The position numbers and the translations under genes were made by a program. Of a DNA stretch of 64,000 bases, positions 1-64,000 are shown piece after piece. This stretch comes from a virus (Duplodnaviria; Caudoviricetes): positions 1-64,000 of IMG/VR virus record IMGVR_UViG_3300021400_001580. One strand, given 5' to 3'. Below the pieces are notes generated by a model that was given only the letters and a program-made list of their open reading frames with translations, had not been told where the DNA came from and ran no database searches. Position 1 is the first letter of the stretch, and the number at the start of each line of letters is the position of its first letter.

Positions 1-2
1 TT

Positions 3-626
3 GTAAATCCCGAAGTAAATGAACCCACTCCTGTACAGGAAGAACCTGTAGATCAGGAGCCAGTAGCTCCAGTTGAGCCTGCGGCTGAACCAGCTGCAGA
101 GCCAGCCGCAGAACCAGCAGAAGAATTTGCTGCTGAGGAATCTGCCGCTGAACCAGTTGAACCTGCGGCCGAGCCCGCAGAACCAGCTGCTACGGAGCCT
201 GAACCCACGATTGATTTTGAAGCTCGTATTACCGAACTTGAAAATCAGCTAAATGAAATGACTACTAATTATGAGAATGCCCAGAATCGTATCGCAGAAC
301 TTGAGTCTAAGATAACATCCGCGTCTGAGACTGAAGCTTCCCTACGGGATCAAATTGCAGTGTATGAGGCTGAACATGCTCGTGTAGAAGTAGAACAAAA
401 AGAAGCTTTGGTAGATCGTTATATGAATAATGGTCTAACTGAAGAAGATATTAGCCCAATTCGTGCAGAGATAGAATAGTTCTCTCTTGCAGATTTGGAA
501 AGCAAGCTCGCAATTTGCTATGCTAATAAACAAATGGCTGGCAGTGCTGACAACAAAGTAGTTCCACTACCAGAACCTGTTGTTGATGAATTCGCGTTAT
601 TTATGCAGAAATATCGCAAGAACTAA
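3..626 (+). CDS. Capsid scaffold/prohead-associated protein, C-terminal part (5' partial; one in-frame TAG)
   Basis: Frame open from position 3 (VNPEVNEPTPVQEEPVDQEPVAPVEPAAEPAAEP... acidic Pro/Ala linker, then coiled coil). TAG at 477-479 reads through into FSLADLESKLAIC...FALFMQKYRKN, ending TAA at 624-626 just before the RBS of the next gene. Lies upstream of the decoration and capsid genes. Confidence 0.7.
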
Positions 627-639
627 GGAGGAATAAGCG

Positions 640-1194
640 ATGAAAAGATTTCCTTGTGAAAATTATGCCAGCCTCGAATTAAATCAGGTAGCTTTCCCTA
701 AGACTGGCATGGTAGTTTCCCAAGTACCTCTCGGAACTGCGTTCACTGAGGACGCGCCTTGCGAGAATGGTATGTGGGTAGTCGCTGATAAGGCCGCTGG
801 TGCAATTAATGCTCCTGCCGCTGCGACTGATAAGCCCATTGGTATTGTATATACCACTGAAAAAGAATATAATGACATTCGGACTTGGGGCCTAAAGAAT
901 TTTGGCCGCAAGATCGCCGGTGATTATCCCCGTGTAGGTATCCTAGGTCTAGGTGATACCGTAACCACTAATTGTCTACAATATAATGATACTACTTATG
1001 CTACTTTTGCTGCTCTAGAGGCTGTGCTAAATGCCGCCGCTACTACGCCCGTATATGTGGCTCCTGTAGCTGGTTCTGCTGTACCTCAGCTAACGGCTTC
1101 TAAGCCCGCTTCTGGTATCTATGGTAAGGTTGTAAAGTATTACACCATGCCTAATGGCGAGAAGGGCGTCAAGTATCAGATTGTAAGTCTATAA
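640..1194 (+). CDS. Putative capsid decoration/minor head protein (184 aa, TAG-free)
   Basis: Strong RBS (AAGGAGG) and high-expression codon bias. Position between scaffold and major capsid gene. Function inferred from synteny. Confidence 0.55.
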   Translation: MKRFPCENYASLELNQVAFPKTGMVVSQVPLGTAFTEDAPCENGMWVVADKAAGAINAPAAATDKPIGIVYTTEKEYNDIRTWGLKNFGRKIAGDYPRVGILGLGDTVTTNCLQYNDTTYATFAALEAVLNAAATTPVYVAPVAGSAVPQLTASKPASGIYGKVVKYYTMPNGEKGVKYQIVSL

Positions 1195-1210
1195 TCAGGA
1201 GGTGCGAACT

Positions 1211-2317
1211 ATGAATAAGCTACAAGTTTTAATGAATGGCGTGTTTGGCCGCAAGGTTCCCGCCGAGTTCGCTGCGGATGATTATGATTATGAATCTGCT
1301 CTACGCGACGAGCTCTCTAAGCTAATGTGCGACTCTAAGGGCCGCGTTAGCCGCAATGTATTTGAAAAGAATAAGTATGATATCTTTGAGCTACTATCTC
1401 AGAATCTAGAAGAGGTTCTACCCCAGTCTATTAAGGCTGCTCTAGATATGTTCACTGAGACCATTTATGTTGGTCAGGGTGACCGTATTGAGTTCCGTGT
1501 GACTCGTGGTAAGCAGCGCGGTAAGCAGTTCGTTACTCGTGCTACCGAGTCTGGTAATTATGAAACCTTCCGTCTAGATCGTGACCGTTTTGACCTATAT
1601 CCTCAGGCTATTGGTGGCGCTGGTTATGTTGATTTTGAGCGCTATCTTGATGGTCTTGAGAGCATGACCGATATCTTTGAGGTTATTCAGGAAGGTATTA
1701 CTGATCGTATTTTTGAAATGGTACAGGAATGCTTACTAGCTTCTTGGAATCAGGCTGGTCGCCCTGTTCGCAATAAGGTTGCTACCAATGCCTTCAATCC
1801 TGCCGCAATGAAGAAGCTCTGCAATACTGTTGCTCCTTATGGCGCTCCAGTTATTTATTGCACTCCTGAGTTTGCTGCTGAAATGGTTAATGTTATTGTT
1901 TATAGCAGTGCAAGTCCTTCTTGGACTGGCGGCAAGATTTCTGATCAGGATATGATCGATATTCGTGAACGCGGATATATTGGCAAGTTCCAGGGCGTTC
2001 CAGTAGTAGTAATGCCGCAGTCCTTCACTGATGAAACCAATACCAAGGTACTAATGAATCCCGCTTTCGCGTATGTACTACCCGCCGGTCGTGAGAAGAT
2101 CGTCAAGCTAGGCTTTGAGGGTTCTCCTTATTTCCGTACTTGGGATGATCATGAAGGCGATAATTCTATCGTACTACAGGGTTATGTAAAGGTTGGCGTT
2201 GGTATTTATACTACTCCTAATTATTGGGGTATTTATTACAACGCTGGTCTAAGCCAGGGCAGCGGTTGGGAGACCTATAACTCTGCTCTAGTAAACAATG
2301 CTGAAATTCAGGGTTAA
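1211..2317 (+). CDS. Major capsid protein (368 aa, TAG-free)
   Basis: AGGAGGTG RBS places the start at ATG 1211 rather than GTG 1202. Size, strongest codon bias in the window, HK97-like C-terminal pattern (GYIGKFQGVPVVVMP) and position in the head module. Confidence 0.8.
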   Translation: MNKLQVLMNGVFGRKVPAEFAADDYDYESALRDELSKLMCDSKGRVSRNVFEKNKYDIFELLSQNLEEVLPQSIKAALDMFTETIYVGQGDRIEFRVTRGKQRGKQFVTRATESGNYETFRLDRDRFDLYPQAIGGAGYVDFERYLDGLESMTDIFEVIQEGITDRIFEMVQECLLASWNQAGRPVRNKVATNAFNPAAMKKLCNTVAPYGAPVIYCTPEFAAEMVNVIVYSSASPSWTGGKISDQDMIDIRERGYIGKFQGVPVVVMPQSFTDETNTKVLMNPAFAYVLPAGREKIVKLGFEGSPYFRTWDDHEGDNSIVLQGYVKVGVGIYTTPNYWGIYYNAGLSQGSGWETYNSALVNNAEIQG

Positions 2318-2326
2318 TTGATATAA

Positions 2327-2352
2327 GGGAGGCGGGTAAATTCCCGCCTCCC
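2327..2352 (+). terminator. GC-rich stem-loop after the capsid gene (no U-tract)
   Basis: GGGAGGCGGG-taaatt-CCCGCCTCCC, a perfect 10-bp stem. No poly-T follows, so it may be an mRNA 3' stabiliser or attenuator rather than a strong terminator. Confidence 0.55.
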
Positions 2353-2377
2353 AATGGAGTAAAAAGGAGGATTTGGT

Positions 2378-2815
2378 ATGATTACTATTAAAAACATAAG
2401 TAGTTCACTAGTATCTTTATACGCGCCAGCGATACATTTTAATCGTGAACTTACACCCGGGCGCGAAATTCCACTATCTGACGAGGAATATAATGAGCTT
2501 ATTTTTGATTCCGGCTTTATGTCTCTAGTAGATAGCCATTATATTCAGATTAAAGGTGTAGAAGAAGATCAGCAAGTTGAAATTGTAACTAATGTGTTTG
2601 ACAAGAATGAAATTGAGAGGATGCTTGTAAAGAATGATATTACGGCATTTGCTAAGTTTATTCCTACTGCTACTGACGCAGAAAAAGACAGCGTGGTGAC
2701 TCTTGCAGTTGAACATAAGATTACAAGTGCTGGTATGGTTGCTTTGATTAAAAAGTACTGCGGCGTTGATATTATTAATGCAATAAATATGGCGCATCAA
2801 GCGGAAGAGAAGTGA
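2378..2815 (+). CDS. Hypothetical virion-module protein (145 aa)
   Basis: AAGGAGG RBS, clean ORF ending TGA, between capsid and neck genes. Confidence 0.7.
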   Translation: MITIKNISSSLVSLYAPAIHFNRELTPGREIPLSDEEYNELIFDSGFMSLVDSHYIQIKGVEEDQQVEIVTNVFDKNEIERMLVKNDITAFAKFIPTATDAEKDSVVTLAVEHKITSAGMVALIKKYCGVDIINAINMAHQAEEK

Positions 2816-2820
2816 TAAAT

Positions 2821-3312
2821 ATGGCGACACCTTTTTTAAAAGTATATGATGCCTTTTTGGCGCGAATAACAGCTGATGAATGGATGTTAGAAGAAGAGTT
2901 AGCTATTGTTGAACGCGACTGGTAGGAACTTTTGAAAATGGCAATCGCGCGCTTTAAATATCCGCGTGTTAGTTTAGATTTTGAAGTAGTTCCTGGAGTT
3001 GGTACAGAAGAATCAGCTTCTCAACTTCAAATGTATTAGTTTAAAGAAGAATTAACAAATGATGAGATTCAATTATTAGCTGTTTATATGAAGCATGAAT
3101 GGATTAAACGTTGTATTGCTGATTATAATCATCTGAGCACTCTGTATACCTCCAAGGATTTCTCCGCTGCGAATCACCTCGATAAATTAAATGACTTATA
3201 GCTTGCTGTTTAGACGGAAGTTGAAGAACAGCAGGATATATATGATAGATCTCGTGGAAAAGCCCCTGCAAAAATATTTAGATAGCTGGCCGGGAAAAAA
3301 CGAACTTACTAA
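2821..3312 (+). CDS. Putative head-tail adaptor/connector (163 aa, 5 in-frame TAG)
   Basis: Not in the ORF track. Hand translation MATPFLKVYDAFLARITADEWMLEEELAIVERDW*ELLKMAIARFKYPRVSLDF...KDFSAANHLDKLNDL*LAV*... is continuous to TAA at 3310-3312 if TAG is sense. Helical protein in the neck position. Confidence 0.7.
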
Positions 3313-3577
3313 TGTAACTTTTGATGGTTACAAGAATAAGTTAAAAGGCCGGTTATATGGGTTATTATGTGAGCGCGAGAAAGATGGAGAGTGGGAAAAG
3401 TTCTTAGATTCTATTATAACCGAGTTAATCGGACTTGGTGCTAATTCAATTAATTGGTGGCCGCTAATAGGTAAATTAGTGCTTGCGCGCTATCTCTCAT
3501 ATGAATATTTTAGAAAAAATATTTTTGAGTGTATGAACTTAGTTAGCGGCCTGACCACACCTAATGAACTATCTTGA
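3242..3577 (+). CDS. Hypothetical neck-region protein (~111 aa)
   Basis: Track ORF 3191..3577. ATG 3242 has AGGA upstream and overlaps the previous gene by ~70 nt. Start uncertain. Confidence 0.55.
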   Translation: MIDLVEKPLQKYLDSWPGKNELTNVTFDGYKNKLKGRLYGLLCEREKDGEWEKFLDSIITELIGLGANSINWWPLIGKLVLARYLSYEYFRKNIFECMNLVSGLTTPNELS

Positions 3578-4802
3578 TGTGTACTTTTCCCGCATTAATT
3601 ATTTTGGAGAAACAGAAGCAGAGCGCATAAAAAATAGTGGGATGGTATAGTTTGAGAAGTGGATGGCGACATCACCATTTACAGTACTTGATTTATCAGT
3701 AGAGCGCGGAATATATTTCAGCGGCATTATTCAAACTAGTAAAGATAAAGAAGAGTAGAAACTTATGTATTTATACGTGGCCAACGATATCCCAATTCAA
3801 GTCGGTGATATATTGACCTGGCGGCAAGATGATGGACAAGTCGAGAAATGGTTATTATTATAGAAAATACATAAAGTACATGGAACATACCAAACCTTCT
3901 AGATTATAAAATGTAATTATGAATTAAAATGGATTGATACGGATGGCTACTTGCGCAAATCCTGGGCGTATGCAGTAAGTTCAGTCGATAGTAAAGTTAA
4001 GGGTAACTTCCGTATGTGGCATTCATTAATTTCACCGCAACCTAATAAATTTGCTGAAATTATTATGCCTAGGCCCATCTTTAGAGAGAATAGCGCGGAT
4101 TATGATGAATTAATGCGCGGTGTTACGTTCATTATTGAAAACGAAGGATGGGTTGTAATTGAGTGCGATTGGACTAGTGTTGAAGGTATTGTATATATGT
4201 CTTTGACAGAAAGTAAAGTTAATTATTAGTATGATGATCGCAAATTAGATGTTGCGGATACAGATAGGTATAAATTTCCTGATTTACCGACTTTATACAA
4301 GGTAGGAGAAGCAATTGTTCCACAATTTGAAGCTGGAACATTAAATCAGTGGGAAATTGAATTAATTAAGCCTGAAGATTGCGATTTGATTGATGATCAT
4401 TTTATAGCGGCCAAGCCGGGCCAATGTGTTGTTACTATGAGATTAAAGAATCGTCCAGCCGTTATGAAAAATATAGAAATTACTATTAGTCCAACAGAAC
4501 AAGAATTTGTAGCTTATATTGATGGTCCAGATCAATTACGTCTAGACCGTCAAGGAGTATATACCCTACAGGGGAATGCTTTGATAGACAGTGAAGATGT
4601 TCTTATTAATATATAGGAAGATCCAAGTGCGAAAAAGAAGCCTTCTGATTATGCAACTATTAGATAGGATGTAGATAAAGAAGGAAATCGAATTTTTGTT
4701 CTTCATGCAAATGCTCAAAATAAATTAGGAAAACTAGTTTTAGTAGCAACTTATAATAATGTAGAATATACTAAAACAGTTGAGATAATTCCATTATGGT
4801 GA
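3564..4802 (+). CDS. Putative head-closure/neck protein with C-terminal Ig-like region (412 aa, several in-frame TAG)
   Basis: MNYLDVYFSRINYFGETEAERIKNSGMV*FEKWM...; track fragments 3951..4229 and 4386..4616 share this frame and are joined by TAG. Ends ...VEIIPLW-TGA at 4800-4802. Confidence 0.7.
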
Positions 4803-4812
4803 GGTGAGAATC

Positions 4813-5319
4813 ATGGTATTAGAATAGCCTTCACAACGTCGCTTTGCTGTAATGGGTGAAAATACTTTTAAAATAGCAAATAAAATAATGCAAAATTAGA
4901 ACATATGTCGGCTATTAAAATATTAGGTACGTGACCCTTTTGATGAAGAAAAATATGAGAACGTTGATGGGTTAACTTTATTAAATAAACAAATTTTAAT
5001 TGTTCCTAAAATCTTTGATGAAAGCACAGAAAAAATGTCATACATTACTGCTGTGTTTGCTAACTTTGTTGTGAACCCAATAAATCCTGATTTTAAGTTA
5101 TCTACTATTCGATTTGATATTGCTTGCCCTTATGATGAATGGGTTCTTAGCGGCGCATCCTTGCGGCCGTATCTTATGATGGAAGAAGTAGATAAAATGT
5201 TTAATCAGGCACAAATGAAAGGTATTGGAACATTACAATTTGTGCGTGCTGATGCTCTTACTTTGACGCCGCAAATTGGCGGTTATTCAATGGTATATTA
5301 GATTAATGAATTTAACTGA
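4813..5319 (+). CDS. Putative tail terminator/completion protein (168 aa, 4 in-frame TAG)
   Basis: GAGGTG RBS. MVLE*PSQRRFAVMGENTFKIANKIMQN*NICRLLKY*VRDPF... is in frame with track fragment 5035..5301 and ends TGA at 5317-5319. Confidence 0.65.
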
Positions 5320-6085
5320 TACAGAAGTTCTCAAATTTCAAAAAGGTTCTCCAGTATTTATAGAAGACATATGTGCAGTTTATCCGGCACGTCTTGGAGA
5401 GATTGTGGAGCTTGGTTATGATAAATTTTAGTAGTATCTCTCGATTGCTACGCTTACCAAGCCAGTGGATGCAGGTAAATAGGATGCGGAACTACATAAT
5501 ATGTTAATGGAATTAACAGATTTTTAGTTTATCCTATTTATGGCGAGTATTGATTCAAATATGAATGCTGCATTAAAGGATGGTATTCATTTCTTTACTC
5601 ATGAAGAAGCAACACTTTCCCTTGATCCTCCGCAGATTTTTATCGGCCCCCTTACTGATTAGCGGATTTTAACCGAAAAAACCTTCTATGATTTTTAGCG
5701 GTTATTGCGCCGAATGTATTTTATTGAGAATGAAGGCGATGAGATCATAATATATGAAGACGATTTGCCGCAAACTAAGCGTCTTAAGTAGAAGATGCGT
5801 GAAAATCGAGAAAAAGTTAGACGTGCAAAAGCCAAATAGGCCGCACGCGAAAAATCAGATTTAAAGCTATCAGACCTAATTGGAAGTATGGCTTTAAATG
5901 ATTGTAATCTCAATATGATTAATATATGGGATTTGACATATTATGCTTTTCATGATCAGCTAAAGCGGATGGGTTGGCGTGACTAGTTTAATATAAATTA
6001 GAAAGCAGCCCTTGCGGGCGCGAAAATTCAAAAGTCATAGTTGAAGCATTGGATGCGTTCCATTGCTAACTCTGATAAATCATGA
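5306..6085 (+). CDS. Hypothetical tail-assembly protein (259 aa, ~11 in-frame TAG)
   Basis: Absent from the track. Hand translation MNLTDTEVLKFQKGSPVFIEDICAVYPARLGEIVELGYDKF**YLSI...IWDLTYYAFHDQLKRMGWRD*FNIN*KAALAGAKIQKS*LKHWMRSI... is open to TGA at 6083-6085 and fills the gap exactly. Confidence 0.7.
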
Positions 6086-6106
6086 TTTGTGAGGAGGTAA
6101 TCTCTT

Positions 6107-7072
6107 ATGGCAGATGTTAATATTTTTGATAAATATGGCATAAAAGAAGTTGCTAATGTATACTTTGAGGCCCTAGATGATGACCTTGCTGCAGGCGTAT
6201 ATAAAGGAGACATCGTTCTTTTCCTAGATACGTTAAAAGTATCCACTATTGAGACCACTGCTGAAAATACAGCAGCGCAGGGCGGTTGGGGCAATCCACG
6301 CCTTATTCAGTGGGACTATGGTAAGGAAATCAATATTACTCTAGAGGATGCTCTAATGTCTCTAGAATCTCTACGTTTCATGCTAGGTGGTGCTATTAAG
6401 CGGCCTGCTACTACCGCCCCTGTTGTAGTCCGTCATACTGAGGAAGTTGTTTGCGGCGCTAAGGGCGTTGTACCAAAGCCCAAGGATCACCTAACTGGTG
6501 TCGAGCTAACTCCTAAGTATACTGCGGGTCATCCAATTCGTGTAATCGATCTAACCAATGGTTATCGTACTCAGATAGCCACTGCTAATGCTCAGATCGA
6601 TGGTACTAAGGTGATTACATTTGTTAACCCAGCGGCTGGTATTGAGTCTGCTACTACCAAGCAGGGCGACCATCTCCGTATTTTCTGGGAAGAGGTTCTA
6701 GTAGGCGATCAGGCTGAAACCGAGAGTGCCGTTGAGGTAACCATTTCTCCTGATACCTTCCCTGGAACTTACAAGATTGTTGGCGACACCTTTATGCGTT
6801 CTGAGAAGACCGGTAAGGACGAGCCCTTCCAGTTCATTATCAATAAGGCGAAGGTACAGAGCAATGTAACTCTAACCCTACAGGCTGAAGGCGATCCTAC
6901 TACCTTTGAAATGACTCTAAACGTATTACGTTCTACCAATGATCGCGGTGAGAATGAGATGATGAAGCTAGTCCGTTATAATATCGGTGCTACGACTGAA
7001 GAGAGCTCCGGCAATGATACCGGCTCTCTAACTGATCCTCCCGTCGGCGGTTCTACCGGTGATAATCCCTAA
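6107..7072 (+). CDS. Major tail tube protein (321 aa, TAG-free)
   Basis: GAGGAGGT RBS, high-expression codon bias, own terminator, position before the tape measure gene. Beta-rich tube-like sequence (GGWGNPRLIQWDYGK...; LTLQAEGDPTTFEMTL). Confidence 0.75.
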   Translation: MADVNIFDKYGIKEVANVYFEALDDDLAAGVYKGDIVLFLDTLKVSTIETTAENTAAQGGWGNPRLIQWDYGKEINITLEDALMSLESLRFMLGGAIKRPATTAPVVVRHTEEVVCGAKGVVPKPKDHLTGVELTPKYTAGHPIRVIDLTNGYRTQIATANAQIDGTKVITFVNPAAGIESATTKQGDHLRIFWEEVLVGDQAETESAVEVTISPDTFPGTYKIVGDTFMRSEKTGKDEPFQFIINKAKVQSNVTLTLQAEGDPTTFEMTLNVLRSTNDRGENEMMKLVRYNIGATTEESSGNDTGSLTDPPVGGSTGDNP

Positions 7073-7088
7073 TTAAATTGAATACGAT

Positions 7089-7120
7089 GGGCTCCCTGAA
7101 AAGGGAGCCCTTTTCTTTTT
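7089..7120 (+). terminator. Rho-independent terminator after the tail tube gene
   Basis: GGGCTCCCT-gaaa-AGGGAGCCC followed by TTTTCTTTTT. Confidence 0.9.
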
Positions 7121-7138
7121 ATAGGTGGTGAATAACCT

Positions 7139-8050
7139 ATGATAGATCAATATTTCGGCCATAAGGAGCTATATGAAGTCGTTTTGCGCGCGAAAGAACC
7201 AATGTGGTTGGGCGTGCGGAAGGTTGAAGCAAATGAACCGGTTTTGTATTTTAATAACGTAAACATGTCGCTATTAACTGAATCTACGCGAGTTACGGTT
7301 ATACGGGGTGGTTGGGCTAATCTGCCGCGTATAGTGTGGGAAGAAAAAGGCGAGCTTCAGTTTTAGATGACTGAGGGTGTAATGTCTTCTGTCGGCATGG
7401 CTATATTAATGGGCGCAAAAGTAGCATCTCCAGCACAACTGCAAACTCCAACGTATATTAATATGCGCGAAGGTCCGTTAACTCCTTTTATAATTGAAGA
7501 TGATTCTCATGTCTACCAAGATTATCCTGTAATTGAAATTAATCATGAACCTGTACTCGATCCAGTAGAACGGAAACTATTTATTTTTGAATATGATCGT
7601 AATGCTATTCAAAAAAAAGTATATGGTAGATATTTTAAAGAATCTGATGATTATGACGCAGAGCATCATCGTTTTTATTTAAGTGAAGATAAAAATTTTA
7701 CTATTCCAGCAAAAAATAACAGGAAATATGTTGTGGATTACTACTATAAATATAAGGGGAGTGAAGAAGATGCCTTAATTTACACAGTAGAAGATTCACG
7801 ATTTAACGGTCTTTTTACTTTAGAGGCTAAATTTTACTCAAAGGATGAAAATGAGGGCAATAATTATACAAATATATTGTATATGCCGAAAGTTAAGATT
7901 GTAAGTGATATTAACTTACGATTGGGAGAAAGGGCCGATCCTACTGTTTCCACATTTAATATTATTGGTATGTCGGAAGCTGTGGGGGATAGTAAAAATA
8001 TGATTTTATCAATTCAGCGGTTTAATGGTGATCTAAACGCTGAATTATAA
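7139..8050 (+). CDS. Second tail-tube-like paralog (303 aa, one in-frame TAG at 7364-7366)
   Basis: Track ORFs 7139..7366 and 7367..8050 are one frame joined by TAG. N- and C-terminal blocks align by eye with the 6107..7072 protein across the TAG. Confidence 0.7.
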
Positions 8051-8086
8051 GAGCCACTTTCTTCGGAAAGTGGCTCTCTTTTTTTT
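8051..8086 (+). terminator. Rho-independent terminator with a cUUCGg tetraloop
   Basis: GAGCCACTTTC-TTCG-GAAAGTGGCTC followed by TCTTTTTTTT. Confidence 0.9.
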
Positions 8087-8113
8087 ATTATACGCTAAAA
8101 GGAGATGAGGAGT

Positions 8114-11100
8114 ATGGCAACGGAGATTAATGTCCCAATAAAATTGTAGATTGCTAATTTATAGGATATTGTAAAGAGTATGCGAGGCGAGTTAAGTACC
8201 TTGCATGTTGATTCTACTAGCTATAAAAAGTTATCTGGAGTTATTACCGACATTGAAAGGCGGATCGCTTCACTTCAAGTTAAAGCATAGCATCCTTTTA
8301 TAAATGTTAAGCAATTTGCGGACGCGGAAAAGGAAGTTAATGCTATTGGAGATGATTTGTATAAATTACAAATTGAAGCGGGAAAAATTAAATTTGGCGA
8401 TTTATCTTTAAGTGCGGCGCAGTCAAATGAGTTAAAAGCATTTGATGCTACCTTAGCTGAAATTGATAAAAAGTTAAAAACAATATAGTCGGATGCAAAA
8501 ACTGCATTCTTACAATCAGATATTGGTAAGACATGGGCTAATGGCAAGAGTGACTCTGAGTTAAAGTCCATGGAAAAAATTACTGAGAAGATTTAGGAAG
8601 AAGTACGTACGCGTCAGGAAGCGTATGATTAGGCTGTTCAAGCATAGAAAGACTATAATACGCGCATGGAGGCCAGTAGAAAACTTACTAACTGGATGAA
8701 AGGCGGACATCAGCTTTCAGCAGAAACCATGGGAAAAACTTATGCTGAGGCGTTTAAAGCTAATGGTGATTTTAAAGCTGGTGGTAGAACATTACTCGCA
8801 GACTGGCTTACTAATGAATTTAGTTTACCACGCGATGTGGTCGAATCACTAGTAAAAAATTCCGGTAAGGCTGTATTAGAGGCGTTTAATTAGTTAAAAT
8901 CTGATACTGATGCTTAGTTGAAGGCAGAGGCCGCACGAGTGAAAGCCAGCGCTTCTGATGAACGAACTTCTACTAATCGCGGGCGCACTTATGCAGAAAA
9001 CATTACTAGGACTAAAACGGAATTAGAAACTAGTTAGCGGGTAGAAGCACAAGTAGTTGCTACTAATTTATCAGTAGTTAAGTCAGAAGAAACGTTACGC
9101 TAGGCATAGTAGGAGACTATTAACGCGAGACGTGAAGCTGAAAGAAGTATGCTATCTAGTGCACGAACCGCTATTGCCGAAGGGGATGCCGCGCGTTAGG
9201 CAGCCGGCGGTGTTCATGCATTACAAGATTCCCTTCGTGAGGGAAGTGAAACTATCTAGAAGTTTGATGCTGGAATTAGTAAATTATCTGGTGTTTCAAA
9301 TTTCATTAATAGATATATTGGTATATATGCAATAATGCGTCGAGTCGTATCAGCCATTCGTGATGCGTTTAATAATATTAAAGAGCTTGATAAGAATATT
9401 ACTAATATCGCTGTTGTTACTAACATGTCTTAGCAAGATTTGTGGGGAAAGATTGGCGAGTATACCGCAATGGCACAACAATACGGTGTTGCTACTAAAG
9501 ATGTTTATACAGTATCATAGATTTTCTATCAGCAAGGTTTACAGACTGCTTAGGTAATGTCTCTCACTACTGAAACATTAAAAATGGCAAAAATTGCTGG
9601 TATTGATTACAGTGATGCTGCTAATGCTATGACGGTGGCTGTTCGCGCATTTAAGATCGAAATGAGCGAAGCATAGCAGGTCACCGATACCTATAGCGCC
9701 TTGGCGGCGAAATTTGCTGTTAGTTCCGCAGAAATCGCGAACGCTATGGAAAAGACCGCATCTTCTGCGGCAAGCGTAGGTATGTCACTTTAGAGCACTT
9801 CGGCGTTCATGAGTGTTATGATTCAGACCACTCGTGAATCAGCACAAAACATTGGTTCTGCTATGAAATCCATCATTTCACGTTATGGTGAAATGAAGGC
9901 TTCTCCCGCATCTTTGTTAAATGTTGAGGGCGAAGAAGTTGCATTCAATAAAGTAGATACAGCATTGAAGTCTATTGGGATTTCTATTAAGGATGCCAGC
10001 GGGCAATTCCGTGACTTCGATGATGTTATTATGGAATTAGCGGCCAAATGGGATACATTAGACAACAATACGCAACGTTATATTGCTACTATTATGGCCG
10101 GTAACCGCCAGCAATCTCGTTTCATTGCTTTGGTTTCTAACTATGATGAATTAAGTCGTGCTATTTCTACCACGGATACGGCTGAAAATGCTAGTATTGT
10201 GTAGGTAGCAAAAACAATGGATTCATTGGAAACGAAAGCATAGCAGGTGTAGAATGCATTTTCGTAGATTTATTTAGATTTACATATTGAGAATGGATTA
10301 AAGACTATTTATGATTGGTTAACTAACATTTTAAAAACTATTGGTAAACTCGGTATAGCTAAGGGCGCAATTCCAGCTTTAACTGGTTTAATTGGCTTGG
10401 GTACTGGAACAAAAAACTTAATAGGCACTTTATAGAATCGGCTGCGTGAACGTTCAGCTGATATTAAAGTATAGAATGATGAAGCTTTAGCGAAAATTGA
10501 AGAGGTTCGTCAAGCTGCGGAAAAAGAGCTGGTTACTTAGTGGAAAGTAGAGGTAGATTAGGCATCATTAGAAGCATCAAAGGCACAAGTTGATGAAGTA
10601 ACTGGTGCGGATAAAAAACCGGAGTCTGTCCCGATAGGACCTGATGATATATAGCCCAAACCTTTATCCTAGGCACAAGAACCAGTAAATCCCGTAAAAG
10701 AACCTGAGTTACCAGAATCAGATGATACTGGTTTAGATGTAAAGCCTGCGCAAGACGGAGTAGATAGTCTTGCTTAGGGACTGAATGATTTATAGGATGA
10801 GCTAGAGACTAGCGGTCAATCTGCAGTTGAAAGTGCGGAAATAACTAAAAGTTCGAGAACCATTGAAGCAGAGGCTGCTCTTAAAGCTGCTAAAGAAAAT
10901 TATGCAAATGCCGATAGTACTTTAGAAGCGGCTAGAATAAATTTAGTCAATGCAAGAGAAGCGGCTGAACGGGTAAAGGGAGAGCGGACTGCTTCTGCAG
11001 ACTTAATTCGTGAACATTTAGCTTCAGCAGAAGCTATTAGGGCAAATGCTTTTGCAGCTCGTAGAGAGGCTGCGCAACGTGTAGCAAGCACTGAAGCCGA

Positions 11101-14100
11101 GTTAAGGATGGCTCAAGCGAGTGATCAGGCTGCTGCGGCGGATCGTGCGGAAGCAGAAGCGAGTCATAGAGTGGCACTATCTGAAAGAGCGAAAAATCTT
11201 AAAGGAGCAATTACTGAAACCGGTGATAAATTAAAAGCAAATCAATTGTTAATGTCCAAGTTTACAAATGCTTCTATTGCTGCGCGTATGATTGGTCCGA
11301 TTATAACATCAATTAGTGCAGCACATTAGGATAGTTCTCAAGATAATATTTTAGGACATAACATAGAGATTTCTAAAATCGGTACAGGATTTGGTAATGC
11401 TTTATCTGGTGCTGGAACTGGTTTTTCTTTAGGCATGATGACTGGCAATCCTATTATTGGTATCATTGGCGGTGTTATAGGAGCTGCATTAAATGGCATA
11501 CCTGCGATGATAGATGGGCTTACCATGACTCTTTAGGAAAAGTATAATTTATAGCAAGAAGAATTTAAAAAAGCGTCAGATGAATCATTAAAAGCACAAG
11601 CAAAAGTAATTGATACTAAATCGTAGCTAGATAATTTAAAGCAATTATAGCAAGCAATGTATAATTCTACGGATGATATGAAAGCTTATACTGAAGCGAT
11701 GAATACACTAGGATAGTAGTATCCATAGCTAATAAGCACCTATGATTCAATGGGGAATATTATAATAGATTTAAATTCCGCAGAATCAATGTTGTTAGAT
11801 TTACGGCGTGAAAGTGCCTATGTTGCGCGAGAGGCAGCTGAGAAAGAGGCGGCTTCAGCAGAAACCAGATTAGAAATTTATAAAACTGGTATGGCCCAAT
11901 TAAATAATTTAAATATAGGTTCTATGCGTCAAAAATTATTGGCTGGAGAGTTATCTACCTTTTCACCAACATATTGGTAGTGGTCAACGGATGCCTATAG
12001 AGGACTTGATAATTTTATTAAAGATAACGCGTAGGCTTTAGGAGCGTCTGAACCCGCGGATGCAAATAATTATGGTTGGGCGCGCCAATTTTTCGGGTGG
12101 ACATTAAATTCTAACGAAGAATTAGAATTAACTGTTGATCAGTTAGAACAAGCTTATTCGCGATTAGAAATGTTAGTTAATAATTAGGAAAAAACTCTTA
12201 ACATTTCAAAAAACAATATTACACGTTGGGAATCTACTGAATAGTTTTTAAAAGAATTAAATAATACTAATCTTACTGCCGATAATAAAAACACGATTGC
12301 TAATGCAGGTATTTTTAGCGATTTATAGCGCGCGTATGTAACTCAGGCTCGTGATGTAAACTATAATACTGTAGAAGATTGGAAGGCTGCGGATGGAGAG
12401 GCTTATGCATAGGCTTAGGGAGATATCGCTGCTGCGCTCGCAACGTGGTTGAGTAATTTATCATCTTCTGCAGTTGACAAAATTATAAAGAATACTTCAG
12501 ATTTAACATAGTATAGGGATGCGGATGAGGTATTAAAGGCAGTTGGAATAAATAAAAATGATCCTGAAAATAAGACTTTAGTAACCGCATTTTAGCGTGA
12601 ATTTGTTGAAAGCAATTAGGCAAATCGTGATAGAATTTTAAGCACAATTTATTCTAATGATGGTAAGGGAACTGATTTAAATTCTAAATTAACTGGATTA
12701 GTTAAATTGTAGGAAAACGGTAAACAAAGTTTAGCGTAGCATATTGCATTTAATTTTAGAGAAACTTCAAAACGTGCTGCCACTATTATTTCAAAGTATG
12801 CAGATTATTTTACTAATTAGTTAGTTTCTATTAATGATTTAGCTGACAGTGGTTATTCAAGTTTAGCTAATAGTAGATTAAATGCATTATATAATTTATC
12901 TGAGGAGTTAAACGATTTAGGTGGCAGTTCACAAAATGCTTTATTTTCTACTATTACTAATATAGATTTTTCTAGTATCGAGTCATTATAGTCGGCAATT
13001 AAATCAGTTCAACAGTATTCATCCACTTTAACTGATAATGAAGAATAGGCAAAAGTTGCGGAAATAGTTGACACCTTAACTGATTCCATGAATAGCCTAA
13101 TGTTCAATATTGGGACCACTGCCGCTGCGCTAGAGTCTAAAATCGCGGCCGCGGCGAAAAATATTGAATCTTTAGCTACTGCGAATAATGCAGGATTAAG
13201 TTTTGATGCTGCAATGGAAGCGTATAATAAATTAAATGCTGCTTTCAGTAATGAAATTAATAGTTTTTCTGATGCATTTACTTTTGATTTTACAAAAGGT
13301 AAGTATGTTTATAATTAGAAAGGATTGACTCTAGCATTAGAATAGCAGCGGAAAGAACTAGATGATTATTACGCGCAATTAAATAAAACTATTGATAATG
13401 AAGCCGAAGCTATTGGTACTTTATCAGATGATGGAACGAGTTGGAGCAGTTCTGAGAATTATACCAAATATTTTGAAGAGTATGCAACAAATTTTAATGA
13501 TTTAATTACTGATTCCAAATCGTGGACAGATACAGATCTTAATACGCAAACATGGCAATAGCTTTTAAAAGAATTTAATGAAGCTCCGGAATATACTGCA
13601 AAGAATTGGGATACTTTTAATGAATGGTTATTAAAACGAGCCCAAACATAGCGTAAAGCAGTGGAAGGCGCGACAGCGGCATATGCTGAACAAGGGTTCT
13701 ATGAGCAATATACTTATGCAAATAATATTGACTGGGGCTCGTTAATTAGTGGCAATGGTTCTGATGCTGATAAGGCGATGGCCACTGCGATGGCTAAGAG
13801 CATGGGTGGAGCCATGGAGCCTATGGCCAAGTTACTTGGAGATAATCCAATTTTTTATAAGTTACTTGTTGGGGCTTTTACTAACTCTTTCACCGACAAA
13901 AAGGCTCAGGCGCAATTCCAAAGATAGGTTGAAAATGGTAGTACTGCTAAAGTTACTAATGCGTATAAAGATGTAGTTTCTAACTGGTCATCGGTAACTG
14001 AGGAACAGCGTAAAACTTTAGAAGACGCTTTAGGTAATGATTTTGAATAGGTAGAACAATACTTAATTAAGAATGAGGATGGTACTAATACCTATACATT

Positions 14101-17100
14101 AAACTGGTCCGAATTACTTGCTCATAAGAAAGATTTATCACAAGCCGTTTGGGATACCATTGAACAAACCACTGCGCAAATTTTTGATGACGCTACATCA
14201 ATGTTTAGTAAAGGCGGCGATTTCTTCTCCAAAGGCACTACTAGCCAAGCAGATATGGAATCTTTTGCCAATGAGATTCAAAAGTTAGCTAATTCTGGCT
14301 ATATTGTTGGCGAGGAATGGAAAGATGTTTCTGTTGGTAAGATCTTTGAATTTGATGAACTTACTCAAACTTCAAAGCTAACTGAAGAAGCGTGGAAGGT
14401 TTATGTCGAGGGCAAAAAAAAGGAGCTTAAAGCTTTAGATTATTCTGAGGAAGAAATTCAACGAATTTTAACCTCTACTGCCGCGCAACAAGTTGATGTT
14501 GAAAGTTTTATTAAAGACGCACGCGCTGCTGAGAATGGCTCATAGGCTCGTGAAACTTTAAAGGCTCAAATTTAGAATTGGAATATCGCTAAAACTGGAA
14601 AAGAATTAAGTGATGCTATTCTTGAAAATTATGCTAGTGCTATTTTACGCGGCGGTGATTGGGCGGTTAACTTCTTACAAGAGCTCGCACATGACAGCGG
14701 ATAGGAGCTAAGCACAGAACAAATTGAAGCTATTTATCGTACGCGAGTTACTGCACTCAATAAGGCACAAGAAGTATTATTGAGTGTTCAAGTGGGCAGC
14801 GTATTAGATGCAAGTACCGCGGCATTACTTTCTGCGACTGGCGCTATTACAACTAACGCTAATGGTATTGTCACACAAGTGAACGATTTAGTGGCGGCGC
14901 ATGAAGCTTTATATGCGCAATTAAAAGACGCATATGGTCACACGGTTAGCGATTTAAATAAAGCATATGCACAAGTTATGAATGCGCGCGAACGCTCAGA
15001 TATTGATGCTATTTCTGTAATGTAGAATGCAATGGGCATGACCTATGATGCATTGGGCGAAATGCTAGGCAAGTATGGTATTTCTTTATAGAAATGGTTG
15101 GACAACAATTAGAATCTATATGAAAAAATTGGTGGCGGTAAGATTCGTTTAACTGATTTTACAGCGTTTGCTTAGGGCATGGGCTGGTAGCCAGGTAGCG
15201 AAGAATATACTAGTGCATTTAAAGCTTATAATGATTCCTTAGTCGAGTTAAATTAGAAAACAGAAAAAGCTATTGTTGAAGAAGCAAAGAGTCTTTCTGG
15301 CGCGAAAGCAGGCGATAAGATTAATCTAACAATGCTTTGGACAGCAATTGAGGATGGTATTAGTAAGCAAATTTAGTCTTTACATCCTGAAGATTTTTAG
15401 TATTAGGGATAGTTATAGGCTGAAAAAGAAAGAATTGCGTCTGGATATAAAAAAGCGTTAGAAGCTTATGGTGCTACATTTGAAAATGGTATCTTAGAGA
15501 TTGGTGCAAATGCAGATATTCAAGGTATTATTTCTGCTGTTGCTACATTAGCTGAACAAAATGCAGATTTATTACCAAATCAATTAGCTGAGCTAAGAGA
15601 TACTGTTTCTGATTATATTAAGAATATTGCCAATTTAATCAAAAATGGTATTTCTGGTAGTATGAGTGAAGTTGAAGCGTAGTCGTTATAGGCTTGGGCC
15701 ACGACTCAAGGCTTAGGATAGCTTGATTTTACAAAGACCGCTGAAGGTTTAAAATTAAGTGAGCAATCCGCAATTTCATTATACTATACTCTTTCTAAGA
15801 TTGATAAACTATAGGCAAAAATAGTATTTGATGATTTAGCAGAATCATTAAAAGAGAGTAATGAAAATTATAAATCGTTCTCCAGTTTAGTAAGTCATAT
15901 TGATAGAATTAGAGATGGCACTTACGCAACCGATGGTAAAACTTCTACAGCCCGTCTAAAGCAGTATTAGGCTGAACTTTCGGTGGCATAGGAAATTCTT
16001 GCAACGCGATTAACCAACGAAGATGATTCATTTAACTTCATGTCTGGTGATATCCCTGCACCACAAAAAAATCCTTTAAATTATATTAAAAATTGGTCTG
16101 AAGCGTTTAAGACTATTAAAGAAGGATTTAAAGTTAAGAAAAAAGGAGTTAAGGGCGGATTCATCGACTATGAAGATTGGTATAATATTGTTAATGAAAT
16201 TAATAATATTGCCGCACTTGGTTAGCCAATTGAAATTGCCGGCGTTAAATTAAATGGTTCTTTAGAGACAGCATCAGAATTAATTTAGAAAGGCGCGGAT
16301 GCGCTTACTACGGTTGACAGCGGTGAAGTTAAAGTCGATCTCGGTAAGTTTGGTGTCGGATTAAAATCTGGCGCAGATTTAATGGGTAAAAATGTTGAAG
16401 ATGGAATTCATGCCATGGCGTAGACTTAGGTCGATATGTTAGATAGCATGATTAAAATGCTAGAAACAGTTGTGGCTATGGAGAAACTCGGAGATATTGA
16501 TACTAATAAAGATATGGTTATCAGTGTTCCTGAAATTTTAGCTAGTAATGAAGGAGAAGCAGAAGGCTCATTAGATGCGACGGGTAAATTTATTGAACGG
16601 TATGGCACCAAGTATAAAGATACGCGAAATCAGATTCTTGCATTGTTCCCAAAAAATGAAAATAATGATACTGCGCTAGATCAAGTTACTGCAAATGGTC
16701 ATAGTTTGCGAAAGATTTTAGAGGCGGAAGAGTCAGAATTACGAGATATGGGTATTAGTGCGCAAGACCTTTCTCGTCTTCTAACAAATCTTCATTAGCT
16801 GAGCATGAGCGATGAATTTGATATAGATAAACCTTGGGAAAGCTTCTTAAATATATTTGAAGGGATGGACTGGGGTGATCTAGTCATTGGCGCCAATGGT
16901 GGTAAGCATTAGATTCTTTTGACTGATGAGGGCAATTATTATCTTGATTATAGTAGTGATGCAGCAATTGCTCGCATTAAATAGATTATGCCGGCATGGC
17001 AAGATAATAAAGATGAAGAGATTACTGCTAAAGTACAAGACCTGATTGATAAAAAGAATCAAGGTAAGACTTTAGAAGTTTAGGAAGAGCTTCTATTACG

Positions 17101-20100
17101 CGTGTTAACCGGCGATATTAGTATTGAGACTGATGAAGAAGGCAAGCAAACTGGTTATATAGTTGGCGGGCAGACCTATACTTCTATGGAAGACGCCATT
17201 GCCGCGAGTAGTTTATTTAAGATTGATACCGATGGTGAAATAGAAGTTGAGAATGGCGTTGCGCGTGGCGTCATTAAACTATCGCAAGGTCAAATTGAAG
17301 TACGGGCAGATCAAACCGGGAAGATTACATATTCATATGGCGGCGAGGAGTGCGCCGATAAAAAGGAAGCATATCATCGAGCTTATGAAGCTATGACTGG
17401 TAAGTCTGCCACGATGACCAATAAGTCTGGCGAGGAAGTTGAGACTTCTGACTATGTAACTTGGTCTGCTACAGAACATCTAACTGTCGTTCCAACTGTT
17501 AGTGTCGATGGTAAGAAAGTAGATTTATAGAATGATCCCACAACTCGTGCTGCAATAGAAGACTTCCGTAATAAATCTGATGAAGAGATTTAGAATGCGT
17601 TTAAGCAAACTGGAGATGGCGGCTATACCGTTGAATTGAAAGACGGTATTGTGGTATCGTTTGATGAAAAAGATATTACTACTGATGGTAGCGTTGATCC
17701 AGCAAAGGTACGTGAGCAATTGGCCACAAGTCTGGGATTAGATACTGCTTTGGCTGGCACTATTGCTGAAGGTATTAAAACAGCATTAGGTGAGAACGGT
17801 ATTACAATTGAAAACTTAAATATCACGCCAACCACTGCTACTGTTGACGGCGACGTAGTAGTTGAACCCATTGCTGAAGCTTCTGGTACCGTTACTACAT
17901 TAAAAGTTAAGGCTGAAAATACCGAGGCCGACGGTACTATTACAGACGCGGAAATTGCTGCTATGCTAGATAATGCATCTATTGAGGTTACTATCAATGA
18001 CGAAGATGCAATTAACAAACTAACTAGTATTTAGGCTGAAGCCACTACTGTAGAAGATAGTGATCCAGAAGTCACTATTACCGCTAATACTGATGCAGCA
18101 CAAGCCGCATTAGATAATATTGTAAATACATTAAATGATATTAATAGTAAAGAGATTACTGTTACTACTCATTATGAAGAGACTGGCACGAAACCAATTT
18201 TACCGCCGAAGATTCCATTATCGCCAAAGAGGCCAGTAGATGCATCCGGTAATGTTGGAACTGCGAGAGCTGCAGGTACTCTTATGGGTGAACTTGGCCC
18301 TGAACTTGTAGTTTCTAACGGTCGTTATTTCGTCGCTGGTCAAAATGGTGCTGAGTTTGTTAATCTTGATACTGATGCAATTGTATTTAATCATTTACAG
18401 ACTGAACAGTTATTGAAGAAGGGTATGTCCCCAACCCGTGGAAAAGCTGTTACAAATGAGCGCAATGCAGTAGCATTCGCACATGGTAATATAAATGGTG
18501 GTCCTGCGATGGCTTCTGCTTCCGCGGCATTGGCGGCTTTAAAGCAGTTAAGATCAATGTGGGCGTCCTTGTTAGATATGACTACAAAAGATCTAGCTGG
18601 TCTTGGCGGCTCTGGTGGCGGCGGAGGCGGCAACAAAGCTTTCTTAAAGGACCTAGAACGTTGGTATGATTACTTACAATAGATTGCAGAACTTGAGGAA
18701 AAGATTAATCGTGAAGAGTTAAAACGTTAGACCATTATGTCTGATATGATTCCTCATGGTTAGGATTATGCCGCAAGTCAATTAGAAAGCCTTGCGCATT
18801 TACAAGATGAAATTAGATTACAGCAATAGCTTGTAGATGAACAATAGAAGTACTTTGATGATAGACGTAAGCAATTAAATGAAAAGAGCCCATTTGCTAG
18901 CTTATATCAATTTGACGAGAATGGCCAATTGATATATCAGAATGGTGCTTTTGAGCAGTTTACAAAAATGGTCGGTACTGATGAGCATGGCAAACCTAAA
19001 ATGTCGGTTGAAGATCAGTACAAATACATTACAGAGACTCTCGGTATTGATGCTTCGTACTTACAATATGATAGTTCTGGTAATAAAATTGAAGCGACTG
19101 ATACTGCAGGAATGGTACAAGCGTTCTGGGATCGCATTGAAGCCGATTAGAATGAAATGTAGAGCTTGCATGATTCTATTAATGAACACTAGGACGCTGT
19201 GTTACAGGCATAGTAGCAATAGAATGAAATTATGAAAGCAATCGAAGATAACTAGATTGCGGTTGAAGATAGAGTTCTAAATGCTATTGTGGATTCACGT
19301 CAACGCGAAATTGATGAGCTACAAAAATAGCGCGATGCTATTTAGGAAGCCTCCGATAGCTTAATTGATGGATTAAGTGATTAGTTATAGAAAGAACGTG
19401 ATATGTATGATCGGCAACAGAAGTCTGATGAATTAACAGGGCTTCAGCGCCGACTGAGCATTCTATAGCGTAGCGGAGGTTCCGCAACGGAAATTGCTAG
19501 TTTACAAGACTAGATTACTGGAAAATAGTAGGATGCGTATTTTGAAGCTCAACAAGCGCAGATTGATGCCTTGCGCGAAGCTAGTGATGCATAGATTGAA
19601 CGGCTAGATGCTTAGATCGATCTAATGACTGAATAGTTAGCGTATGAAAAAGAAAATGGATTACTTTGGGGTTAGGTTGCAACTATTATGTAGGGGAGTC
19701 CCGAACAAATTGCTAATTTCATCTAGTAGAATGATTCGCAATATTGGGGAGAATCTCCGACAAAATTAATTTAGGATACACGAGAAATTTTATTTGAAGC
19801 ATAGCAGTTTACTCAATTTAGAGACTCTGTTGAAGGCGGTATGGCCGCGTTAGTTGAACACTTTACTGATACTACCTTAACCACTACAAGTACAGATGCG
19901 TTTGATAGTGAAATGTCGCCTACCGGCAGCGAAAGTAATGGCTCTGGAACTGGTACTGATAAGTACGAAAAGTTGAATAAAAAGCAACATAAACATTATA
20001 CTCGTGATAAGAAGAAAGATGGCGGCTGGACGGCCTGGAAATTTGCTGGAAATGAGAATCATTAGTGGAAGAAGGGCAAATGCGCTCTTTGCGGCGAGAA

Positions 20101-20851
20101 GAAGCCGAAGAAGAGCGACGCTGATGGTGATAAACCTACTGGTGGTGACAAGCCTACTGGCGGAGATACTGGTAGTACTGGTGATGCTGGTGGTAAAACT
20201 ATTGAGTCTAAGAGATATGAATATGTCAATCCTTTAAAGCATCGTCGTATTATAACTTATACAGATGGTACAGTAGAAAAAGATCTTAAGGATCATGTAT
20301 GGGCCAATAATGCTTGCAAGCTATGTAAATGCCCACAAAACTATCATCCTGAAAATCATAATGAATTAATATGGGATGATCCATCTGCTACATCACTTTC
20401 AAAGGACGGCGGTTTTAGTGCTTCTGAACTAGCATTCCGAGAAGCGGGAATGACCCATGATCAAACCGAAATGGATACTCTTCACGCTCTTGCTACAATG
20501 GATCCTGCTGCAGCTGAGGCTGAAAAGAAGCGTCTAATGGAAGAGCTTGGTTTGAAGCTAAGTACAGATTCCATTCGTCGTGAGGCTCTAACTTATGCAG
20601 TTTCCCAAGCGTAGTATGATGCTATTGAGCGTAGTACACAGGAGTTATATTCTGCTATTCAAACCGCGGCTGTAGATGGCGTTGAAAATAATACTTCTAC
20701 TGCCACTACTATAGAAAAAGCAGAAATCAATTTAAACTTTGATAAACTAAGTAATGATTATGACGCGAAGCGCGCCGGATAGGTCGTAATGGACGAAATG
20801 CTCCGTATTGCGGCGAAATCTTCCGGCGGGAATCGTGTTGGAAGGAGGTAA
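8114..20851 (+). CDS. Giant tail tape measure protein (~4245 aa, dozens of in-frame TAG)
   Basis: RBS plus ATG at 8114. All 15 larger track fragments from 8666 to 19841 share one frame (start mod 3 = 2), and the junctions spot-checked were TAG. TP901-type TMP core (ELDKNITNIAVVT...IQTTRESAQNIGSAMKSIISRY) and GELGPELVV motif. Ends SGGNRVGRR-TAA at 20849-20851. Not every codon was checked for TAA/TGA. Confidence 0.88.
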
Positions 20852-20859
20852 AATGCAAT

Positions 20860-22563
20860 ATGGCTGATGAATATAGAGATTATGGCGCGCTTGATGGTTA
20901 GACATCGCCAAACGTGAAAGTTGATACTTAGCGTCGTACACAGGTTTATCAAGCGACTCATGATGGGGGAGACAGGCGTCTCCCCCTCATGGACCGCTCA
21001 TTTATTAGTTTTACATTTGGCGGCGAACATATCGAAGATTTTAGTGTGATTGCCACAACGTCTGGCGACAGAATGGAAAAGTAGGGTTACGCGGAATTCG
21101 AAGATACAACATCTACTTATTCTAATCTAGATGGACAACAGTATTGGAGTACGCATTATCATGCGCATGAATTTAATTTTACTTTATCGACTGATGGGAT
21201 GACATAGAAGACTCTAGATGAATTTTTGCACTGGTTTCAAGCCGGTACTACGCGGGAACTAATTTTGGCTGAGCATCCAAATCGCGCCATTCTCGCGCGA
21301 GTAGCATAGCCACCGCAATTGAGTTTATTGCCTTTTGAGGACGTAGTAACTTTTACATTGCGCGGCTAGGAATATAAAACAAAAACCACATTATATCGTG
21401 GTGATATTGAGTTAACACTTGTATCAGATGAGCCTTTTTGGTACTCAAAACGTAATCTTTTGGGGGAATATTCCAAAGAAGATAATGGTTATGTTGATAA
21501 ATGGATAAATACTAATGGAGTTGAAGAAGATATCTTTGCTTCTTAGGATGCATTGAAAATTTTATTAGAAGATGGTATTCCAATTGGTTCTATGTTAAAT
21601 GCTAGTATGCTACTTGGTAATGGTCGATACGCTGATTTGCGGGTAGATGAGTGGTCTAAAGTTTGTACTGCTGTGAAAGGTATTGATAATCCTAATCCTA
21701 AAAATCCATCACACTGGTTAGGGGCGCATATTTCAGGTGTATATGAAGGTACAGAGTATCATGGCATAATTGCTGGAGCAATTATCGGAAGAGAAACTAA
21801 TGGTATTTCTGCTCTCAAGTCTGGCGATGCCGGATATTTCTTTTATGCAGGTACAGCACCAGCGTTTACAGAAATTTCATTTAATATGGTACCTGTAATG
21901 AATGATTAGGGATATATTATTAGCCCAATAAATAGTCATAGTAATATAGCAAATAAGAAATATAACACTATTACAATTGAAAGTCGTACAGCTTAGCATT
22001 TAAAATTAACTACTCCAAATTTATATACTAGTTATAATAAGGCGATTGAATTGTGTTATCAATTTAATAGTACTGTTACGGATGTGGCAACAGGGAAACA
22101 ATTACTGCGTGATTCTATTAGGCACCCAAGTGTGCGTAAATACGCCTTACAAGTTGCTGAATCTAAGCTTAGCTTAAATGATGCAAAAGTTATAACAAGC
22201 GATCAAGTATCCGAAATGATTACTGAGATAAAGAAATTTTTAAATGGTAATAATGGAGTCCCTTCAGAGGCGTCTTTTACATTTAATAGTAAGACCGGTA
22301 AGGCTACCGGTACTTTTACTTATTATATAAAAGGCAGTAATAATTAGTTAGTAGCAACACAGTCAACTGAAGACGTGGGTGATATGTTACTATCTAATTA
22401 TATTATTATACGTGAAAAGAATTATCCAACATCTAAAGGGCAAATTGTTAATTGGAATGAAGGTCATGAATATTCTCATCGTATTATTCACGACATTACA
22501 ACCGGTAATGACAATGAGGGTTTAACTCATTTACAAGTTTTATATAGGCATATGTACTTATAA
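20860..22563 (+). CDS. Distal tail protein (Dit)-like, extended (567 aa, multiple TAG)
   Basis: AGGAGGT RBS. Dit-like motif FISFTFGGEHIEDFSVI and LILAEHPNR. Track fragments 21553, 22051 and 22375 are in the same frame. Ends TAA. Directly follows the TMP. Confidence 0.75.
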
Positions 22564-22586
22564 TGGAGTAAAAGGAGGCGATACAC

Positions 22587-25500
22587 ATGAGTGATGATGA
22601 GCATATCGCAGAACAATAGGAATATGATGTATACGATCTTGCGCAAAAGCAGGAAGAATATGATGCATTTGGTATTCGTAAAGAAGAGATTAGGAGCTAT
22701 GAAGTTTCATTATGGACTCTACAAGATACATTTATTACAGTATTAAAATGGTCAGATGTAGAGTAGGTTGGCCGTATTCAAGATCCTAAAATGACGTTAA
22801 GTACAGACGGGACGTAGAACTTTGAGTTTTCCATCCCTATGTATATTTATTAGGATGGAGAGCTTATTGAAAATCCAAATTGGTATACTATACATGATGG
22901 AAACTTACTTGCGGCCACGCGCAAGGTGAAAGTTATATTTAATAAAGGTACTTCTGATGAAGCGGTTTTTGAATTTATAATATTAGATGTGAATGAAGTA
23001 CATGATAATGATATTTTAACTTGTGAAGTGAAATGCGAGGGTCTTGCGTTTCACGAGTTAGGAAAGATTGGTTATAATTATTCACTTTCATAGGATACAT
23101 TTTATTTGGACTATAAGGAATGGGCTGAAGGTGATAATCGTGGATCTACACCAGAACCAATTCAAAATATTGATTATTGGTGCAAGAAAATTAATTTAAA
23201 GCCGCTTCCTGATTCTAATATTAATCCGCGGTAGTGGTATTATAAAGTTGATATGGCATATGCGAATACGAACAGTGCCAATAAAATTTATGAAGAATCA
23301 TTTGTATCATCATGGAAAGTGGAGAACGGCGAGTTAGTAGCTGATAAGGTAGAGAATGCGCGCGAAAAGGCGCGACCAATTTCTGCGGAACAAAGTAATA
23401 TTTATAATATTACGTAGTAGTTAGCGGAAACTTTTTAGGTATTTTGCCGCTATGAATACGGGTATGATGAGAACTATCACATTATTTCTCGCACGGTTGT
23501 ATTCTATAATAGCTTTTTAATGGAACAAGACGGTATTTCTAGTATTACTTATCCTTACAATAGTGCTCATATAAGTCGGAATAAAGATGCTACTAATTTA
23601 ACTACCAAACTATATGTATTGAATTTAGACGATGAAAGCGCGTTTGACGGCGTTCGTTCAATTATGAATGTAGATGCTAATAAAACGCGCGAAAATTATA
23701 TATTAAATTTCGATTATATGAAAGAAATCGGAAATGTAGATTAGGAGCAATATGACGCGATTAAGGCCTATGAGAAAAAGTGGCGCGATTTAAATATTGA
23801 ATTGGCACGGTTATAGGGTAATTTGGCCGCATATTAGCAGTAGAAGCCGGAGCTTGAAGGAAAGTTAGCTAGCTGCAGGAAATCGATTGAGGTTGCGGAA
23901 GAACAAATGAACTAGAATCGACAATTATAGCAAGAGCTTTCTTTAGATTCCGGGGGAGATGGAAAATGGATTATTGTTGAACCTAAAAATCCAGATATTC
24001 GTTTTGTAATTAAATAGGGAAAAAAGTATATTGTTAAATTAGACAATACTAATAAAGGAATTGACGGAGGCAGTTTAAAAGTATACGTTGACTTTAATAA
24101 TGCGCCAAGTGCTAATGAAACTAATCTAAAAGAATCAGATAATTTTGCTACCTTTGGAACAATTAAGTAGATTACAGATGATGCTGGCAATTTAATTAGT
24201 CTTTAGTTAAAGCCTGGTAAAAGAGACGGAAAAAAATATGAATTTGAAGACGCTGCGAAAGTATATTTAACATATCGATATGATCCGAAACTTTATTATG
24301 AAAAGATTATTAGTATGTGGAGTATGCGTGTTGACATAGATCGCACTAATTAGGTAAAATATGAAAATTAGTTATATGGGCGGTCTTTAAATGATGAAGA
24401 TCCAGAAACAATATCTCCTGTAGAGCCAGGTATTTTGGCAACGATTAAAACATTAGAAAAGCAAATTGAGAACAAGTTGTTAGATAAATAGGCATCTATA
24501 CTTGAATTTGAGCAGATGATGGGTCCAGCATTGCGTGAGGGATATTGGCAACCAGATGGGTATACTGATTATGGTGATTAGAAAGTAAATTAGATATATT
24601 TTAACACCAAGACTGCACTTAAAGATAAAAATGGCATGGATGTGAGTAATAAAAATGAGGCTAAAATAGCATTAAATGATAATTTAATTAAAGATACTAA
24701 TTTATCTTGTATTCCGGTTTGGGATTCAGAGCTTTTTGAAGACGAACAAGAGTTGTTCTATTATGATAGTTATTCTACATAGGGCAGCGCATCGGAAAAA
24801 GCATATCATTATTATGTGGACCTATCAAATATAACAATTCCAGACAATGCTAATTTATCAGAATGGAATTTTGTATTTACTGATCCATTAGATGTCGATG
24901 TAACTTCGCCGGTGGCGGCAACAGTGGAAACATTGGTCGCATTTGGCTTTGGATCAAAAGCCTTGATCCGATATATGGTGCATCTGGATGCCGGCAGCGG
25001 CACATATAAAATTATTCCAGTATTATTATTAATTGGTGCTTCTGAATTGGGTAAAACTTCATTAGCTCATATGCAATCGGTAGATTGCTCTCCACGAATT
25101 GGTAATATTCATGTGGGATTAGATTCTTAGACTGATACGCCTGCTATTATTGGTAGCGGTACAGTGGTTTCGGTAAAACAGGCTACAGAGAATGATTTTT
25201 TAGTATATCCGCGTATTAAATGTTCTTCATTAAATTTAAAAACAGATACTAGTTCATTCTTTTTAACACGAGAGGGATATACAGTTGATGGAACTGATAC
25301 TAGTTATCCTCCAGTAGTCATTAATCGCTTTGAAGATTATTATTATAATACTAAAATGGTATAGCGCTCTAATAATTATTATGTGGAGCAATTTTTTACT
25401 TTAAAACCTGAAGTGTTATTTTAGTTGCATACTACACAAGCCCATCCAATTACAGTTAATTATATAATTTCTAACGCCGATACCTCCATTTACCTCGATG

Positions 25501-28500
25501 CTCTTGAAGTTTCCAAAGAAAATGCTTTTCCAAAGGTATCTTATGAGATTACTCCGAGTGCGATTGATCATAGTGTTATGCGTAAACTATATAAGTAGCT
25601 CGCGCGTGTAATTATGATTAATGACGTGGAATTAAAGTTAGAGGATGTATTTGGTTATATCTCTTCTATAGATTTGGACTTAGATAGACCTTGGGAAGAT
25701 ACTATTACAGTTCAAAATTATACTAACAAATTTGAGGATTTGTTCTCTTCAATTGTTGCCGCCAGTGAGGCTATGCAGAAATCATAGGGTATGATTGGTA
25801 ATATGCTTGCGGGCGGAGTGCCTATGAGTCCTGATGCGTTCGCTAATTCCTTAAATATGAACTAGACTATTTTAGATGCATATTTAGATTCTCATTTTGA
25901 TAGCAGTTAGGTAGTTACTGATAGATTAACACAATTATTTGATGAATTAGGTTTAATTCTTGGTAATGCGTCATCCGCCCTTGGAGATTTATATAGTTTA
26001 AGTGAATAGGGCGCTGCAATTCTCGGTGGACTTGCACGTAATGTCGCGGACGATTTAGCTGTCCATATATATACTGGTGATACACGGCCAAGTAAATTTA
26101 AAATGGGTGATCTTTGGGTCAAAACAGAAACTGATGAAGATGGAAATACTTATACCAAGCGAATGGTTGCTACTAGTAATTCTGGGAATCTAACATTTAA
26201 TAGAGAAGTAGATCCTGCAACTACTGGTTTTACTACTACCTATGACGGTTCTTTGGCCTCTATTACTGGCGCGAATATGGCCTATGACGCGGAAGAAGGG
26301 ACTGTTGATATTTATGGTGAGCATAATATTGATATTAAATCTGGTGGATCTATATACATTGGCGCTAATGATCATATTGCAATGGTTGGTAATAAAACAG
26401 TAAATATTGGCGGTAGTAGAATTAATATTATTTCTGATGATTCTGGTAATGTTAGCAATATTACTTCTGGAATTTTATTATAGGCAGTACGCGCTAAAAA
26501 TAATAGTTCTGCGCCTATTACTTTTATTTAGACTGAAATCTTAGCTAAACGCACTAGTAGTAAAAATCCAAAAGCAGATGATGATTTTAAAGCAGCAGTG
26601 GATTCTCATTTAGTTATTCCATCTACTGGTACCAACGCCATATTTAAACATTTTATTAATCCTACAATTAGTTATACGGTTTCTAAAAGTGATGTATTAG
26701 GAAACAATGACGTGATAGATTATGATAAAGTAGAGGCTCTATTAAAGAGTAATATTAATATTGCTTCTTCTATTTAGCTTTCTCCTATTGCAATTGACAT
26801 GCAAGCGGCAGTCTTACAGCTATCTGCATCTAGTAGTATTAATTTACTTGCTTCAGATGGATCAAATACTTCCGTAATTACAATTGGTACTCAAACGGGA
26901 ATTAAGTTGGCATCAAGTCAAGGAATTTTTCTGCATTCGGGGACAGTCGAAAGTGCGGTGGAGACAGAAATTACGTCATAGCATTTTTTAGCAGGCGCGA
27001 GCGCGGGTGCTACCGGATCAGCTATTGAAATTACAAAAGATTATGCGATTATCGCAGCAGGATCAACAAATCGGGATACAATTGCTAATTAGGGTATTGA
27101 TCTATCAAACTCCACTATAACTGGAATGGAATTGCGATCCAATAAATTTGGTCTCGCTGTTAAGAGCGGGACTACTTATTCTGGTGTTATCATTGATAAT
27201 ACTGGTATATTAGTAGGTGTAGGAGCAGCGCCCACTACTACTGGTTCATATATTTATTTAAGACCACAAAAATTAGAAATTGGATCGCATGCTGATTTAT
27301 ATATTAATACTAATAATTGTAAATTATAGACAAATTATAGTAATAGTAGTACTCAGAATATTGGAACTACCATCTTTGCAATTGGTACTAATTTGAATGG
27401 TATTAATCCGGCTACTAAACTTTCTGAAGTGGACGTAAGCAAGGTTAATTTCCTTGTAAATCAGGATGGCGCGTATATTAATGGTACTATATATGCTGCG
27501 GCAGGCGCGATTGGAAATGGTAAATATAAAATAAACATCGGGACACGTGCTGATAATTCATATATCTACTCTGGCATAACATCAATACCTCAAAGCGGTC
27601 CTACTACTACTTCTGGATTTTATTTAGGTACAGACGGTCTTATTGTGGGCACATCAGGTAGTTATTTAAAATATACCGCTAGTAGCGGTTTAACAGTTCA
27701 AGGCGCAATTACCGCGACGAGTGGTAGTATTGGATCTGGTAGTTATAAGATTACTATTGGTGAAGAAACTAATAGCAGAGCTTATATCCATTCCGGAATC
27801 ACTAATATTAATGAAACTGGCTCTGGTTTCTATTTGGGTACGAATGGATTTAAAGTTGGTAATGATAATTCTTATTTAAAGTACGCTGATAGTAAACTGA
27901 CGGTCAAAGGTGAAATTACCGCGACTAAATTTACTTTAGGCGCTGGAGTACAATTGTTGGGCGGTTTGAGCGAATAGAACGCTAAGTATAGAAACACCGT
28001 AAAAGCTACAGCGGATCGTCCGGTTGTTGAACTTGCGGGTAAAACGATAGTTATTTCTGGCGAGGACGAGGGACAACAAGGATTATATATTGCTCCTGAT
28101 ATAAGCGCATATGATAAAAATAATTCTAGTAGCCGGGTATATTTAAATACATCAAGGGCGCGTATTACTCCAGCAAGAATTTATCTAGATTTAGATGAAC
28201 AAACATCTCTTCATATGGACAAGAATGGGCTTACTTTACAAGGTTCGCGTGTTACGATCAACGGCAAAGAAATTTGGGGTCGAGATGATATTATTTTCTC
28301 GGAAAAAGAACCGCGTAAAAAGGAATATCCAGCCGATCGAGATTGGATTTGGATTAAGCCTAGAGCAAATGTTGATGTATATTATGATTATGTTGCTCAA
28401 GCAGACGCAGGTGATTATAAGCCTAATCCGATTTCACTAACAACGGATAGTGATGGAGGAGTCAGCGATTCTAACAAAGGATACAATTATAGTATTAAAA

Positions 28501-28883
28501 TGACTATTTAGTTCGGTGTTGATTCTACTTATACAAGACAAACCTATGATAATGTTCATTTCGAAGGAATTCTGACTGTCTAGGGATCATCAGCGATAAA
28601 GGAATTTAAAACAAATATTATAGCTGAGGTAAGTGGCTTCTCGCAAGCTTCTAAACGGTGGACGTATACTTTTACGGCAAATGTACACACTGGAAGTGCC
28701 AATTTTGGCGCGAATCCAAAGAGACATATATTAATCAAAAATCTTCAAATGTACACTAGTCAAAGTGGCTCAGAGTTAAATTTTTATGTGTTACAGGCAC
28801 AAGTGGTATGTTTAAACGTGGGTGTTGCTGGTGGCACAACTTGTGATGTTATTTACTATCCAGCAGGAGCTGGTCCATCATAA
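22587..28883 (+). CDS. Tal/central tail fibre-host specificity protein (~2098 aa, multiple TAG)
   Basis: AAGGAGG RBS. N-terminal YEVSLWTLQDTFITVL typical of baseplate-hub/Tal proteins, then coiled coil and beta-repeat fibre region. Eight track fragments (23520...28215) are in the same frame. Ends TAA at 28881-28883 next to a terminator. Confidence 0.78.
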
Positions 28884-28922
28884 TAAAAAATAGCCCCTCC
28901 ATTCGGAGGGGCCTCTTTTTTT
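28884..28922. terminator. Bidirectional terminator at the convergence of late (+) and early (-) blocks
   Basis: AAAAAA-ta-GCCCCTCC-attc-GGAGGGGC-ctc-TTTTTTT, with an A-tract on the left and a T-tract on the right. Confidence 0.9.
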
Positions 28923-28924
28923 AT

Positions 28925-29314
28925 TTACTCACCAAAATCTATAAACGGTTCAAGCCGTGCCATCTCAGATGGCGTAAAGTTTACACTTTCTAGCGCATTA
29001 ATATCTAACTTATTAGCATTAATTTCAACTTCACCCTTGAGTAGCTCTGAAATTTCATCATTAAAATCTGTTAGATGCTCTGGCGCGATCTTACAATTTC
29101 CATTCTCATCCGTTACAAGCTCGCCGTTATCGTCCTTAACACCACACTTATTAATTACCTTTAGCCGAGCATCATTAAATCCCTGCATTTCAGCTTCAGC
29201 AGACTTTAGTAGCCTGCTAACTTCCCACGCCAGCTTAGCCTTTAATTCGGCGTTAGCTAGCTTCTGTAGCACTTCTGTGCTGTTCACCAAATCTCCAATG
29301 GTTAACTTAATCAT
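28925..29314 (-). CDS. Conserved phage protein (DUF1617-like), 129 aa
   Basis: Clean ORF whose ATG overlaps the upstream TGA (ATGA). Pattern LAWEVSRLLK...INKCGVKDDNGELVTDENGN resembles DUF1617 from memory; not verified by search. Confidence 0.55.
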   Translation of the reverse strand: MIKLTIGDLVNSTEVLQKLANAELKAKLAWEVSRLLKSAEAEMQGFNDARLKVINKCGVKDDNGELVTDENGNCKIAPEHLTDFNDEISELLKGEVEINANKLDINALESVNFTPSEMARLEPFIDFGE

Positions 29315-30057
29315 ATATCTTCACCCCAATTAATTGTTTTTATTTGTCCACAAAAATATTTTCCAATACAAATTGCATCTGCTTCATCTTCTGTGCAATC
29401 TATATCATACCAAATTTTTACTTTCGCCTACGCGGCTTTTTTGCGTGCGTCTCGGTGCATGTCACCGGTACTTACGCCGCAATACGCGCGCCATTCGCTA
29501 GGATACACCAAATCACTATCAACACATGCCTCAAATAACGTATCTAATATTACACCTTGCAAATTTGCCAGTGTCTAGAACGTTTTTACCTGCGTTTGTG
29601 ACTTATTAGGGCCATAGCTTTGTAGCTATATGTTCTCGGCTCCTACAAAGTTCGGGTCCCACTCCTTCAATGCGGCTTTAAGCCAATTCTTTACTTGATT
29701 AATTCGTTCTACTGTTGGTAATGCCGCATTTGTTCTAAAAGTTCCATATCCAACTAAGGTCTTGTCATCGTAAATAGAGTATCCAGTAACACCAGTTGCT
29801 GCATCCAGCGCAAGAATACGTGTTGTGTTTGTGCCCTTATTGGGCACCTTATTTTTTTTGACTTTATACGGGTCTCCTGCCATACAGACATCGCATATCT
29901 TATGTTTGCGCCAATATTCAAATGTTTGTTCCTATTCATGTCCATAAGGACACTTCATTTTTAATGGCGTTTTTAAATTTGTATATGTTTCACTAATTAA
30001 CTACCAATTTTCGGCTTCTAAGGCATTCTATACAATGTATATATTAATTTTACTCAT
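29311..30057 (-). CDS. RuvC-like Holliday junction resolvase with N-terminal Zn-ribbon (248 aa, 6 in-frame TAG)
   Basis: Hand translation: MSKINIYIV*NALEAENW*LISETY...MKCPYGHE*EQTFEYWRKHKICDVC...RILALDAATGVTGYSI...AENI*LQSY...KTF*TLANLQGVI...PSEWR...KKAA*AKV...TEDEADAICIG. All RuvC acidic motifs are present only with read-through. TAATG and ATGA overlaps at both ends. Confidence 0.85.
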
Positions 30058-30845
30058 TATACGCCAGTAGATCCAAAGCCGCCGTCATTGCGGTCTGACG
30101 CCGCTAGAATATCTACTGCATGCGCCTGAAAACGATCATTCGGCATTACTAGCAGCTGCGCTATGCGTGCGCCTGCTTCGATAGGATAATCTTCATTAGA
30201 TGTATTATCATATAGAACGCCAAGTTCACCGCGATAGGAAGAATCAATTAATCCAACACTATTGCTTAGCCGTAGCGGCGTTTTCGCGCCAATACTAGAT
30301 CGCGGTAGAATAAATGCCATCCATCCTTCTGGTAGCTGAATACTAACACCAGTTCTGATTTTATTCCCGTAAGAATGCGCCGGAACTGTTACATTCTCAA
30401 GTGCATATAAGTCCGCTGCCGCATCAGTAGGATGCGCGTAAGTCGGCATTGTGGCACCATTGTCTAATTTAATTGGTAGTTCGATTGAATAAGAGTGGTA
30501 CTTCTGTTTAACAGTATCGAAGATTTCCTGCACTCCAGACATCACTTTATCAATTAAAATCTTCTTATTACCAGTGAGTACCTCTTCACCATATACCAAC
30601 TCTTTTAAAGTACTTGATAGCGCGTCAAGTGAGTTGATTGCTTCTTCCTTATTAAGACCTTGCGCGTTTAGATTGGAGATGATCTGATTTACAGACTGCA
30701 TTACAGCCGTACCATTAAAATTGGTTTCAAGCATCTGCATAACACGCGCCATGGTGCTTTCGGTTAAATCTTCCTCAGAAAGATTCTTTAAATTATCAAG
30801 CGCTTGCATTATTTCATTTAATTCCGCGCTTACAATCTCGTCCAT
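30057..30845 (-). CDS. dut: Trimeric dUTPase with ~120-aa N-terminal helical extension
   Basis: Motifs AAADLYA, PRSSIG, VGLIDSSYRGE, RIAQL and RNDGGFGSTG. Confidence 0.92.
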   Translation of the reverse strand: MDEIVSAELNEIMQALDNLKNLSEEDLTESTMARVMQMLETNFNGTAVMQSVNQIISNLNAQGLNKEEAINSLDALSSTLKELVYGEEVLTGNKKILIDKVMSGVQEIFDTVKQKYHSYSIELPIKLDNGATMPTYAHPTDAAADLYALENVTVPAHSYGNKIRTGVSIQLPEGWMAFILPRSSIGAKTPLRLSNSVGLIDSSYRGELGVLYDNTSNEDYPIEAGARIAQLLVMPNDRFQAHAVDILAASDRNDGGFGSTGV

Positions 30846-30856
30846 TTTATACCTCC

Positions 30857-31072
30857 TTAAGTCTCATAAGATACTGTGATTTCAACCATCCACCATTCTT
30901 CAGTAATCTCACCAGTCTTACGATCCTTCTTAGTCTTATAATCAATTTTCGTTTTTACTACAGTATACCCTTCAGTAATTGCGCGCGCCTTGTAATCGTC
31001 AACAAGCGCAGCAGCATCCTGCTCTGTGTATGCCCGGTAAACCTCAGTCTTCTTTGTCATTGTGCTCAGCAT
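30857..31072 (-). CDS. Hypothetical protein (~71 aa)
   Basis: Track ORF 30857..31093. Start moved to MLSTMTKK behind a purine-rich RBS; start uncertain. Confidence 0.6.
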   Translation of the reverse strand: MLSTMTKKTEVYRAYTEQDAAALVDDYKARAITEGYTVVKTKIDYKTKKDRKTGEITEEWWMVEITVSYET

Positions 31073-31412
31073 TTTCTTTTTCCTTCCTTTCATTTAATGC
31101 GCGTAGTTTTTGAATAAGATTGATATAATCTAGTTTTTTCGCAGTTTCACTAACTGCATTTAATGCGTCATCATTACTTTGAATCAGTTCAGCGTATTTT
31201 TTCGCGCCCATCTTCTTGCGTAATGCTCTGCGTTTAGCACGATTCATTGGTATTTGCGTACTATTGATCTTTTCAATAGTGAAATCCTGAATCTTTTTTA
31301 ATGTTTCTTCTGGTGTTTCAGCGCCTATTTGTGTGCGCGCTTCATCTTTACTAATATTCTATACTTGCGCGAAGCGCTCTATTAATTCGTCAACGGATAA
31401 GTGCTCGTCCAT
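31044..31412 (-). CDS. Hypothetical protein (122 aa, one in-frame TAG)
   Basis: GGAGG RBS then MDEHLSVDELIERFAQV*NISKDEARTQ..., continuing in frame into track ORF MNRAKRRALRKK (31044..31247). Confidence 0.7.
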
Positions 31413-31413
31413 A

Positions 31414-32403
31414 TTACCCTCCAGCAGTGCGGTTATACCCAACTTCTTGGGTCTTAAAGAATTCTATGTAATACTTTTCCAATTCGTTTAATTTATCTTT
31501 ATCACAATAAGTTATTACTTCAATAGCCCAATTCCAGAAACCTTCTTTAAGAATAGCATGATGTACTGCTTGGTCTGCGATTGAACGGATTCCGATAGAA
31601 GACTTAAAGTGATCTGCAATTCGTGTTTTCACATTAGTACTCTTACCAATATAACATTTACCCGTGTTAATATTTGTTATTTTATATATACCAGGTTCAG
31701 GCTTAATTTCTATTCGTTTAAAGGTATCATCTAAGTTTGGTTTAACATATTCTGCCCAAACTAGTTTTGATATGATATCTGGATGCTGTACTTTTGCGGC
31801 GACAGTTGTCAATAAGAACTCAATATCATCTTTATATTCATCTGGTAGTTGAATTGTATAATATAATCGTTGCTATTTCTCTAAATCATACTACTGTAAT
31901 GTATTTTTAATCCCTTCAAACTTTTCTCGCGCAGCATTTATTTGTATCCGATAATCTTCACACTAAGCTTCCGCTAAAAGTTTAGCATTTTCTACTTGCT
32001 AAGTTAGATCAGCAATCTAACTATCACGTATATGTTCTTTTCGGTCAAGTTCTTGCGCGAGCTCGTGTGCTTTTAACTAAAAAGCATTCTCTAATGCTTT
32101 CTCTTTAGCCGCGATTTCACGTTTAAGGTTTTCTTCCTACTCATACCGCTATTCTTCAAAAAATTCTTCTAATTCTTCAGAACGGTCACGAATAGCATCT
32201 GTATAACGCTTATGCTCCTATTCCGTATCGTGCCGTAATTTTTCTAAATCATTCTCAAGCGTTGCTTTCTATTGTTGTAATACAGTTACAGCGGTATTTA
32301 ATTCATTGCGCGCGGTTTGATCTAAAATCTATTTCTCGTGATATTTATAAATAAGGAAGAATAGCGGAATTAGCATAACAAGGAATACTATCCAACCGTT
32401 CAT
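31414..32403 (-). CDS. Membrane-anchored coiled-coil GIY-YIG nuclease (329 aa, 11 in-frame TAG)
   Basis: GAGGTG RBS. N-terminal hydrophobic helix MNGWIVFLVMLIPLFFLIYKY, ~170-aa E/K/Q-rich coiled coil containing all the TAGs, then GIYKITNINTGKCYIGKS...R...H...E...GYN (GIY-YIG motifs). Confidence 0.85.
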
Positions 32404-32433
32404 CTTCTCACCTCACTCTTTTTCTTATATCTT

Positions 32434-32462
32434 ATTATATCAAAAATTTCTGAAAATGTCAA
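32434..32462 (-). promoter_or_regulatory. Sigma-A/sigma70 consensus promoter
   Basis: TTGACA-17 bp-TATAAT on the minus strand, upstream of the GIY-YIG gene. Confidence 0.85.
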
Positions 32463-32465
32463 ATA

Positions 32466-32502
32466 ATAAAAAAAAGAGGACGAGCATTTTACTGCTCGTC
32501 CT
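32466..32502 (-). terminator. Rho-independent terminator after the FNT gene
   Basis: AGGACGAGCA-gtaaaa-TGCTCGTCCT followed by CTTTTTTTT on the minus strand. Confidence 0.85.
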
Positions 32503-33052
32503 AAATACTGAAATTACTAAAAATGATACCGCCAATAATATTGCCTAAAATCGTTGCGATAAAAGACCAAGTAAACGAATGAGTTATGGATAAATAATAA
32601 TAATCTGCAATACAGTGATTAAATCCCGCGAGTATAAATCCCATAACGCACAGAATACACATCCATAGAGGCGACTTCTTACATGTTGCCAATGACATTA
32701 ATATTCCGCAACCAACTCCCTTTATGAGTGCATCACCAAAAGATTGTGAAGCTTTTATTATACTTATACTATCCGCCGCATTTATTACTAGATTACGAGA
32801 AATGACTGTAATTAATGTAACTCCAATAAAATTCCCTACAAGAAAAATAATATAATCATACCATTTATATTCACGTGTAATCATATATTGAATTTTCCCT
32901 GTAAATAAATTTAAATTGTAAATACGCACTGCTAATAGTCCACATGAGAATAAGAACGCACCTATAATAGGATTAGATACAGATAAGTACATCCAGCCAC
33001 TTAACGCAATAATTAATCCGGCAAGAACTGATTTATGTATTTTTGTTAGCAT
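32489..33052 (-). CDS. Formate/nitrite transporter (FNT) family channel, short form
   Basis: Six hydrophobic segments. FNT-like motifs GAFLFSCGL, LNLFTG, KGVGCGILMSLA and FILAGFNHCIAD. Standard-code stop TAG at 32501-32503; in code 15 it extends QDEQ to TAA at 32489-32491. Confidence 0.8.
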
Positions 33053-33533
33053 AATAATCCTCCATCATAATAATACGTTGATTAGGAGACCCTCGCAAAG
33101 GTAATGTGGTATCGCGAGTATTGATATCAAATCGGCCATCAATCAAACAAGTAATATTACGCAAAATGGCAGATAATGCCCAATTATTACGTTCTTCTAA
33201 TTCTTCGATTGTATATCCGGTCCATAGATAAATTTTTAATTGCGGAAATTCATGTTTACACCAGCCAATTAATAGTGCTACATCTTGTAAATTCTCATCC
33301 GCTAGCGGCTCGCCGCCGAGTATACACAAAGTACGCATTACGCCATTTTTATTTAATTTCTTAATAATTTCAAATAGTGTTCCTACCGTAAAGTCTTCGC
33401 CATAGTTAAAATCTTGTGCTTCGGGATTATGGCATCCGGGGCAATGGAAATGACATCCCGAAAAATACACTGAGAGGGAGATACCTGGCGCCGCCGCGGT
33501 ATCATCCCAATAGATTCCTGCAATCTTACTCAT
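33033..33533 (-). CDS. nrdG: Anaerobic ribonucleotide reductase activating enzyme (radical SAM)
   Basis: YFSGCHFHCPGCHNP (CxxxCxxC), ILGGEPL, WTGYT, IDGRF and LRGSPNQR. Adjacent to nrdD. Confidence 0.95.
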   Translation of the reverse strand: MSKIAGIYWDDTAAAPGISLSVYFSGCHFHCPGCHNPEAQDFNYGEDFTVGTLFEIIKKLNKNGVMRTLCILGGEPLADENLQDVALLIGWCKHEFPQLKIYLWTGYTIEELEERNNWALSAILRNITCLIDGRFDINTRDTTLPLRGSPNQRIIMMEDYYANKNT

Positions 33534-35764
33534 TAGTGTATATGCTTAACGCGATCTTCAGTTTCTTTCTGCTTGCCCCAATTGAACGCGTCTTTATACG
33601 AGCCTGTTAAATAGCCAGTTACTCTACGAAGTCTTGAAATATTCTTACTGCCGCACTCAGGGCAGCTTTCACCAATTTCATCCTGATAGCCGCAGTCATT
33701 ACACATGTCCAGCGGCACGTTCAAAGCGAAATACGGTATGTCGTGGTCCATAGCGTAATTTACTATGGTTTCGAGCGCGGGAATGTTATTCTTTACTCCA
33801 GAAGGTACTTCTACATATGTAATACATCCGGCGCTAGAATAACCCGTTAGTTGGCTTTCAATATCAATCTTGTCAAATACTGAAATATCGTGCCATACTG
33901 GGACGTGAATGCTATTTGTAAAATATTCACGGTCGGAAACATTTGGAATTTCGCCGTATTTTGCCTTGAACTTCTTCATGGCTGTGTAGCAGAGATTTTC
34001 GGCAGGAGTGTAATATACTCCAAAGTTGAGGTGATATTCCTTTTTAAACTCTGCACATCTGTCTTTAAATAGCTGCTCGATCTCCTTAGCGAGTTTCATT
34101 CCTTTTTCAGTAGTATGGTCACAGCCAATTAAGATTTGAAGGGTTTCCGCAAGTCCTAGCTGCCCAATAACAATAGTGCCGTGTTTCAATGCAGAGCGAA
34201 TACCTTCTTCTGGATGATAACCTAGCATTGTATTATTTTCATACATAAACTTCGCAGATGCAGGAGATTGCTTGCAAATCCACTCAAAACGTTCAAGTAG
34301 CATATCTTTTGCTTCATGGATTTTTTTATCTAGTAATGACATAAAAGCAGTAATATAATCATCTACATCTGGATAAGCAGCATCTACTGCGTTTTTTGCT
34401 TCCATAGCCAATGTTGGCATAATAATAGTGACAGGACAAATATTTCCGCGGCCATCCTTACGTTGAGGATTAACACCGGGTTCTGCATTTATGTCTGCGC
34501 CATTTGCGGTACGACACCCCATTGTGCTGAAATACGTGGTTGGATCGTTTGGATCATATCCTGCATTTCCAGACCAATCAATATTGGCATAATTTGGATA
34601 GATGCGCTTGGCAGTGGATTCGAGCGCGAGTTGATATAAATCATAATTCGGATCACCGGGCGCGCGATTAATACCCTTTCCAAGCTGGAAAATACCACAT
34701 GGGAATATGGGAGTTTTATGATATTTACCTACGCCTTTAATAGAGCCTTCTAGCAATGCCTTAATTACCATACGACCTTCGGGCAATGTACAAGTACCAT
34801 AGTTAATAGACGTGAAAGGTAGCTGATTTCCGCTTCTAGATTGAAGCGTGTTAAGATTGTGATACATGCCCTCAACTGCCTGTTGAAGCTCACGCGTGGT
34901 CATGTCCATAGCATATTCATATGCTTTTCTATTATATGGTGCATTCACTATAGGATCTGTAAATGAAAGTTCTTTTGGTATCTTTTCTTCATCAATAACA
35001 TCTGGTGGGCATAAATATTTAAGTCCATCTTTAAAATGCTTAGCAAAACTTTTCCTCACATAAGGAACCATAGTCCAATCTAAATGAGTTGCGCTAACGC
35101 CGCCAAACTGCATTAGAGATTGAAGTTGAAATATAACTGCTACAAGTTGGAAAGCAGTATTGATAGAATTGGCAGGACGCACATCCGTTTGCCGTGTGTT
35201 AAAGCCCTTGGCTAGTAAATCATCAAATGGAATACTTAAACAATTATGCATACCAACAGCATACGCGCTTAAATCATGAATATAAATTTCATTATTTAAA
35301 TGGTTCGCGCGCGCCATAGGTGAGATACAATAATCTAACGCATACTGTTTCATCATTTCATCAGAGGCTTCGCCAACCCGGCCGCCGAATGAATGCTCGT
35401 CTACATTTGCATTTTGATTTTGCACATTAGATGCTTGAAGTTTTTCACTAATAGCACGAATAAATTCGGTTGAATTTGCGCGCATAATACCATGCTTATA
35501 GCGATATTTAATATATGCTTTACCGACTTTTAAATCATAATCGGTTAAATAATCTTCAACCAATTCTTGAATATCTTCTACGCCCATTGGTGCGTCTAAT
35601 TCCTGCGCAACATATTCTACTTCATCGGCAATTTCTTCAGCATAGCGTGGGAATCCTTTCTCTGTAGGATACACCTCGTGCCAGGCTTTGCATATAGCGG
35701 TTTGAATTTTTTCTTTATCAAATGGTACTAACTGTCCAGTACGTTTACGAATTTGCAATTTCAT
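33533..35764 (-). CDS. nrdD: Class III (anaerobic) ribonucleotide reductase, TAG-free
   Basis: N-terminal ATP cone (IRKRTGQLVPFDKEKI), IYIHDL, HNC, TMGCRT, YYTPAE, C-terminal CxxC...CxxC and glycyl-radical motif RLRRVTGYL. ATG 35764 preferred by RBS spacing. Confidence 0.97.
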   Translation of the reverse strand: MKLQIRKRTGQLVPFDKEKIQTAICKAWHEVYPTEKGFPRYAEEIADEVEYVAQELDAPMGVEDIQELVEDYLTDYDLKVGKAYIKYRYKHGIMRANSTEFIRAISEKLQASNVQNQNANVDEHSFGGRVGEASDEMMKQYALDYCISPMARANHLNNEIYIHDLSAYAVGMHNCLSIPFDDLLAKGFNTRQTDVRPANSINTAFQLVAVIFQLQSLMQFGGVSATHLDWTMVPYVRKSFAKHFKDGLKYLCPPDVIDEEKIPKELSFTDPIVNAPYNRKAYEYAMDMTTRELQQAVEGMYHNLNTLQSRSGNQLPFTSINYGTCTLPEGRMVIKALLEGSIKGVGKYHKTPIFPCGIFQLGKGINRAPGDPNYDLYQLALESTAKRIYPNYANIDWSGNAGYDPNDPTTYFSTMGCRTANGADINAEPGVNPQRKDGRGNICPVTIIMPTLAMEAKNAVDAAYPDVDDYITAFMSLLDKKIHEAKDMLLERFEWICKQSPASAKFMYENNTMLGYHPEEGIRSALKHGTIVIGQLGLAETLQILIGCDHTTEKGMKLAKEIEQLFKDRCAEFKKEYHLNFGVYYTPAENLCYTAMKKFKAKYGEIPNVSDREYFTNSIHVPVWHDISVFDKIDIESQLTGYSSAGCITYVEVPSGVKNNIPALETIVNYAMDHDIPYFALNVPLDMCNDCGYQDEIGESCPECGSKNISRLRRVTGYLTGSYKDAFNWGKQKETEDRVKHIH

Positions 35765-35769
35765 ATGAA

Positions 35770-35976
35770 TCACCCCTTAAACTTTTTTCCACAATAGGGG
35801 CATTCATCACCATTTGAAAAATCATACGCTCCTATGTTGTGCGGGCATAAATTCTGTAGCTCTTTAATTTCATTTCTAATTGTAAAAATTCGATCAGAGC
35901 GTTCCATTTTACTTAACTCTTTCTTTAAAGCCGTACTTAATTCATCATACTTTAACTTAATATCGTTGACTTCCAT
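35770..35976 (-). CDS. Small Zn-ribbon protein (68 aa)
   Basis: CPHN...CPYCG motif, in an operon with nrdD. Confidence 0.6.
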   Translation of the reverse strand: MEVNDIKLKYDELSTALKKELSKMERSDRIFTIRNEIKELQNLCPHNIGAYDFSNGDECPYCGKKFKG

Positions 35977-37057
35977 ATTTCCAAAAACCTCCTTGTTTCA
36001 CTGTCTCCATAGTTTGATAAAACAAGTTCTTTTGAGAAGGATATTTCTTTAATATTATTTCAAGCTGTTCGCGCTCAGGGCGAATTTCAGTCATACTTTT
36101 ATCTTTAGGAATCCTTTCTGCTATAGATTTATACCTACTTGTTTCACCTTGTGTCCAAGTCGCAATTAGCTTGGATATATCTGTAATCGGATTGTAATAT
36201 CCCATTGCTGGTTCTTCGTATTTAATCTTTAACGGAATTTTACAGCTCCAAAATACATACAATAAATTTAATTTGTAAATAATATCTTTAAAATAATCAG
36301 TTTGATAACGAAATGAGCCGCCAAGTGATAAATATACTTGCGCGCTTGGAGGAATGACTGCCAATAACCGATTTTTATAATGCTTCATTAAAACAGATGT
36401 TTCTTTAAGCGGGATATCTAAATCGAGATAAGCGTCATTCCCTCGTGCAATTAAACTATTTTCACGCACTTCTAAAAAGTCTGATATTCGTTTATAATGT
36501 GCTGGATGAATGAATTGTATAGATGAGGGATTACGTTGAATTATTTTATCAATAACTGTGCGCCATCCTTCACGAAAAAAGTCTATATCATAGATATAAA
36601 GGCGATGCCGTTTACGAATTGCTGGCAAGGGTAAGACTTCCTCGCCGGCATGCCAACGGTAGTAAGCATTATCTAATAATTTCTCTATTTCTTTATCTAC
36701 CAGTCCAGCCGCGCGCTTATCTTTTAAAAAATTCTAATAAATACTAGTACGCGGTAAGGTGAAATCAATTAATTTATTCTCGAATGGCACGTATGTTCCA
36801 TTTGTGAACGCGGTGCCGCCGTATATAACATTTGGCGCTCGCGCGAATGCATCTGGAACTTTGGTAAACTCTTTTGACTCGCTAAAAATATAGATTTTTT
36901 CGTAAGCCGATAATTCAGTTTCATCTAAATTAATTAAGCGGCAAAATTTATTTTCTTCTGATTGATAATAATTTGCTAGCTTCATTATCTCAAGATTGGG
37001 AGGACAGAGTTGAGGCTTAGGCCAGCTCTGTAATGCTAAATCCACTAGGCCAATCAT
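35957..37057 (-). CDS. Degenerate radical-SAM-family-like protein (366 aa, one in-frame TAG at 36734-36736)
   Basis: Track ORFs 36734..37057 and 35957..36628 are in frame, joined by TAG plus 35 sense codons. N-terminus (MIGLVDL...PPNLEIMKLANYY...YGGTAF...PRTSIY) resembles a common phage family starting IGLIDVD..FPNLALMK. No CxxxCxxC seen. Confidence 0.6.
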
Positions 37058-40000
37058 TACTCCACCACCTCAACTCGTTCCGTCTGGAACTCTAAAGTTC
37101 CATCATCATGTATTGCTGTAATTTTAGAAATTACAGGATAAAAACTATCTTTCCGCTTTTTAGGAATAAAGTCACTTTCGCGCCTGATTCCCTGAACCAT
37201 TAACAATGTACCTCTGGAGAACCAGCTCTTTTCCAAAGTGTGTTTGTGACCATCTGATCCAACTTGAGAAATCTGCTTATCAAACATTGCATACTGATTT
37301 TTATATACTTTAACATTAACTACGCCTGTCGGGGTTAATAATGTTACAGTATTCTTCATTTTATTCTTATCAATAACTGTGCCAATAATTCGTCTTAACT
37401 TATATACTCTAACTTCATTACCGTCTTTACCATTAAAAGTATAATCTACTTCTGGCTCTTCCGGTAGTTTAAAGAAATTATCATATAGATATTGAGAATT
37501 AGCTAATTCATGTGGATGGCTGTAAAATGAAACAGATTCCATTTCCCAATGCGATATACTACCTGCCGCGTATTTATTAAACATTTCATCATATAATGCT
37601 TTGTTTAGCTTATTCAAGACTTCTTCTTTATGCCCTTTTAAGTACGCACGCATCGGATCCATACCTCGTTGATATAGATTATCCCACACTGTTGCGGAAA
37701 TAGTTATACCATTTGAAATATAGTCCGCACTGAAATGATTAGCAATAAAGTTAATAGCTGCATCATTTAATTGATAATTATCAACTTTCTTTTGCTGCTT
37801 TAAAAACTTATTAAATAAGAATAACTTTTTACAAAAAATAAGCTCATCTGGAATTAAATTATAGTTAATAAGCATTTGCATATTCTGTAATGTTAATCTT
37901 TGTTTCTTATCAGCTATCATACTAATATATGTTGCCATAATTTCTTCACGAGGCAAATCTACTAATTCATCAAATGCTCCGCATTTAATTAAGTTAGACA
38001 TTTGAATCTTGTTTACTTTAACTCTATCTATGAAGTCTTGGACTGAATGAAAAGGTCGCTTGGAGATGATTTCCTGAATGATGGAAGTTGAGAGTCTTGT
38101 AATTCCTCGTAGACCATACAAGATTTCATTTCGTTCAACAACTGGGGTGAAAGTATAAGATGAGCTATTGATATTCGGTGGGGAAACCACAATTCCATAA
38201 GTACTGAACCGTCCGATTGCGGAAGCCACTTTGCCGTAATCGACCGTTTTTGTTTTTTCTTTCTTTTTATCTTCTCGTTCATCTGCGCTAGTAGTTTCAT
38301 TTTCTTCCTCCCATTCTTCTTGCTCTTCTTCATCAAGATCTTCATCAGGTTCTGCTTCAACTACCAAAGATGCTTCACCGTCTTCATCATATTCAACAGT
38401 CTGAATACCACCGCTATCTACAATAAGATTTGCGGTATTCCAGAATATAATAGGGAAGAACCGAGCAAGATTCATTTCTTGTAATGCAACCATTGAGTAC
38501 GAATACGTGTGTGCCGCATTAAATCCATATCCGCGACTCAATGCAATCTCAATATTCCATACATAATTACAGAACTTTTCACTCAATCCTTTTTCTTTTA
38601 CATTATCAAAGAATTGTTTTGTTAATGCATCATACTCTTTAGGATTCTTTTTTGCTATAGATTTTCTTAATTTATCTGCAAACTGTAAGTCCCAGCCGCC
38701 GCATTCAGGTAATTGAACCAACTGCATAAATTGTTCTTGTGTGATTGACATACCATCAGAAATATCTAATTCACGATGCATAATCTTACGTTCTTCATCT
38801 GTAAGACCCATCTGAATCATTTCTTTATCCCAATCTTGCGGCTGCGCCCTAAATCGTGCATATTTGTCCAACGGACTTTCTGCGCCTTTTTCAGTTGCCA
38901 TTAAGCGGATAACTGAATTAAGAACCGCAAGTTCGTCAACACTACGTGGATGCGTTAATGCGATACCACGCACACCACTTTGTTGTTCCATCTGAAACAA
39001 AGATACGATTTCATGATTTTGAACCATATCCCACATTTTCTTATCGTCACGATTTATCTTATAAACTCCAAGCGCATTTTCATACGTTTCTCTAAGATTC
39101 TTACCAACTTTAATATATCCTTGTTCACTCAATAAATCTAGACATGTATGAATCTTATCGGCTGCTTCAACGCTTAACAAGTCCATCTTAATCATTGAAA
39201 CATCTTCAAGGTCATGTAGCTCAAACTGAGTAATGATTGTACCATCAGGTGCGCGCATTAATGCACTTGATTCTGTAAAATCTTCATCTGTAAATACAAC
39301 GCCGCCCGCGTGAATACCCTGGCCGCAAATCAAACCTTCAATTCTTTGAGCAACTTCCCAAAGCCCAGGATGCTTATTAACTTCATTTATAAAAGTTTGA
39401 TTGGGCGGGATTCCATTTTCTTCATCGCCATAATAAGTTTGCTTTAATGTATAAACCTGACCACGCTCTGCTTGAATAAGATTGGAAATATAAGATGCTT
39501 CATCGTTATCTATACCTAAGCCGCGACAAGCTGTTTGAATTGCCGACTTAGACTTTTCTGTCTTAAAGGTTGCAACATTTGATACTCGGTTTTCTCCATA
39601 TACCTTTCTCAAATGTTCCAAAGTCTGTGCTCTACGAACGCCCTCAATATCAACATCAATATCAAGTACAGAAACACGAGCTGGATTCAGAAAGCGCCAA
39701 GGATATGTCTTCGTCTTTTCACGCAAGCAATTAATCTGAATAATATCAAGTGCATAAAGTAATACGAATCCCATACCAGATCCGCGCGCCGGCAATACAA
39801 TCGTTCCTGCATTCCAACATTCATCTATAATCTTCTGTAGATTTAAGAAATATGCTGACCATTGCGCTTTATTTACTTCTGAAGAAACCCAAGTCATTTC
39901 CAGGCATTCATTTAATGCTTTATATGCTTTTTCATTTTGAAGATCTTCATGCTTTTTAATGCCATCTATTACTGCAAAAAATAACTCACTATCTGCATAA

Positions 40001-41025
40001 TGTTCAGAATGTAAAAACTTTTCTAGCGCAGGCATTAATGAAATATAATAATCTATTTCCTCTTGTGTTCTTGCGTGGAAATTTCTCCACGGTAGGCTCG
40101 GAATCTTTAATGGCTTTAGAATACTAAAATCTTCACATTTATCTTTAATTTCTCTGATAGAAGCATACGCGGCTTCAATCTGTTCTTCAGTTAGATATGA
40201 GAAGAAATTTCTAATTTCTTCATCACTCATCATATACGTTGTCGCATAGAATGAACGAACTTCTCTATCACCATCTTGTGAATTAAGAAATGCCTCATGA
40301 ATTTTAGCTTCTTCCGGCCGCCCATAATGGCTATCGGTTGTTATAATATATTTAATTCCAAGTTCCTTTGAAATTTTTAACAATTGCTTATTAACAAATA
40401 CCTGCTCTTTCCCATTTGAAGGTTGCATCTCCAAATAGAAATTGCCTTTACCAAATATATCTTCAATATATAAACACCAACGCTTTGCAGTTTCATAAAA
40501 TTCTTCATCACCTGTATCCATATATTGAAGTAAAAATCTATCTAACTGAGAACCTAGACATGCGCTACTTGCAATTAAATGTCCTCGATCTGGTTTTACA
40601 ATATCTTTTAAATCTTGATAGTAAGTTGGACGCCTACGTTGGCGCCGACTCATATACGAACGTTGCCACGCTCTTGTAGATAACTGACAAATCTGTTTAT
40701 ATCCAATCTTATCTTTTGCAAGAAGAATAAAGTGAAAATATCTATCTTTCGTTTTATCGAAGTTTTTTGCGGTTAAACCGTTACGAGTAAGATATATTTC
40801 ATTACCACGAATTAATTTAAAGTCAGGATGTGTTTCTTTAATCTTCTTATAATATTTTTCTGCCTTAATATAACTTGATATAGTTTCATGGTCAGTGATT
40901 GCAACACATTCATGCCCAAGTTCAATTGCTAAATCAATTAATCCTTCAACACGATTTATACAGTCACGCAGTGTTTCATTACTATACATTGTGTGATTAT
41001 GACAGGACCCTGGATATTTCGACAT
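37057..41025 (-). CDS. dnaE: DNA polymerase III alpha subunit (PHP + Pol III core), 1322 aa, TAG-free
   Basis: PHP motifs HNHTMYS, AITDHE, GNEIY, TTDSH. Core motifs PARGSG, RFLNPARVSVLDIDVD, GIHAGGV, KMDLL, YGFNAAH. Confidence 0.96.
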   Translation of the reverse strand: MSKYPGSCHNHTMYSNETLRDCINRVEGLIDLAIELGHECVAITDHETISSYIKAEKYYKKIKETHPDFKLIRGNEIYLTRNGLTAKNFDKTKDRYFHFILLAKDKIGYKQICQLSTRAWQRSYMSRRQRRRPTYYQDLKDIVKPDRGHLIASSACLGSQLDRFLLQYMDTGDEEFYETAKRWCLYIEDIFGKGNFYLEMQPSNGKEQVFVNKQLLKISKELGIKYIITTDSHYGRPEEAKIHEAFLNSQDGDREVRSFYATTYMMSDEEIRNFFSYLTEEQIEAAYASIREIKDKCEDFSILKPLKIPSLPWRNFHARTQEEIDYYISLMPALEKFLHSEHYADSELFFAVIDGIKKHEDLQNEKAYKALNECLEMTWVSSEVNKAQWSAYFLNLQKIIDECWNAGTIVLPARGSGMGFVLLYALDIIQINCLREKTKTYPWRFLNPARVSVLDIDVDIEGVRRAQTLEHLRKVYGENRVSNVATFKTEKSKSAIQTACRGLGIDNDEASYISNLIQAERGQVYTLKQTYYGDEENGIPPNQTFINEVNKHPGLWEVAQRIEGLICGQGIHAGGVVFTDEDFTESSALMRAPDGTIITQFELHDLEDVSMIKMDLLSVEAADKIHTCLDLLSEQGYIKVGKNLRETYENALGVYKINRDDKKMWDMVQNHEIVSLFQMEQQSGVRGIALTHPRSVDELAVLNSVIRLMATEKGAESPLDKYARFRAQPQDWDKEMIQMGLTDEERKIMHRELDISDGMSITQEQFMQLVQLPECGGWDLQFADKLRKSIAKKNPKEYDALTKQFFDNVKEKGLSEKFCNYVWNIEIALSRGYGFNAAHTYSYSMVALQEMNLARFFPIIFWNTANLIVDSGGIQTVEYDEDGEASLVVEAEPDEDLDEEEQEEWEEENETTSADEREDKKKEKTKTVDYGKVASAIGRFSTYGIVVSPPNINSSSYTFTPVVERNEILYGLRGITRLSTSIIQEIISKRPFHSVQDFIDRVKVNKIQMSNLIKCGAFDELVDLPREEIMATYISMIADKKQRLTLQNMQMLINYNLIPDELIFCKKLFLFNKFLKQQKKVDNYQLNDAAINFIANHFSADYISNGITISATVWDNLYQRGMDPMRAYLKGHKEEVLNKLNKALYDEMFNKYAAGSISHWEMESVSFYSHPHELANSQYLYDNFFKLPEEPEVDYTFNGKDGNEVRVYKLRRIIGTVIDKNKMKNTVTLLTPTGVVNVKVYKNQYAMFDKQISQVGSDGHKHTLEKSWFSRGTLLMVQGIRRESDFIPKKRKDSFYPVISKITAIHDDGTLEFQTERVEVVE

Positions 41026-41052
41026 TTACTCACTTCCTTTACTCTATATCTT

Positions 41053-41081
41053 ATTATATCATAAATTTTAATTTTTGTCAA
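41053..41081 (-). promoter_or_regulatory. Sigma-A promoter for the dnaE-nrdD operon
   Basis: TTGACA-17-TATAAT with TG extension. Confidence 0.85.
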
Positions 41082-41358
41082 TATTATCTAAGATGCCGAC
41101 CTGCCATAATCTAAATAAAATATTATTAATTACAGCCATTTCTTCTGGGCTATCTTCTATATTTGTACCTTCAATCAATTTTTCTCGGCACATTTGAATT
41201 AATTCTTCTCTATTATCATTACAACATGAATTCATTTGTATTCTCTCCTTATAACAATTACACTTACTTCTGGCGTCCATTTTACAATTAAATAAATTAC
41301 ACCGATCATAATACCACTCATAATATTTGCAAGTGTCACAACATTTTTTAGAAGTCAT
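41068..41358 (-). CDS. Cys-rich hypothetical protein (96 aa)
   Basis: ORF behind a promoter, containing CCDTCKYY...C...C. Confidence 0.55.
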   Translation of the reverse strand: MTSKKCCDTCKYYEWYYDRCNLFNCKMDARSKCNCYKERIQMNSCCNDNREELIQMCREKLIEGTNIEDSPEEMAVINNILFRLWQVGILDNIDKN

Positions 41359-41388
41359 ATTTGCAGCTATCTTCCTTTATTCATACCT

Positions 41389-41417
41389 ATTATATAATAA
41401 AATTTAATATTTATCAA
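41389..41417 (-). promoter_or_regulatory. Sigma-A-like promoter
   Basis: TTGATA-17-TATAAT. Confidence 0.7.
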
Positions 41418-41650
41418 AGCTTTCTACCACACCAAGGACAGTATACTATTTGTGTTTCTCCAACATACTCTTTCATATATATGTGAATATGATGTTCGTC
41501 TTCTCTTTGTGTATTTACCGAGTATGCTGATAGCCGCCATTTATTACCTTCATTTACTAATTGCATGTGTATACCATGCTCTCCTGCTATTACATGGTCC
41601 CTTTCATCAGTATTTTGTAGACAATATAAACATTGTTTATTAGAACTCAT
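41414..41650 (-). CDS. Small Zn-ribbon protein (78 aa)
   Basis: CLYC...YCPWCGRKL. Start uncertain. Confidence 0.5.
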   Translation of the reverse strand: MSSNKQCLYCLQNTDERDHVIAGEHGIHMQLVNEGNKWRLSAYSVNTQREDEHHIHIYMKEYVGETQIVYCPWCGRKL

Positions 41651-43412
41651 ATTTACTATTATCCTCTACTAATTCATAGTCGGTAATGAATACTTGGACT
41701 GATTGTTTGCCCATCCATTCATTAAGATTCGCGCGCCCATAGACAGTTAACTTCTTGGTTCTATCATTCATAACTTCTTCAATGAAGTCTGTATCTTTAA
41801 ATTTCACATAATCAATACCATTATATGAAATCTTAATACTATCTTTACTTGTGCCCATAACCATAACATTCATTAATGGGATATTTTTAATAACAATCGT
41901 TGGTTCTTCAATATGATTGCCAAAATACTCTGGATGTGAAGCAAGACAACCAAGTAATTCATCATTATAATCATTACCATCTAAGATATAATCTACAACA
42001 TAACAATTTTCAAAGTCTTTTGCGCTTAAATGTTTATTAGCATAATTTAATAGAGAATCTAGTTTATCACCATTTAATCCCCAGCCGGCGGCATTATCAT
42101 GCCCTGCAGTATATGTCACTAATCCGCTATCTTCCAAAAACTTTTTAAAACTAGGCAATCCAGCAAAATTTCCATCAGATCGGATACTACCTTGAATTTC
42201 ATTATCATTATTGCGGCGACCAATCATAACAGGCTTATGGTACTTACTTACAACATTCATTGCAATTAGGCCAGTTAGTTCTTGCGGAATATTATCCATT
42301 GCGTCTAATTCTACAAGAATAATATTATTATCGTCTAGGCCATCTTTCTGAATCTTAAAGTCTACTATACCCATAGCCTGTTCTTTTAATCTATCTTGCC
42401 GTGCTTTAGCATTCTTACCTACTCGTGCAGTCTGTTCGGCTGCATATTCAATATCTCCTGGGCGCGCGCCGCGTTTAGTACTCTGCATTGGTTTATTGGG
42501 TTCAATAAAGCAATAGAACATGGTTTCTTTTTCTGTGATGGTACCTACGCGCGTAATAGCATTAATAAGAGGAGCAATATAGAAAGCAATATCAATTGGA
42601 GTTAATCCGTTATATGGAAAAACGGCTTTATCTTTTAATGAATATGCTTGAGATTCAATAAGTGTTCTAAAGCCTTCATTATGAATGTTCTTTAATCCTT
42701 CTATCATAATATAATTGGTTTCCACATCGGTTCTATCCATTACATCTGCGATTTCACCTAGCGCGGCCAAATCAATATAATTATGTGCTTGACTTATACC
42801 TAGTTTTTCATCCAGCACTTCACAAAACTTATAAACCACGCCAGCGCCACATAATGATTTGTTTGGATAATCTGGCGATAGTTGATTATTTACTACAATA
42901 GTTGTCGGGAGGTTAGAAGTAACAGGATTACCCTAATCATCATATAATTGTTCATGATGATCTAAACAAATAACATCCATACCCATTTCTCCAAGCAAAC
43001 GATGTTCTTTTACATCATATGAGCCAGCATCGGGTAAAATTACTAAGTCCCAACGTGCTTCATCTGTAATCCAATCTACTTTATCATTAAGGCCGTGTTG
43101 CTTATGATCGTGTACCGTAAATTCTAACTCTGCCTCTGGGAAGATATGTTTTATATATAACCAGAGAATTGCGCTTGATGTGAACCCATCACAGTCGGCA
43201 TCTACAACAAAAAGAATTTTATGCTTTTCACGCAAGTGATGAAATAGTCTTTCTGCTGCGGCATCAATATTCTTTAATTGATATGGATCGTTTTCACATA
43301 ATATACTCGGGTTCATAAACTGTTCTATATCTTGAACTCCTCTATCTTGTAGGAGTTCTTTTAATGCTTTATCTGGGTTTGTACTATATTCTTTTCTTAA
43401 TCTATATCTCAT
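41640..43412 (-). CDS. recJ: RecJ-like single-stranded DNA exonuclease (DHH family), 590 aa, one in-frame TAG at 42933-42935
   Basis: Motifs VDADCDGFTS, PDAGS, DHH, then TAG, then NNQLSPDYPNKSLCGAGVVYKF, LAALGEIADVM, IAPLINAITRV, GSIRS and GHDNAAG. The two track ORFs are in frame. Confidence 0.92.
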
Positions 43413-43423
43413 ATTATCTCCCT

Positions 43424-44542
43424 TCATCTCACTTTTATTCTATGTTTATAAAGTTCTTCAAAAACCTCTTGGCCTTTATCAAATGGGCTATCTTTATAGC
43501 CTAAAAGATTATCCATATCCCATATATATGAAAAAGTCGCTTGACTTCTATATTTTTTACATATATTTTCAAGTTTCATACGATATGTGCGCGCCTGATC
43601 TGATCGCCAATCTTCATATTCTTTATCGAATGCAATGGTGATTTCATTCGCGCCTAATATATTGGTTAATAAGTTAATTTGAAACTTATTGATATTTGAG
43701 CCGCAACAGGCCACTGTATTGCTTAAGTTACCGTAAAATCCATCATCCAATAATACCGATTTTTCACCCTCTACAATAATGGCGCTTTTTCGTGCTTTAA
43801 TTCCCTCCTGATGTTCATAAATACCGTACAAATTAAAATGCAGTGGGTGAGCATATAAAGTTTGACCAATTTGTACAGGCCGATATTTTCCATATAATTC
43901 TACTTCTTCTGGTTCGAGAGCTCGCGCGCGAATGCCTATTAATCGTCCATTAATATCAAAATGTGGAATGGTAATTTTATTTTGCGCACTCCAAAAACCA
44001 ATATGGAATTTATCCATTACTTCTGGTTTAATCCCATCTCTCAGCCATAATGGATGGTATTTATGCATAAAGTATGATAGAACTTCTTTTGAATATTCTG
44101 GCAGCGGCGCAATATTAGAATCAAATTTATATTTATCCAAATTCAAATCGGATTTATAAACATGCGTGTTTGCTAAAATTAAATGCTTAATACATTTTTT
44201 TACATATTCCACTGCTTCGGGAAAGCTTACTGCCGTATAGTTTAATTGCATGAACTTTTGATAAAGGGTAAATATGGACATTGCCTCATTACATTCAGTA
44301 TAACATCTGAAAATTTTATTATTCTGATACCAATATAATTTCATAGAGGCTTCTTCATTTAACGGATTATGACAAATTGTAGGACAAATTAAATATCCTT
44401 TTTCAGGATAAAACGCTATTTGTTCTACTCCTAAGCTTTCTAGAAATACTTTGACATCTTCAATTGTTAAAGAATTAACGATGTCTACTAATGTGACATC
44501 TAATAAATCTAGTTCAGGATCAGATGTTTGAAGAGTAGTCAA
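43424..44542 (-). CDS. DNA primase (Zn-binding N-terminus + Toprim)
   Basis: CPTICHN...FRCYTEC zinc module, ITIPHFDINGRLIGIRAR, IIVEGEKSVL, AFDKE. Next to the helicase. Confidence 0.88.
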   Translation of the reverse strand: MTTLQTSDPELDLLDVTLVDIVNSLTIEDVKVFLESLGVEQIAFYPEKGYLICPTICHNPLNEEASMKLYWYQNNKIFRCYTECNEAMSIFTLYQKFMQLNYTAVSFPEAVEYVKKCIKHLILANTHVYKSDLNLDKYKFDSNIAPLPEYSKEVLSYFMHKYHPLWLRDGIKPEVMDKFHIGFWSAQNKITIPHFDINGRLIGIRARALEPEEVELYGKYRPVQIGQTLYAHPLHFNLYGIYEHQEGIKARKSAIIVEGEKSVLLDDGFYGNLSNTVACCGSNINKFQINLLTNILGANEITIAFDKEYEDWRSDQARTYRMKLENICKKYRSQATFSYIWDMDNLLGYKDSPFDKGQEVFEELYKHRIKVR

Positions 44543-44543
44543 T

Positions 44544-46139
44544 TTATTCAGTCTCCTTTATATTAATCGGAACTTCTGTATTTCCCGCAAACAAATCAAT
44601 GGGCTGAGTAATGGGTTGATTTTCTGCAGTAGTCATAAACATATCTTCTCTCTCGCCGGTACCTAGATGTAGACGTGTCCAAATACGCACCATTTTATAT
44701 CGACCGCGGCGCATTTTATAAATATCTAAAATATGTGTCGGTTTATGGTCTAATATATCTGAAGAAATTATACCTTCTCGGATAGACATTTTTAAAGTTG
44801 GAACAATTGAATTCCAACCTTTTTCTGTAATTCGAGTCATCACATAGCCGACGTCTGCTTTATCTGCAGTTGCCTTAGATCCTCGAATACTTTTTTCGTC
44901 CTTAAAACTCATCTCTTCATCCCCCATTGCCAATGCATTAACCTGCGTTGCTGAGAATATAAAGAGATTATAATCTTTAGCTAACTGTTTTAATTGATTT
45001 GACATTAACATTAGAACAACATCTTCACGCAATCCATTTTGTGCAAACTGACCCACCAGGCTCGCAGTTGTATGAATATAATCATAAAACACATATTTCA
45101 CATTATCAATGGTTGCGTACTTTCTTATTGTGGCTTCTACATTTTGTAGATTTGGTTCACTTATTTCTTCAATTAAAAAATATCCGCTATACTCTTTCAT
45201 AATTTGTGCGGCATACTTAACCCGCGTATACTCTCCTAATTCATATCTTCCTGTTAAAATATGATCTTCATCTACTCCCGAAAGATATGCCAGCATAATC
45301 GTTTGAATTTCTTCTTTATCCATTTCAGTAACAATGAATAGTACCTTACGTGGCTTACGAAATTCTCCATTAAAATCTACTTCTTCAATAAATGAATTTA
45401 ATTTCCACGACCATCGTTTTGGATATGCCAGACGACAGGCGTCAAAAATACTAGTACGAGATTTACCAGCACTCGTACTGGCGCTCTTTAAAAAGAAGCA
45501 TCCTTCCCGCGCGCCGCGACAAATACTACTAAAAATACTTCCTTCCAAACTTGGCCCAATACTTGGAGATTGTTTTAATTCTTCAATTAATTCATTAATG
45601 CCTTCTGCCGGGTCTCCGTTAAGATGACCGCCATTTAAAAATTCATTACGGATGGCTGAATAATTTTTTTCAACGGAATTTAAAATCTCTTCCAGAGTTG
45701 CATTTTCTAATTTTGCTAGAATTTGTTGCTCTTTTAGAGGATTAGAAACTTCTTTATCATCAATATAATATTCACTAATATCATATTTTGCTTTTTGTAA
45801 TTTTCGTAATAGTGCATACTTTTTTAATCGTGTATAATAAAATTTAAAATTTGAAAGTTGAGTAATTTCATATGCACTTTTTAAGAACTCTAGTCCGCCT
45901 TCAACTTGGTATACTTGCGCGGAAATGCCGCCAAAATGTTCAATTTCTTGGTCAACTTCGAGTGGTGATAATTCTTCTGCGCCACCTTCATATAACTTTT
46001 TAATAGCATTCAGGCATACGCGCGCTGGTTTATAATCAAAATCCGATACAACAATATCTGGATATTCTACAAATAGTTGAGGACGATACATTAGCCCTCC
46101 GATAATTTGACGATAAGCCGTCATATCAGATAAGGTCAT
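44544..46139 (-). CDS. Replicative DNA helicase, DnaB/SF4-like (531 aa)
   Basis: Walker A (SASTSAGKSR), LFIVTEM, VFYDYIH, LKQLAKDYNLFIFSATQVN, KADVG, KMRRG. Confidence 0.9.
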   Translation of the reverse strand: MTLSDMTAYRQIIGGLMYRPQLFVEYPDIVVSDFDYKPARVCLNAIKKLYEGGAEELSPLEVDQEIEHFGGISAQVYQVEGGLEFLKSAYEITQLSNFKFYYTRLKKYALLRKLQKAKYDISEYYIDDKEVSNPLKEQQILAKLENATLEEILNSVEKNYSAIRNEFLNGGHLNGDPAEGINELIEELKQSPSIGPSLEGSIFSSICRGAREGCFFLKSASTSAGKSRTSIFDACRLAYPKRWSWKLNSFIEEVDFNGEFRKPRKVLFIVTEMDKEEIQTIMLAYLSGVDEDHILTGRYELGEYTRVKYAAQIMKEYSGYFLIEEISEPNLQNVEATIRKYATIDNVKYVFYDYIHTTASLVGQFAQNGLREDVVLMLMSNQLKQLAKDYNLFIFSATQVNALAMGDEEMSFKDEKSIRGSKATADKADVGYVMTRITEKGWNSIVPTLKMSIREGIISSDILDHKPTHILDIYKMRRGRYKMVRIWTRLHLGTGEREDMFMTTAENQPITQPIDLFAGNTEVPINIKETE

Positions 46140-46156
46140 ATCATCCCTCCTTCGTT

Positions 46157-46645
46157 TTAATCATCAAATAGTCCGTCTGCTAAATTAATTTCAGGCCGAG
46201 TTGTATTATTTTCTTTAATTTTTACCACAGATTCTTTCATTTCCGTATGCGCAATCGCAGCTGCAATACTACTAGCTTGCGCCTTTTGACTAGCCTGCCA
46301 TGCTTTCATATTGAATACGGTCTTTGGATTCACTAATCCTAATGATTCTTTTAAAATCTTTTTATTACATACTTTATACATATAATCTAAACAATCAATA
46401 ATAATATCATCCGTATATCCGTATGTATTCTGTAAATATTTACGTTGCGACCAAATTAATGGCCCAGGGGATTTAATTCCAAAAATTGAACAGACTTTAT
46501 ATGAAAACTTTTCTCGCGCCAATTTTTCTTCATAACAATTAGGACAAAACCAATATGTAGTTTTACCACTAAGTGTCGAGTACTGCAACATTTCATCCTT
46601 CCTAAATTCTTGTTTACAGCCGTGACAAACACGAGTAATTTTCAT
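46157..46645 (-). CDS. Zn-ribbon protein upstream of the helicase (possible loader/adaptor)
   Basis: CHGC...FCPNC, first gene of the helicase-primase-RecJ operon. Function inferred from position. Confidence 0.55.
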   Translation of the reverse strand: MKITRVCHGCKQEFRKDEMLQYSTLSGKTTYWFCPNCYEEKLAREKFSYKVCSIFGIKSPGPLIWSQRKYLQNTYGYTDDIIIDCLDYMYKVCNKKILKESLGLVNPKTVFNMKAWQASQKAQASSIAAAIAHTEMKESVVKIKENNTTRPEINLADGLFDD

Positions 46646-46682
46646 AGTATCACTCCCTACTCTATATATTTATTCTATATAT

Positions 46683-46711
46683 AGTATAGCATGATTTTTA
46701 TAAAAAGTCAA
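46683..46711 (-). promoter_or_regulatory. Sigma-A promoter, extended -10
   Basis: TTGACT-17-(TG)cTATACT. Confidence 0.8.
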
Positions 46712-46747
46712 ATAAAAACGAGGGCGCCCTCAAATGAGGGCGACCTC
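46712..46747 (-). terminator. Terminator after the Sak4-like gene
   Basis: GAGGtCGCCCTC-attt-GAGGGCGcCCTC followed by GTTTTTATT on the minus strand. Confidence 0.75.
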
Positions 46748-46778
46748 TCCACCTTTTCTACGCATGGTAGATAGGCAA

Positions 46779-47774
46779 TTACATCAACTGTTTTACTTCA
46801 TCAATAAAGTACTCAACAAGTGAAGACTGAGAAGGTACTGCCTGACTTAGCTTAAAGTCCTCAGACCCGAATACCTTCTTAATAATATCCTTCATAATCA
46901 TCAAATGCTGATCTTTATTTTCTTCACCGCCAAGTTCAAGATACTTAATCCAAATTTTCTTGGCCTCTGCCATTACTTCTGTAAATGGACGATCCTTAAT
47001 TTGTGCAATTTCAGTATGATCGGTAACCTGCGCGCCATCAAGCTCTACAGCCTTATCAATTGCTTCGCCAATTGCATCTACTAGTTCCTGATATCCAAAT
47101 TTAATCTTCGGAGCAAGATACTGATAACGGCTTCCGGCGAATACATATGGTGTAGATCTTGTATATAGATATCTTTCTGAGGTTCCATCCGGATTCATCT
47201 GTACTTGCAGGTAACCAATAATATCTACAATAGAATTAATAATTGTATAACACTGATTTGGTAAGTCAGGGCAAACCGCGGTAATAGCCTCACCATCTTC
47301 ATTGCGCATTTCGGTCGGTTTATCTTTGCTATGAGCAATAAATAGGATACCGAAGCCCAATAGCGTAATTTCACGCCAAAATTCAGAAAATTCTGTCTTT
47401 AGCATATTCCAGCCTTGGCCCCACGGTACATCCCTAATGCTATCAACGTTTTCTCGCTGGCATATATAACGTTCACACAGCTGCCAAGCAATAGATGCAG
47501 TGTCAACTACGATTGAATCGTACATTTCTTTTGCTTGAGGCTTACGAAGTTGTGTAAGAACTTTCTTAGCATCTGTCCAGCGAAGGATTGGAACGCTGCG
47601 AATACCGGCTAAAGCATTAGTTCCGTGCTCAAAGTTCATAAATAGCGAGCGCGGAAGTTGGCTACCAAACGTAGATTTGCCTGTTTTTGGCTGGCCGTAG
47701 ATTAATAGAAACTTTCCCTTAAGATCACGCGAAATCTTAGAAGGCTCAAGAGAAAAGATGTCAATATCCGCCAT
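46779..47774 (-). CDS. Phage AAA ATPase, Sak4-like single-strand annealing/recombination protein
   Basis: LIYGQPKTGKST Walker A, IVVDTAS Walker B, LFIAHSKDK. Paired with an SSB-like gene. Confidence 0.8.
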   Translation of the reverse strand: MADIDIFSLEPSKISRDLKGKFLLIYGQPKTGKSTFGSQLPRSLFMNFEHGTNALAGIRSVPILRWTDAKKVLTQLRKPQAKEMYDSIVVDTASIAWQLCERYICQRENVDSIRDVPWGQGWNMLKTEFSEFWREITLLGFGILFIAHSKDKPTEMRNEDGEAITAVCPDLPNQCYTIINSIVDIIGYLQVQMNPDGTSERYLYTRSTPYVFAGSRYQYLAPKIKFGYQELVDAIGEAIDKAVELDGAQVTDHTEIAQIKDRPFTEVMAEAKKIWIKYLELGGEENKDQHLMIMKDIIKKVFGSEDFKLSQAVPSQSSLVEYFIDEVKQLM

Positions 47775-47816
47775 TCAAATCACCTCCAGTATATAAGTTA
47801 GAAGTAAGGATATACC

Positions 47817-48713
47817 TTACTCCCAACTATACTTTGTGGCTTCGGAGGCGTTAGCACTGCCAACGCCCTGCTTTGGAGCAACATGCCGGGCATTGATCTG
47901 TAGCTGCTCAATATATGCCTTTCGCTCATTAAAAGCCTTCTTAATTTCAACGGGATCGTACGCGAAATCTTCTTCCTTACATGTATCATCACCCTTGGTA
48001 ATGATCAGCTCACGAACAAAACGAGTGGTAACTTCAGGTACATCTTCGCCCCAGCCGCCTGACTGTACCTCTTCTTCCTGAGAGAGTACGCGAATACGGC
48101 CCTTTACGGTTACTGTTCCATTCGTCTCCCAGTTACGAGAAATGTATTCAACCGTATCAGGAGCTTCCACAATAAACTCAACAACATCGAGTCGTCCGCC
48201 GTACTGCACAATGCCGCCCTTAATTACTAGCCGGCCAGTAGTATCACCTTCGCGATCTACTTCATCATGCATGTCCATGATAAAAATTTCGGTTACAAAT
48301 GAAGCGACATCAGGTACCCGCGCCTCATTAATGAATGAGCCACGAATCTGCCAACCATTAATTAGCTGACCAGTCCGAGATACGAAATTGTTCTCCTGTA
48401 GAGACGCACCAGTTAGGCGAACATGCGATGCATGATCAATACCGACATTCTGCGCCGTCTTCATTAGCTTTAGATCATTCAAGCTCTTCCATGCCGGATT
48501 GTTCTTACCGGTAGAGGTATATTCTGTTGCGAACATACCAACCTGAATGTCACTGGTCTCTTCCTTACCACCAAACGTCTGCGTTACTCGAATTGTTACG
48601 GTTGCACGCTGATAGGGACGCCCATCCGATAGCTTACCATCACCAAATGACACATCCATTAGTGTGCCCGCAAGATTTAGCTTATTAGTAGACTGAATAG
48701 AAATACTCTTCAT
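47817..48713 (-). CDS. Putative single-stranded DNA-binding protein (298 aa)
   Basis: Two beta-rich OB-like repeats (NKLNLAGTLMD...; TVTVKGRI), strong codon bias, directly upstream of the Sak4-like ATPase. Confidence 0.6.
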   Translation of the reverse strand: MKSISIQSTNKLNLAGTLMDVSFGDGKLSDGRPYQRATVTIRVTQTFGGKEETSDIQVGMFATEYTSTGKNNPAWKSLNDLKLMKTAQNVGIDHASHVRLTGASLQENNFVSRTGQLINGWQIRGSFINEARVPDVASFVTEIFIMDMHDEVDREGDTTGRLVIKGGIVQYGGRLDVVEFIVEAPDTVEYISRNWETNGTVTVKGRIRVLSQEEEVQSGGWGEDVPEVTTRFVRELIITKGDDTCKEEDFAYDPVEIKKAFNERKAYIEQLQINARHVAPKQGVGSANASEATKYSWE

Positions 48714-48766
48714 TTTATTTTTCTCCTTTTTTCTTTGCTTCGTTTCATTGTATAAATATTATTTAA

Positions 48767-49147
48767 TTAAAACTCCTGTGCAGCTTCCTTTGCAGCTTCC
48801 TTTGCAGCCTTAGCGGCGGCTTTCTCTGCAGCCTTGCGTTCCTTCTCCGCCTGCTTAGCCGCGAGCTTCGCCTGCTCTTCAGCGACTGGATCATAGGCTA
48901 GACCGGCCTCAGTTAGGGTATGATACTTCACAGTCTTAGTCTTCGCCTTGCGAGTCTCAGTCGCGGGCTCTAGTTCAATTACTTCCTCACGCGTAAGAGT
49001 TACATACTTACGCTTCTCAAGTCCATTAATACTACCAACTACCGCAGGTAGAGAAATGGATAGCGCCTCAACTAGGTCCTGCTTAGAAAATTCCTGTCCA
49101 TAATGTTCCTTTAGAAAATTTAGTACACGTTCTGAATTCTGAGTCAT
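48767..49147 (-). CDS. Winged-helix DNA-binding protein with Ala/Lys-rich tail (126 aa)
   Basis: VLNFLKEH...SKQDLVEALSISLPAVVGSINGLEKRKYV (HTH + wing), then AAKQAEKERKAAEKAAAKAAKEAAKEAA. Confidence 0.7.
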   Translation of the reverse strand: MTQNSERVLNFLKEHYGQEFSKQDLVEALSISLPAVVGSINGLEKRKYVTLTREEVIELEPATETRKAKTKTVKYHTLTEAGLAYDPVAEEQAKLAAKQAEKERKAAEKAAAKAAKEAAKEAAQEF

Positions 49148-49252
49148 ATTATTCTCTCCTTTTAATCTTTAAATATAAATTTTATTTAGTTATTTGAGTA
49201 AGAACCATTACTTTATCCCGCTCACGGGCTACTTCTCTTACTTTCTGTATAT

Positions 49253-49281
49253 ATTATACAATAAAATTATAAAATAGTCAA
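49253..49281 (-). promoter_or_regulatory. Sigma-A promoter with ~100-nt structured leader
   Basis: TTGACT-17-TATAAT. Confidence 0.8.
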
Positions 49282-49285
49282 ATAT

Positions 49286-49678
49286 TTAATTATTTTCTGT
49301 GATAATAAATAATTCATTAACTAATGACATTACTGCATCATCAGACTTAGTATTATCTAACACTTGCTGGAGCTTAGGTAAAACATCGGTTTGATATCCA
49401 GTTAAAGCTTGCTTTAAGTTTTTAATACGGTCCTCAAGCTGTCGTGCAATAATTGTCGCTCCAATCAATAAACGAGCAATTTCTGTCCTAGTAGGAACAT
49501 AATTATCACCTGCGGCATTAATAGTGTCAACTAATGTTTGATAATCGTCGCGCATGGTGGCAGCAGTCTTTACGCCCTAAGTATCACTCTTGGTTTCATT
49601 ATATTCCATAACAGTTTCCGCCGCCGCAGCGGTAGTCTGTGCAATTTCCTTAAATAAAGTTATATACTTCTTATCCAT
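49286..49678 (-). CDS. Hypothetical helical protein (130 aa, one in-frame TAG)
   Basis: GGAG RBS, MDKKYITLFKEIAQ...KSDT*GVKTAAT, continuing into track ORF MRDDYQ (49286..49555). Confidence 0.7.
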
Positions 49679-51752
49679 TTTTAACTCCCTTTACTGCTCT
49701 AGCAGTAAGTTTATAAGTGTTATCGCCTACCCATTTTGCTTCTTTTACTTCTTCATTTGTACTAAGCTTAATCGCCTTGACTCCCTTAGTTAATCTGCCT
49801 GTATAAGATAATTCAGATAAAGGATAGCAATTGTAATAGTTATTAGTACTAATAATGGCCACCCTATCATCGTCATCACTACTTAGAATTACTGACACTA
49901 GAGAGTCGCCCTCTTCTAGTTTAATTGCGGCAGCACCCTTTTTTGTACGAGTAAAGTATTCACTAACATGACTTTTTTTAATGAAGCCATGTTTCGTGAT
50001 ACATGTAACCGACTGAAAGGCATTAAATGTACGAGTGTCGATAAGAAGAAGCGGCTTTTCCGCGCCGATAGGAAATATATCGGTGAGCTTAATATCTTTA
50101 CCATATTTAAGCTTACTAATTGATTCTGTATAAATCTTGCCGCCAGAAGTAAAAAGAATAAGTGTGCCGAGATTTGTTGTTAATATTTCTAGTTGCGCAT
50201 TTCCACGTTTCCCACGGCTTGCATCTTTTTTAATAGCTTTAATTGTGTTGCCATTCTGAAGAACAATTATATCTTCTTCTTTAATTTCTTCTGGTTCTTC
50301 TTCGTCGCCTAATACATTTGTAATTTGCGTCCGTCTTGCGTCACCAAATTTTTGAGATACTAGATTTAGTATTTCAATCAATTTTTCATCTAAAGCGGTA
50401 GGCTCAGATAATAAGTAATTACATTCACCAATAAATCTAGTAAGTTCTTTTAGTTCATCAGAAATTTTTATGCCGTCCAGTTTGCACAAGCGCGCCAGTT
50501 TCATATCTAAAATTGCATTAACCTGTTCTTCATTGAATTTATAACGCGCTATTAAAGTCTTTTTTGCTTCTGCTGGACTATCACTACTTTTAATAATGGC
50601 AACAATATTATCAATATCAGCGAGAGCAATTAGTAGTCCATTCAGAATATTTTCGCGCGTGAGAGCTTTATCCAAATCAAATTGAATCATGTTACGCTTA
50701 CACTGCCTAATGTGTGCAATATAAGCATCACAAGCTTCGCGCCATCCAAATACTTTTGGGAAGCGTCCTCGATCCAACAGAATCATATTCACAGAAAAAT
50801 GATTTTCAAGCGAAGTATCATGATATAATTTAGCAATCATTTTATCTGGATTTTGTCCTTTGGAAAGGTAAATGCGAATATCAGCAGTTTTCTTTGTATG
50901 GTCAATAACCTTATCAATACCATAATCTGGATCGTCACTTACTAATGATGCAAGCTGATCTATTACAGTATTAGTAAATACTCCATATGGAAGTTCGGTT
51001 GCTTGAAGCATGTTTTCTTTTGGTTGATAAGTTATTTTCGCACGTAACCGTATAGATTTACCACGTCCAATTCGCAAACTCTCTTTTACTTCAGCAGCAT
51101 TTGTGAGAGTACCGCCAGTAGCAAAATCTGGTGCGCAATAAATTTGATCAAAATCAACCGAGGGGTTTTTGATGATTTTAATAAGCGCATCATTAACCTC
51201 TCTAAGGTTAAATTGAGGCACAGATGTTGCCATTGCAACCGCTATTCCCTGACAGCCATTTACAATATTCCAATATCCAATCGACGGGAATACGGATGGA
51301 ATTTTCTCAGTGCTATCATAATTATCATACCATTCCGTAACAGCATTTTTCTTCAAGCCGTCAAACATAAAGTCTGCGACTTCTCCCGCTTTCATTTCAA
51401 CATAACGGGCGGCCGCATGACTATCCGGAGATGAAGGATTACCATAGCTTCCTTGAACATCTTCAAGTGGATAGCGGCTTGACCATGGCCGTGCCGCACG
51501 TATCAATGCGTCATACATTGCTACATCGCCGTGGACATACGACTGAGACATAGCCGCGGCCACACTCTTTTGAGCCTTTTGAAACTTATCTTTATGAGTG
51601 AGCTTGTTAGTAAACTGTGCATATAGACCTTGCCGCAAACCAATCTTTAACATGTCTCTTACATCAGGTAGAGACCTCTCCTGCGCGATTGATGCGCCAT
51701 ATTTTAGAAATGCATCCTCAATGGTAAGCTGAAAGTCTACGTTTTTAATCAT
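49671..51752 (-). CDS. Type IIA topoisomerase subunit A (GyrA/ParC-like), 693 aa
   Basis: ERSLPDVRD, HGD, catalytic AAARY, GIAVAMAT, PDFATGG, ELPY, AILDMKLARL. Shortened beta-pinwheel CTD. Gyrase vs topo IV not resolvable. Confidence 0.93.
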   Translation of the reverse strand: MIKNVDFQLTIEDAFLKYGASIAQERSLPDVRDMLKIGLRQGLYAQFTNKLTHKDKFQKAQKSVAAAMSQSYVHGDVAMYDALIRAARPWSSRYPLEDVQGSYGNPSSPDSHAAARYVEMKAGEVADFMFDGLKKNAVTEWYDNYDSTEKIPSVFPSIGYWNIVNGCQGIAVAMATSVPQFNLREVNDALIKIIKNPSVDFDQIYCAPDFATGGTLTNAAEVKESLRIGRGKSIRLRAKITYQPKENMLQATELPYGVFTNTVIDQLASLVSDDPDYGIDKVIDHTKKTADIRIYLSKGQNPDKMIAKLYHDTSLENHFSVNMILLDRGRFPKVFGWREACDAYIAHIRQCKRNMIQFDLDKALTRENILNGLLIALADIDNIVAIIKSSDSPAEAKKTLIARYKFNEEQVNAILDMKLARLCKLDGIKISDELKELTRFIGECNYLLSEPTALDEKLIEILNLVSQKFGDARRTQITNVLGDEEEPEEIKEEDIIVLQNGNTIKAIKKDASRGKRGNAQLEILTTNLGTLILFTSGGKIYTESISKLKYGKDIKLTDIFPIGAEKPLLLIDTRTFNAFQSVTCITKHGFIKKSHVSEYFTRTKKGAAAIKLEEGDSLVSVILSSDDDDRVAIISTNNYYNCYPLSELSYTGRLTKGVKAIKLSTNEEVKEAKWVGDNTYKLTARAVKGVKNG

Positions 51753-51776
51753 CTTCTCACTCCTTTCTTTTTATTT

Positions 51777-51805
51777 ATTATAACATAAATTTTAGAGTTT
51801 GTCAA
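51777..51805 (-). promoter_or_regulatory. Sigma-A promoter for topoisomerase A subunit
   Basis: TTGACA-17-(TG)tTATAAT. Confidence 0.85.
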
Positions 51806-51977
51806 ATAAACAATCTAGTTGTTGTTGTCTATATTCTCTTTCAATATTTTGCAGATATAAAATATAACGAGCAAATATTTCGGGTATAATAATCTTTTCA
51901 CATGCGTTATCTGATACGCTAATAACTTCTTTTCCTCGAAAATATCCTATATAACCTGCGTCCATAATATCACCCAT
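51792..51977 (-). CDS. Hypothetical protein (61 aa) between topoisomerase B and A genes
   Basis: ORF overlapping the B-subunit stop. Confidence 0.5.
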   Translation of the reverse strand: MGDIMDAGYIGYFRGKEVISVSDNACEKIIIPEIFARYILYLQNIEREYRQQQLDCLFDKL

Positions 51978-53835
51978 TCAAAATATTAAAGTCCACATTC
52001 TCAAACAAGAAGTCTCGACGTCCCTCAACTTCCGTGCCCATTAGCATCTTTAGTGATTCGGCCGCGAGTTCAGCATCATTAATGGTAAGAATATCCAAGC
52101 GCCGATTTGTCGGATGCAACATAGACTCTTCCATATCTTCTGCCACCATCTCGCCCAAGCCTTTATAGCGACTCTGTTCCCACCCGCTATGAGTTTTCTT
52201 TAGTTCAGCAAGTTCATCTTCATCATAAGCATATACATGCTGTTTACCTTTACTTAATCTGTATAGTGGAGCACGCAACCAGCCAAGTCGTCCTTCTTCA
52301 ATGAACTTTGGCATTAATACATAAAAGAGAGTTGCAATTAGACACATAATTGAATAACCATCAACATCGGCATCTGTCGCAATTGCGACTTTTCCATAAT
52401 TAAGTTTCTTACTATTGTAACGGTCCTGAATACCACATCCAAGCGCCATAATGATATCAGATACTTCCTGATTCTCTAAGCATTCATCAAGTGGATGCTT
52501 CATTAGGTTCTTAACCTTACCGCGCACAGCATACAACGCTTCTGTTTTTACATCGCGCGCAGGCATTAGACCGCCCAATGCGGAATTACCTTCGCATATA
52601 ATAAGCATTGAATCTTGGCCATGCTTTTCGCAATCTTTGAATTTGTCAGAGGAAGTAACCTTACGCTTACGCTGCTCAGTTTCTTTTTTCTCCATATTCA
52701 TGACTGCATTACGGGCTTTTTCTGCGGCGGCATCTGCACGCGCTTCCTTAGTTAAAAGGCCAATGATTTTATTAAAATCTTCTCTATTCTTAGATGCCCA
52801 TTCTTTAATAGCTTCTGTAAATACAGTCTGTGTATAGCCGCGTAATTCTTGATTCTGAATCTTATCTTTAACCTGATTCTGATAAACAGGATGCGGATGC
52901 TTAATATTGATAATAGTAACAAGCCCTTTACGAATCATATCGCCATCAAATGATTCTTTAGATAAGTCATTTATTGTACGCGTAAAAGCTGCCTTCATCC
53001 CGCTCACAGGTGTGCCCCCGCCACTATTTAAAGCACCATTGGAAAATACGTAGCACTTTTCGCGCCCGGCGGTCCATTGCGCGAAAACTTCAATATCAAT
53101 ATCTCCATCAAAAGTCTTGGTGCTATAAATATATTGCTTATGAAGAGGCTTTGTAATGTTATTTGCGGCAAAATCTTTTAGTCCATTCTTAGAAAGAAAC
53201 TTTTCTACTTTATCGCCACTCTTATAAATAAAAGTAACATTTGGAATAAAATAACTAGTTAGTTCTAATTCTTTGCGGATACGCTCCTTTTCAAAAGAAG
53301 GCGTTGCCGCGTCCAAATGAAAAATAGATTTATCAGGCCTAAAATAAATAGTAGTACCAGTTTCTTTTGTTTTGCGAAGCTGACGTGCCTGTGTATCTTG
53401 AGGAATACCGTCTTTAAATTGTAGATGCCATTCTGCGCCATCACGCCTAGTCCATACTTCAAAGACTTCTGAACATACGCATACGGTAGAAGAACCAATA
53501 CCATGCATCCCACGCACGCGCTTATAGTTTTCAGAATCAAACTTACCTGAACTGTGCGCAGATGCGTAAATTTCAATTAAAACTTCTTCTGTATCTTTAT
53601 TACGGCCACGAGGTACACCAGCTCCCTTATCAGATACTGTGATATCATTGTCATTAACTTCTACTGTAATTTCATTACCGCGGCCCATAATTGCTTCATC
53701 ACAAGCATTATTTAGTATTTCCAAGAAACAGTTAAACATTGCATCTTGTCCGTCTGCACCAATGTACATGCCAGGGGTCGTTCTCGCCGCAGTACGAAAG
53801 TCTCGTACTTGTATCGAGTCTGCATTATATGCCAT
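51970..53835 (-). CDS. Type IIA topoisomerase subunit B (GyrB/ParE-like), 621 aa
   Basis: RTTPGMYIG, GHKL motifs (EILNNACDE, DKGAGVP, GMHGIG), Toprim EGNSA, RGK, DADVDG, SRYKGLGEM. Confidence 0.93.
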   Translation of the reverse strand: MAYNADSIQVRDFRTAARTTPGMYIGADGQDAMFNCFLEILNNACDEAIMGRGNEITVEVNDNDITVSDKGAGVPRGRNKDTEEVLIEIYASAHSSGKFDSENYKRVRGMHGIGSSTVCVCSEVFEVWTRRDGAEWHLQFKDGIPQDTQARQLRKTKETGTTIYFRPDKSIFHLDAATPSFEKERIRKELELTSYFIPNVTFIYKSGDKVEKFLSKNGLKDFAANNITKPLHKQYIYSTKTFDGDIDIEVFAQWTAGREKCYVFSNGALNSGGGTPVSGMKAAFTRTINDLSKESFDGDMIRKGLVTIINIKHPHPVYQNQVKDKIQNQELRGYTQTVFTEAIKEWASKNREDFNKIIGLLTKEARADAAAEKARNAVMNMEKKETEQRKRKVTSSDKFKDCEKHGQDSMLIICEGNSALGGLMPARDVKTEALYAVRGKVKNLMKHPLDECLENQEVSDIIMALGCGIQDRYNSKKLNYGKVAIATDADVDGYSIMCLIATLFYVLMPKFIEEGRLGWLRAPLYRLSKGKQHVYAYDEDELAELKKTHSGWEQSRYKGLGEMVAEDMEESMLHPTNRRLDILTINDAELAAESLKMLMGTEVEGRRDFLFENVDFNILNG

Positions 53836-53863
53836 TCTCTCACCTCTTTCTTTCTTACAATAT

Positions 53864-53892
53864 ATTATACCATAAATTTAAAAAAGAGTCAA
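53864..53892 (-). promoter_or_regulatory. Sigma-A promoter for topoisomerase B subunit
   Basis: TTGACT-17-(TG)gTATAAT. The -35 lies inside an inverted repeat. Confidence 0.85.
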
Positions 53893-53909
53893 TTATTTAA
53901 TTGACTCTT
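53878..53909 (-). terminator. AT-rich terminator overlapping the -35 of the next promoter
   Basis: AAGAGTCAATT-aaat-AATTGACTCTT followed by TTTT on the minus strand. Confidence 0.65.
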
Positions 53910-53922
53910 AATATTACCTCAT

Positions 53923-54372
53923 TTAAGTAAGTATCGTCTTGCATTTGCCGTGACTTGCTTCATGCGGATGTTCTAAAATCCATTTAAGCTCACTTTTAAT
54001 ACTGCCGTAATTCTGATTAAAATTGATAAAGCTAGTACTGCCCCAATAAGTCATCAGTGATGTTGGTTCATTAGTAATCTGAATTACATGCACTGGGATA
54101 CCTTTTGCGAATGCATAGCCCTGCTCCCAATTAGTTCCAGACGTAGAATTTCTTCCAATACTAATCAAAATCACTGCTTCGCATGAATCAATCGCGGCCA
54201 CATCAGCGATAAAAACGTGCTTTGCCCACTCTTCTTGCGGCATATCCCATGCATTTTCAATTTTTAATTCCCATGGGCAATAGATATCTACTTCTTTTTC
54301 GCGCAAATATTTAGCTATTTGAACCATAAAAGTACGATTAGCAGAATCACACGGACCAGCAATATAGAACAT
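53923..54372 (-). CDS. Nucleoside 2-deoxyribosyltransferase family protein 1 (149 aa)
   Basis: MFYIAGP, ADVAAIDSCEAVI and SGTNWEQGYAFAKGIPV match the NDT Tyr/Asp/Glu pattern. GAGGAGG RBS sets the start at 54372. Confidence 0.8.
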   Translation of the reverse strand: MFYIAGPCDSANRTFMVQIAKYLREKEVDIYCPWELKIENAWDMPQEEWAKHVFIADVAAIDSCEAVILISIGRNSTSGTNWEQGYAFAKGIPVHVIQITNEPTSLMTYWGSTSFINFNQNYGSIKSELKWILEHPHEASHGKCKTILT

Positions 54373-54373
54373 A

Positions 54374-54751
54374 TTATTCCTCCTCTTTGAAGTATCCAAG
54401 TTTATCTACTGCCGCTTCTACACATTCATACAGAATATGAGTTCTAATAAGACAATCAATGTAGCGTGCGGGCGCATGATGAAATTCTTCCTTCATGGGT
54501 TTTGTAAAATTATATCCCCATTCTTCAAGAACTTCAACTAATTCTGGTAGCCCATAGCCGACATAACTAGCGCATTCTTCTTCAGTACCGTAATAGGAAC
54601 CACCATTACCTGTAATTGCATCTACGTCCCAAAGTTCCTCATCCAACATTTCAATATATTCTTCTTCTGTCATGTCGGGCTCAGGTTCCATATAATTATC
54701 AACTACGTAATTCATAATGTCTTCAACCATTGCTTCTCTATAATTGTACAT
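54374..54751 (-). CDS. Hypothetical acidic protein (125 aa)
   Basis: Clean ORF in a tightly packed operon. Confidence 0.65.
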   Translation of the reverse strand: MYNYREAMVEDIMNYVVDNYMEPEPDMTEEEYIEMLDEELWDVDAITGNGGSYYGTEEECASYVGYGLPELVEVLEEWGYNFTKPMKEEFHHAPARYIDCLIRTHILYECVEAAVDKLGYFKEEE

Positions 54752-54753
54752 TA

Positions 54754-55044
54754 TTACCCCTCCATTCTGACACTGAAACCTCGTAAATCAAGATTAAAAT
54801 CTTGCTTAAAATACTCCTGCATTACATCATCAAGTTTATGTACAAAAAGAGGCTTAGCAGCATCAAATTCACCGTAGAGTAAGTCATTGAGGTCAATAAT
54901 ATAAAGAGAATCAAATCCATATGCTTTTGCTTTTACTTGAAGCGCGCGTTTATTTGTAGTAAGAATAATACCATCTGCTTCAAGCGCCATTTCCATCAGT
55001 TCTTTCGTCTTACCAGTTCCAAGTGGTCGAGCAATAATTTTCAT
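54754..55044 (-). CDS. Small P-loop-like hypothetical protein (96 aa)
   Basis: MKIIARPLGTGKTKEL, a Walker-A-like N-terminus. Confidence 0.6.
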   Translation of the reverse strand: MKIIARPLGTGKTKELMEMALEADGIILTTNKRALQVKAKAYGFDSLYIIDLNDLLYGEFDAAKPLFVHKLDDVMQEYFKQDFNLDLRGFSVRMEG

Positions 55045-55364
55045 TTTTCAATCTCCTTTACTTGAATTGCATCAGAATATTCAAAGCGTTTTGTTATATC
55101 ATATTTTTGATAAAATTCTTGAGCCGGCATATCAGTAATACGTACCACGTATTCATTATGATCGAATTTACTATTATGTAAAATAAACATAAATATTATT
55201 CCAACTAATGCAGCGATAAGACCAATAATAGCTACAATTGCTCCTGCATAATCAGTATTACGTAGACATATGGCCGCAACCGCTGCAATTCCAAGACCAA
55301 CAAAAAAAGTAATAACTGGCCACGCTGGTAGACCATAAATTGGAACAGTTTCAAGAATTTCCAT
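55041..55364 (-). CDS. Two-TM membrane protein (107 aa)
   Basis: AGGAGG RBS sets the start at MEILETVP; two hydrophobic helices. Confidence 0.65.
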   Translation of the reverse strand: MEILETVPIYGLPAWPVITFFVGLGIAAVAAICLRNTDYAGAIVAIIGLIAALVGIIFMFILHNSKFDHNEYVVRITDMPAQEFYQKYDITKRFEYSDAIQVKEIEK

Positions 55365-55644
55365 ATTTCCTCCTAATACCGCAAATGGGGCAGAATTCAT
55401 CTTCATTATATAGGATACTAACCGCTTTACATTCAGGACACTTATAAGCGATAACCTCGTCAGTGGTAATCGTTGGCGCTGTATCAATAACCGCTTGTGC
55501 CTTATCCAGCACTGCTATAGCAAAATTAAATATTTCTCTACTATCGGACATATGCATTTCATAAATTAAATCCCGAATCATTTCATCACGTCCGAGAGAT
55601 GGCGCATTAAGGTCACAATCATCACGATAAATTAATTCTCGCAT
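55351..55644 (-). CDS. Zn-ribbon hypothetical protein (97 aa)
   Basis: KCPECK...FCPICG. Confidence 0.65.
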   Translation of the reverse strand: MRELIYRDDCDLNAPSLGRDEMIRDLIYEMHMSDSREIFNFAIAVLDKAQAVIDTAPTITTDEVIAYKCPECKAVSILYNEDEFCPICGIRRKYGNS

Positions 55645-55650
55645 GTCATT

Positions 55651-55968
55651 TTACCGCCTTTCCCCGTCAGCGCAGAACCAGTCTGCATTAACAAATTTTT
55701 TGATATGTTTGCAAAAGGGGACTCCGTTTGCAGGAGCATTAAGGTGCATGCAATCCTTGCATCGTACTACTTCAACCATATCAGCCTTTTTATTCATGCT
55801 GCTTGTTAGCTAATCTAGCTGAGACGATTCATTAAAGTCGATATCATTGAAATAGCCGTTGCAATTCATACACTTATATTTATATGCTGTGGAGAAATCT
55901 CCCAGTGAAACCATATAGTTTGGATTCTTACATTTTGGGCAAATCCTGTTTACAAATTCAAGACTCAT
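55651..55968 (-). CDS. Double Zn-ribbon hypothetical protein (105 aa, one TAG)
   Basis: Not in the track. MSLEFVNRICPKCK...KCMNCN...SQLD*LTSS...VVRCKDC...FCADGERR-TAA; fills the gap. Confidence 0.65.
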
Positions 55969-55990
55969 TTGATTTTATGTCCTCTCATTC

Positions 55991-56254
55991 TCAATACTCG
56001 TGTTTTCGTACCTTAGGATTTCCGTTTGCATCAACGAGCATTGTTAGTGTTCCCTTATTGTGTGTACCTTCCGACATCCAGTATTCGACGTTCGTTTCAC
56101 CGTCCATAACAATGCTCCCATACTCATAGCTTTCAATTTTTATAAATCTGGCGCTTTCATCTGGCTTGAGGTCTGTTTCATTCATCATGCGGCCACAACC
56201 ACATAATGTCAGCAACAGAATTATCATTAATGTAATAAGAATAATCTTTTTCAT
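55991..56254 (-). CDS. Putative lipoprotein (87 aa)
   Basis: MKKIILITLMIILLLTLCGC signal peptide with lipobox. ATGA overlap with the upstream gene. Confidence 0.7.
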   Translation of the reverse strand: MKKIILITLMIILLLTLCGCGRMMNETDLKPDESARFIKIESYEYGSIVMDGETNVEYWMSEGTHNKGTLTMLVDANGNPKVRKHEY

Positions 56255-56514
56255 TTGCTCACTGTCCTCTCCAATTGCGCCCGGTGGCATTCTGTATCAG
56301 AATCTAACGGGCATCTACAAAAGATATTATATGTATCACAATCGTCAATCTGTACTTTTAGAATGTCACAAACAGAAGTCCAATCATCCACCGACATATC
56401 CCATATATGCAAATGCGGACATTCTAGTGTACAATCCAAAGGAAAACATTTCATTCCCACTTCACCACTTTCCCATCGTGTCTGGATGTTCATCCCAATT
56501 TCTTTCCAACTCAA
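56251..56514 (-). CDS. Cys-rich hypothetical protein
   Basis: CFPLDCTLECPH...CDILK...CRCP. Confidence 0.55.
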   Translation of the reverse strand: MSWKEIGMNIQTRWESGEVGMKCFPLDCTLECPHLHIWDMSVDDWTSVCDILKVQIDDCDTYNIFCRCPLDSDTECHRAQLERTVSK

Positions 56515-56722
56515 ATTTTTTGATTTGTTCTTCCTGCTTTTTCAGTAGGGCAAGAGTATCGTCAGCTAACACATTTATGCATGATCTCCAAACAGTAAAG
56601 GCATTCATGATGCCTTGATCTTTGTATGGGCACTCATCGCATCTATTCTTCTCGGGTTGAACGTTCCGTCGGCTCCACTTACAACATTCTAGTCCTTTGA
56701 TAACCATCGCTCTATTGGCCAT
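56462..56722 (-). CDS. Small phage protein of the 'IKGLECC...CPY...ALLKKQE' family
   Basis: MANRAMVIKGLECC...CDECPY...DTLALLKKQEE. Confidence 0.65.
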   Translation of the reverse strand: MANRAMVIKGLECCKWSRRNVQPEKNRCDECPYKDQGIMNAFTVWRSCINVLADDTLALLKKQEEQIKKFELERNWDEHPDTMGKW

Positions 56723-56727
56723 TTATT

Positions 56728-57060
56728 TTAGTATCCTTCCTGTGTTGGTTTTACAACGCAAATCCTCGCTTCAATTTCTGTAACATCTGCCATTGGTGGA
56801 TATTTATTCTTGTTGCAAAAAAATTCTACATATCCTTCAGCAACGAGTTTTCTCGCTAGTTTATTTGCCATATCTGTTTTCACAAATTCGATTTCATGCA
56901 TAAAATAATTTGGAACAACATTTCCTATCTTAAGCGTTTTAACATCTCTAGGAATTGTTATAATAGAAACGCGGGATTTTAGTGCTTGTTCTGCTATTAT
57001 TCGTCTTTTGATTTCTCTATATAAACGATTTTGGTTACGCTTGTATGATTTTTTATTCAT
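56728..57060 (-). CDS. Hypothetical basic protein (110 aa)
   Basis: Start MNKKSY overlaps the upstream TGA (ATGA). Confidence 0.6.
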   Translation of the reverse strand: MNKKSYKRNQNRLYREIKRRIIAEQALKSRVSIITIPRDVKTLKIGNVVPNYFMHEIEFVKTDMANKLARKLVAEGYVEFFCNKNKYPPMADVTEIEARICVVKPTQEGY

Positions 57061-57326
57061 TTCAATTTTCTCATCTTTCCACAATTAGGACAGAAATTCA
57101 TTGGAAATGGATTTCCTTCTGAGTCGGTATCACACCAATATTCGCCGCAATGCATACAACGAATATGGTGTCCATCTTTTACAAATACTGTTTCCTACTC
57201 GTTCAACGCATGTATAGCTACATCGAAGTACATTTGACAGCGACTGTTCACCTTCATTGGAGCATACCTGGCCAATTCTTCCGCGGCTTTTCGTAGACCG
57301 TCAATAATACTATCCTTATTAATCAT
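57057..57326 (-). CDS. Small Zn-ribbon protein (89 aa, one TAG)
   Basis: Not in the track. MINKDSIIDGLRKAAEELA...ALNE*ETVFVKDGHHIRCMHCG...NFCPNCGK-TGA. Confidence 0.65.
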
Positions 57327-57705
57327 TCCACTTCACCTTTCTTTTGCAATGTGGGCAATAGTCCTCTCCAGCAGGTAGTTTCTCAAGACAATACCCGCAT
57401 ACCAGCCATTGTCTGAACCCATGTTTACTCATGCGCAGTTTTGGCCTTACAGACTCCTGCTCTTTCCTCCGTGGAGTAGGCTCCAGCTTAGTCGGAATCC
57501 TTAATGGATTGATTTTCTTCACGTCTTCCATAGTCAAAGTATGCGGCGTTCTCGTCTATTCTTGGAGCAATGTAAGAGCATCTCTCATTAAATCCGCTTT
57601 GCATTCCGCTCTGGAAACGAGATTCTTGTACTCATATGGACATCCCTCTTTGCAACCATTGATGCAGACTTCAAGCCATTGCATCACTTTCTCCCTGTCA
57701 GGCAT
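57319..57705 (-). CDS. Small Zn-ribbon protein (128 aa, one TAG)
   Basis: GGAGGTG RBS. MPDREKVMQWLEVC...CPY...DALTLLQE*TRTPH, continuing into track ORF 57319..57537 (CGYC...YCPHC). Confidence 0.65.
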
Positions 57706-57711
57706 CGGCGC

Positions 57712-57867
57712 TCACCTCCATCTCTGTTCCAGTTTGAAATTCATCGTCCCGAACTTCCGCTTTTTCAGATAGTGCCATGCAAGCGCAACCAGCCCGCAAA
57801 ACAAATTTTTCTGTGGATAGAAGAACGGCTGTCCCTGACAGGTCACAACAACCACCCACTCAGGCAT
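57712..57867 (-). CDS. Small hypothetical protein (51 aa)
   Basis: GGAGGTG RBS, MPEWVVVVTCQGQPFFY...; shares a start cassette with the next gene. Confidence 0.5.
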   Translation of the reverse strand: MPEWVVVVTCQGQPFFYPQKNLFCGLVALAWHYLKKRKFGTMNFKLEQRWR

Positions 57868-58072
57868 CCCCGCTCACCTCCTCCGGTTGTTCCGCGACTG
57901 TCTTCACCGCTAATAAAATCGCAGCAAGCTCAGCTTTGGTGAAGTCTGTTTTTCTCACACGCACTTCAGATACCGTGTTCGTTGCTGTCTCCATCGTCTG
58001 CGGAAGCGAAATGACTATTCGGTTTCTATTTTTTTCATATGTGATTGAATATTCATTACAGGTTACTATCAT
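57860..58072 (-). CDS. Hypothetical protein (70 aa)
   Basis: ORF in a packed operon. Confidence 0.55.
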   Translation of the reverse strand: MIVTCNEYSITYEKNRNRIVISLPQTMETATNTVSEVRVRKTDFTKAELAAILLAVKTVAEQPEEVSGDA

Positions 58073-58122
58073 CTTCGGCTACTCTCCACTCAAATCCTTT
58101 GATTACCTGCTCTATGTTAGCA

Positions 58123-58377
58123 TCAATTGGTTTCATTGTTTTTTACCATCCTTGCGCGAACAATGTCAGCTGCTTCATAAATATTGTCTGCCTGTACTTT
58201 GTATCGGACCTGGTGGCAGCACGTACAAGTGAATAACCATTCGTGTCTAATTCCATCAGGCGCACTGGAGAAATCAATAATTTTATTTTCAAAAACGCGC
58301 ATCAAAGCACCGCACGCGGGGCAACTAATATCACTTGAGTGCCTAACATTGACTGTTTTCATTCTACTCTGCCTCAA
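58123..58377 (-). CDS. Zn-ribbon protein, Lar-like size and pattern (84 aa)
   Basis: SCPACG...FTCTCC. Resemblance to restriction-alleviation Lar proteins is pattern-level only. Confidence 0.5.
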   Translation of the reverse strand: MRQSRMKTVNVRHSSDISCPACGALMRVFENKIIDFSSAPDGIRHEWLFTCTCCHQVRYKVQADNIYEAADIVRARMVKNNETN

Positions 58378-58658
58378 TTCATTAAAATGTCTTTGGCCAT
58401 CTGCAAACCGCTACATAGACCTATATGTTTTTGTAGTGCTCCTGTTCTACAAACAACAATTTGAGCTTCTGTAATCTGTTTCAACCACTTTAATTTCTGT
58501 TCTTCTTGTTCTGTCAATAGCGCAAGGGCATCATGCGCGAACATTTTGATTTCATCCTCGGTGTATTCATCAAATGCTCTGCTCGGCGCGACGTAAACTT
58601 CATTTAGCCAATTTAAAGCACAATGTCTATCCATTTCTTTTGCTGATTCAAGCGTCAT
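58374..58658 (-). CDS. Small phage protein with DALALLTEQE motif (94 aa)
   Basis: Paralogous motif with the 56462, 57057 and 57319 genes. Confidence 0.6.
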   Translation of the reverse strand: MTLESAKEMDRHCALNWLNEVYVAPSRAFDEYTEDEIKMFAHDALALLTEQEEQKLKWLKQITEAQIVVCRTGALQKHIGLCSGLQMAKDILMN

Positions 58659-58662
58659 TCTT

Positions 58663-58848
58663 TTACCGATCCTTCTCTTCTTTTAACATTTCAAATATCT
58701 GACAAATGTGTTTTGCGTTAATGCCTATTCCCTTTGTCACATCTGTTAAAGCCTTTATATCCTGTTGATTTTGATATGTTCCAAACGCAGAATACACGGA
58801 TAAAACAGTGACCAATACAATCAAAATAATTACTGCTATCATTCTCAC
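58663..58848 (-). CDS. Small membrane protein (61 aa)
   Basis: N-terminal hydrophobic helix; first gene behind the promoter at 58868-58896. Confidence 0.55.
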   Translation of the reverse strand: MRMIAVIILIVLVTVLSVYSAFGTYQNQQDIKALTDVTKGIGINAKHICQIFEMLKEEKDR

Positions 58849-58867
58849 TTCACCAATTTTTTCTTTT

Positions 58868-58896
58868 ATTATAGCATAATTTTATTTACTTGTCAA
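58868..58896 (-). promoter_or_regulatory. Sigma-A promoter, extended -10
   Basis: TTGACA-17-(TG)cTATAAT. Confidence 0.85.
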
Positions 58897-59250
58897 ATGA
58901 AAAATTGAATTATCACGTTTATCTGTGACCGCTCGTAAATTTAATTCCACGTCTAAAGAGAAGCTATCTACACAAGAAAGTTCAGGGTTGCCTTCCCATC
59001 CTCCATAAATGCTAGTTGTATCATTTGTCATTTGCATTGTTTGAAGTACTGGTACAGCTAACATACTAAGATATACTTCTTTTCCGTTCATATTTTTAAT
59101 ATTATTTGGTAATTTGAAAATGAAATTCGCGGCTTCACCAGAAGCTAAATCTATTTCCGTCATATTGATATTCTTTGTGCCACAGAACGCACACTTCGGC
59201 GCAAAAATATCAAGGGCAGCACCACAATTACAACAATTTGTTTTACTCAT
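58882..59250 (-). CDS. Zn-ribbon hypothetical protein (122 aa)
   Basis: AGGAG RBS; MSKTNCCNCGAALD...KCAFCGT. Confidence 0.65.
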   Translation of the reverse strand: MSKTNCCNCGAALDIFAPKCAFCGTKNINMTEIDLASGEAANFIFKLPNNIKNMNGKEVYLSMLAVPVLQTMQMTNDTTSIYGGWEGNPELSCVDSFSLDVELNLRAVTDKRDNSIFHLTSK

Positions 59251-59261
59251 TTTAACTCCTC

Positions 59262-59499
59262 GCGGCGGTTTGCGCGCCAGCGCAAACATGCGCCGCATTT
59301 ATTATATTTTTATTATATTAATTTTATTATATTTTATTATATTATGTGTGTCTTCACGACACGGATGAAGAGTGTTCTCACGACACACCTTCCGGATTTG
59401 AAGACACACATCAAGTGTGTCTTCACGACATACCTGTGTTCTCAAAACATACATTGATAAAGTGTGTCGTGAAGACACAGGTGTGTCTTCAAAACATAC
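59262..59499. repeat. Candidate replication origin: GC hairpin + 49-nt pure A/T tract + seven ~19-bp iterons
   Basis: Iterons of consensus GTGTGTCTTCACGACA(C/T)AC at 59346, 59370, 59398 (inverted, partial), 59415, 59434, 59462 (inverted) and 59481. Only A/T at 59297-59345. GC stem-loop at 59262-59296. Confidence 0.8.
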
Positions 59500-59500
59500 A

Positions 59501-59836
59501 TCACTCCATAATTTTTTTATACATAATCTTAAGATATTTATATGGCTCATATTCTAAGAAACCACGTTCAATAAGCGCATCGCGCGCAATATTATAACGT
59601 TTATGGTCAAAATTACACGCTTTAAGAATGGTTGCTTCTGCTGGGTGAAAATCACCATTTTGCCGCTGAAAAATTAAATAGAGTAATAAAGTTTTTTGTG
59701 CGCCGCTTTTATTATCAATTTTTTGGTTGATTTTTTCAAACATTTCGGGCGCGATTTGATAAAATAAGTTCTCTTCATTATAAGTAGATTTATCTACATC
59801 GCTCAATAATGCGAGCGCTTTCTTTTCCGCTGCCAT
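59501..59836 (-). CDS. Winged-helix protein, putative replication initiator (111 aa)
   Basis: AGGAGGT RBS sets the start at MAAEKK. TLLLYLIFQRQNGDFHPAEATILKACNFDHKRYNIARDALIERGFL resembles phage initiator N-terminal wHTH. Abuts the iterons. Confidence 0.6.
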   Translation of the reverse strand: MAAEKKALALLSDVDKSTYNEENLFYQIAPEMFEKINQKIDNKSGAQKTLLLYLIFQRQNGDFHPAEATILKACNFDHKRYNIARDALIERGFLEYEPYKYLKIMYKKIME

Positions 59837-59855
59837 AACCTGAATACCTCCTGAA

Positions 59856-60038
59856 TTACCGCTTAGCCATTTTTGTAGCTGTGGGGATTGCCGCGCGGAG
59901 TTCAGGAGTATCTTCAAACCAATATACATCATATTGTGGCTTCTTTATATTTGGAGATACTTTTATAATTTTAAATCCTAACTCTCTTAATGCGGCCGCC
60001 ACTCGCGGCATATAAATAATATAAAGTTTATCTGTCAT
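59856..60038 (-). CDS. Conserved phage protein (DUF5659-like), 60 aa
   Basis: IYMPRVAAALRELGF...PNIKKPQYDVYWFEDTPEL pattern recalled for DUF5659; not verified. Confidence 0.55.
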   Translation of the reverse strand: MTDKLYIIYMPRVAAALRELGFKIIKVSPNIKKPQYDVYWFEDTPELRAAIPTATKMAKR

Positions 60039-60234
60039 CTTTCATAGCCTCTTCTATTTTATCTAGCAATTTTACCGATGGATTCTTAGTTCCTTTAAAA
60101 ATACGACTTAAATGTTCCTGACTGCACCCAATACGATTCGCTGCTTCAGTTTGCGTCCATCCTTTATTATATACAAACAATTCATATTGTTTTATAATGT
60201 CTCGTGTCAATTTTCTCACCTGCCTCAAAGACAT
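60028..60234 (-). CDS. XRE/Cro-like HTH transcriptional regulator (68 aa)
   Basis: KGWTQTEAANRIGCSQEHLSRIFKGTKNPS. Confidence 0.85.
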   Translation of the reverse strand: MSLRQVRKLTRDIIKQYELFVYNKGWTQTEAANRIGCSQEHLSRIFKGTKNPSVKLLDKIEEAMKDDR

Positions 60235-60241
60235 AATCTAG

Positions 60242-60281
60242 AACAAAAGAAACATGACCTATCCACTATAGAATAAGTCAT
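60242..60281 (-). terminator. Possible terminator upstream of the Cro-like gene
   Basis: Imperfect 11-bp stem ATGACTTATTC/GGATAGGTCAT followed by GTTTCTTTTGTT on the minus strand. Confidence 0.45.
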
Positions 60282-60296
60282 AATATTACCTTTAAA

Positions 60297-60833
60297 TTAT
60301 AGTAATTCTTGCTGCTCTCTAACAAATTTTTTTACGGCATCGGCGCTTGTAAATACATATCCACTTTGATATGCCTCCGGATTAAATAAATATGCAACCT
60401 GTTCGCGCCGCCATTTATCTTTTCTATAATCTTCAAGCGGCCATCCCAATTCAATTGCCAATTCATCATCAGGAATTATAACTCGCTCGGCATTATTTGC
60501 AAATGGGTCAATTTTTTCCCACCCAAAGTCCTCACTATAGGTAGCCGGATAAAATTCATCCGTATCATATGTTTCATTCAGATAACCCTTCACCCTATTA
60601 AAGCAAAAGCTCCAACATTCAAACTTTCTGATTAGCGGCAAAAAGACTACGAATGAATAGCAAGATGAATCTTCCCAGAAAGGATTATCGCGCCAGTGTT
60701 CAATATCATCGATATTTCTCCCGTGAGGCACGCTAAAAGATTGGTCTGTATTATACGCGCCGACAAGAGTATCATTAATCGGAAAATTTTCAATACAATT
60801 TTTAAACGTCATATTGCACATACTCCTTACCAA
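60297..60833 (-). CDS. Hypothetical protein (~178 aa)
   Basis: Long ORF ending TAA, aromatic-rich. No family recognised. Confidence 0.6.
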   Translation of the reverse strand: MVRSMCNMTFKNCIENFPINDTLVGAYNTDQSFSVPHGRNIDDIEHWRDNPFWEDSSCYSFVVFLPLIRKFECWSFCFNRVKGYLNETYDTDEFYPATYSEDFGWEKIDPFANNAERVIIPDDELAIELGWPLEDYRKDKWRREQVAYLFNPEAYQSGYVFTSADAVKKFVREQQELL

Positions 60834-61162
60834 TCATACATTAGGAAAAGCTTTCTTGGGTCTTCATCCTCTTGCCATCCTATATATTCATCGCGTAACT
60901 CACAAAGCTGAGGCACAGTATTATATGTTCCCCAATAGTCTTTATAATTACAAGCTACTTTAATCATTTCTTCAATATTTTCCAATGATAGCTCAATGGC
61001 ATCGCCGCTCTTATAGTCACGCGGGATAAAAGAGCAATTTTCAACTAAATCCCAAAATTTACGAGCGTAGAACTTTTCCTGAACCTGCGCAGATTCCCAC
61101 CACTTTTCATGCTTGAAAACTTCTCTATTGCGCGCGCTATATACATACAAATCCATTCCCAT
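60827..61162 (-). CDS. Hypothetical protein (111 aa)
   Basis: MGMDLYVYS... type of small phage protein in a packed operon. Confidence 0.65.
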   Translation of the reverse strand: MGMDLYVYSARNREVFKHEKWWESAQVQEKFYARKFWDLVENCSFIPRDYKSGDAIELSLENIEEMIKVACNYKDYWGTYNTVPQLCELRDEYIGWQEDEDPRKLFLMYDW

Positions 61163-61368
61163 TATTCATTCTCCTCTTCCCAATCAATTTGTTCTCCACA
61201 ATAAGGACAATAATTCCAAGATTTATAAAAACGAGCTTCTTCTACGCTTCTTCCACAATTACCACAGCAAGCGGTCGTGCCTTTAGTGGTATGCGGCCCA
61301 ATTTCATCGTAATAAGGCGATTGAAGGGTATAATGTGTAAAAGTATATTCTTTAAATTTTATTTTCAT
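61162..61368 (-). CDS. Zn-ribbon protein (68 aa)
   Basis: CCGNCG...YCPYCGEQIDW. Confidence 0.7.
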   Translation of the reverse strand: MKIKFKEYTFTHYTLQSPYYDEIGPHTTKGTTACCGNCGRSVEEARFYKSWNYCPYCGEQIDWEEENE

Positions 61369-61550
61369 TATTCATCATCCTTTCTCACAGATTCTTTTGG
61401 TAGAACACAACGATAAGGGATGCCATCATCTGGATAAAACATTACGTTACCACCATTTTTAGCAGTAAAAGTAAAATCAATCATACCAGATTTTCCTTTA
61501 ACAGGAGCGATTGGATTGTCTTCAATTGCTATGCCATGCACTTTTTCCAT
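61368..61550 (-). CDS. Hypothetical protein (60 aa)
   Basis: First ORF behind the promoter at 61583-61610, with an RBS. Confidence 0.6.
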   Translation of the reverse strand: MEKVHGIAIEDNPIAPVKGKSGMIDFTFTAKNGGNVMFYPDDGIPYRCVLPKESVRKDDE

Positions 61551-61582
61551 TAATTTGTCATCCTTTCTCTTTTTCTATAGTA

Positions 61583-61610
61583 ATTATAACATAAATTTAA
61601 GAAAAGTCAA
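61583..61610 (-). promoter_or_regulatory. Sigma-A promoter (16-bp spacer, extended -10)
   Basis: TTGACT-16-(TG)tTATAAT. Confidence 0.75.
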
Positions 61611-61612
61611 AT

Positions 61613-61640
61613 AGGAGGAGTTGAAGTTTCAACTCCCCTT
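61613..61640 (-). terminator. Stem-loop downstream of the permease operon
   Basis: GGGGAGTTGAA-ac-TTCAACTCCTCC inverted repeat with a weak U-tract. Confidence 0.55.
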
Positions 61641-61726
61641 ATTTTATTTCCATTGAAAATAGTCAATTACTTTCCATATAAGTACTGTTATACAGATAAT
61701 GATTGTAATTATAATAATTACATCTT

Positions 61727-62989
61727 TCATACTTGCTTTTCCTTTAATATGAGATTAAGTATAATACCTACAATCATGGCTAATGCAGTTGTACCGATAC
61801 TTACAATTCCAAAATTACAAACCGCACCGGAAACACCAAGTGTTAAGACAGCTGCGATAATAGTAACATTCTTATTATTATTTAAATCAATATTACTATC
61901 TTTAATAGTGCGAATACCCGATAGAGTAATGTAGCCATAGAGAATGGCTGCGCAACCGCCAAAAATGGCGCTTGGAATACTTACAAGGAAGGCTTGAAGA
62001 GGACCAATAAATGCGGCAATACCCATAATGATTGCAGCTAATGTAATCACATATTTAGAACAAATTTTACTAAATCCAGTGGTGCCGACTGACTCCCCGT
62101 AACTGGTGTTCGGGGTCGCGCCAATTAGAGTGCCAAGAGCTGTAGCTGCACCATCACCCATTAGAGTGTGTCCAAGGCCGGGCTTTTGTGTCAAATCAGT
62201 TCCGATAACCGCACTTAGTGCCTTGTGGTCTGATGTATGCTCACAAATTGTAACTAAGCTTAGTGGTAGGAATAGTAAAAGAATCTGTGGCAGATAACTC
62301 CAATCCCAAGTTCCAAAATGTAAGAAGGCAAAATCAGGTAGCTGAAAAATCTTTACACCATTAAATACGCTAAAATTAATAATTGGTACTCCACAAACTG
62401 TTAGAATTGCGGCGAAAGCATATACAATTAGAATTGCTACAAGGAAAGGTAGATTCTTAATAAATCCTTTTCCATAGTGAGAAATTAATGCAGTAATAAT
62501 AAGTGTAAGCATACCAAGTCCAAATCCAATTAGACTATACTGTCCATTAATTTGGAAATATGTAGGGATAAAAGTTGCAAGGTTCAGACCAATAACTGCT
62601 ACGATTGGGCCTATTACAACTGGAGGTAATACTTTATTAATCCAAGCAGTACCGAAATGATTGATTGCTAGACCCACCGCGAAATATACAATACAAACAA
62701 TTAGGCCGCCAATAAATACCGCAAGATAGTTAGGCGCAGTTCCAAGTGCTAATGCACCAAGTACGGCTGCAACAAATGCGCCCGAAGAGCTAATAAACAT
62801 TGGTGATTGGCCTTTAGTAAATAGCTGATATAACAGTGTGCCTAAAGCAGCGCCTAACATAGCTGGTGCGATAGGTACTCCACAAATCTGTGGAATTAGT
62901 ACAGTAGCAACGAAACAAGCAATTACCTGCTGCATTGCTGCGACAAAGAGCCTCTTTGCAGGTAGCTTATCATTAATTCCATATAACAT
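61727..62989 (-). CDS. NCS2-family nucleobase permease (UraA/PyrP-like), 420 aa, TAG-free
   Basis: MQQVIACFVATVLIP, PMFISSSGAF, LPPVVIGPIVAVIGL, TICEHTSDHKA, GDGAAT, PNTSYGES, PSAIFGG and DLNNNKN match NCS2 signature positions. ~13-14 hydrophobic segments. Confidence 0.92.
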   Translation of the reverse strand: MLYGINDKLPAKRLFVAAMQQVIACFVATVLIPQICGVPIAPAMLGAALGTLLYQLFTKGQSPMFISSSGAFVAAVLGALALGTAPNYLAVFIGGLIVCIVYFAVGLAINHFGTAWINKVLPPVVIGPIVAVIGLNLATFIPTYFQINGQYSLIGFGLGMLTLIITALISHYGKGFIKNLPFLVAILIVYAFAAILTVCGVPIINFSVFNGVKIFQLPDFAFLHFGTWDWSYLPQILLLFLPLSLVTICEHTSDHKALSAVIGTDLTQKPGLGHTLMGDGAATALGTLIGATPNTSYGESVGTTGFSKICSKYVITLAAIIMGIAAFIGPLQAFLVSIPSAIFGGCAAILYGYITLSGIRTIKDSNIDLNNNKNVTIIAAVLTLGVSGAVCNFGIVSIGTTALAMIVGIILNLILKEKQV

Positions 62990-62994
62990 AATAT

Positions 62995-63357
62995 TTACCT
63001 CTTTCCTGAATTAGTATAAGTTTTAGGAGCGTTTATCCAATCTCCTGTTAATGAATCCTTATAATCACTACCGCCCACTACTGGAGTTACATTTGTAGCA
63101 TGTATGGTAGGGTCTGGATGAGCGTGAGAAGTGTCTGAAGTACAAGTAATTTCTCGCCACCATGGTGGATATGTCCAATCTGATGCATTATTTCGAGAAC
63201 AATCACATTGCCTTACCCATGGAGCATTAATGCGGCCGCAGCGAGGACATTCCCAACCTTGCTCTGCTTTAGGCTAAGTATATGGACAATGCCAAGTTGT
63301 ACTTGTGCCAGCACCTGTCGTTGTGTCTCCAACCTAAACTTTATTATCTACTGTCAT
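62995..63357 (-). CDS. Small Zn-finger protein (120 aa, 2 in-frame TAG)
   Basis: Not in the track. GGAGG RBS, MTVDNKV*VGD...PYT*PKAEQGWECPRCGRINAPWVRQCDC...-TAA; fills the gap between NDT2 and the permease exactly. Confidence 0.7.
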
Positions 63358-63360
63358 ATG

Positions 63361-63909
63361 TTACCTCCAATCAGATATTGTCTCGACTGAATTTTCTTTA
63401 AATTCATTTTCGTGTTCTTTAATAAATGCAATAGCGTCATCAATATTGCTAACAAGAATGCCACCTTGCTTAATTAGACCAGTAACATAAAGATTCTGAT
63501 AGCTATATTGCTGTTCTCCTAATGAAGCGGCACCACCCTTATCCTTAGCTTCGCTATGTGTTAGAAACATTTGTCTGTTATCAGTGCAAATACCAACAAT
63601 ATATTTATGGTCGCCGCGCTCAATCTTCTCATGAAACTTACCGATTTCGGCGCAAGTTCCACTAGGCAGTACGTCGCCATCAATACAGGCGATGAGAATA
63701 TCGGTTTTATTTAGCCGAATGTTGTCTCCATTTGCAATTTCTTGGGAACCCGCAAATTTCTTTTTTCCTTCCACTCCATTGATATCTGTATTTTCAACAG
63801 GAGAATATAGATCTACTTCAGGAATAGCATCACGAATTTTTTTCGCCCATTCAGTATTACGCAAAAGGTCACCATAAGTAAAGATTGGGCCAGCTAAATA
63901 AATTCTCAT
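63361..63909 (-). CDS. Nucleoside 2-deoxyribosyltransferase family protein 2 (182 aa)
   Basis: MRIYLAGPIF, YSPVEN, GDNIRLNKTDILIACID and SGTCAEIG (catalytic Tyr/Asp/Glu pattern). Confidence 0.85.
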   Translation of the reverse strand: MRIYLAGPIFTYGDLLRNTEWAKKIRDAIPEVDLYSPVENTDINGVEGKKKFAGSQEIANGDNIRLNKTDILIACIDGDVLPSGTCAEIGKFHEKIERGDHKYIVGICTDNRQMFLTHSEAKDKGGAASLGEQQYSYQNLYVTGLIKQGGILVSNIDDAIAFIKEHENEFKENSVETISDWR

Positions 63910-63910
63910 A

Positions 63911-64000
63911 TTAATCCTCCTTATGCGTCAAATCCCAAAGTATATCATACATTTCGAGTTTAAACCCCTCAGGCTGCTCTTCTAGCGGTAGCATCCACCA
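63911..64000 (-). CDS. C-terminal end of an unidentified protein (runs off the window)
   Basis: WWMLPLEEQPEGFKLEMYDILWDLTHKED-TAA, containing the RBS of NDT2. Confidence 0.45.
   Translation of the reverse strand, partial: WWMLPLEEQPEGFKLEMYDILWDLTHKED

What the first reader, a model, noticed from the sequence alone, without database searches (positions are those of the whole stretch)
29311..43412. All three stand-alone nucleases are TAG-gated while the replisome is TAG-free: a possible genetic-code timer for DNA processing
Seen: RuvC-like resolvase has 6 TAG (first at codon 10), the GIY-YIG protein 11 (first at codon 25) and RecJ 1 (codon 160). DnaE, NrdD, both topoisomerase subunits, helicase, primase, Sak4, SSB, dUTPase and the permease (~5,600 codons) have none. 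The nucleases share sigma-A-driven operons with TAG-free neighbours: the GIY-YIG gene is first behind a perfect TTGACA-17-TATAAT, and RecJ follows helicase-primase. Inference: transcription is early, but full-length nucleases are made only once amber suppression is established. Replication could then start in the host code while resection, resolution and cleavage are delayed. Recoding is usually discussed for structural and lysis genes; this nuclease-specific pattern is the most novel idea I can support here.
Basis: partly seen in the sequence, partly recalled or inferred. Interest (0 to 1): 0.88.

Follow-up and report, generated by a model that had tools for sequence, protein, structure and literature searches.

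The report
Amber-gated nucleases in recoded phage
In a rumen-type phage that reads the stop codon TAG as glutamine, the DNA-junction-cutting enzyme and a membrane-anchored nuclease carry as many TAGs as the virion genes although they sit among TAG-free replication genes, so they can only be made once the phage's suppressor tRNA works; this is a clear new example of a published idea, and the third nuclease (RecJ) does not share it.

Summary
The counts are correct, but the rule holds for two of the three nucleases. The RuvC-like resolvase has 6 TAG, the GIY-YIG protein 11 and RecJ 1. Ten replication and metabolism genes (5,460 codons, 209 Gln codons) have none.

Across about 120 related loci:
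- RuvC keeps a median of 7 TAG, with 2 or more in 29 of 31 recoded relatives. About half its Gln codons are TAG, as in virion genes.
- The GIY-YIG gene keeps 2-15 TAG.
- RecJ has 0 TAG in 22 of 31 relatives. Its one TAG is a private CAG-to-TAG change, and its TAG share equals DnaB's.

A PIN-PhoH gene outside the window also always carries TAG. So do some non-nucleases at lower density: a Clp protease, a radical-SAM-like protein and an 811-aa unknown.

RuvC overlaps the TAG-free dUTPase gene by one base, so the codon class is set gene by gene inside one predicted host-promoter operon. Codon bias does not explain the pattern.

This is the published code-switch model. Borges et al. already proposed it for a recoded homing endonuclease in an early gene. 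It parallels T4's hairpin delay of endonuclease VII. The scan has noted amber-gated resolvases before, in crAss-like phages.

The window and its contig hold no suppressor tRNA; complete relatives do. Timing is inferred, not shown.

The parts
29311..30057 (-). RuvC-like Holliday-junction resolvase, 248 aa. It has an N-terminal Cys/His zinc-ribbon-like segment and a RuvC domain from about residue 81. It carries 6 in-frame TAG (codons 10, 19, 42, 144, 161, 210).
   Evidence: phrog_827 E 7.5e-20 and phrog_159 E 7.5e-15. D85, E141, D224 and D227 are invariant in alignment A2. Recoded relatives have a median of 7 TAG and a pooled TAG share of 0.50.
31414..32403 (-). Membrane-anchored GIY-YIG nuclease, 329 aa. 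It has an N-terminal hydrophobic helix, a charged coiled-coil-like stretch of about 170 aa that holds all 11 TAG, and a C-terminal GIY-YIG domain (237-321).
   Evidence: Pfam GIY-YIG E 3.9e-9. The anchor is conserved in relatives, standard-code ones included, and the gene is syntenic. Recoded relatives carry 2-15 TAG.
41640..43427 (-). RecJ-like 5'-3' exonuclease (DHH, DHHA1, RecJ_OB). It has one TAG and is effectively a TAG-free-class gene.
   Evidence: Pfam hits are. 22 of 31 relatives have 0 TAG, and the pooled TAG share is 0.028.
42933..42935 (-). The single RecJ TAG (codon 165). It is a private CAG-to-TAG change at a variable position.
   Evidence: Relatives at 94-96% identity have CAG here. 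Others have AAA, AAT, GAA, GAC and so on.
30057..30845 (-). dUTPase with an N-terminal extension and 0 TAG. Its TAA stop overlaps the RuvC ATG (TAATG).
   Evidence: Pfam dUTPase E 6.8e-27. The overlap is seen in the sequence. The pooled TAG share in recoded relatives is 0.028.
28925..29314 (-). Small conserved protein (phrog_1401, weak DUF1617 match) with 0 TAG. It overlaps the RuvC stop by 4 nt and is the last gene of the unit.
31044..31442 (-). 132-aa protein of unknown function between the GIY-YIG gene and dUTPase, with 1 TAG.
32434..32462 (-). Perfect sigma-70/sigma-A-type promoter (TTGACA, 17 nt, TG-extended TATAAT). It is the last of 19 near-consensus minus-strand promoters in the contig.
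   Evidence: The site is conserved before the GIY-YIG gene of G002.
32477..32502 (-). Intrinsic-terminator-like hairpin ending the nrdD-nrdG-FNT unit, just upstream of that promoter.
28892..28913 (.). Bidirectional terminator-like hairpin between the replication arm and the convergent virion block.
32489..41025 (-). DnaE (37057-41025, 0 TAG), a radical-SAM-like 366-aa protein (35957-37057, 1 TAG), NrdD (33533-35773, 0 TAG), NrdG (33033-33533, 0 TAG) and an FNT channel (32489-33052, TAG at codon 184 of 187).
41053..41081 (-). Second perfect sigma-70-type promoter, before DnaE.
43424..53835 (-). TAG-free replisome and recombination genes: primase, DnaB, a 162-aa protein, Sak4, a 298-aa protein, a MarR-like protein, TopoA and TopoB. 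One small 130-aa gene here has 1 TAG.
1..28883 (+). Virion block, used as the reference for TAG-permissive genes. About 43-48% of Gln codons are TAG in the large proteins. Four strongly codon-biased genes have 0 TAG.

Best explanation
**What it is.** The phage reads TAG as glutamine and its genes fall into two codon classes.
- In one class, selection keeps TAG out (about 0-3% of Gln codons). This class holds the replisome, topoisomerase, ribonucleotide reductase, ligase, RecJ and the most strongly codon-biased genes.
- In the other class, TAG is an ordinary Gln codon (about 35-55%). This class holds the large virion proteins.

The RuvC-like junction resolvase and the membrane-anchored GIY-YIG nuclease belong to the second class. 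So does PIN-PhoH, outside the window. All three are embedded, gene by gene, in host-promoter operons of the first class.

**How it likely works.** Their first TAGs lie upstream of the catalytic domains, so no active protein can be made until the phage's tRNA(CUA) suppressor is working. These enzymes are in effect late proteins made from shared messages.

This is the published code-switch gating of late genes, acting on single genes. The logic matches T4's RBS-hairpin delay of endonuclease VII and I-TevI. It is not a rule about nucleases as such, and RecJ's one TAG is a recent chance substitution.

**Shown:** the codon classes, their conservation, the gene packing and TAG = Gln. **Inferred:** co-transcription, the delay and any benefit.
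For: - **TAG = Gln.** TAG aligns mainly with CAA/CAG in orthologues: 83 of 214 non-TAG partners.
- **Window counts.** RuvC 6 of 13 and GIY-YIG 11 of 23 Gln-family codons are TAG. The virion proteins show 124/262, 41/86 and 10/23.
- **Relatives.** RuvC has a median of 7 TAG, 2 or more in 29 of 31 recoded loci, and a pooled share of 0.50. GIY-YIG has 0.38-0.41 and PIN-PhoH 0.34. DnaE has 0.001, TopoA 0.002, ligase 0, dUTPase 0.03, RecJ 0.028 and DnaB 0.027.
- **Several lineages.** The family holds both standard-code and recoded members, and a RuvC tree separates several recoded lineages. RuvC is TAG-rich in each, while the flanking dUTPase and DUF1617 genes are not.
- **Gene packing.** dUTPase, RuvC and DUF1617 overlap by 1-4 nt and carry 0, 6 and 0 TAG. 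RuvC has no Shine-Dalgarno sequence of its own.
- **Promoters.** 19 near-consensus host-type promoters lie on the minus strand. Only one match, inside a gene, lies in the virion block of this contig.
- **Not codon bias.** DnaE, primase and DnaB have the same weak bias as RuvC and GIY-YIG, yet no TAG.
- **Suppressor.** A tRNA(CUA) is the first gene of the tRNA array in the complete relatives G002 and G003, behind a host-type promoter.
- **RecJ.** Its TAG is private; the nearest relatives have CAG.
- **Precedents.** Borges et al. describe a recoded intron endonuclease in an early gene. PMC2988022 reviews the T4 translational delay of gene 49 and I-TevI on early polycistronic mRNAs.
Against: - There are no expression data of any kind.
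- The 89-kb contig is about half a genome and holds no tRNA(CUA).
- The suppressor in relatives is an odd 85-86-nt tRNA. ARAGORN found it, but the Rfam tRNA model did not.
- If the suppressor is transcribed from the first minutes, the delay may be short.
- Host-type promoters also head TAG-rich blocks in G002, so such a promoter does not prove early transcription.
- Internal late promoters inside coding sequence cannot be excluded.
- TAG retention in RuvC equals that in virion genes. The gate may therefore be tolerated rather than selected.
- Intermediate cases blur a strict two-class picture: Clp 0.22, the 366-aa protein 0.23, and PIN-PhoH, whose TAG counts vary widely between relatives.
Confidence: 0.62

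Rival explanations
1. One reading: an adaptive, nuclease-specific genetic-code timer. All stand-alone nucleases, RecJ included, are deliberately TAG-gated so that resection, resolution and cleavage start only after replication.
For: The three highest TAG shares among 31 non-virion gene families are all nuclease-fold proteins: RuvC, GIY-YIG and PIN-PhoH. The chance of that placement for 4 labelled families is about 9e-4, and a rank test gives p = 0.01. Both tests are post hoc. Extra GIY-YIG copies in relatives also carry TAG. Earlier scan notes report amber-gated resolvases in crAss-like phages; I did not check them.
Against: RecJ fails: 0 TAG in 22 of 31 relatives, and its one TAG is private. 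Non-nucleases also carry TAG: Clp protease, a radical-SAM-like 366-aa protein, an 811-aa unknown, and dNMP kinase in G002. TAG retention in RuvC is no higher than in virion genes. Each family counts as roughly one evolutionary event, so the effective sample is three or four.
Confidence: 0.15
2. TAG marks only low expression. Suppression is imperfect, so highly expressed genes purge TAG and rare proteins such as nucleases tolerate it. Timing plays no part.
For: The most codon-biased genes are TAG-free and use CAG almost exclusively, even inside the virion block: 1202-2317, 6107-7072, 47817-48713 and the RNA ligase.
Against: DnaE, primase, DnaB, NrdG and TopoA have codon bias as weak as RuvC and GIY-YIG, yet essentially no TAG across 25-31 relatives. 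A 4,248-aa virion protein with 124 TAG requires near-perfect read-through late in infection, so inefficiency cannot be the general cost.
Confidence: 0.12
3. The TAG-rich genes are transcriptionally late. They are read from unrecognised late promoters inside the operons, and TAG simply accumulates in anything transcribed late.
For: RuvC is the second-to-last gene of the arm, next to the virion block, in all relatives. PIN-PhoH, Clp and the 811-aa gene lie at the distal ends of their predicted operons. No late-promoter motif is known for this phage, so none could be searched for.
Against: The 1-nt overlap of dUTPase and RuvC, and the 4-nt overlap of RuvC and DUF1617, leave no intergenic room. 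The gene after RuvC is again TAG-free. The GIY-YIG gene is the first gene after a perfect host-type promoter.
Confidence: 0.1

Closest known systems
Stop-codon recoding as a translational gate on late and lysis genes of phages (code-switch model; Borges et al., bioRxiv 10.1101/2021.08.26.457843; also Yutin et al. 2021, PMC7886860)
   Same: TAG is read as Gln. Replication genes stay in the standard code while structural genes are recoded. Relatives carry a phage suppressor tRNA. Borges et al. already describe a recoded (TGA) group I intron homing endonuclease inside an early gene and propose that in-frame stops keep it from being made until late.
   Different: This is a different phage family: about 180 kb, rumen-type samples, DnaE replisome, Firmicutes-like consensus promoters. 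The gated genes are core, syntenic genes (RuvC-type resolvase, membrane-anchored GIY-YIG, PIN-PhoH), not an intron passenger. They are interleaved at single-gene resolution with TAG-free genes in overlapping reading frames.
T4 translational delay of late proteins encoded on early or middle polycistronic mRNAs: RBS-sequestering hairpins for gene 49 (endonuclease VII), I-TevI/II/III, segB, e and soc (review PMC2988022)
   Same: The logic and partly the targets are the same. A junction resolvase and GIY-YIG endonucleases are transcribed with earlier genes but translated late.
   Different: The mechanism differs. T4 uses RNA structure plus a late promoter that omits it. Here premature termination at TAG would block the protein until a suppressor tRNA acts. 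No experiment exists for this phage.
Amber-gated endonuclease-I-type resolvases in the TAG-free replication block of crAss-like phages
   Same: A DNA-debranching nuclease is the TAG-bearing exception among standard-code replication genes, and this is conserved in relatives.
   Different: Those cases have one TAG near the start of a T7-endonuclease-I-like gene in Bacteroidota phages. Here an unrelated RuvC fold carries 5-13 TAG at full virion-gene density. I did not verify those notes.

Membership tests
Partially TAG-to-Gln recoded phage (code 15 with code switch) | In-frame TAG in conserved genes at positions that are Gln in orthologues | tested here: met
   Of the 214 non-TAG codons aligned to TAG, 83 are CAA/CAG; Lys (28) and Glu (24) come next. 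RuvC relatives interchange TAG and Gln codons at the same columns.
Partially TAG-to-Gln recoded phage (code 15 with code switch) | Phage-encoded suppressor tRNA with anticodon CUA | tested here: inconclusive
   There is none in the window or in the 89-kb contig, which is about 50% complete. The complete relatives G002 and G003 have one at the head of the tRNA array. It is an atypical 85-86-nt tRNA that the Rfam tRNA model did not list.
Partially TAG-to-Gln recoded phage (code 15 with code switch) | Replication genes free of the recoded codon, structural genes rich in it | tested here: met
Partially TAG-to-Gln recoded phage (code 15 with code switch) | Recoded genes are translated later than standard-code genes | not testable with these tools
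   There is no isolate and no time course.
RuvC-like Holliday-junction resolvase | Sequence membership and conserved acidic catalytic residues | tested here: met
   phrog_827 E 7.5e-20 and phrog_159 E 7.5e-15. D85, E141, D224 and D227 are invariant across 7 orthologues down to 38% identity. The profile match to E. coli RuvC 1hjr is weak (E 0.046).
RuvC-like Holliday-junction resolvase | Junction-specific cleavage activity | not testable with these tools
   This needs a biochemical assay.
GIY-YIG homing endonuclease (I-TevI / Seg type) | GIY-YIG catalytic domain | tested here: met
   PF01541 E 3.9e-9; phrog_314, phrog_7168 and phrog_5123.
GIY-YIG homing endonuclease (I-TevI / Seg type) | N-terminal catalytic domain with a C-terminal DNA-binding domain, and sporadic, mobile occurrence | tested here: not met
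   The domain is C-terminal, behind a conserved membrane helix and a coiled-coil-like region. The gene is syntenic in recoded and standard-code relatives. Extra GIY-YIG copies at varying places in G001-G003 do fit a mobile element.
RecJ exonuclease | DHH, DHHA1 and RecJ OB domains | tested here: met
   E 1.2e-14, 4.8e-4 and 7.7e-11.
   RecJ has 0 TAG in 22 of 31 relatives. Its pooled share is 0.028, against DnaB 0.027 and Sak4 0.033. The window's TAG is private.

The most novel reading that the evidence does not exclude
Junction resolvases, and more loosely other nucleic-acid-cutting enzymes, are recurrent and convergent targets of stop-codon gating. Unrelated resolvase folds are involved: RuvC-type here and, per earlier scan notes, endonuclease-I-type in crAss-like phages. 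In each case the gene has become the TAG-dependent exception inside a standard-code replication operon. The code switch would then serve as a single-gene translational timer, doing what RBS hairpins do for T4 gene 49.
Probability: 0.35. Interest if true: 0.65.

Novelty: new member of a known kind. Interest (0 to 1): 0.42.

Why it matters
The finding shows, with many relatives, that the line between standard-code and recoded genes in a partially recoded phage runs gene by gene inside tightly packed operons, not block by block.

A DNA-debranching nuclease is a consistent member of the recoded class. That gives a concrete, testable case of translational timing by genetic code, through TAG-versus-CAG alleles of one small enzyme.

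The phage family has both standard-code and recoded members with the same gene order. That is a natural comparison for how recoding spreads through a genome.

It also corrects the annotation. The GIY-YIG gene is a conserved membrane-anchored protein rather than a homing endonuclease, and RecJ is not gated.

Tried and rejected
- **GIY-YIG as a mobile homing endonuclease.** This was my first rival, from the PHROG names. I rejected it for this copy because of its synteny, conserved membrane anchor and C-terminal catalytic domain.
- **The 366-aa gene next to DnaE as a sliding clamp.** That would have put TAG into the replisome. I rejected it. The AlphaFold model (pLDDT 89.5) resembles class-B radical SAM enzymes at VIA Z 8-9.4 with rmsd about 6 Å, a weak match. 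Foldseek found nothing at E below 0.001. The profile search of PDB sequences found nothing useful.
- **Other nucleases in G000-G003.** HNH, FEN (5_3_exonuc_N), DEDD (RNase_T), PDDEXK_1 and Terminase_6C gave no matches. A wider within-genome nuclease comparison was therefore not possible.
- **PHROG scans of 16 small unannotated genes in the window.** None is a recognisable nuclease.
- **Selection to keep particular TAGs.** Retention in RuvC is 0.43-0.57, within the range of virion genes at similar identity. The first TAG lies at or before codon 56 in all recoded orthologues, but that is expected at this TAG density.
- **A shared late-promoter motif.** Virion-block intergenic regions show terminator hairpins and strong ribosome-binding sites only, and there were too few to define a motif.
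- **Code state of L161 and L165.** I first scored these as recoded in the tree. They are standard-code genes whose RuvC simply ends in TAG. The count of code-state changes (8 by parsimony, at least 5 forced by well-supported branches) is therefore an upper estimate.

Full report
**What is in the window**

Read with TAG as a sense codon, the window resolves into two blocks. A plus-strand virion block covers 1-28883. A convergent minus-strand block of replication and nucleotide-metabolism genes covers 28925-64000.

The window is the first 64 kb of an 89,280-bp viral contig that is about half complete. Related contigs in IMG/VR reach 170-190 kb, and some have direct terminal repeats.

In orthologue alignments TAG pairs overwhelmingly with CAA and CAG. 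Of 214 non-TAG partners, 83 are Gln codons, followed by Lys and Glu. TAG therefore means Gln.

**Checking the observation**

- RuvC-like gene 29311-30057(-): 6 TAG, first at codon 10.
- GIY-YIG gene 31414-32403(-): 11 TAG, first at codon 25.
- RecJ 41640-43427(-): one TAG, at codon 165 from the first ATG.
- No TAG in DnaE, NrdD, NrdG, both topoisomerase subunits, DnaB, primase, Sak4, dUTPase or the permease.

Ten of these genes hold 5,460 codons with 209 Gln codons. At the virion-gene TAG share of about 0.47, the chance of seeing no TAG is about 1e-58.

The functional names hold. No further recognisable nuclease is in the window.

The promoter claim also holds. A perfect TG-extended TTGACA-17-TATAAT sits at 32462-32434(-), directly after a terminator and before the GIY-YIG gene. 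Another sits before DnaE.

In the whole contig, 19 near-consensus promoters lie on the minus strand between 32 and 85 kb. Only one match, inside a gene, lies in the virion block.

The observation overreaches in two places.
- Several non-nuclease genes of the same arm carry one or two TAGs.
- Beyond the window, a Clp-type protease carries 1 TAG, a PIN-PhoH protein 5 and an 811-aa protein of unknown family 14.

I fetched about 120 related loci around RuvC, RecJ and PIN-PhoH. I also fetched two complete genomes, G002 and G003. I then counted in-frame TAG in orthologues.

| Gene family | TAG in relatives | Pooled TAG share of Gln codons |
|---|---|---|
| RuvC | median 7, range 1-13; 2 or more in 29 of 31 recoded loci | 0.50 |
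| GIY-YIG | 2-15 | 0.38-0.41 |
| PIN-PhoH | 2-17 in 14 of 14 | 0.34 |
| Large virion protein | 39-46 | 0.57 |
| dUTPase | 0-2 | 0.03 |
| DUF1617-like | 0-2 | 0.08-0.09 |
| DnaE | 0-1 | 0.001 |
| TopoA | 0-1 | 0.002 |
| Ligase | 0 | 0 |
| Clp protease | 0-4 | 0.22 |
| 366-aa protein | 0-7 | 0.23 |
| 132-aa protein | 0-4 | 0.24 |

RecJ is different from the other two nucleases. It has 0 TAG in 22 of 31 relatives. Its pooled share is 0.028, the same as DnaB (0.027) and Sak4 (0.033).

The window's RecJ TAG is private. The four nearest relatives have CAG or AAA at that codon, and the position varies freely across the family. It is a recent CAG-to-TAG transition, not a gate.

**Independence of the RuvC pattern**

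The wider family contains standard-code members as well as recoded ones. In the standard-code members the large virion proteins, RuvC and GIY-YIG all have no in-frame TAG.

On a RuvC tree the code state changes several times. Parsimony gave 8 changes and well-supported branches force at least 5. That is an upper estimate, because two loci I scored as recoded merely end RuvC with TAG.

RuvC is TAG-rich (4-13) in each separate recoded lineage, down to 38-43% identity. Gene order is the same throughout: DnaE, 366-aa protein, NrdDG, GIY-YIG, dUTPase, RuvC, DUF1617, then the virion block.

Two recoded genomes keep only one RuvC TAG. In both it lies at codon 43-44, still ahead of the catalytic domain.

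**Is it explained by Gln content, expression or neighbourhood?**

- **Gln content:** the share measure already normalises for it.
- **Expression:** a codon-usage analysis finds an axis on which a few genes are strongly biased, and these are all TAG-free and use CAG almost exclusively. They include two virion genes, the 298-aa gene at 47817-48713 and the RNA ligase. TAG avoidance therefore also tracks high expression. However, DnaE, primase, DnaB, NrdG and TopoA are as weakly biased as RuvC and GIY-YIG and still have no TAG. Expression alone does not explain the split.
- **Position next to the virion block:** the gene between RuvC and that block is TAG-free.
- **Operon membership:** the dUTPase stop overlaps the RuvC start (TAATG) with no ribosome-binding site of RuvC's own. 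RuvC overlaps the next gene by 4 nt. The three genes carry 0, 6 and 0 TAG.

**Is the gate selected for?**

Between orthologues, TAG and CAA/CAG interchange freely. The fraction of TAGs retained in RuvC (0.43-0.57) lies within the range for virion genes at like divergence.

RuvC therefore behaves as an ordinary member of the TAG-permissive class. Nothing shows that particular TAGs are kept on purpose.

What selection visibly does is purge TAG from the other class. The parsimonious reading is that RuvC, GIY-YIG and PIN-PhoH are not needed, or not wanted, before suppression is active.

**What the genes are**

- **RuvC-like protein.** It has an N-terminal Cys/His segment and a RuvC domain with invariant D85, E141, D224 and D227. 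The PDB sequence match to RuvC is weak.
- **GIY-YIG protein.** It is not a typical homing endonuclease. It has a conserved N-terminal membrane helix, then a charged coiled-coil-like stretch of about 170 aa that holds all 11 TAGs, then a C-terminal catalytic domain. It is syntenic even in standard-code relatives.
- **Additional GIY-YIG genes.** These lie at varying places in G001-G003, look mobile and also carry TAG.
- **366-aa protein.** It gives a confident model that weakly resembles class-B radical SAM enzymes. It is not a clamp or a nuclease.

**The suppressor**

Neither the window nor the contig has a tRNA(CUA). In G002 and G003 one is the first gene of the tRNA array, downstream of a host-type promoter and upstream of the replication arm.

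It is 85-86 nt long with an unusual extended variable region, and the Rfam tRNA model did not list it. In this contig the array runs to within about 1 kb of the end, so the gene probably lies just beyond it.

If the suppressor is transcribed from the start of infection, any delay depends on how fast it accumulates. That cannot be judged here. In G002, host-type promoters also precede TAG-rich blocks, so such a promoter is not proof of early expression.

**Comparison with what is known**

The code-switch model for recoded phages is published. Borges et al. report standard-code replication genes, recoded structural and lysis genes, and a preferentially recoded group I intron homing endonuclease in an early gene of Agate phages. 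They argue that in-frame stops should prevent its production until late.

The classical analogue is T4. Endonuclease VII (gene 49), I-TevI and other late proteins are encoded on early or middle polycistronic mRNAs. An RBS-sequestering hairpin keeps them untranslated until late transcripts appear (PMC2988022).

Earlier notes of this scan describe amber-gated endonuclease-I-type resolvases in crAss-like phages. I did not verify them. If they are right, the present RuvC-type case would be a convergent second instance.

Literature searches found no paper describing recoded junction resolvases.

**Verdict**

- It is not a property of nucleases as a class, and RecJ does not take part.
- The mechanism is that full-length protein requires the phage suppressor, so these enzymes are effectively late products of shared messages. 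It follows from sequence but is untested.
- The concept is already in the literature, so this is a good new example rather than a new kind of system.

Noticed in passing
G002 55157-55242 and G003 165546-165630 (relatives; not in the window): The predicted tRNA(CUA) suppressor is 85-86 nt long, with a long, apparently unstructured variable region and a conserved anticodon arm. ARAGORN calls it, but the Rfam tRNA model did not list it. It is the first gene of the tRNA array.
   Followed up: partly
window 35957-37057 (-): A conserved 366-aa protein between NrdD and DnaE has no Pfam or PHROG match. Its AlphaFold model is confident (pLDDT 89.5) and weakly resembles class-B (cobalamin-type) radical SAM enzymes (VIA Z 8-9.4). 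Its TAG count varies from 0 to 7 among relatives.
   Followed up: partly
window 31414-32403 (-): The GIY-YIG nuclease has a conserved N-terminal membrane helix and a long charged coiled-coil-like stalk. Standard-code relatives share this layout. It suits a membrane-tethered cytoplasmic nuclease, and its target is unknown.
   Followed up: partly
loci L118-L173 (RuvC relatives): The phage family holds both standard-code and TAG-recoded members with the same gene order. The code state changes several times on a RuvC tree. This is a natural comparison for how recoding spreads through a genome.
   Followed up: partly
G000 64471-65694 (-), 471 bases beyond the window end: The PIN-PhoH protein has 5 TAG here and 2-17 in all 14 clade relatives. 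The adjacent Clp-type protease has 0-4, while the ligase next to it has none in 13 of 13.
   Followed up: yes
window 32489-33052 (-): The only TAG of the formate/nitrite-transporter-like gene is at codon 184 of 187. The protein is nearly the same whether TAG is read as stop or as Gln.
   Followed up: no
G002 110555-113251: In this relative a 262-aa GIY-YIG homing-endonuclease-like gene (3 TAG) lies between a 404-aa DnaB reading frame and a 183-aa frame, before the primase. It may split or truncate DnaB.
   Followed up: no
window 1202-2317 (+), 6107-7072 (+), 47817-48713 (-); G000 73120-74349 and 77881-79374 (-): A small set of genes uses CAG almost exclusively for Gln, has no TAG and stands apart in codon usage. 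They are probably the most highly expressed genes. The set includes a virion structural protein, an RNA ligase and a Ro60/TROVE-like protein.
   Followed up: partly
G000 minus strand, 32434-85200: Nineteen near-consensus TG-extended sigma-70/sigma-A promoters (at least 11 of 12 positions) lie on the minus strand. This is typical of phages of Gram-positive hosts that rely on host RNA polymerase.
   Followed up: partly
G002 7545-9230: A 561-aa protein with weak DEAD-box-helicase-like matches carries 26 TAG. It lies among small TAG-free genes near the genome end of this relative.
   Followed up: no
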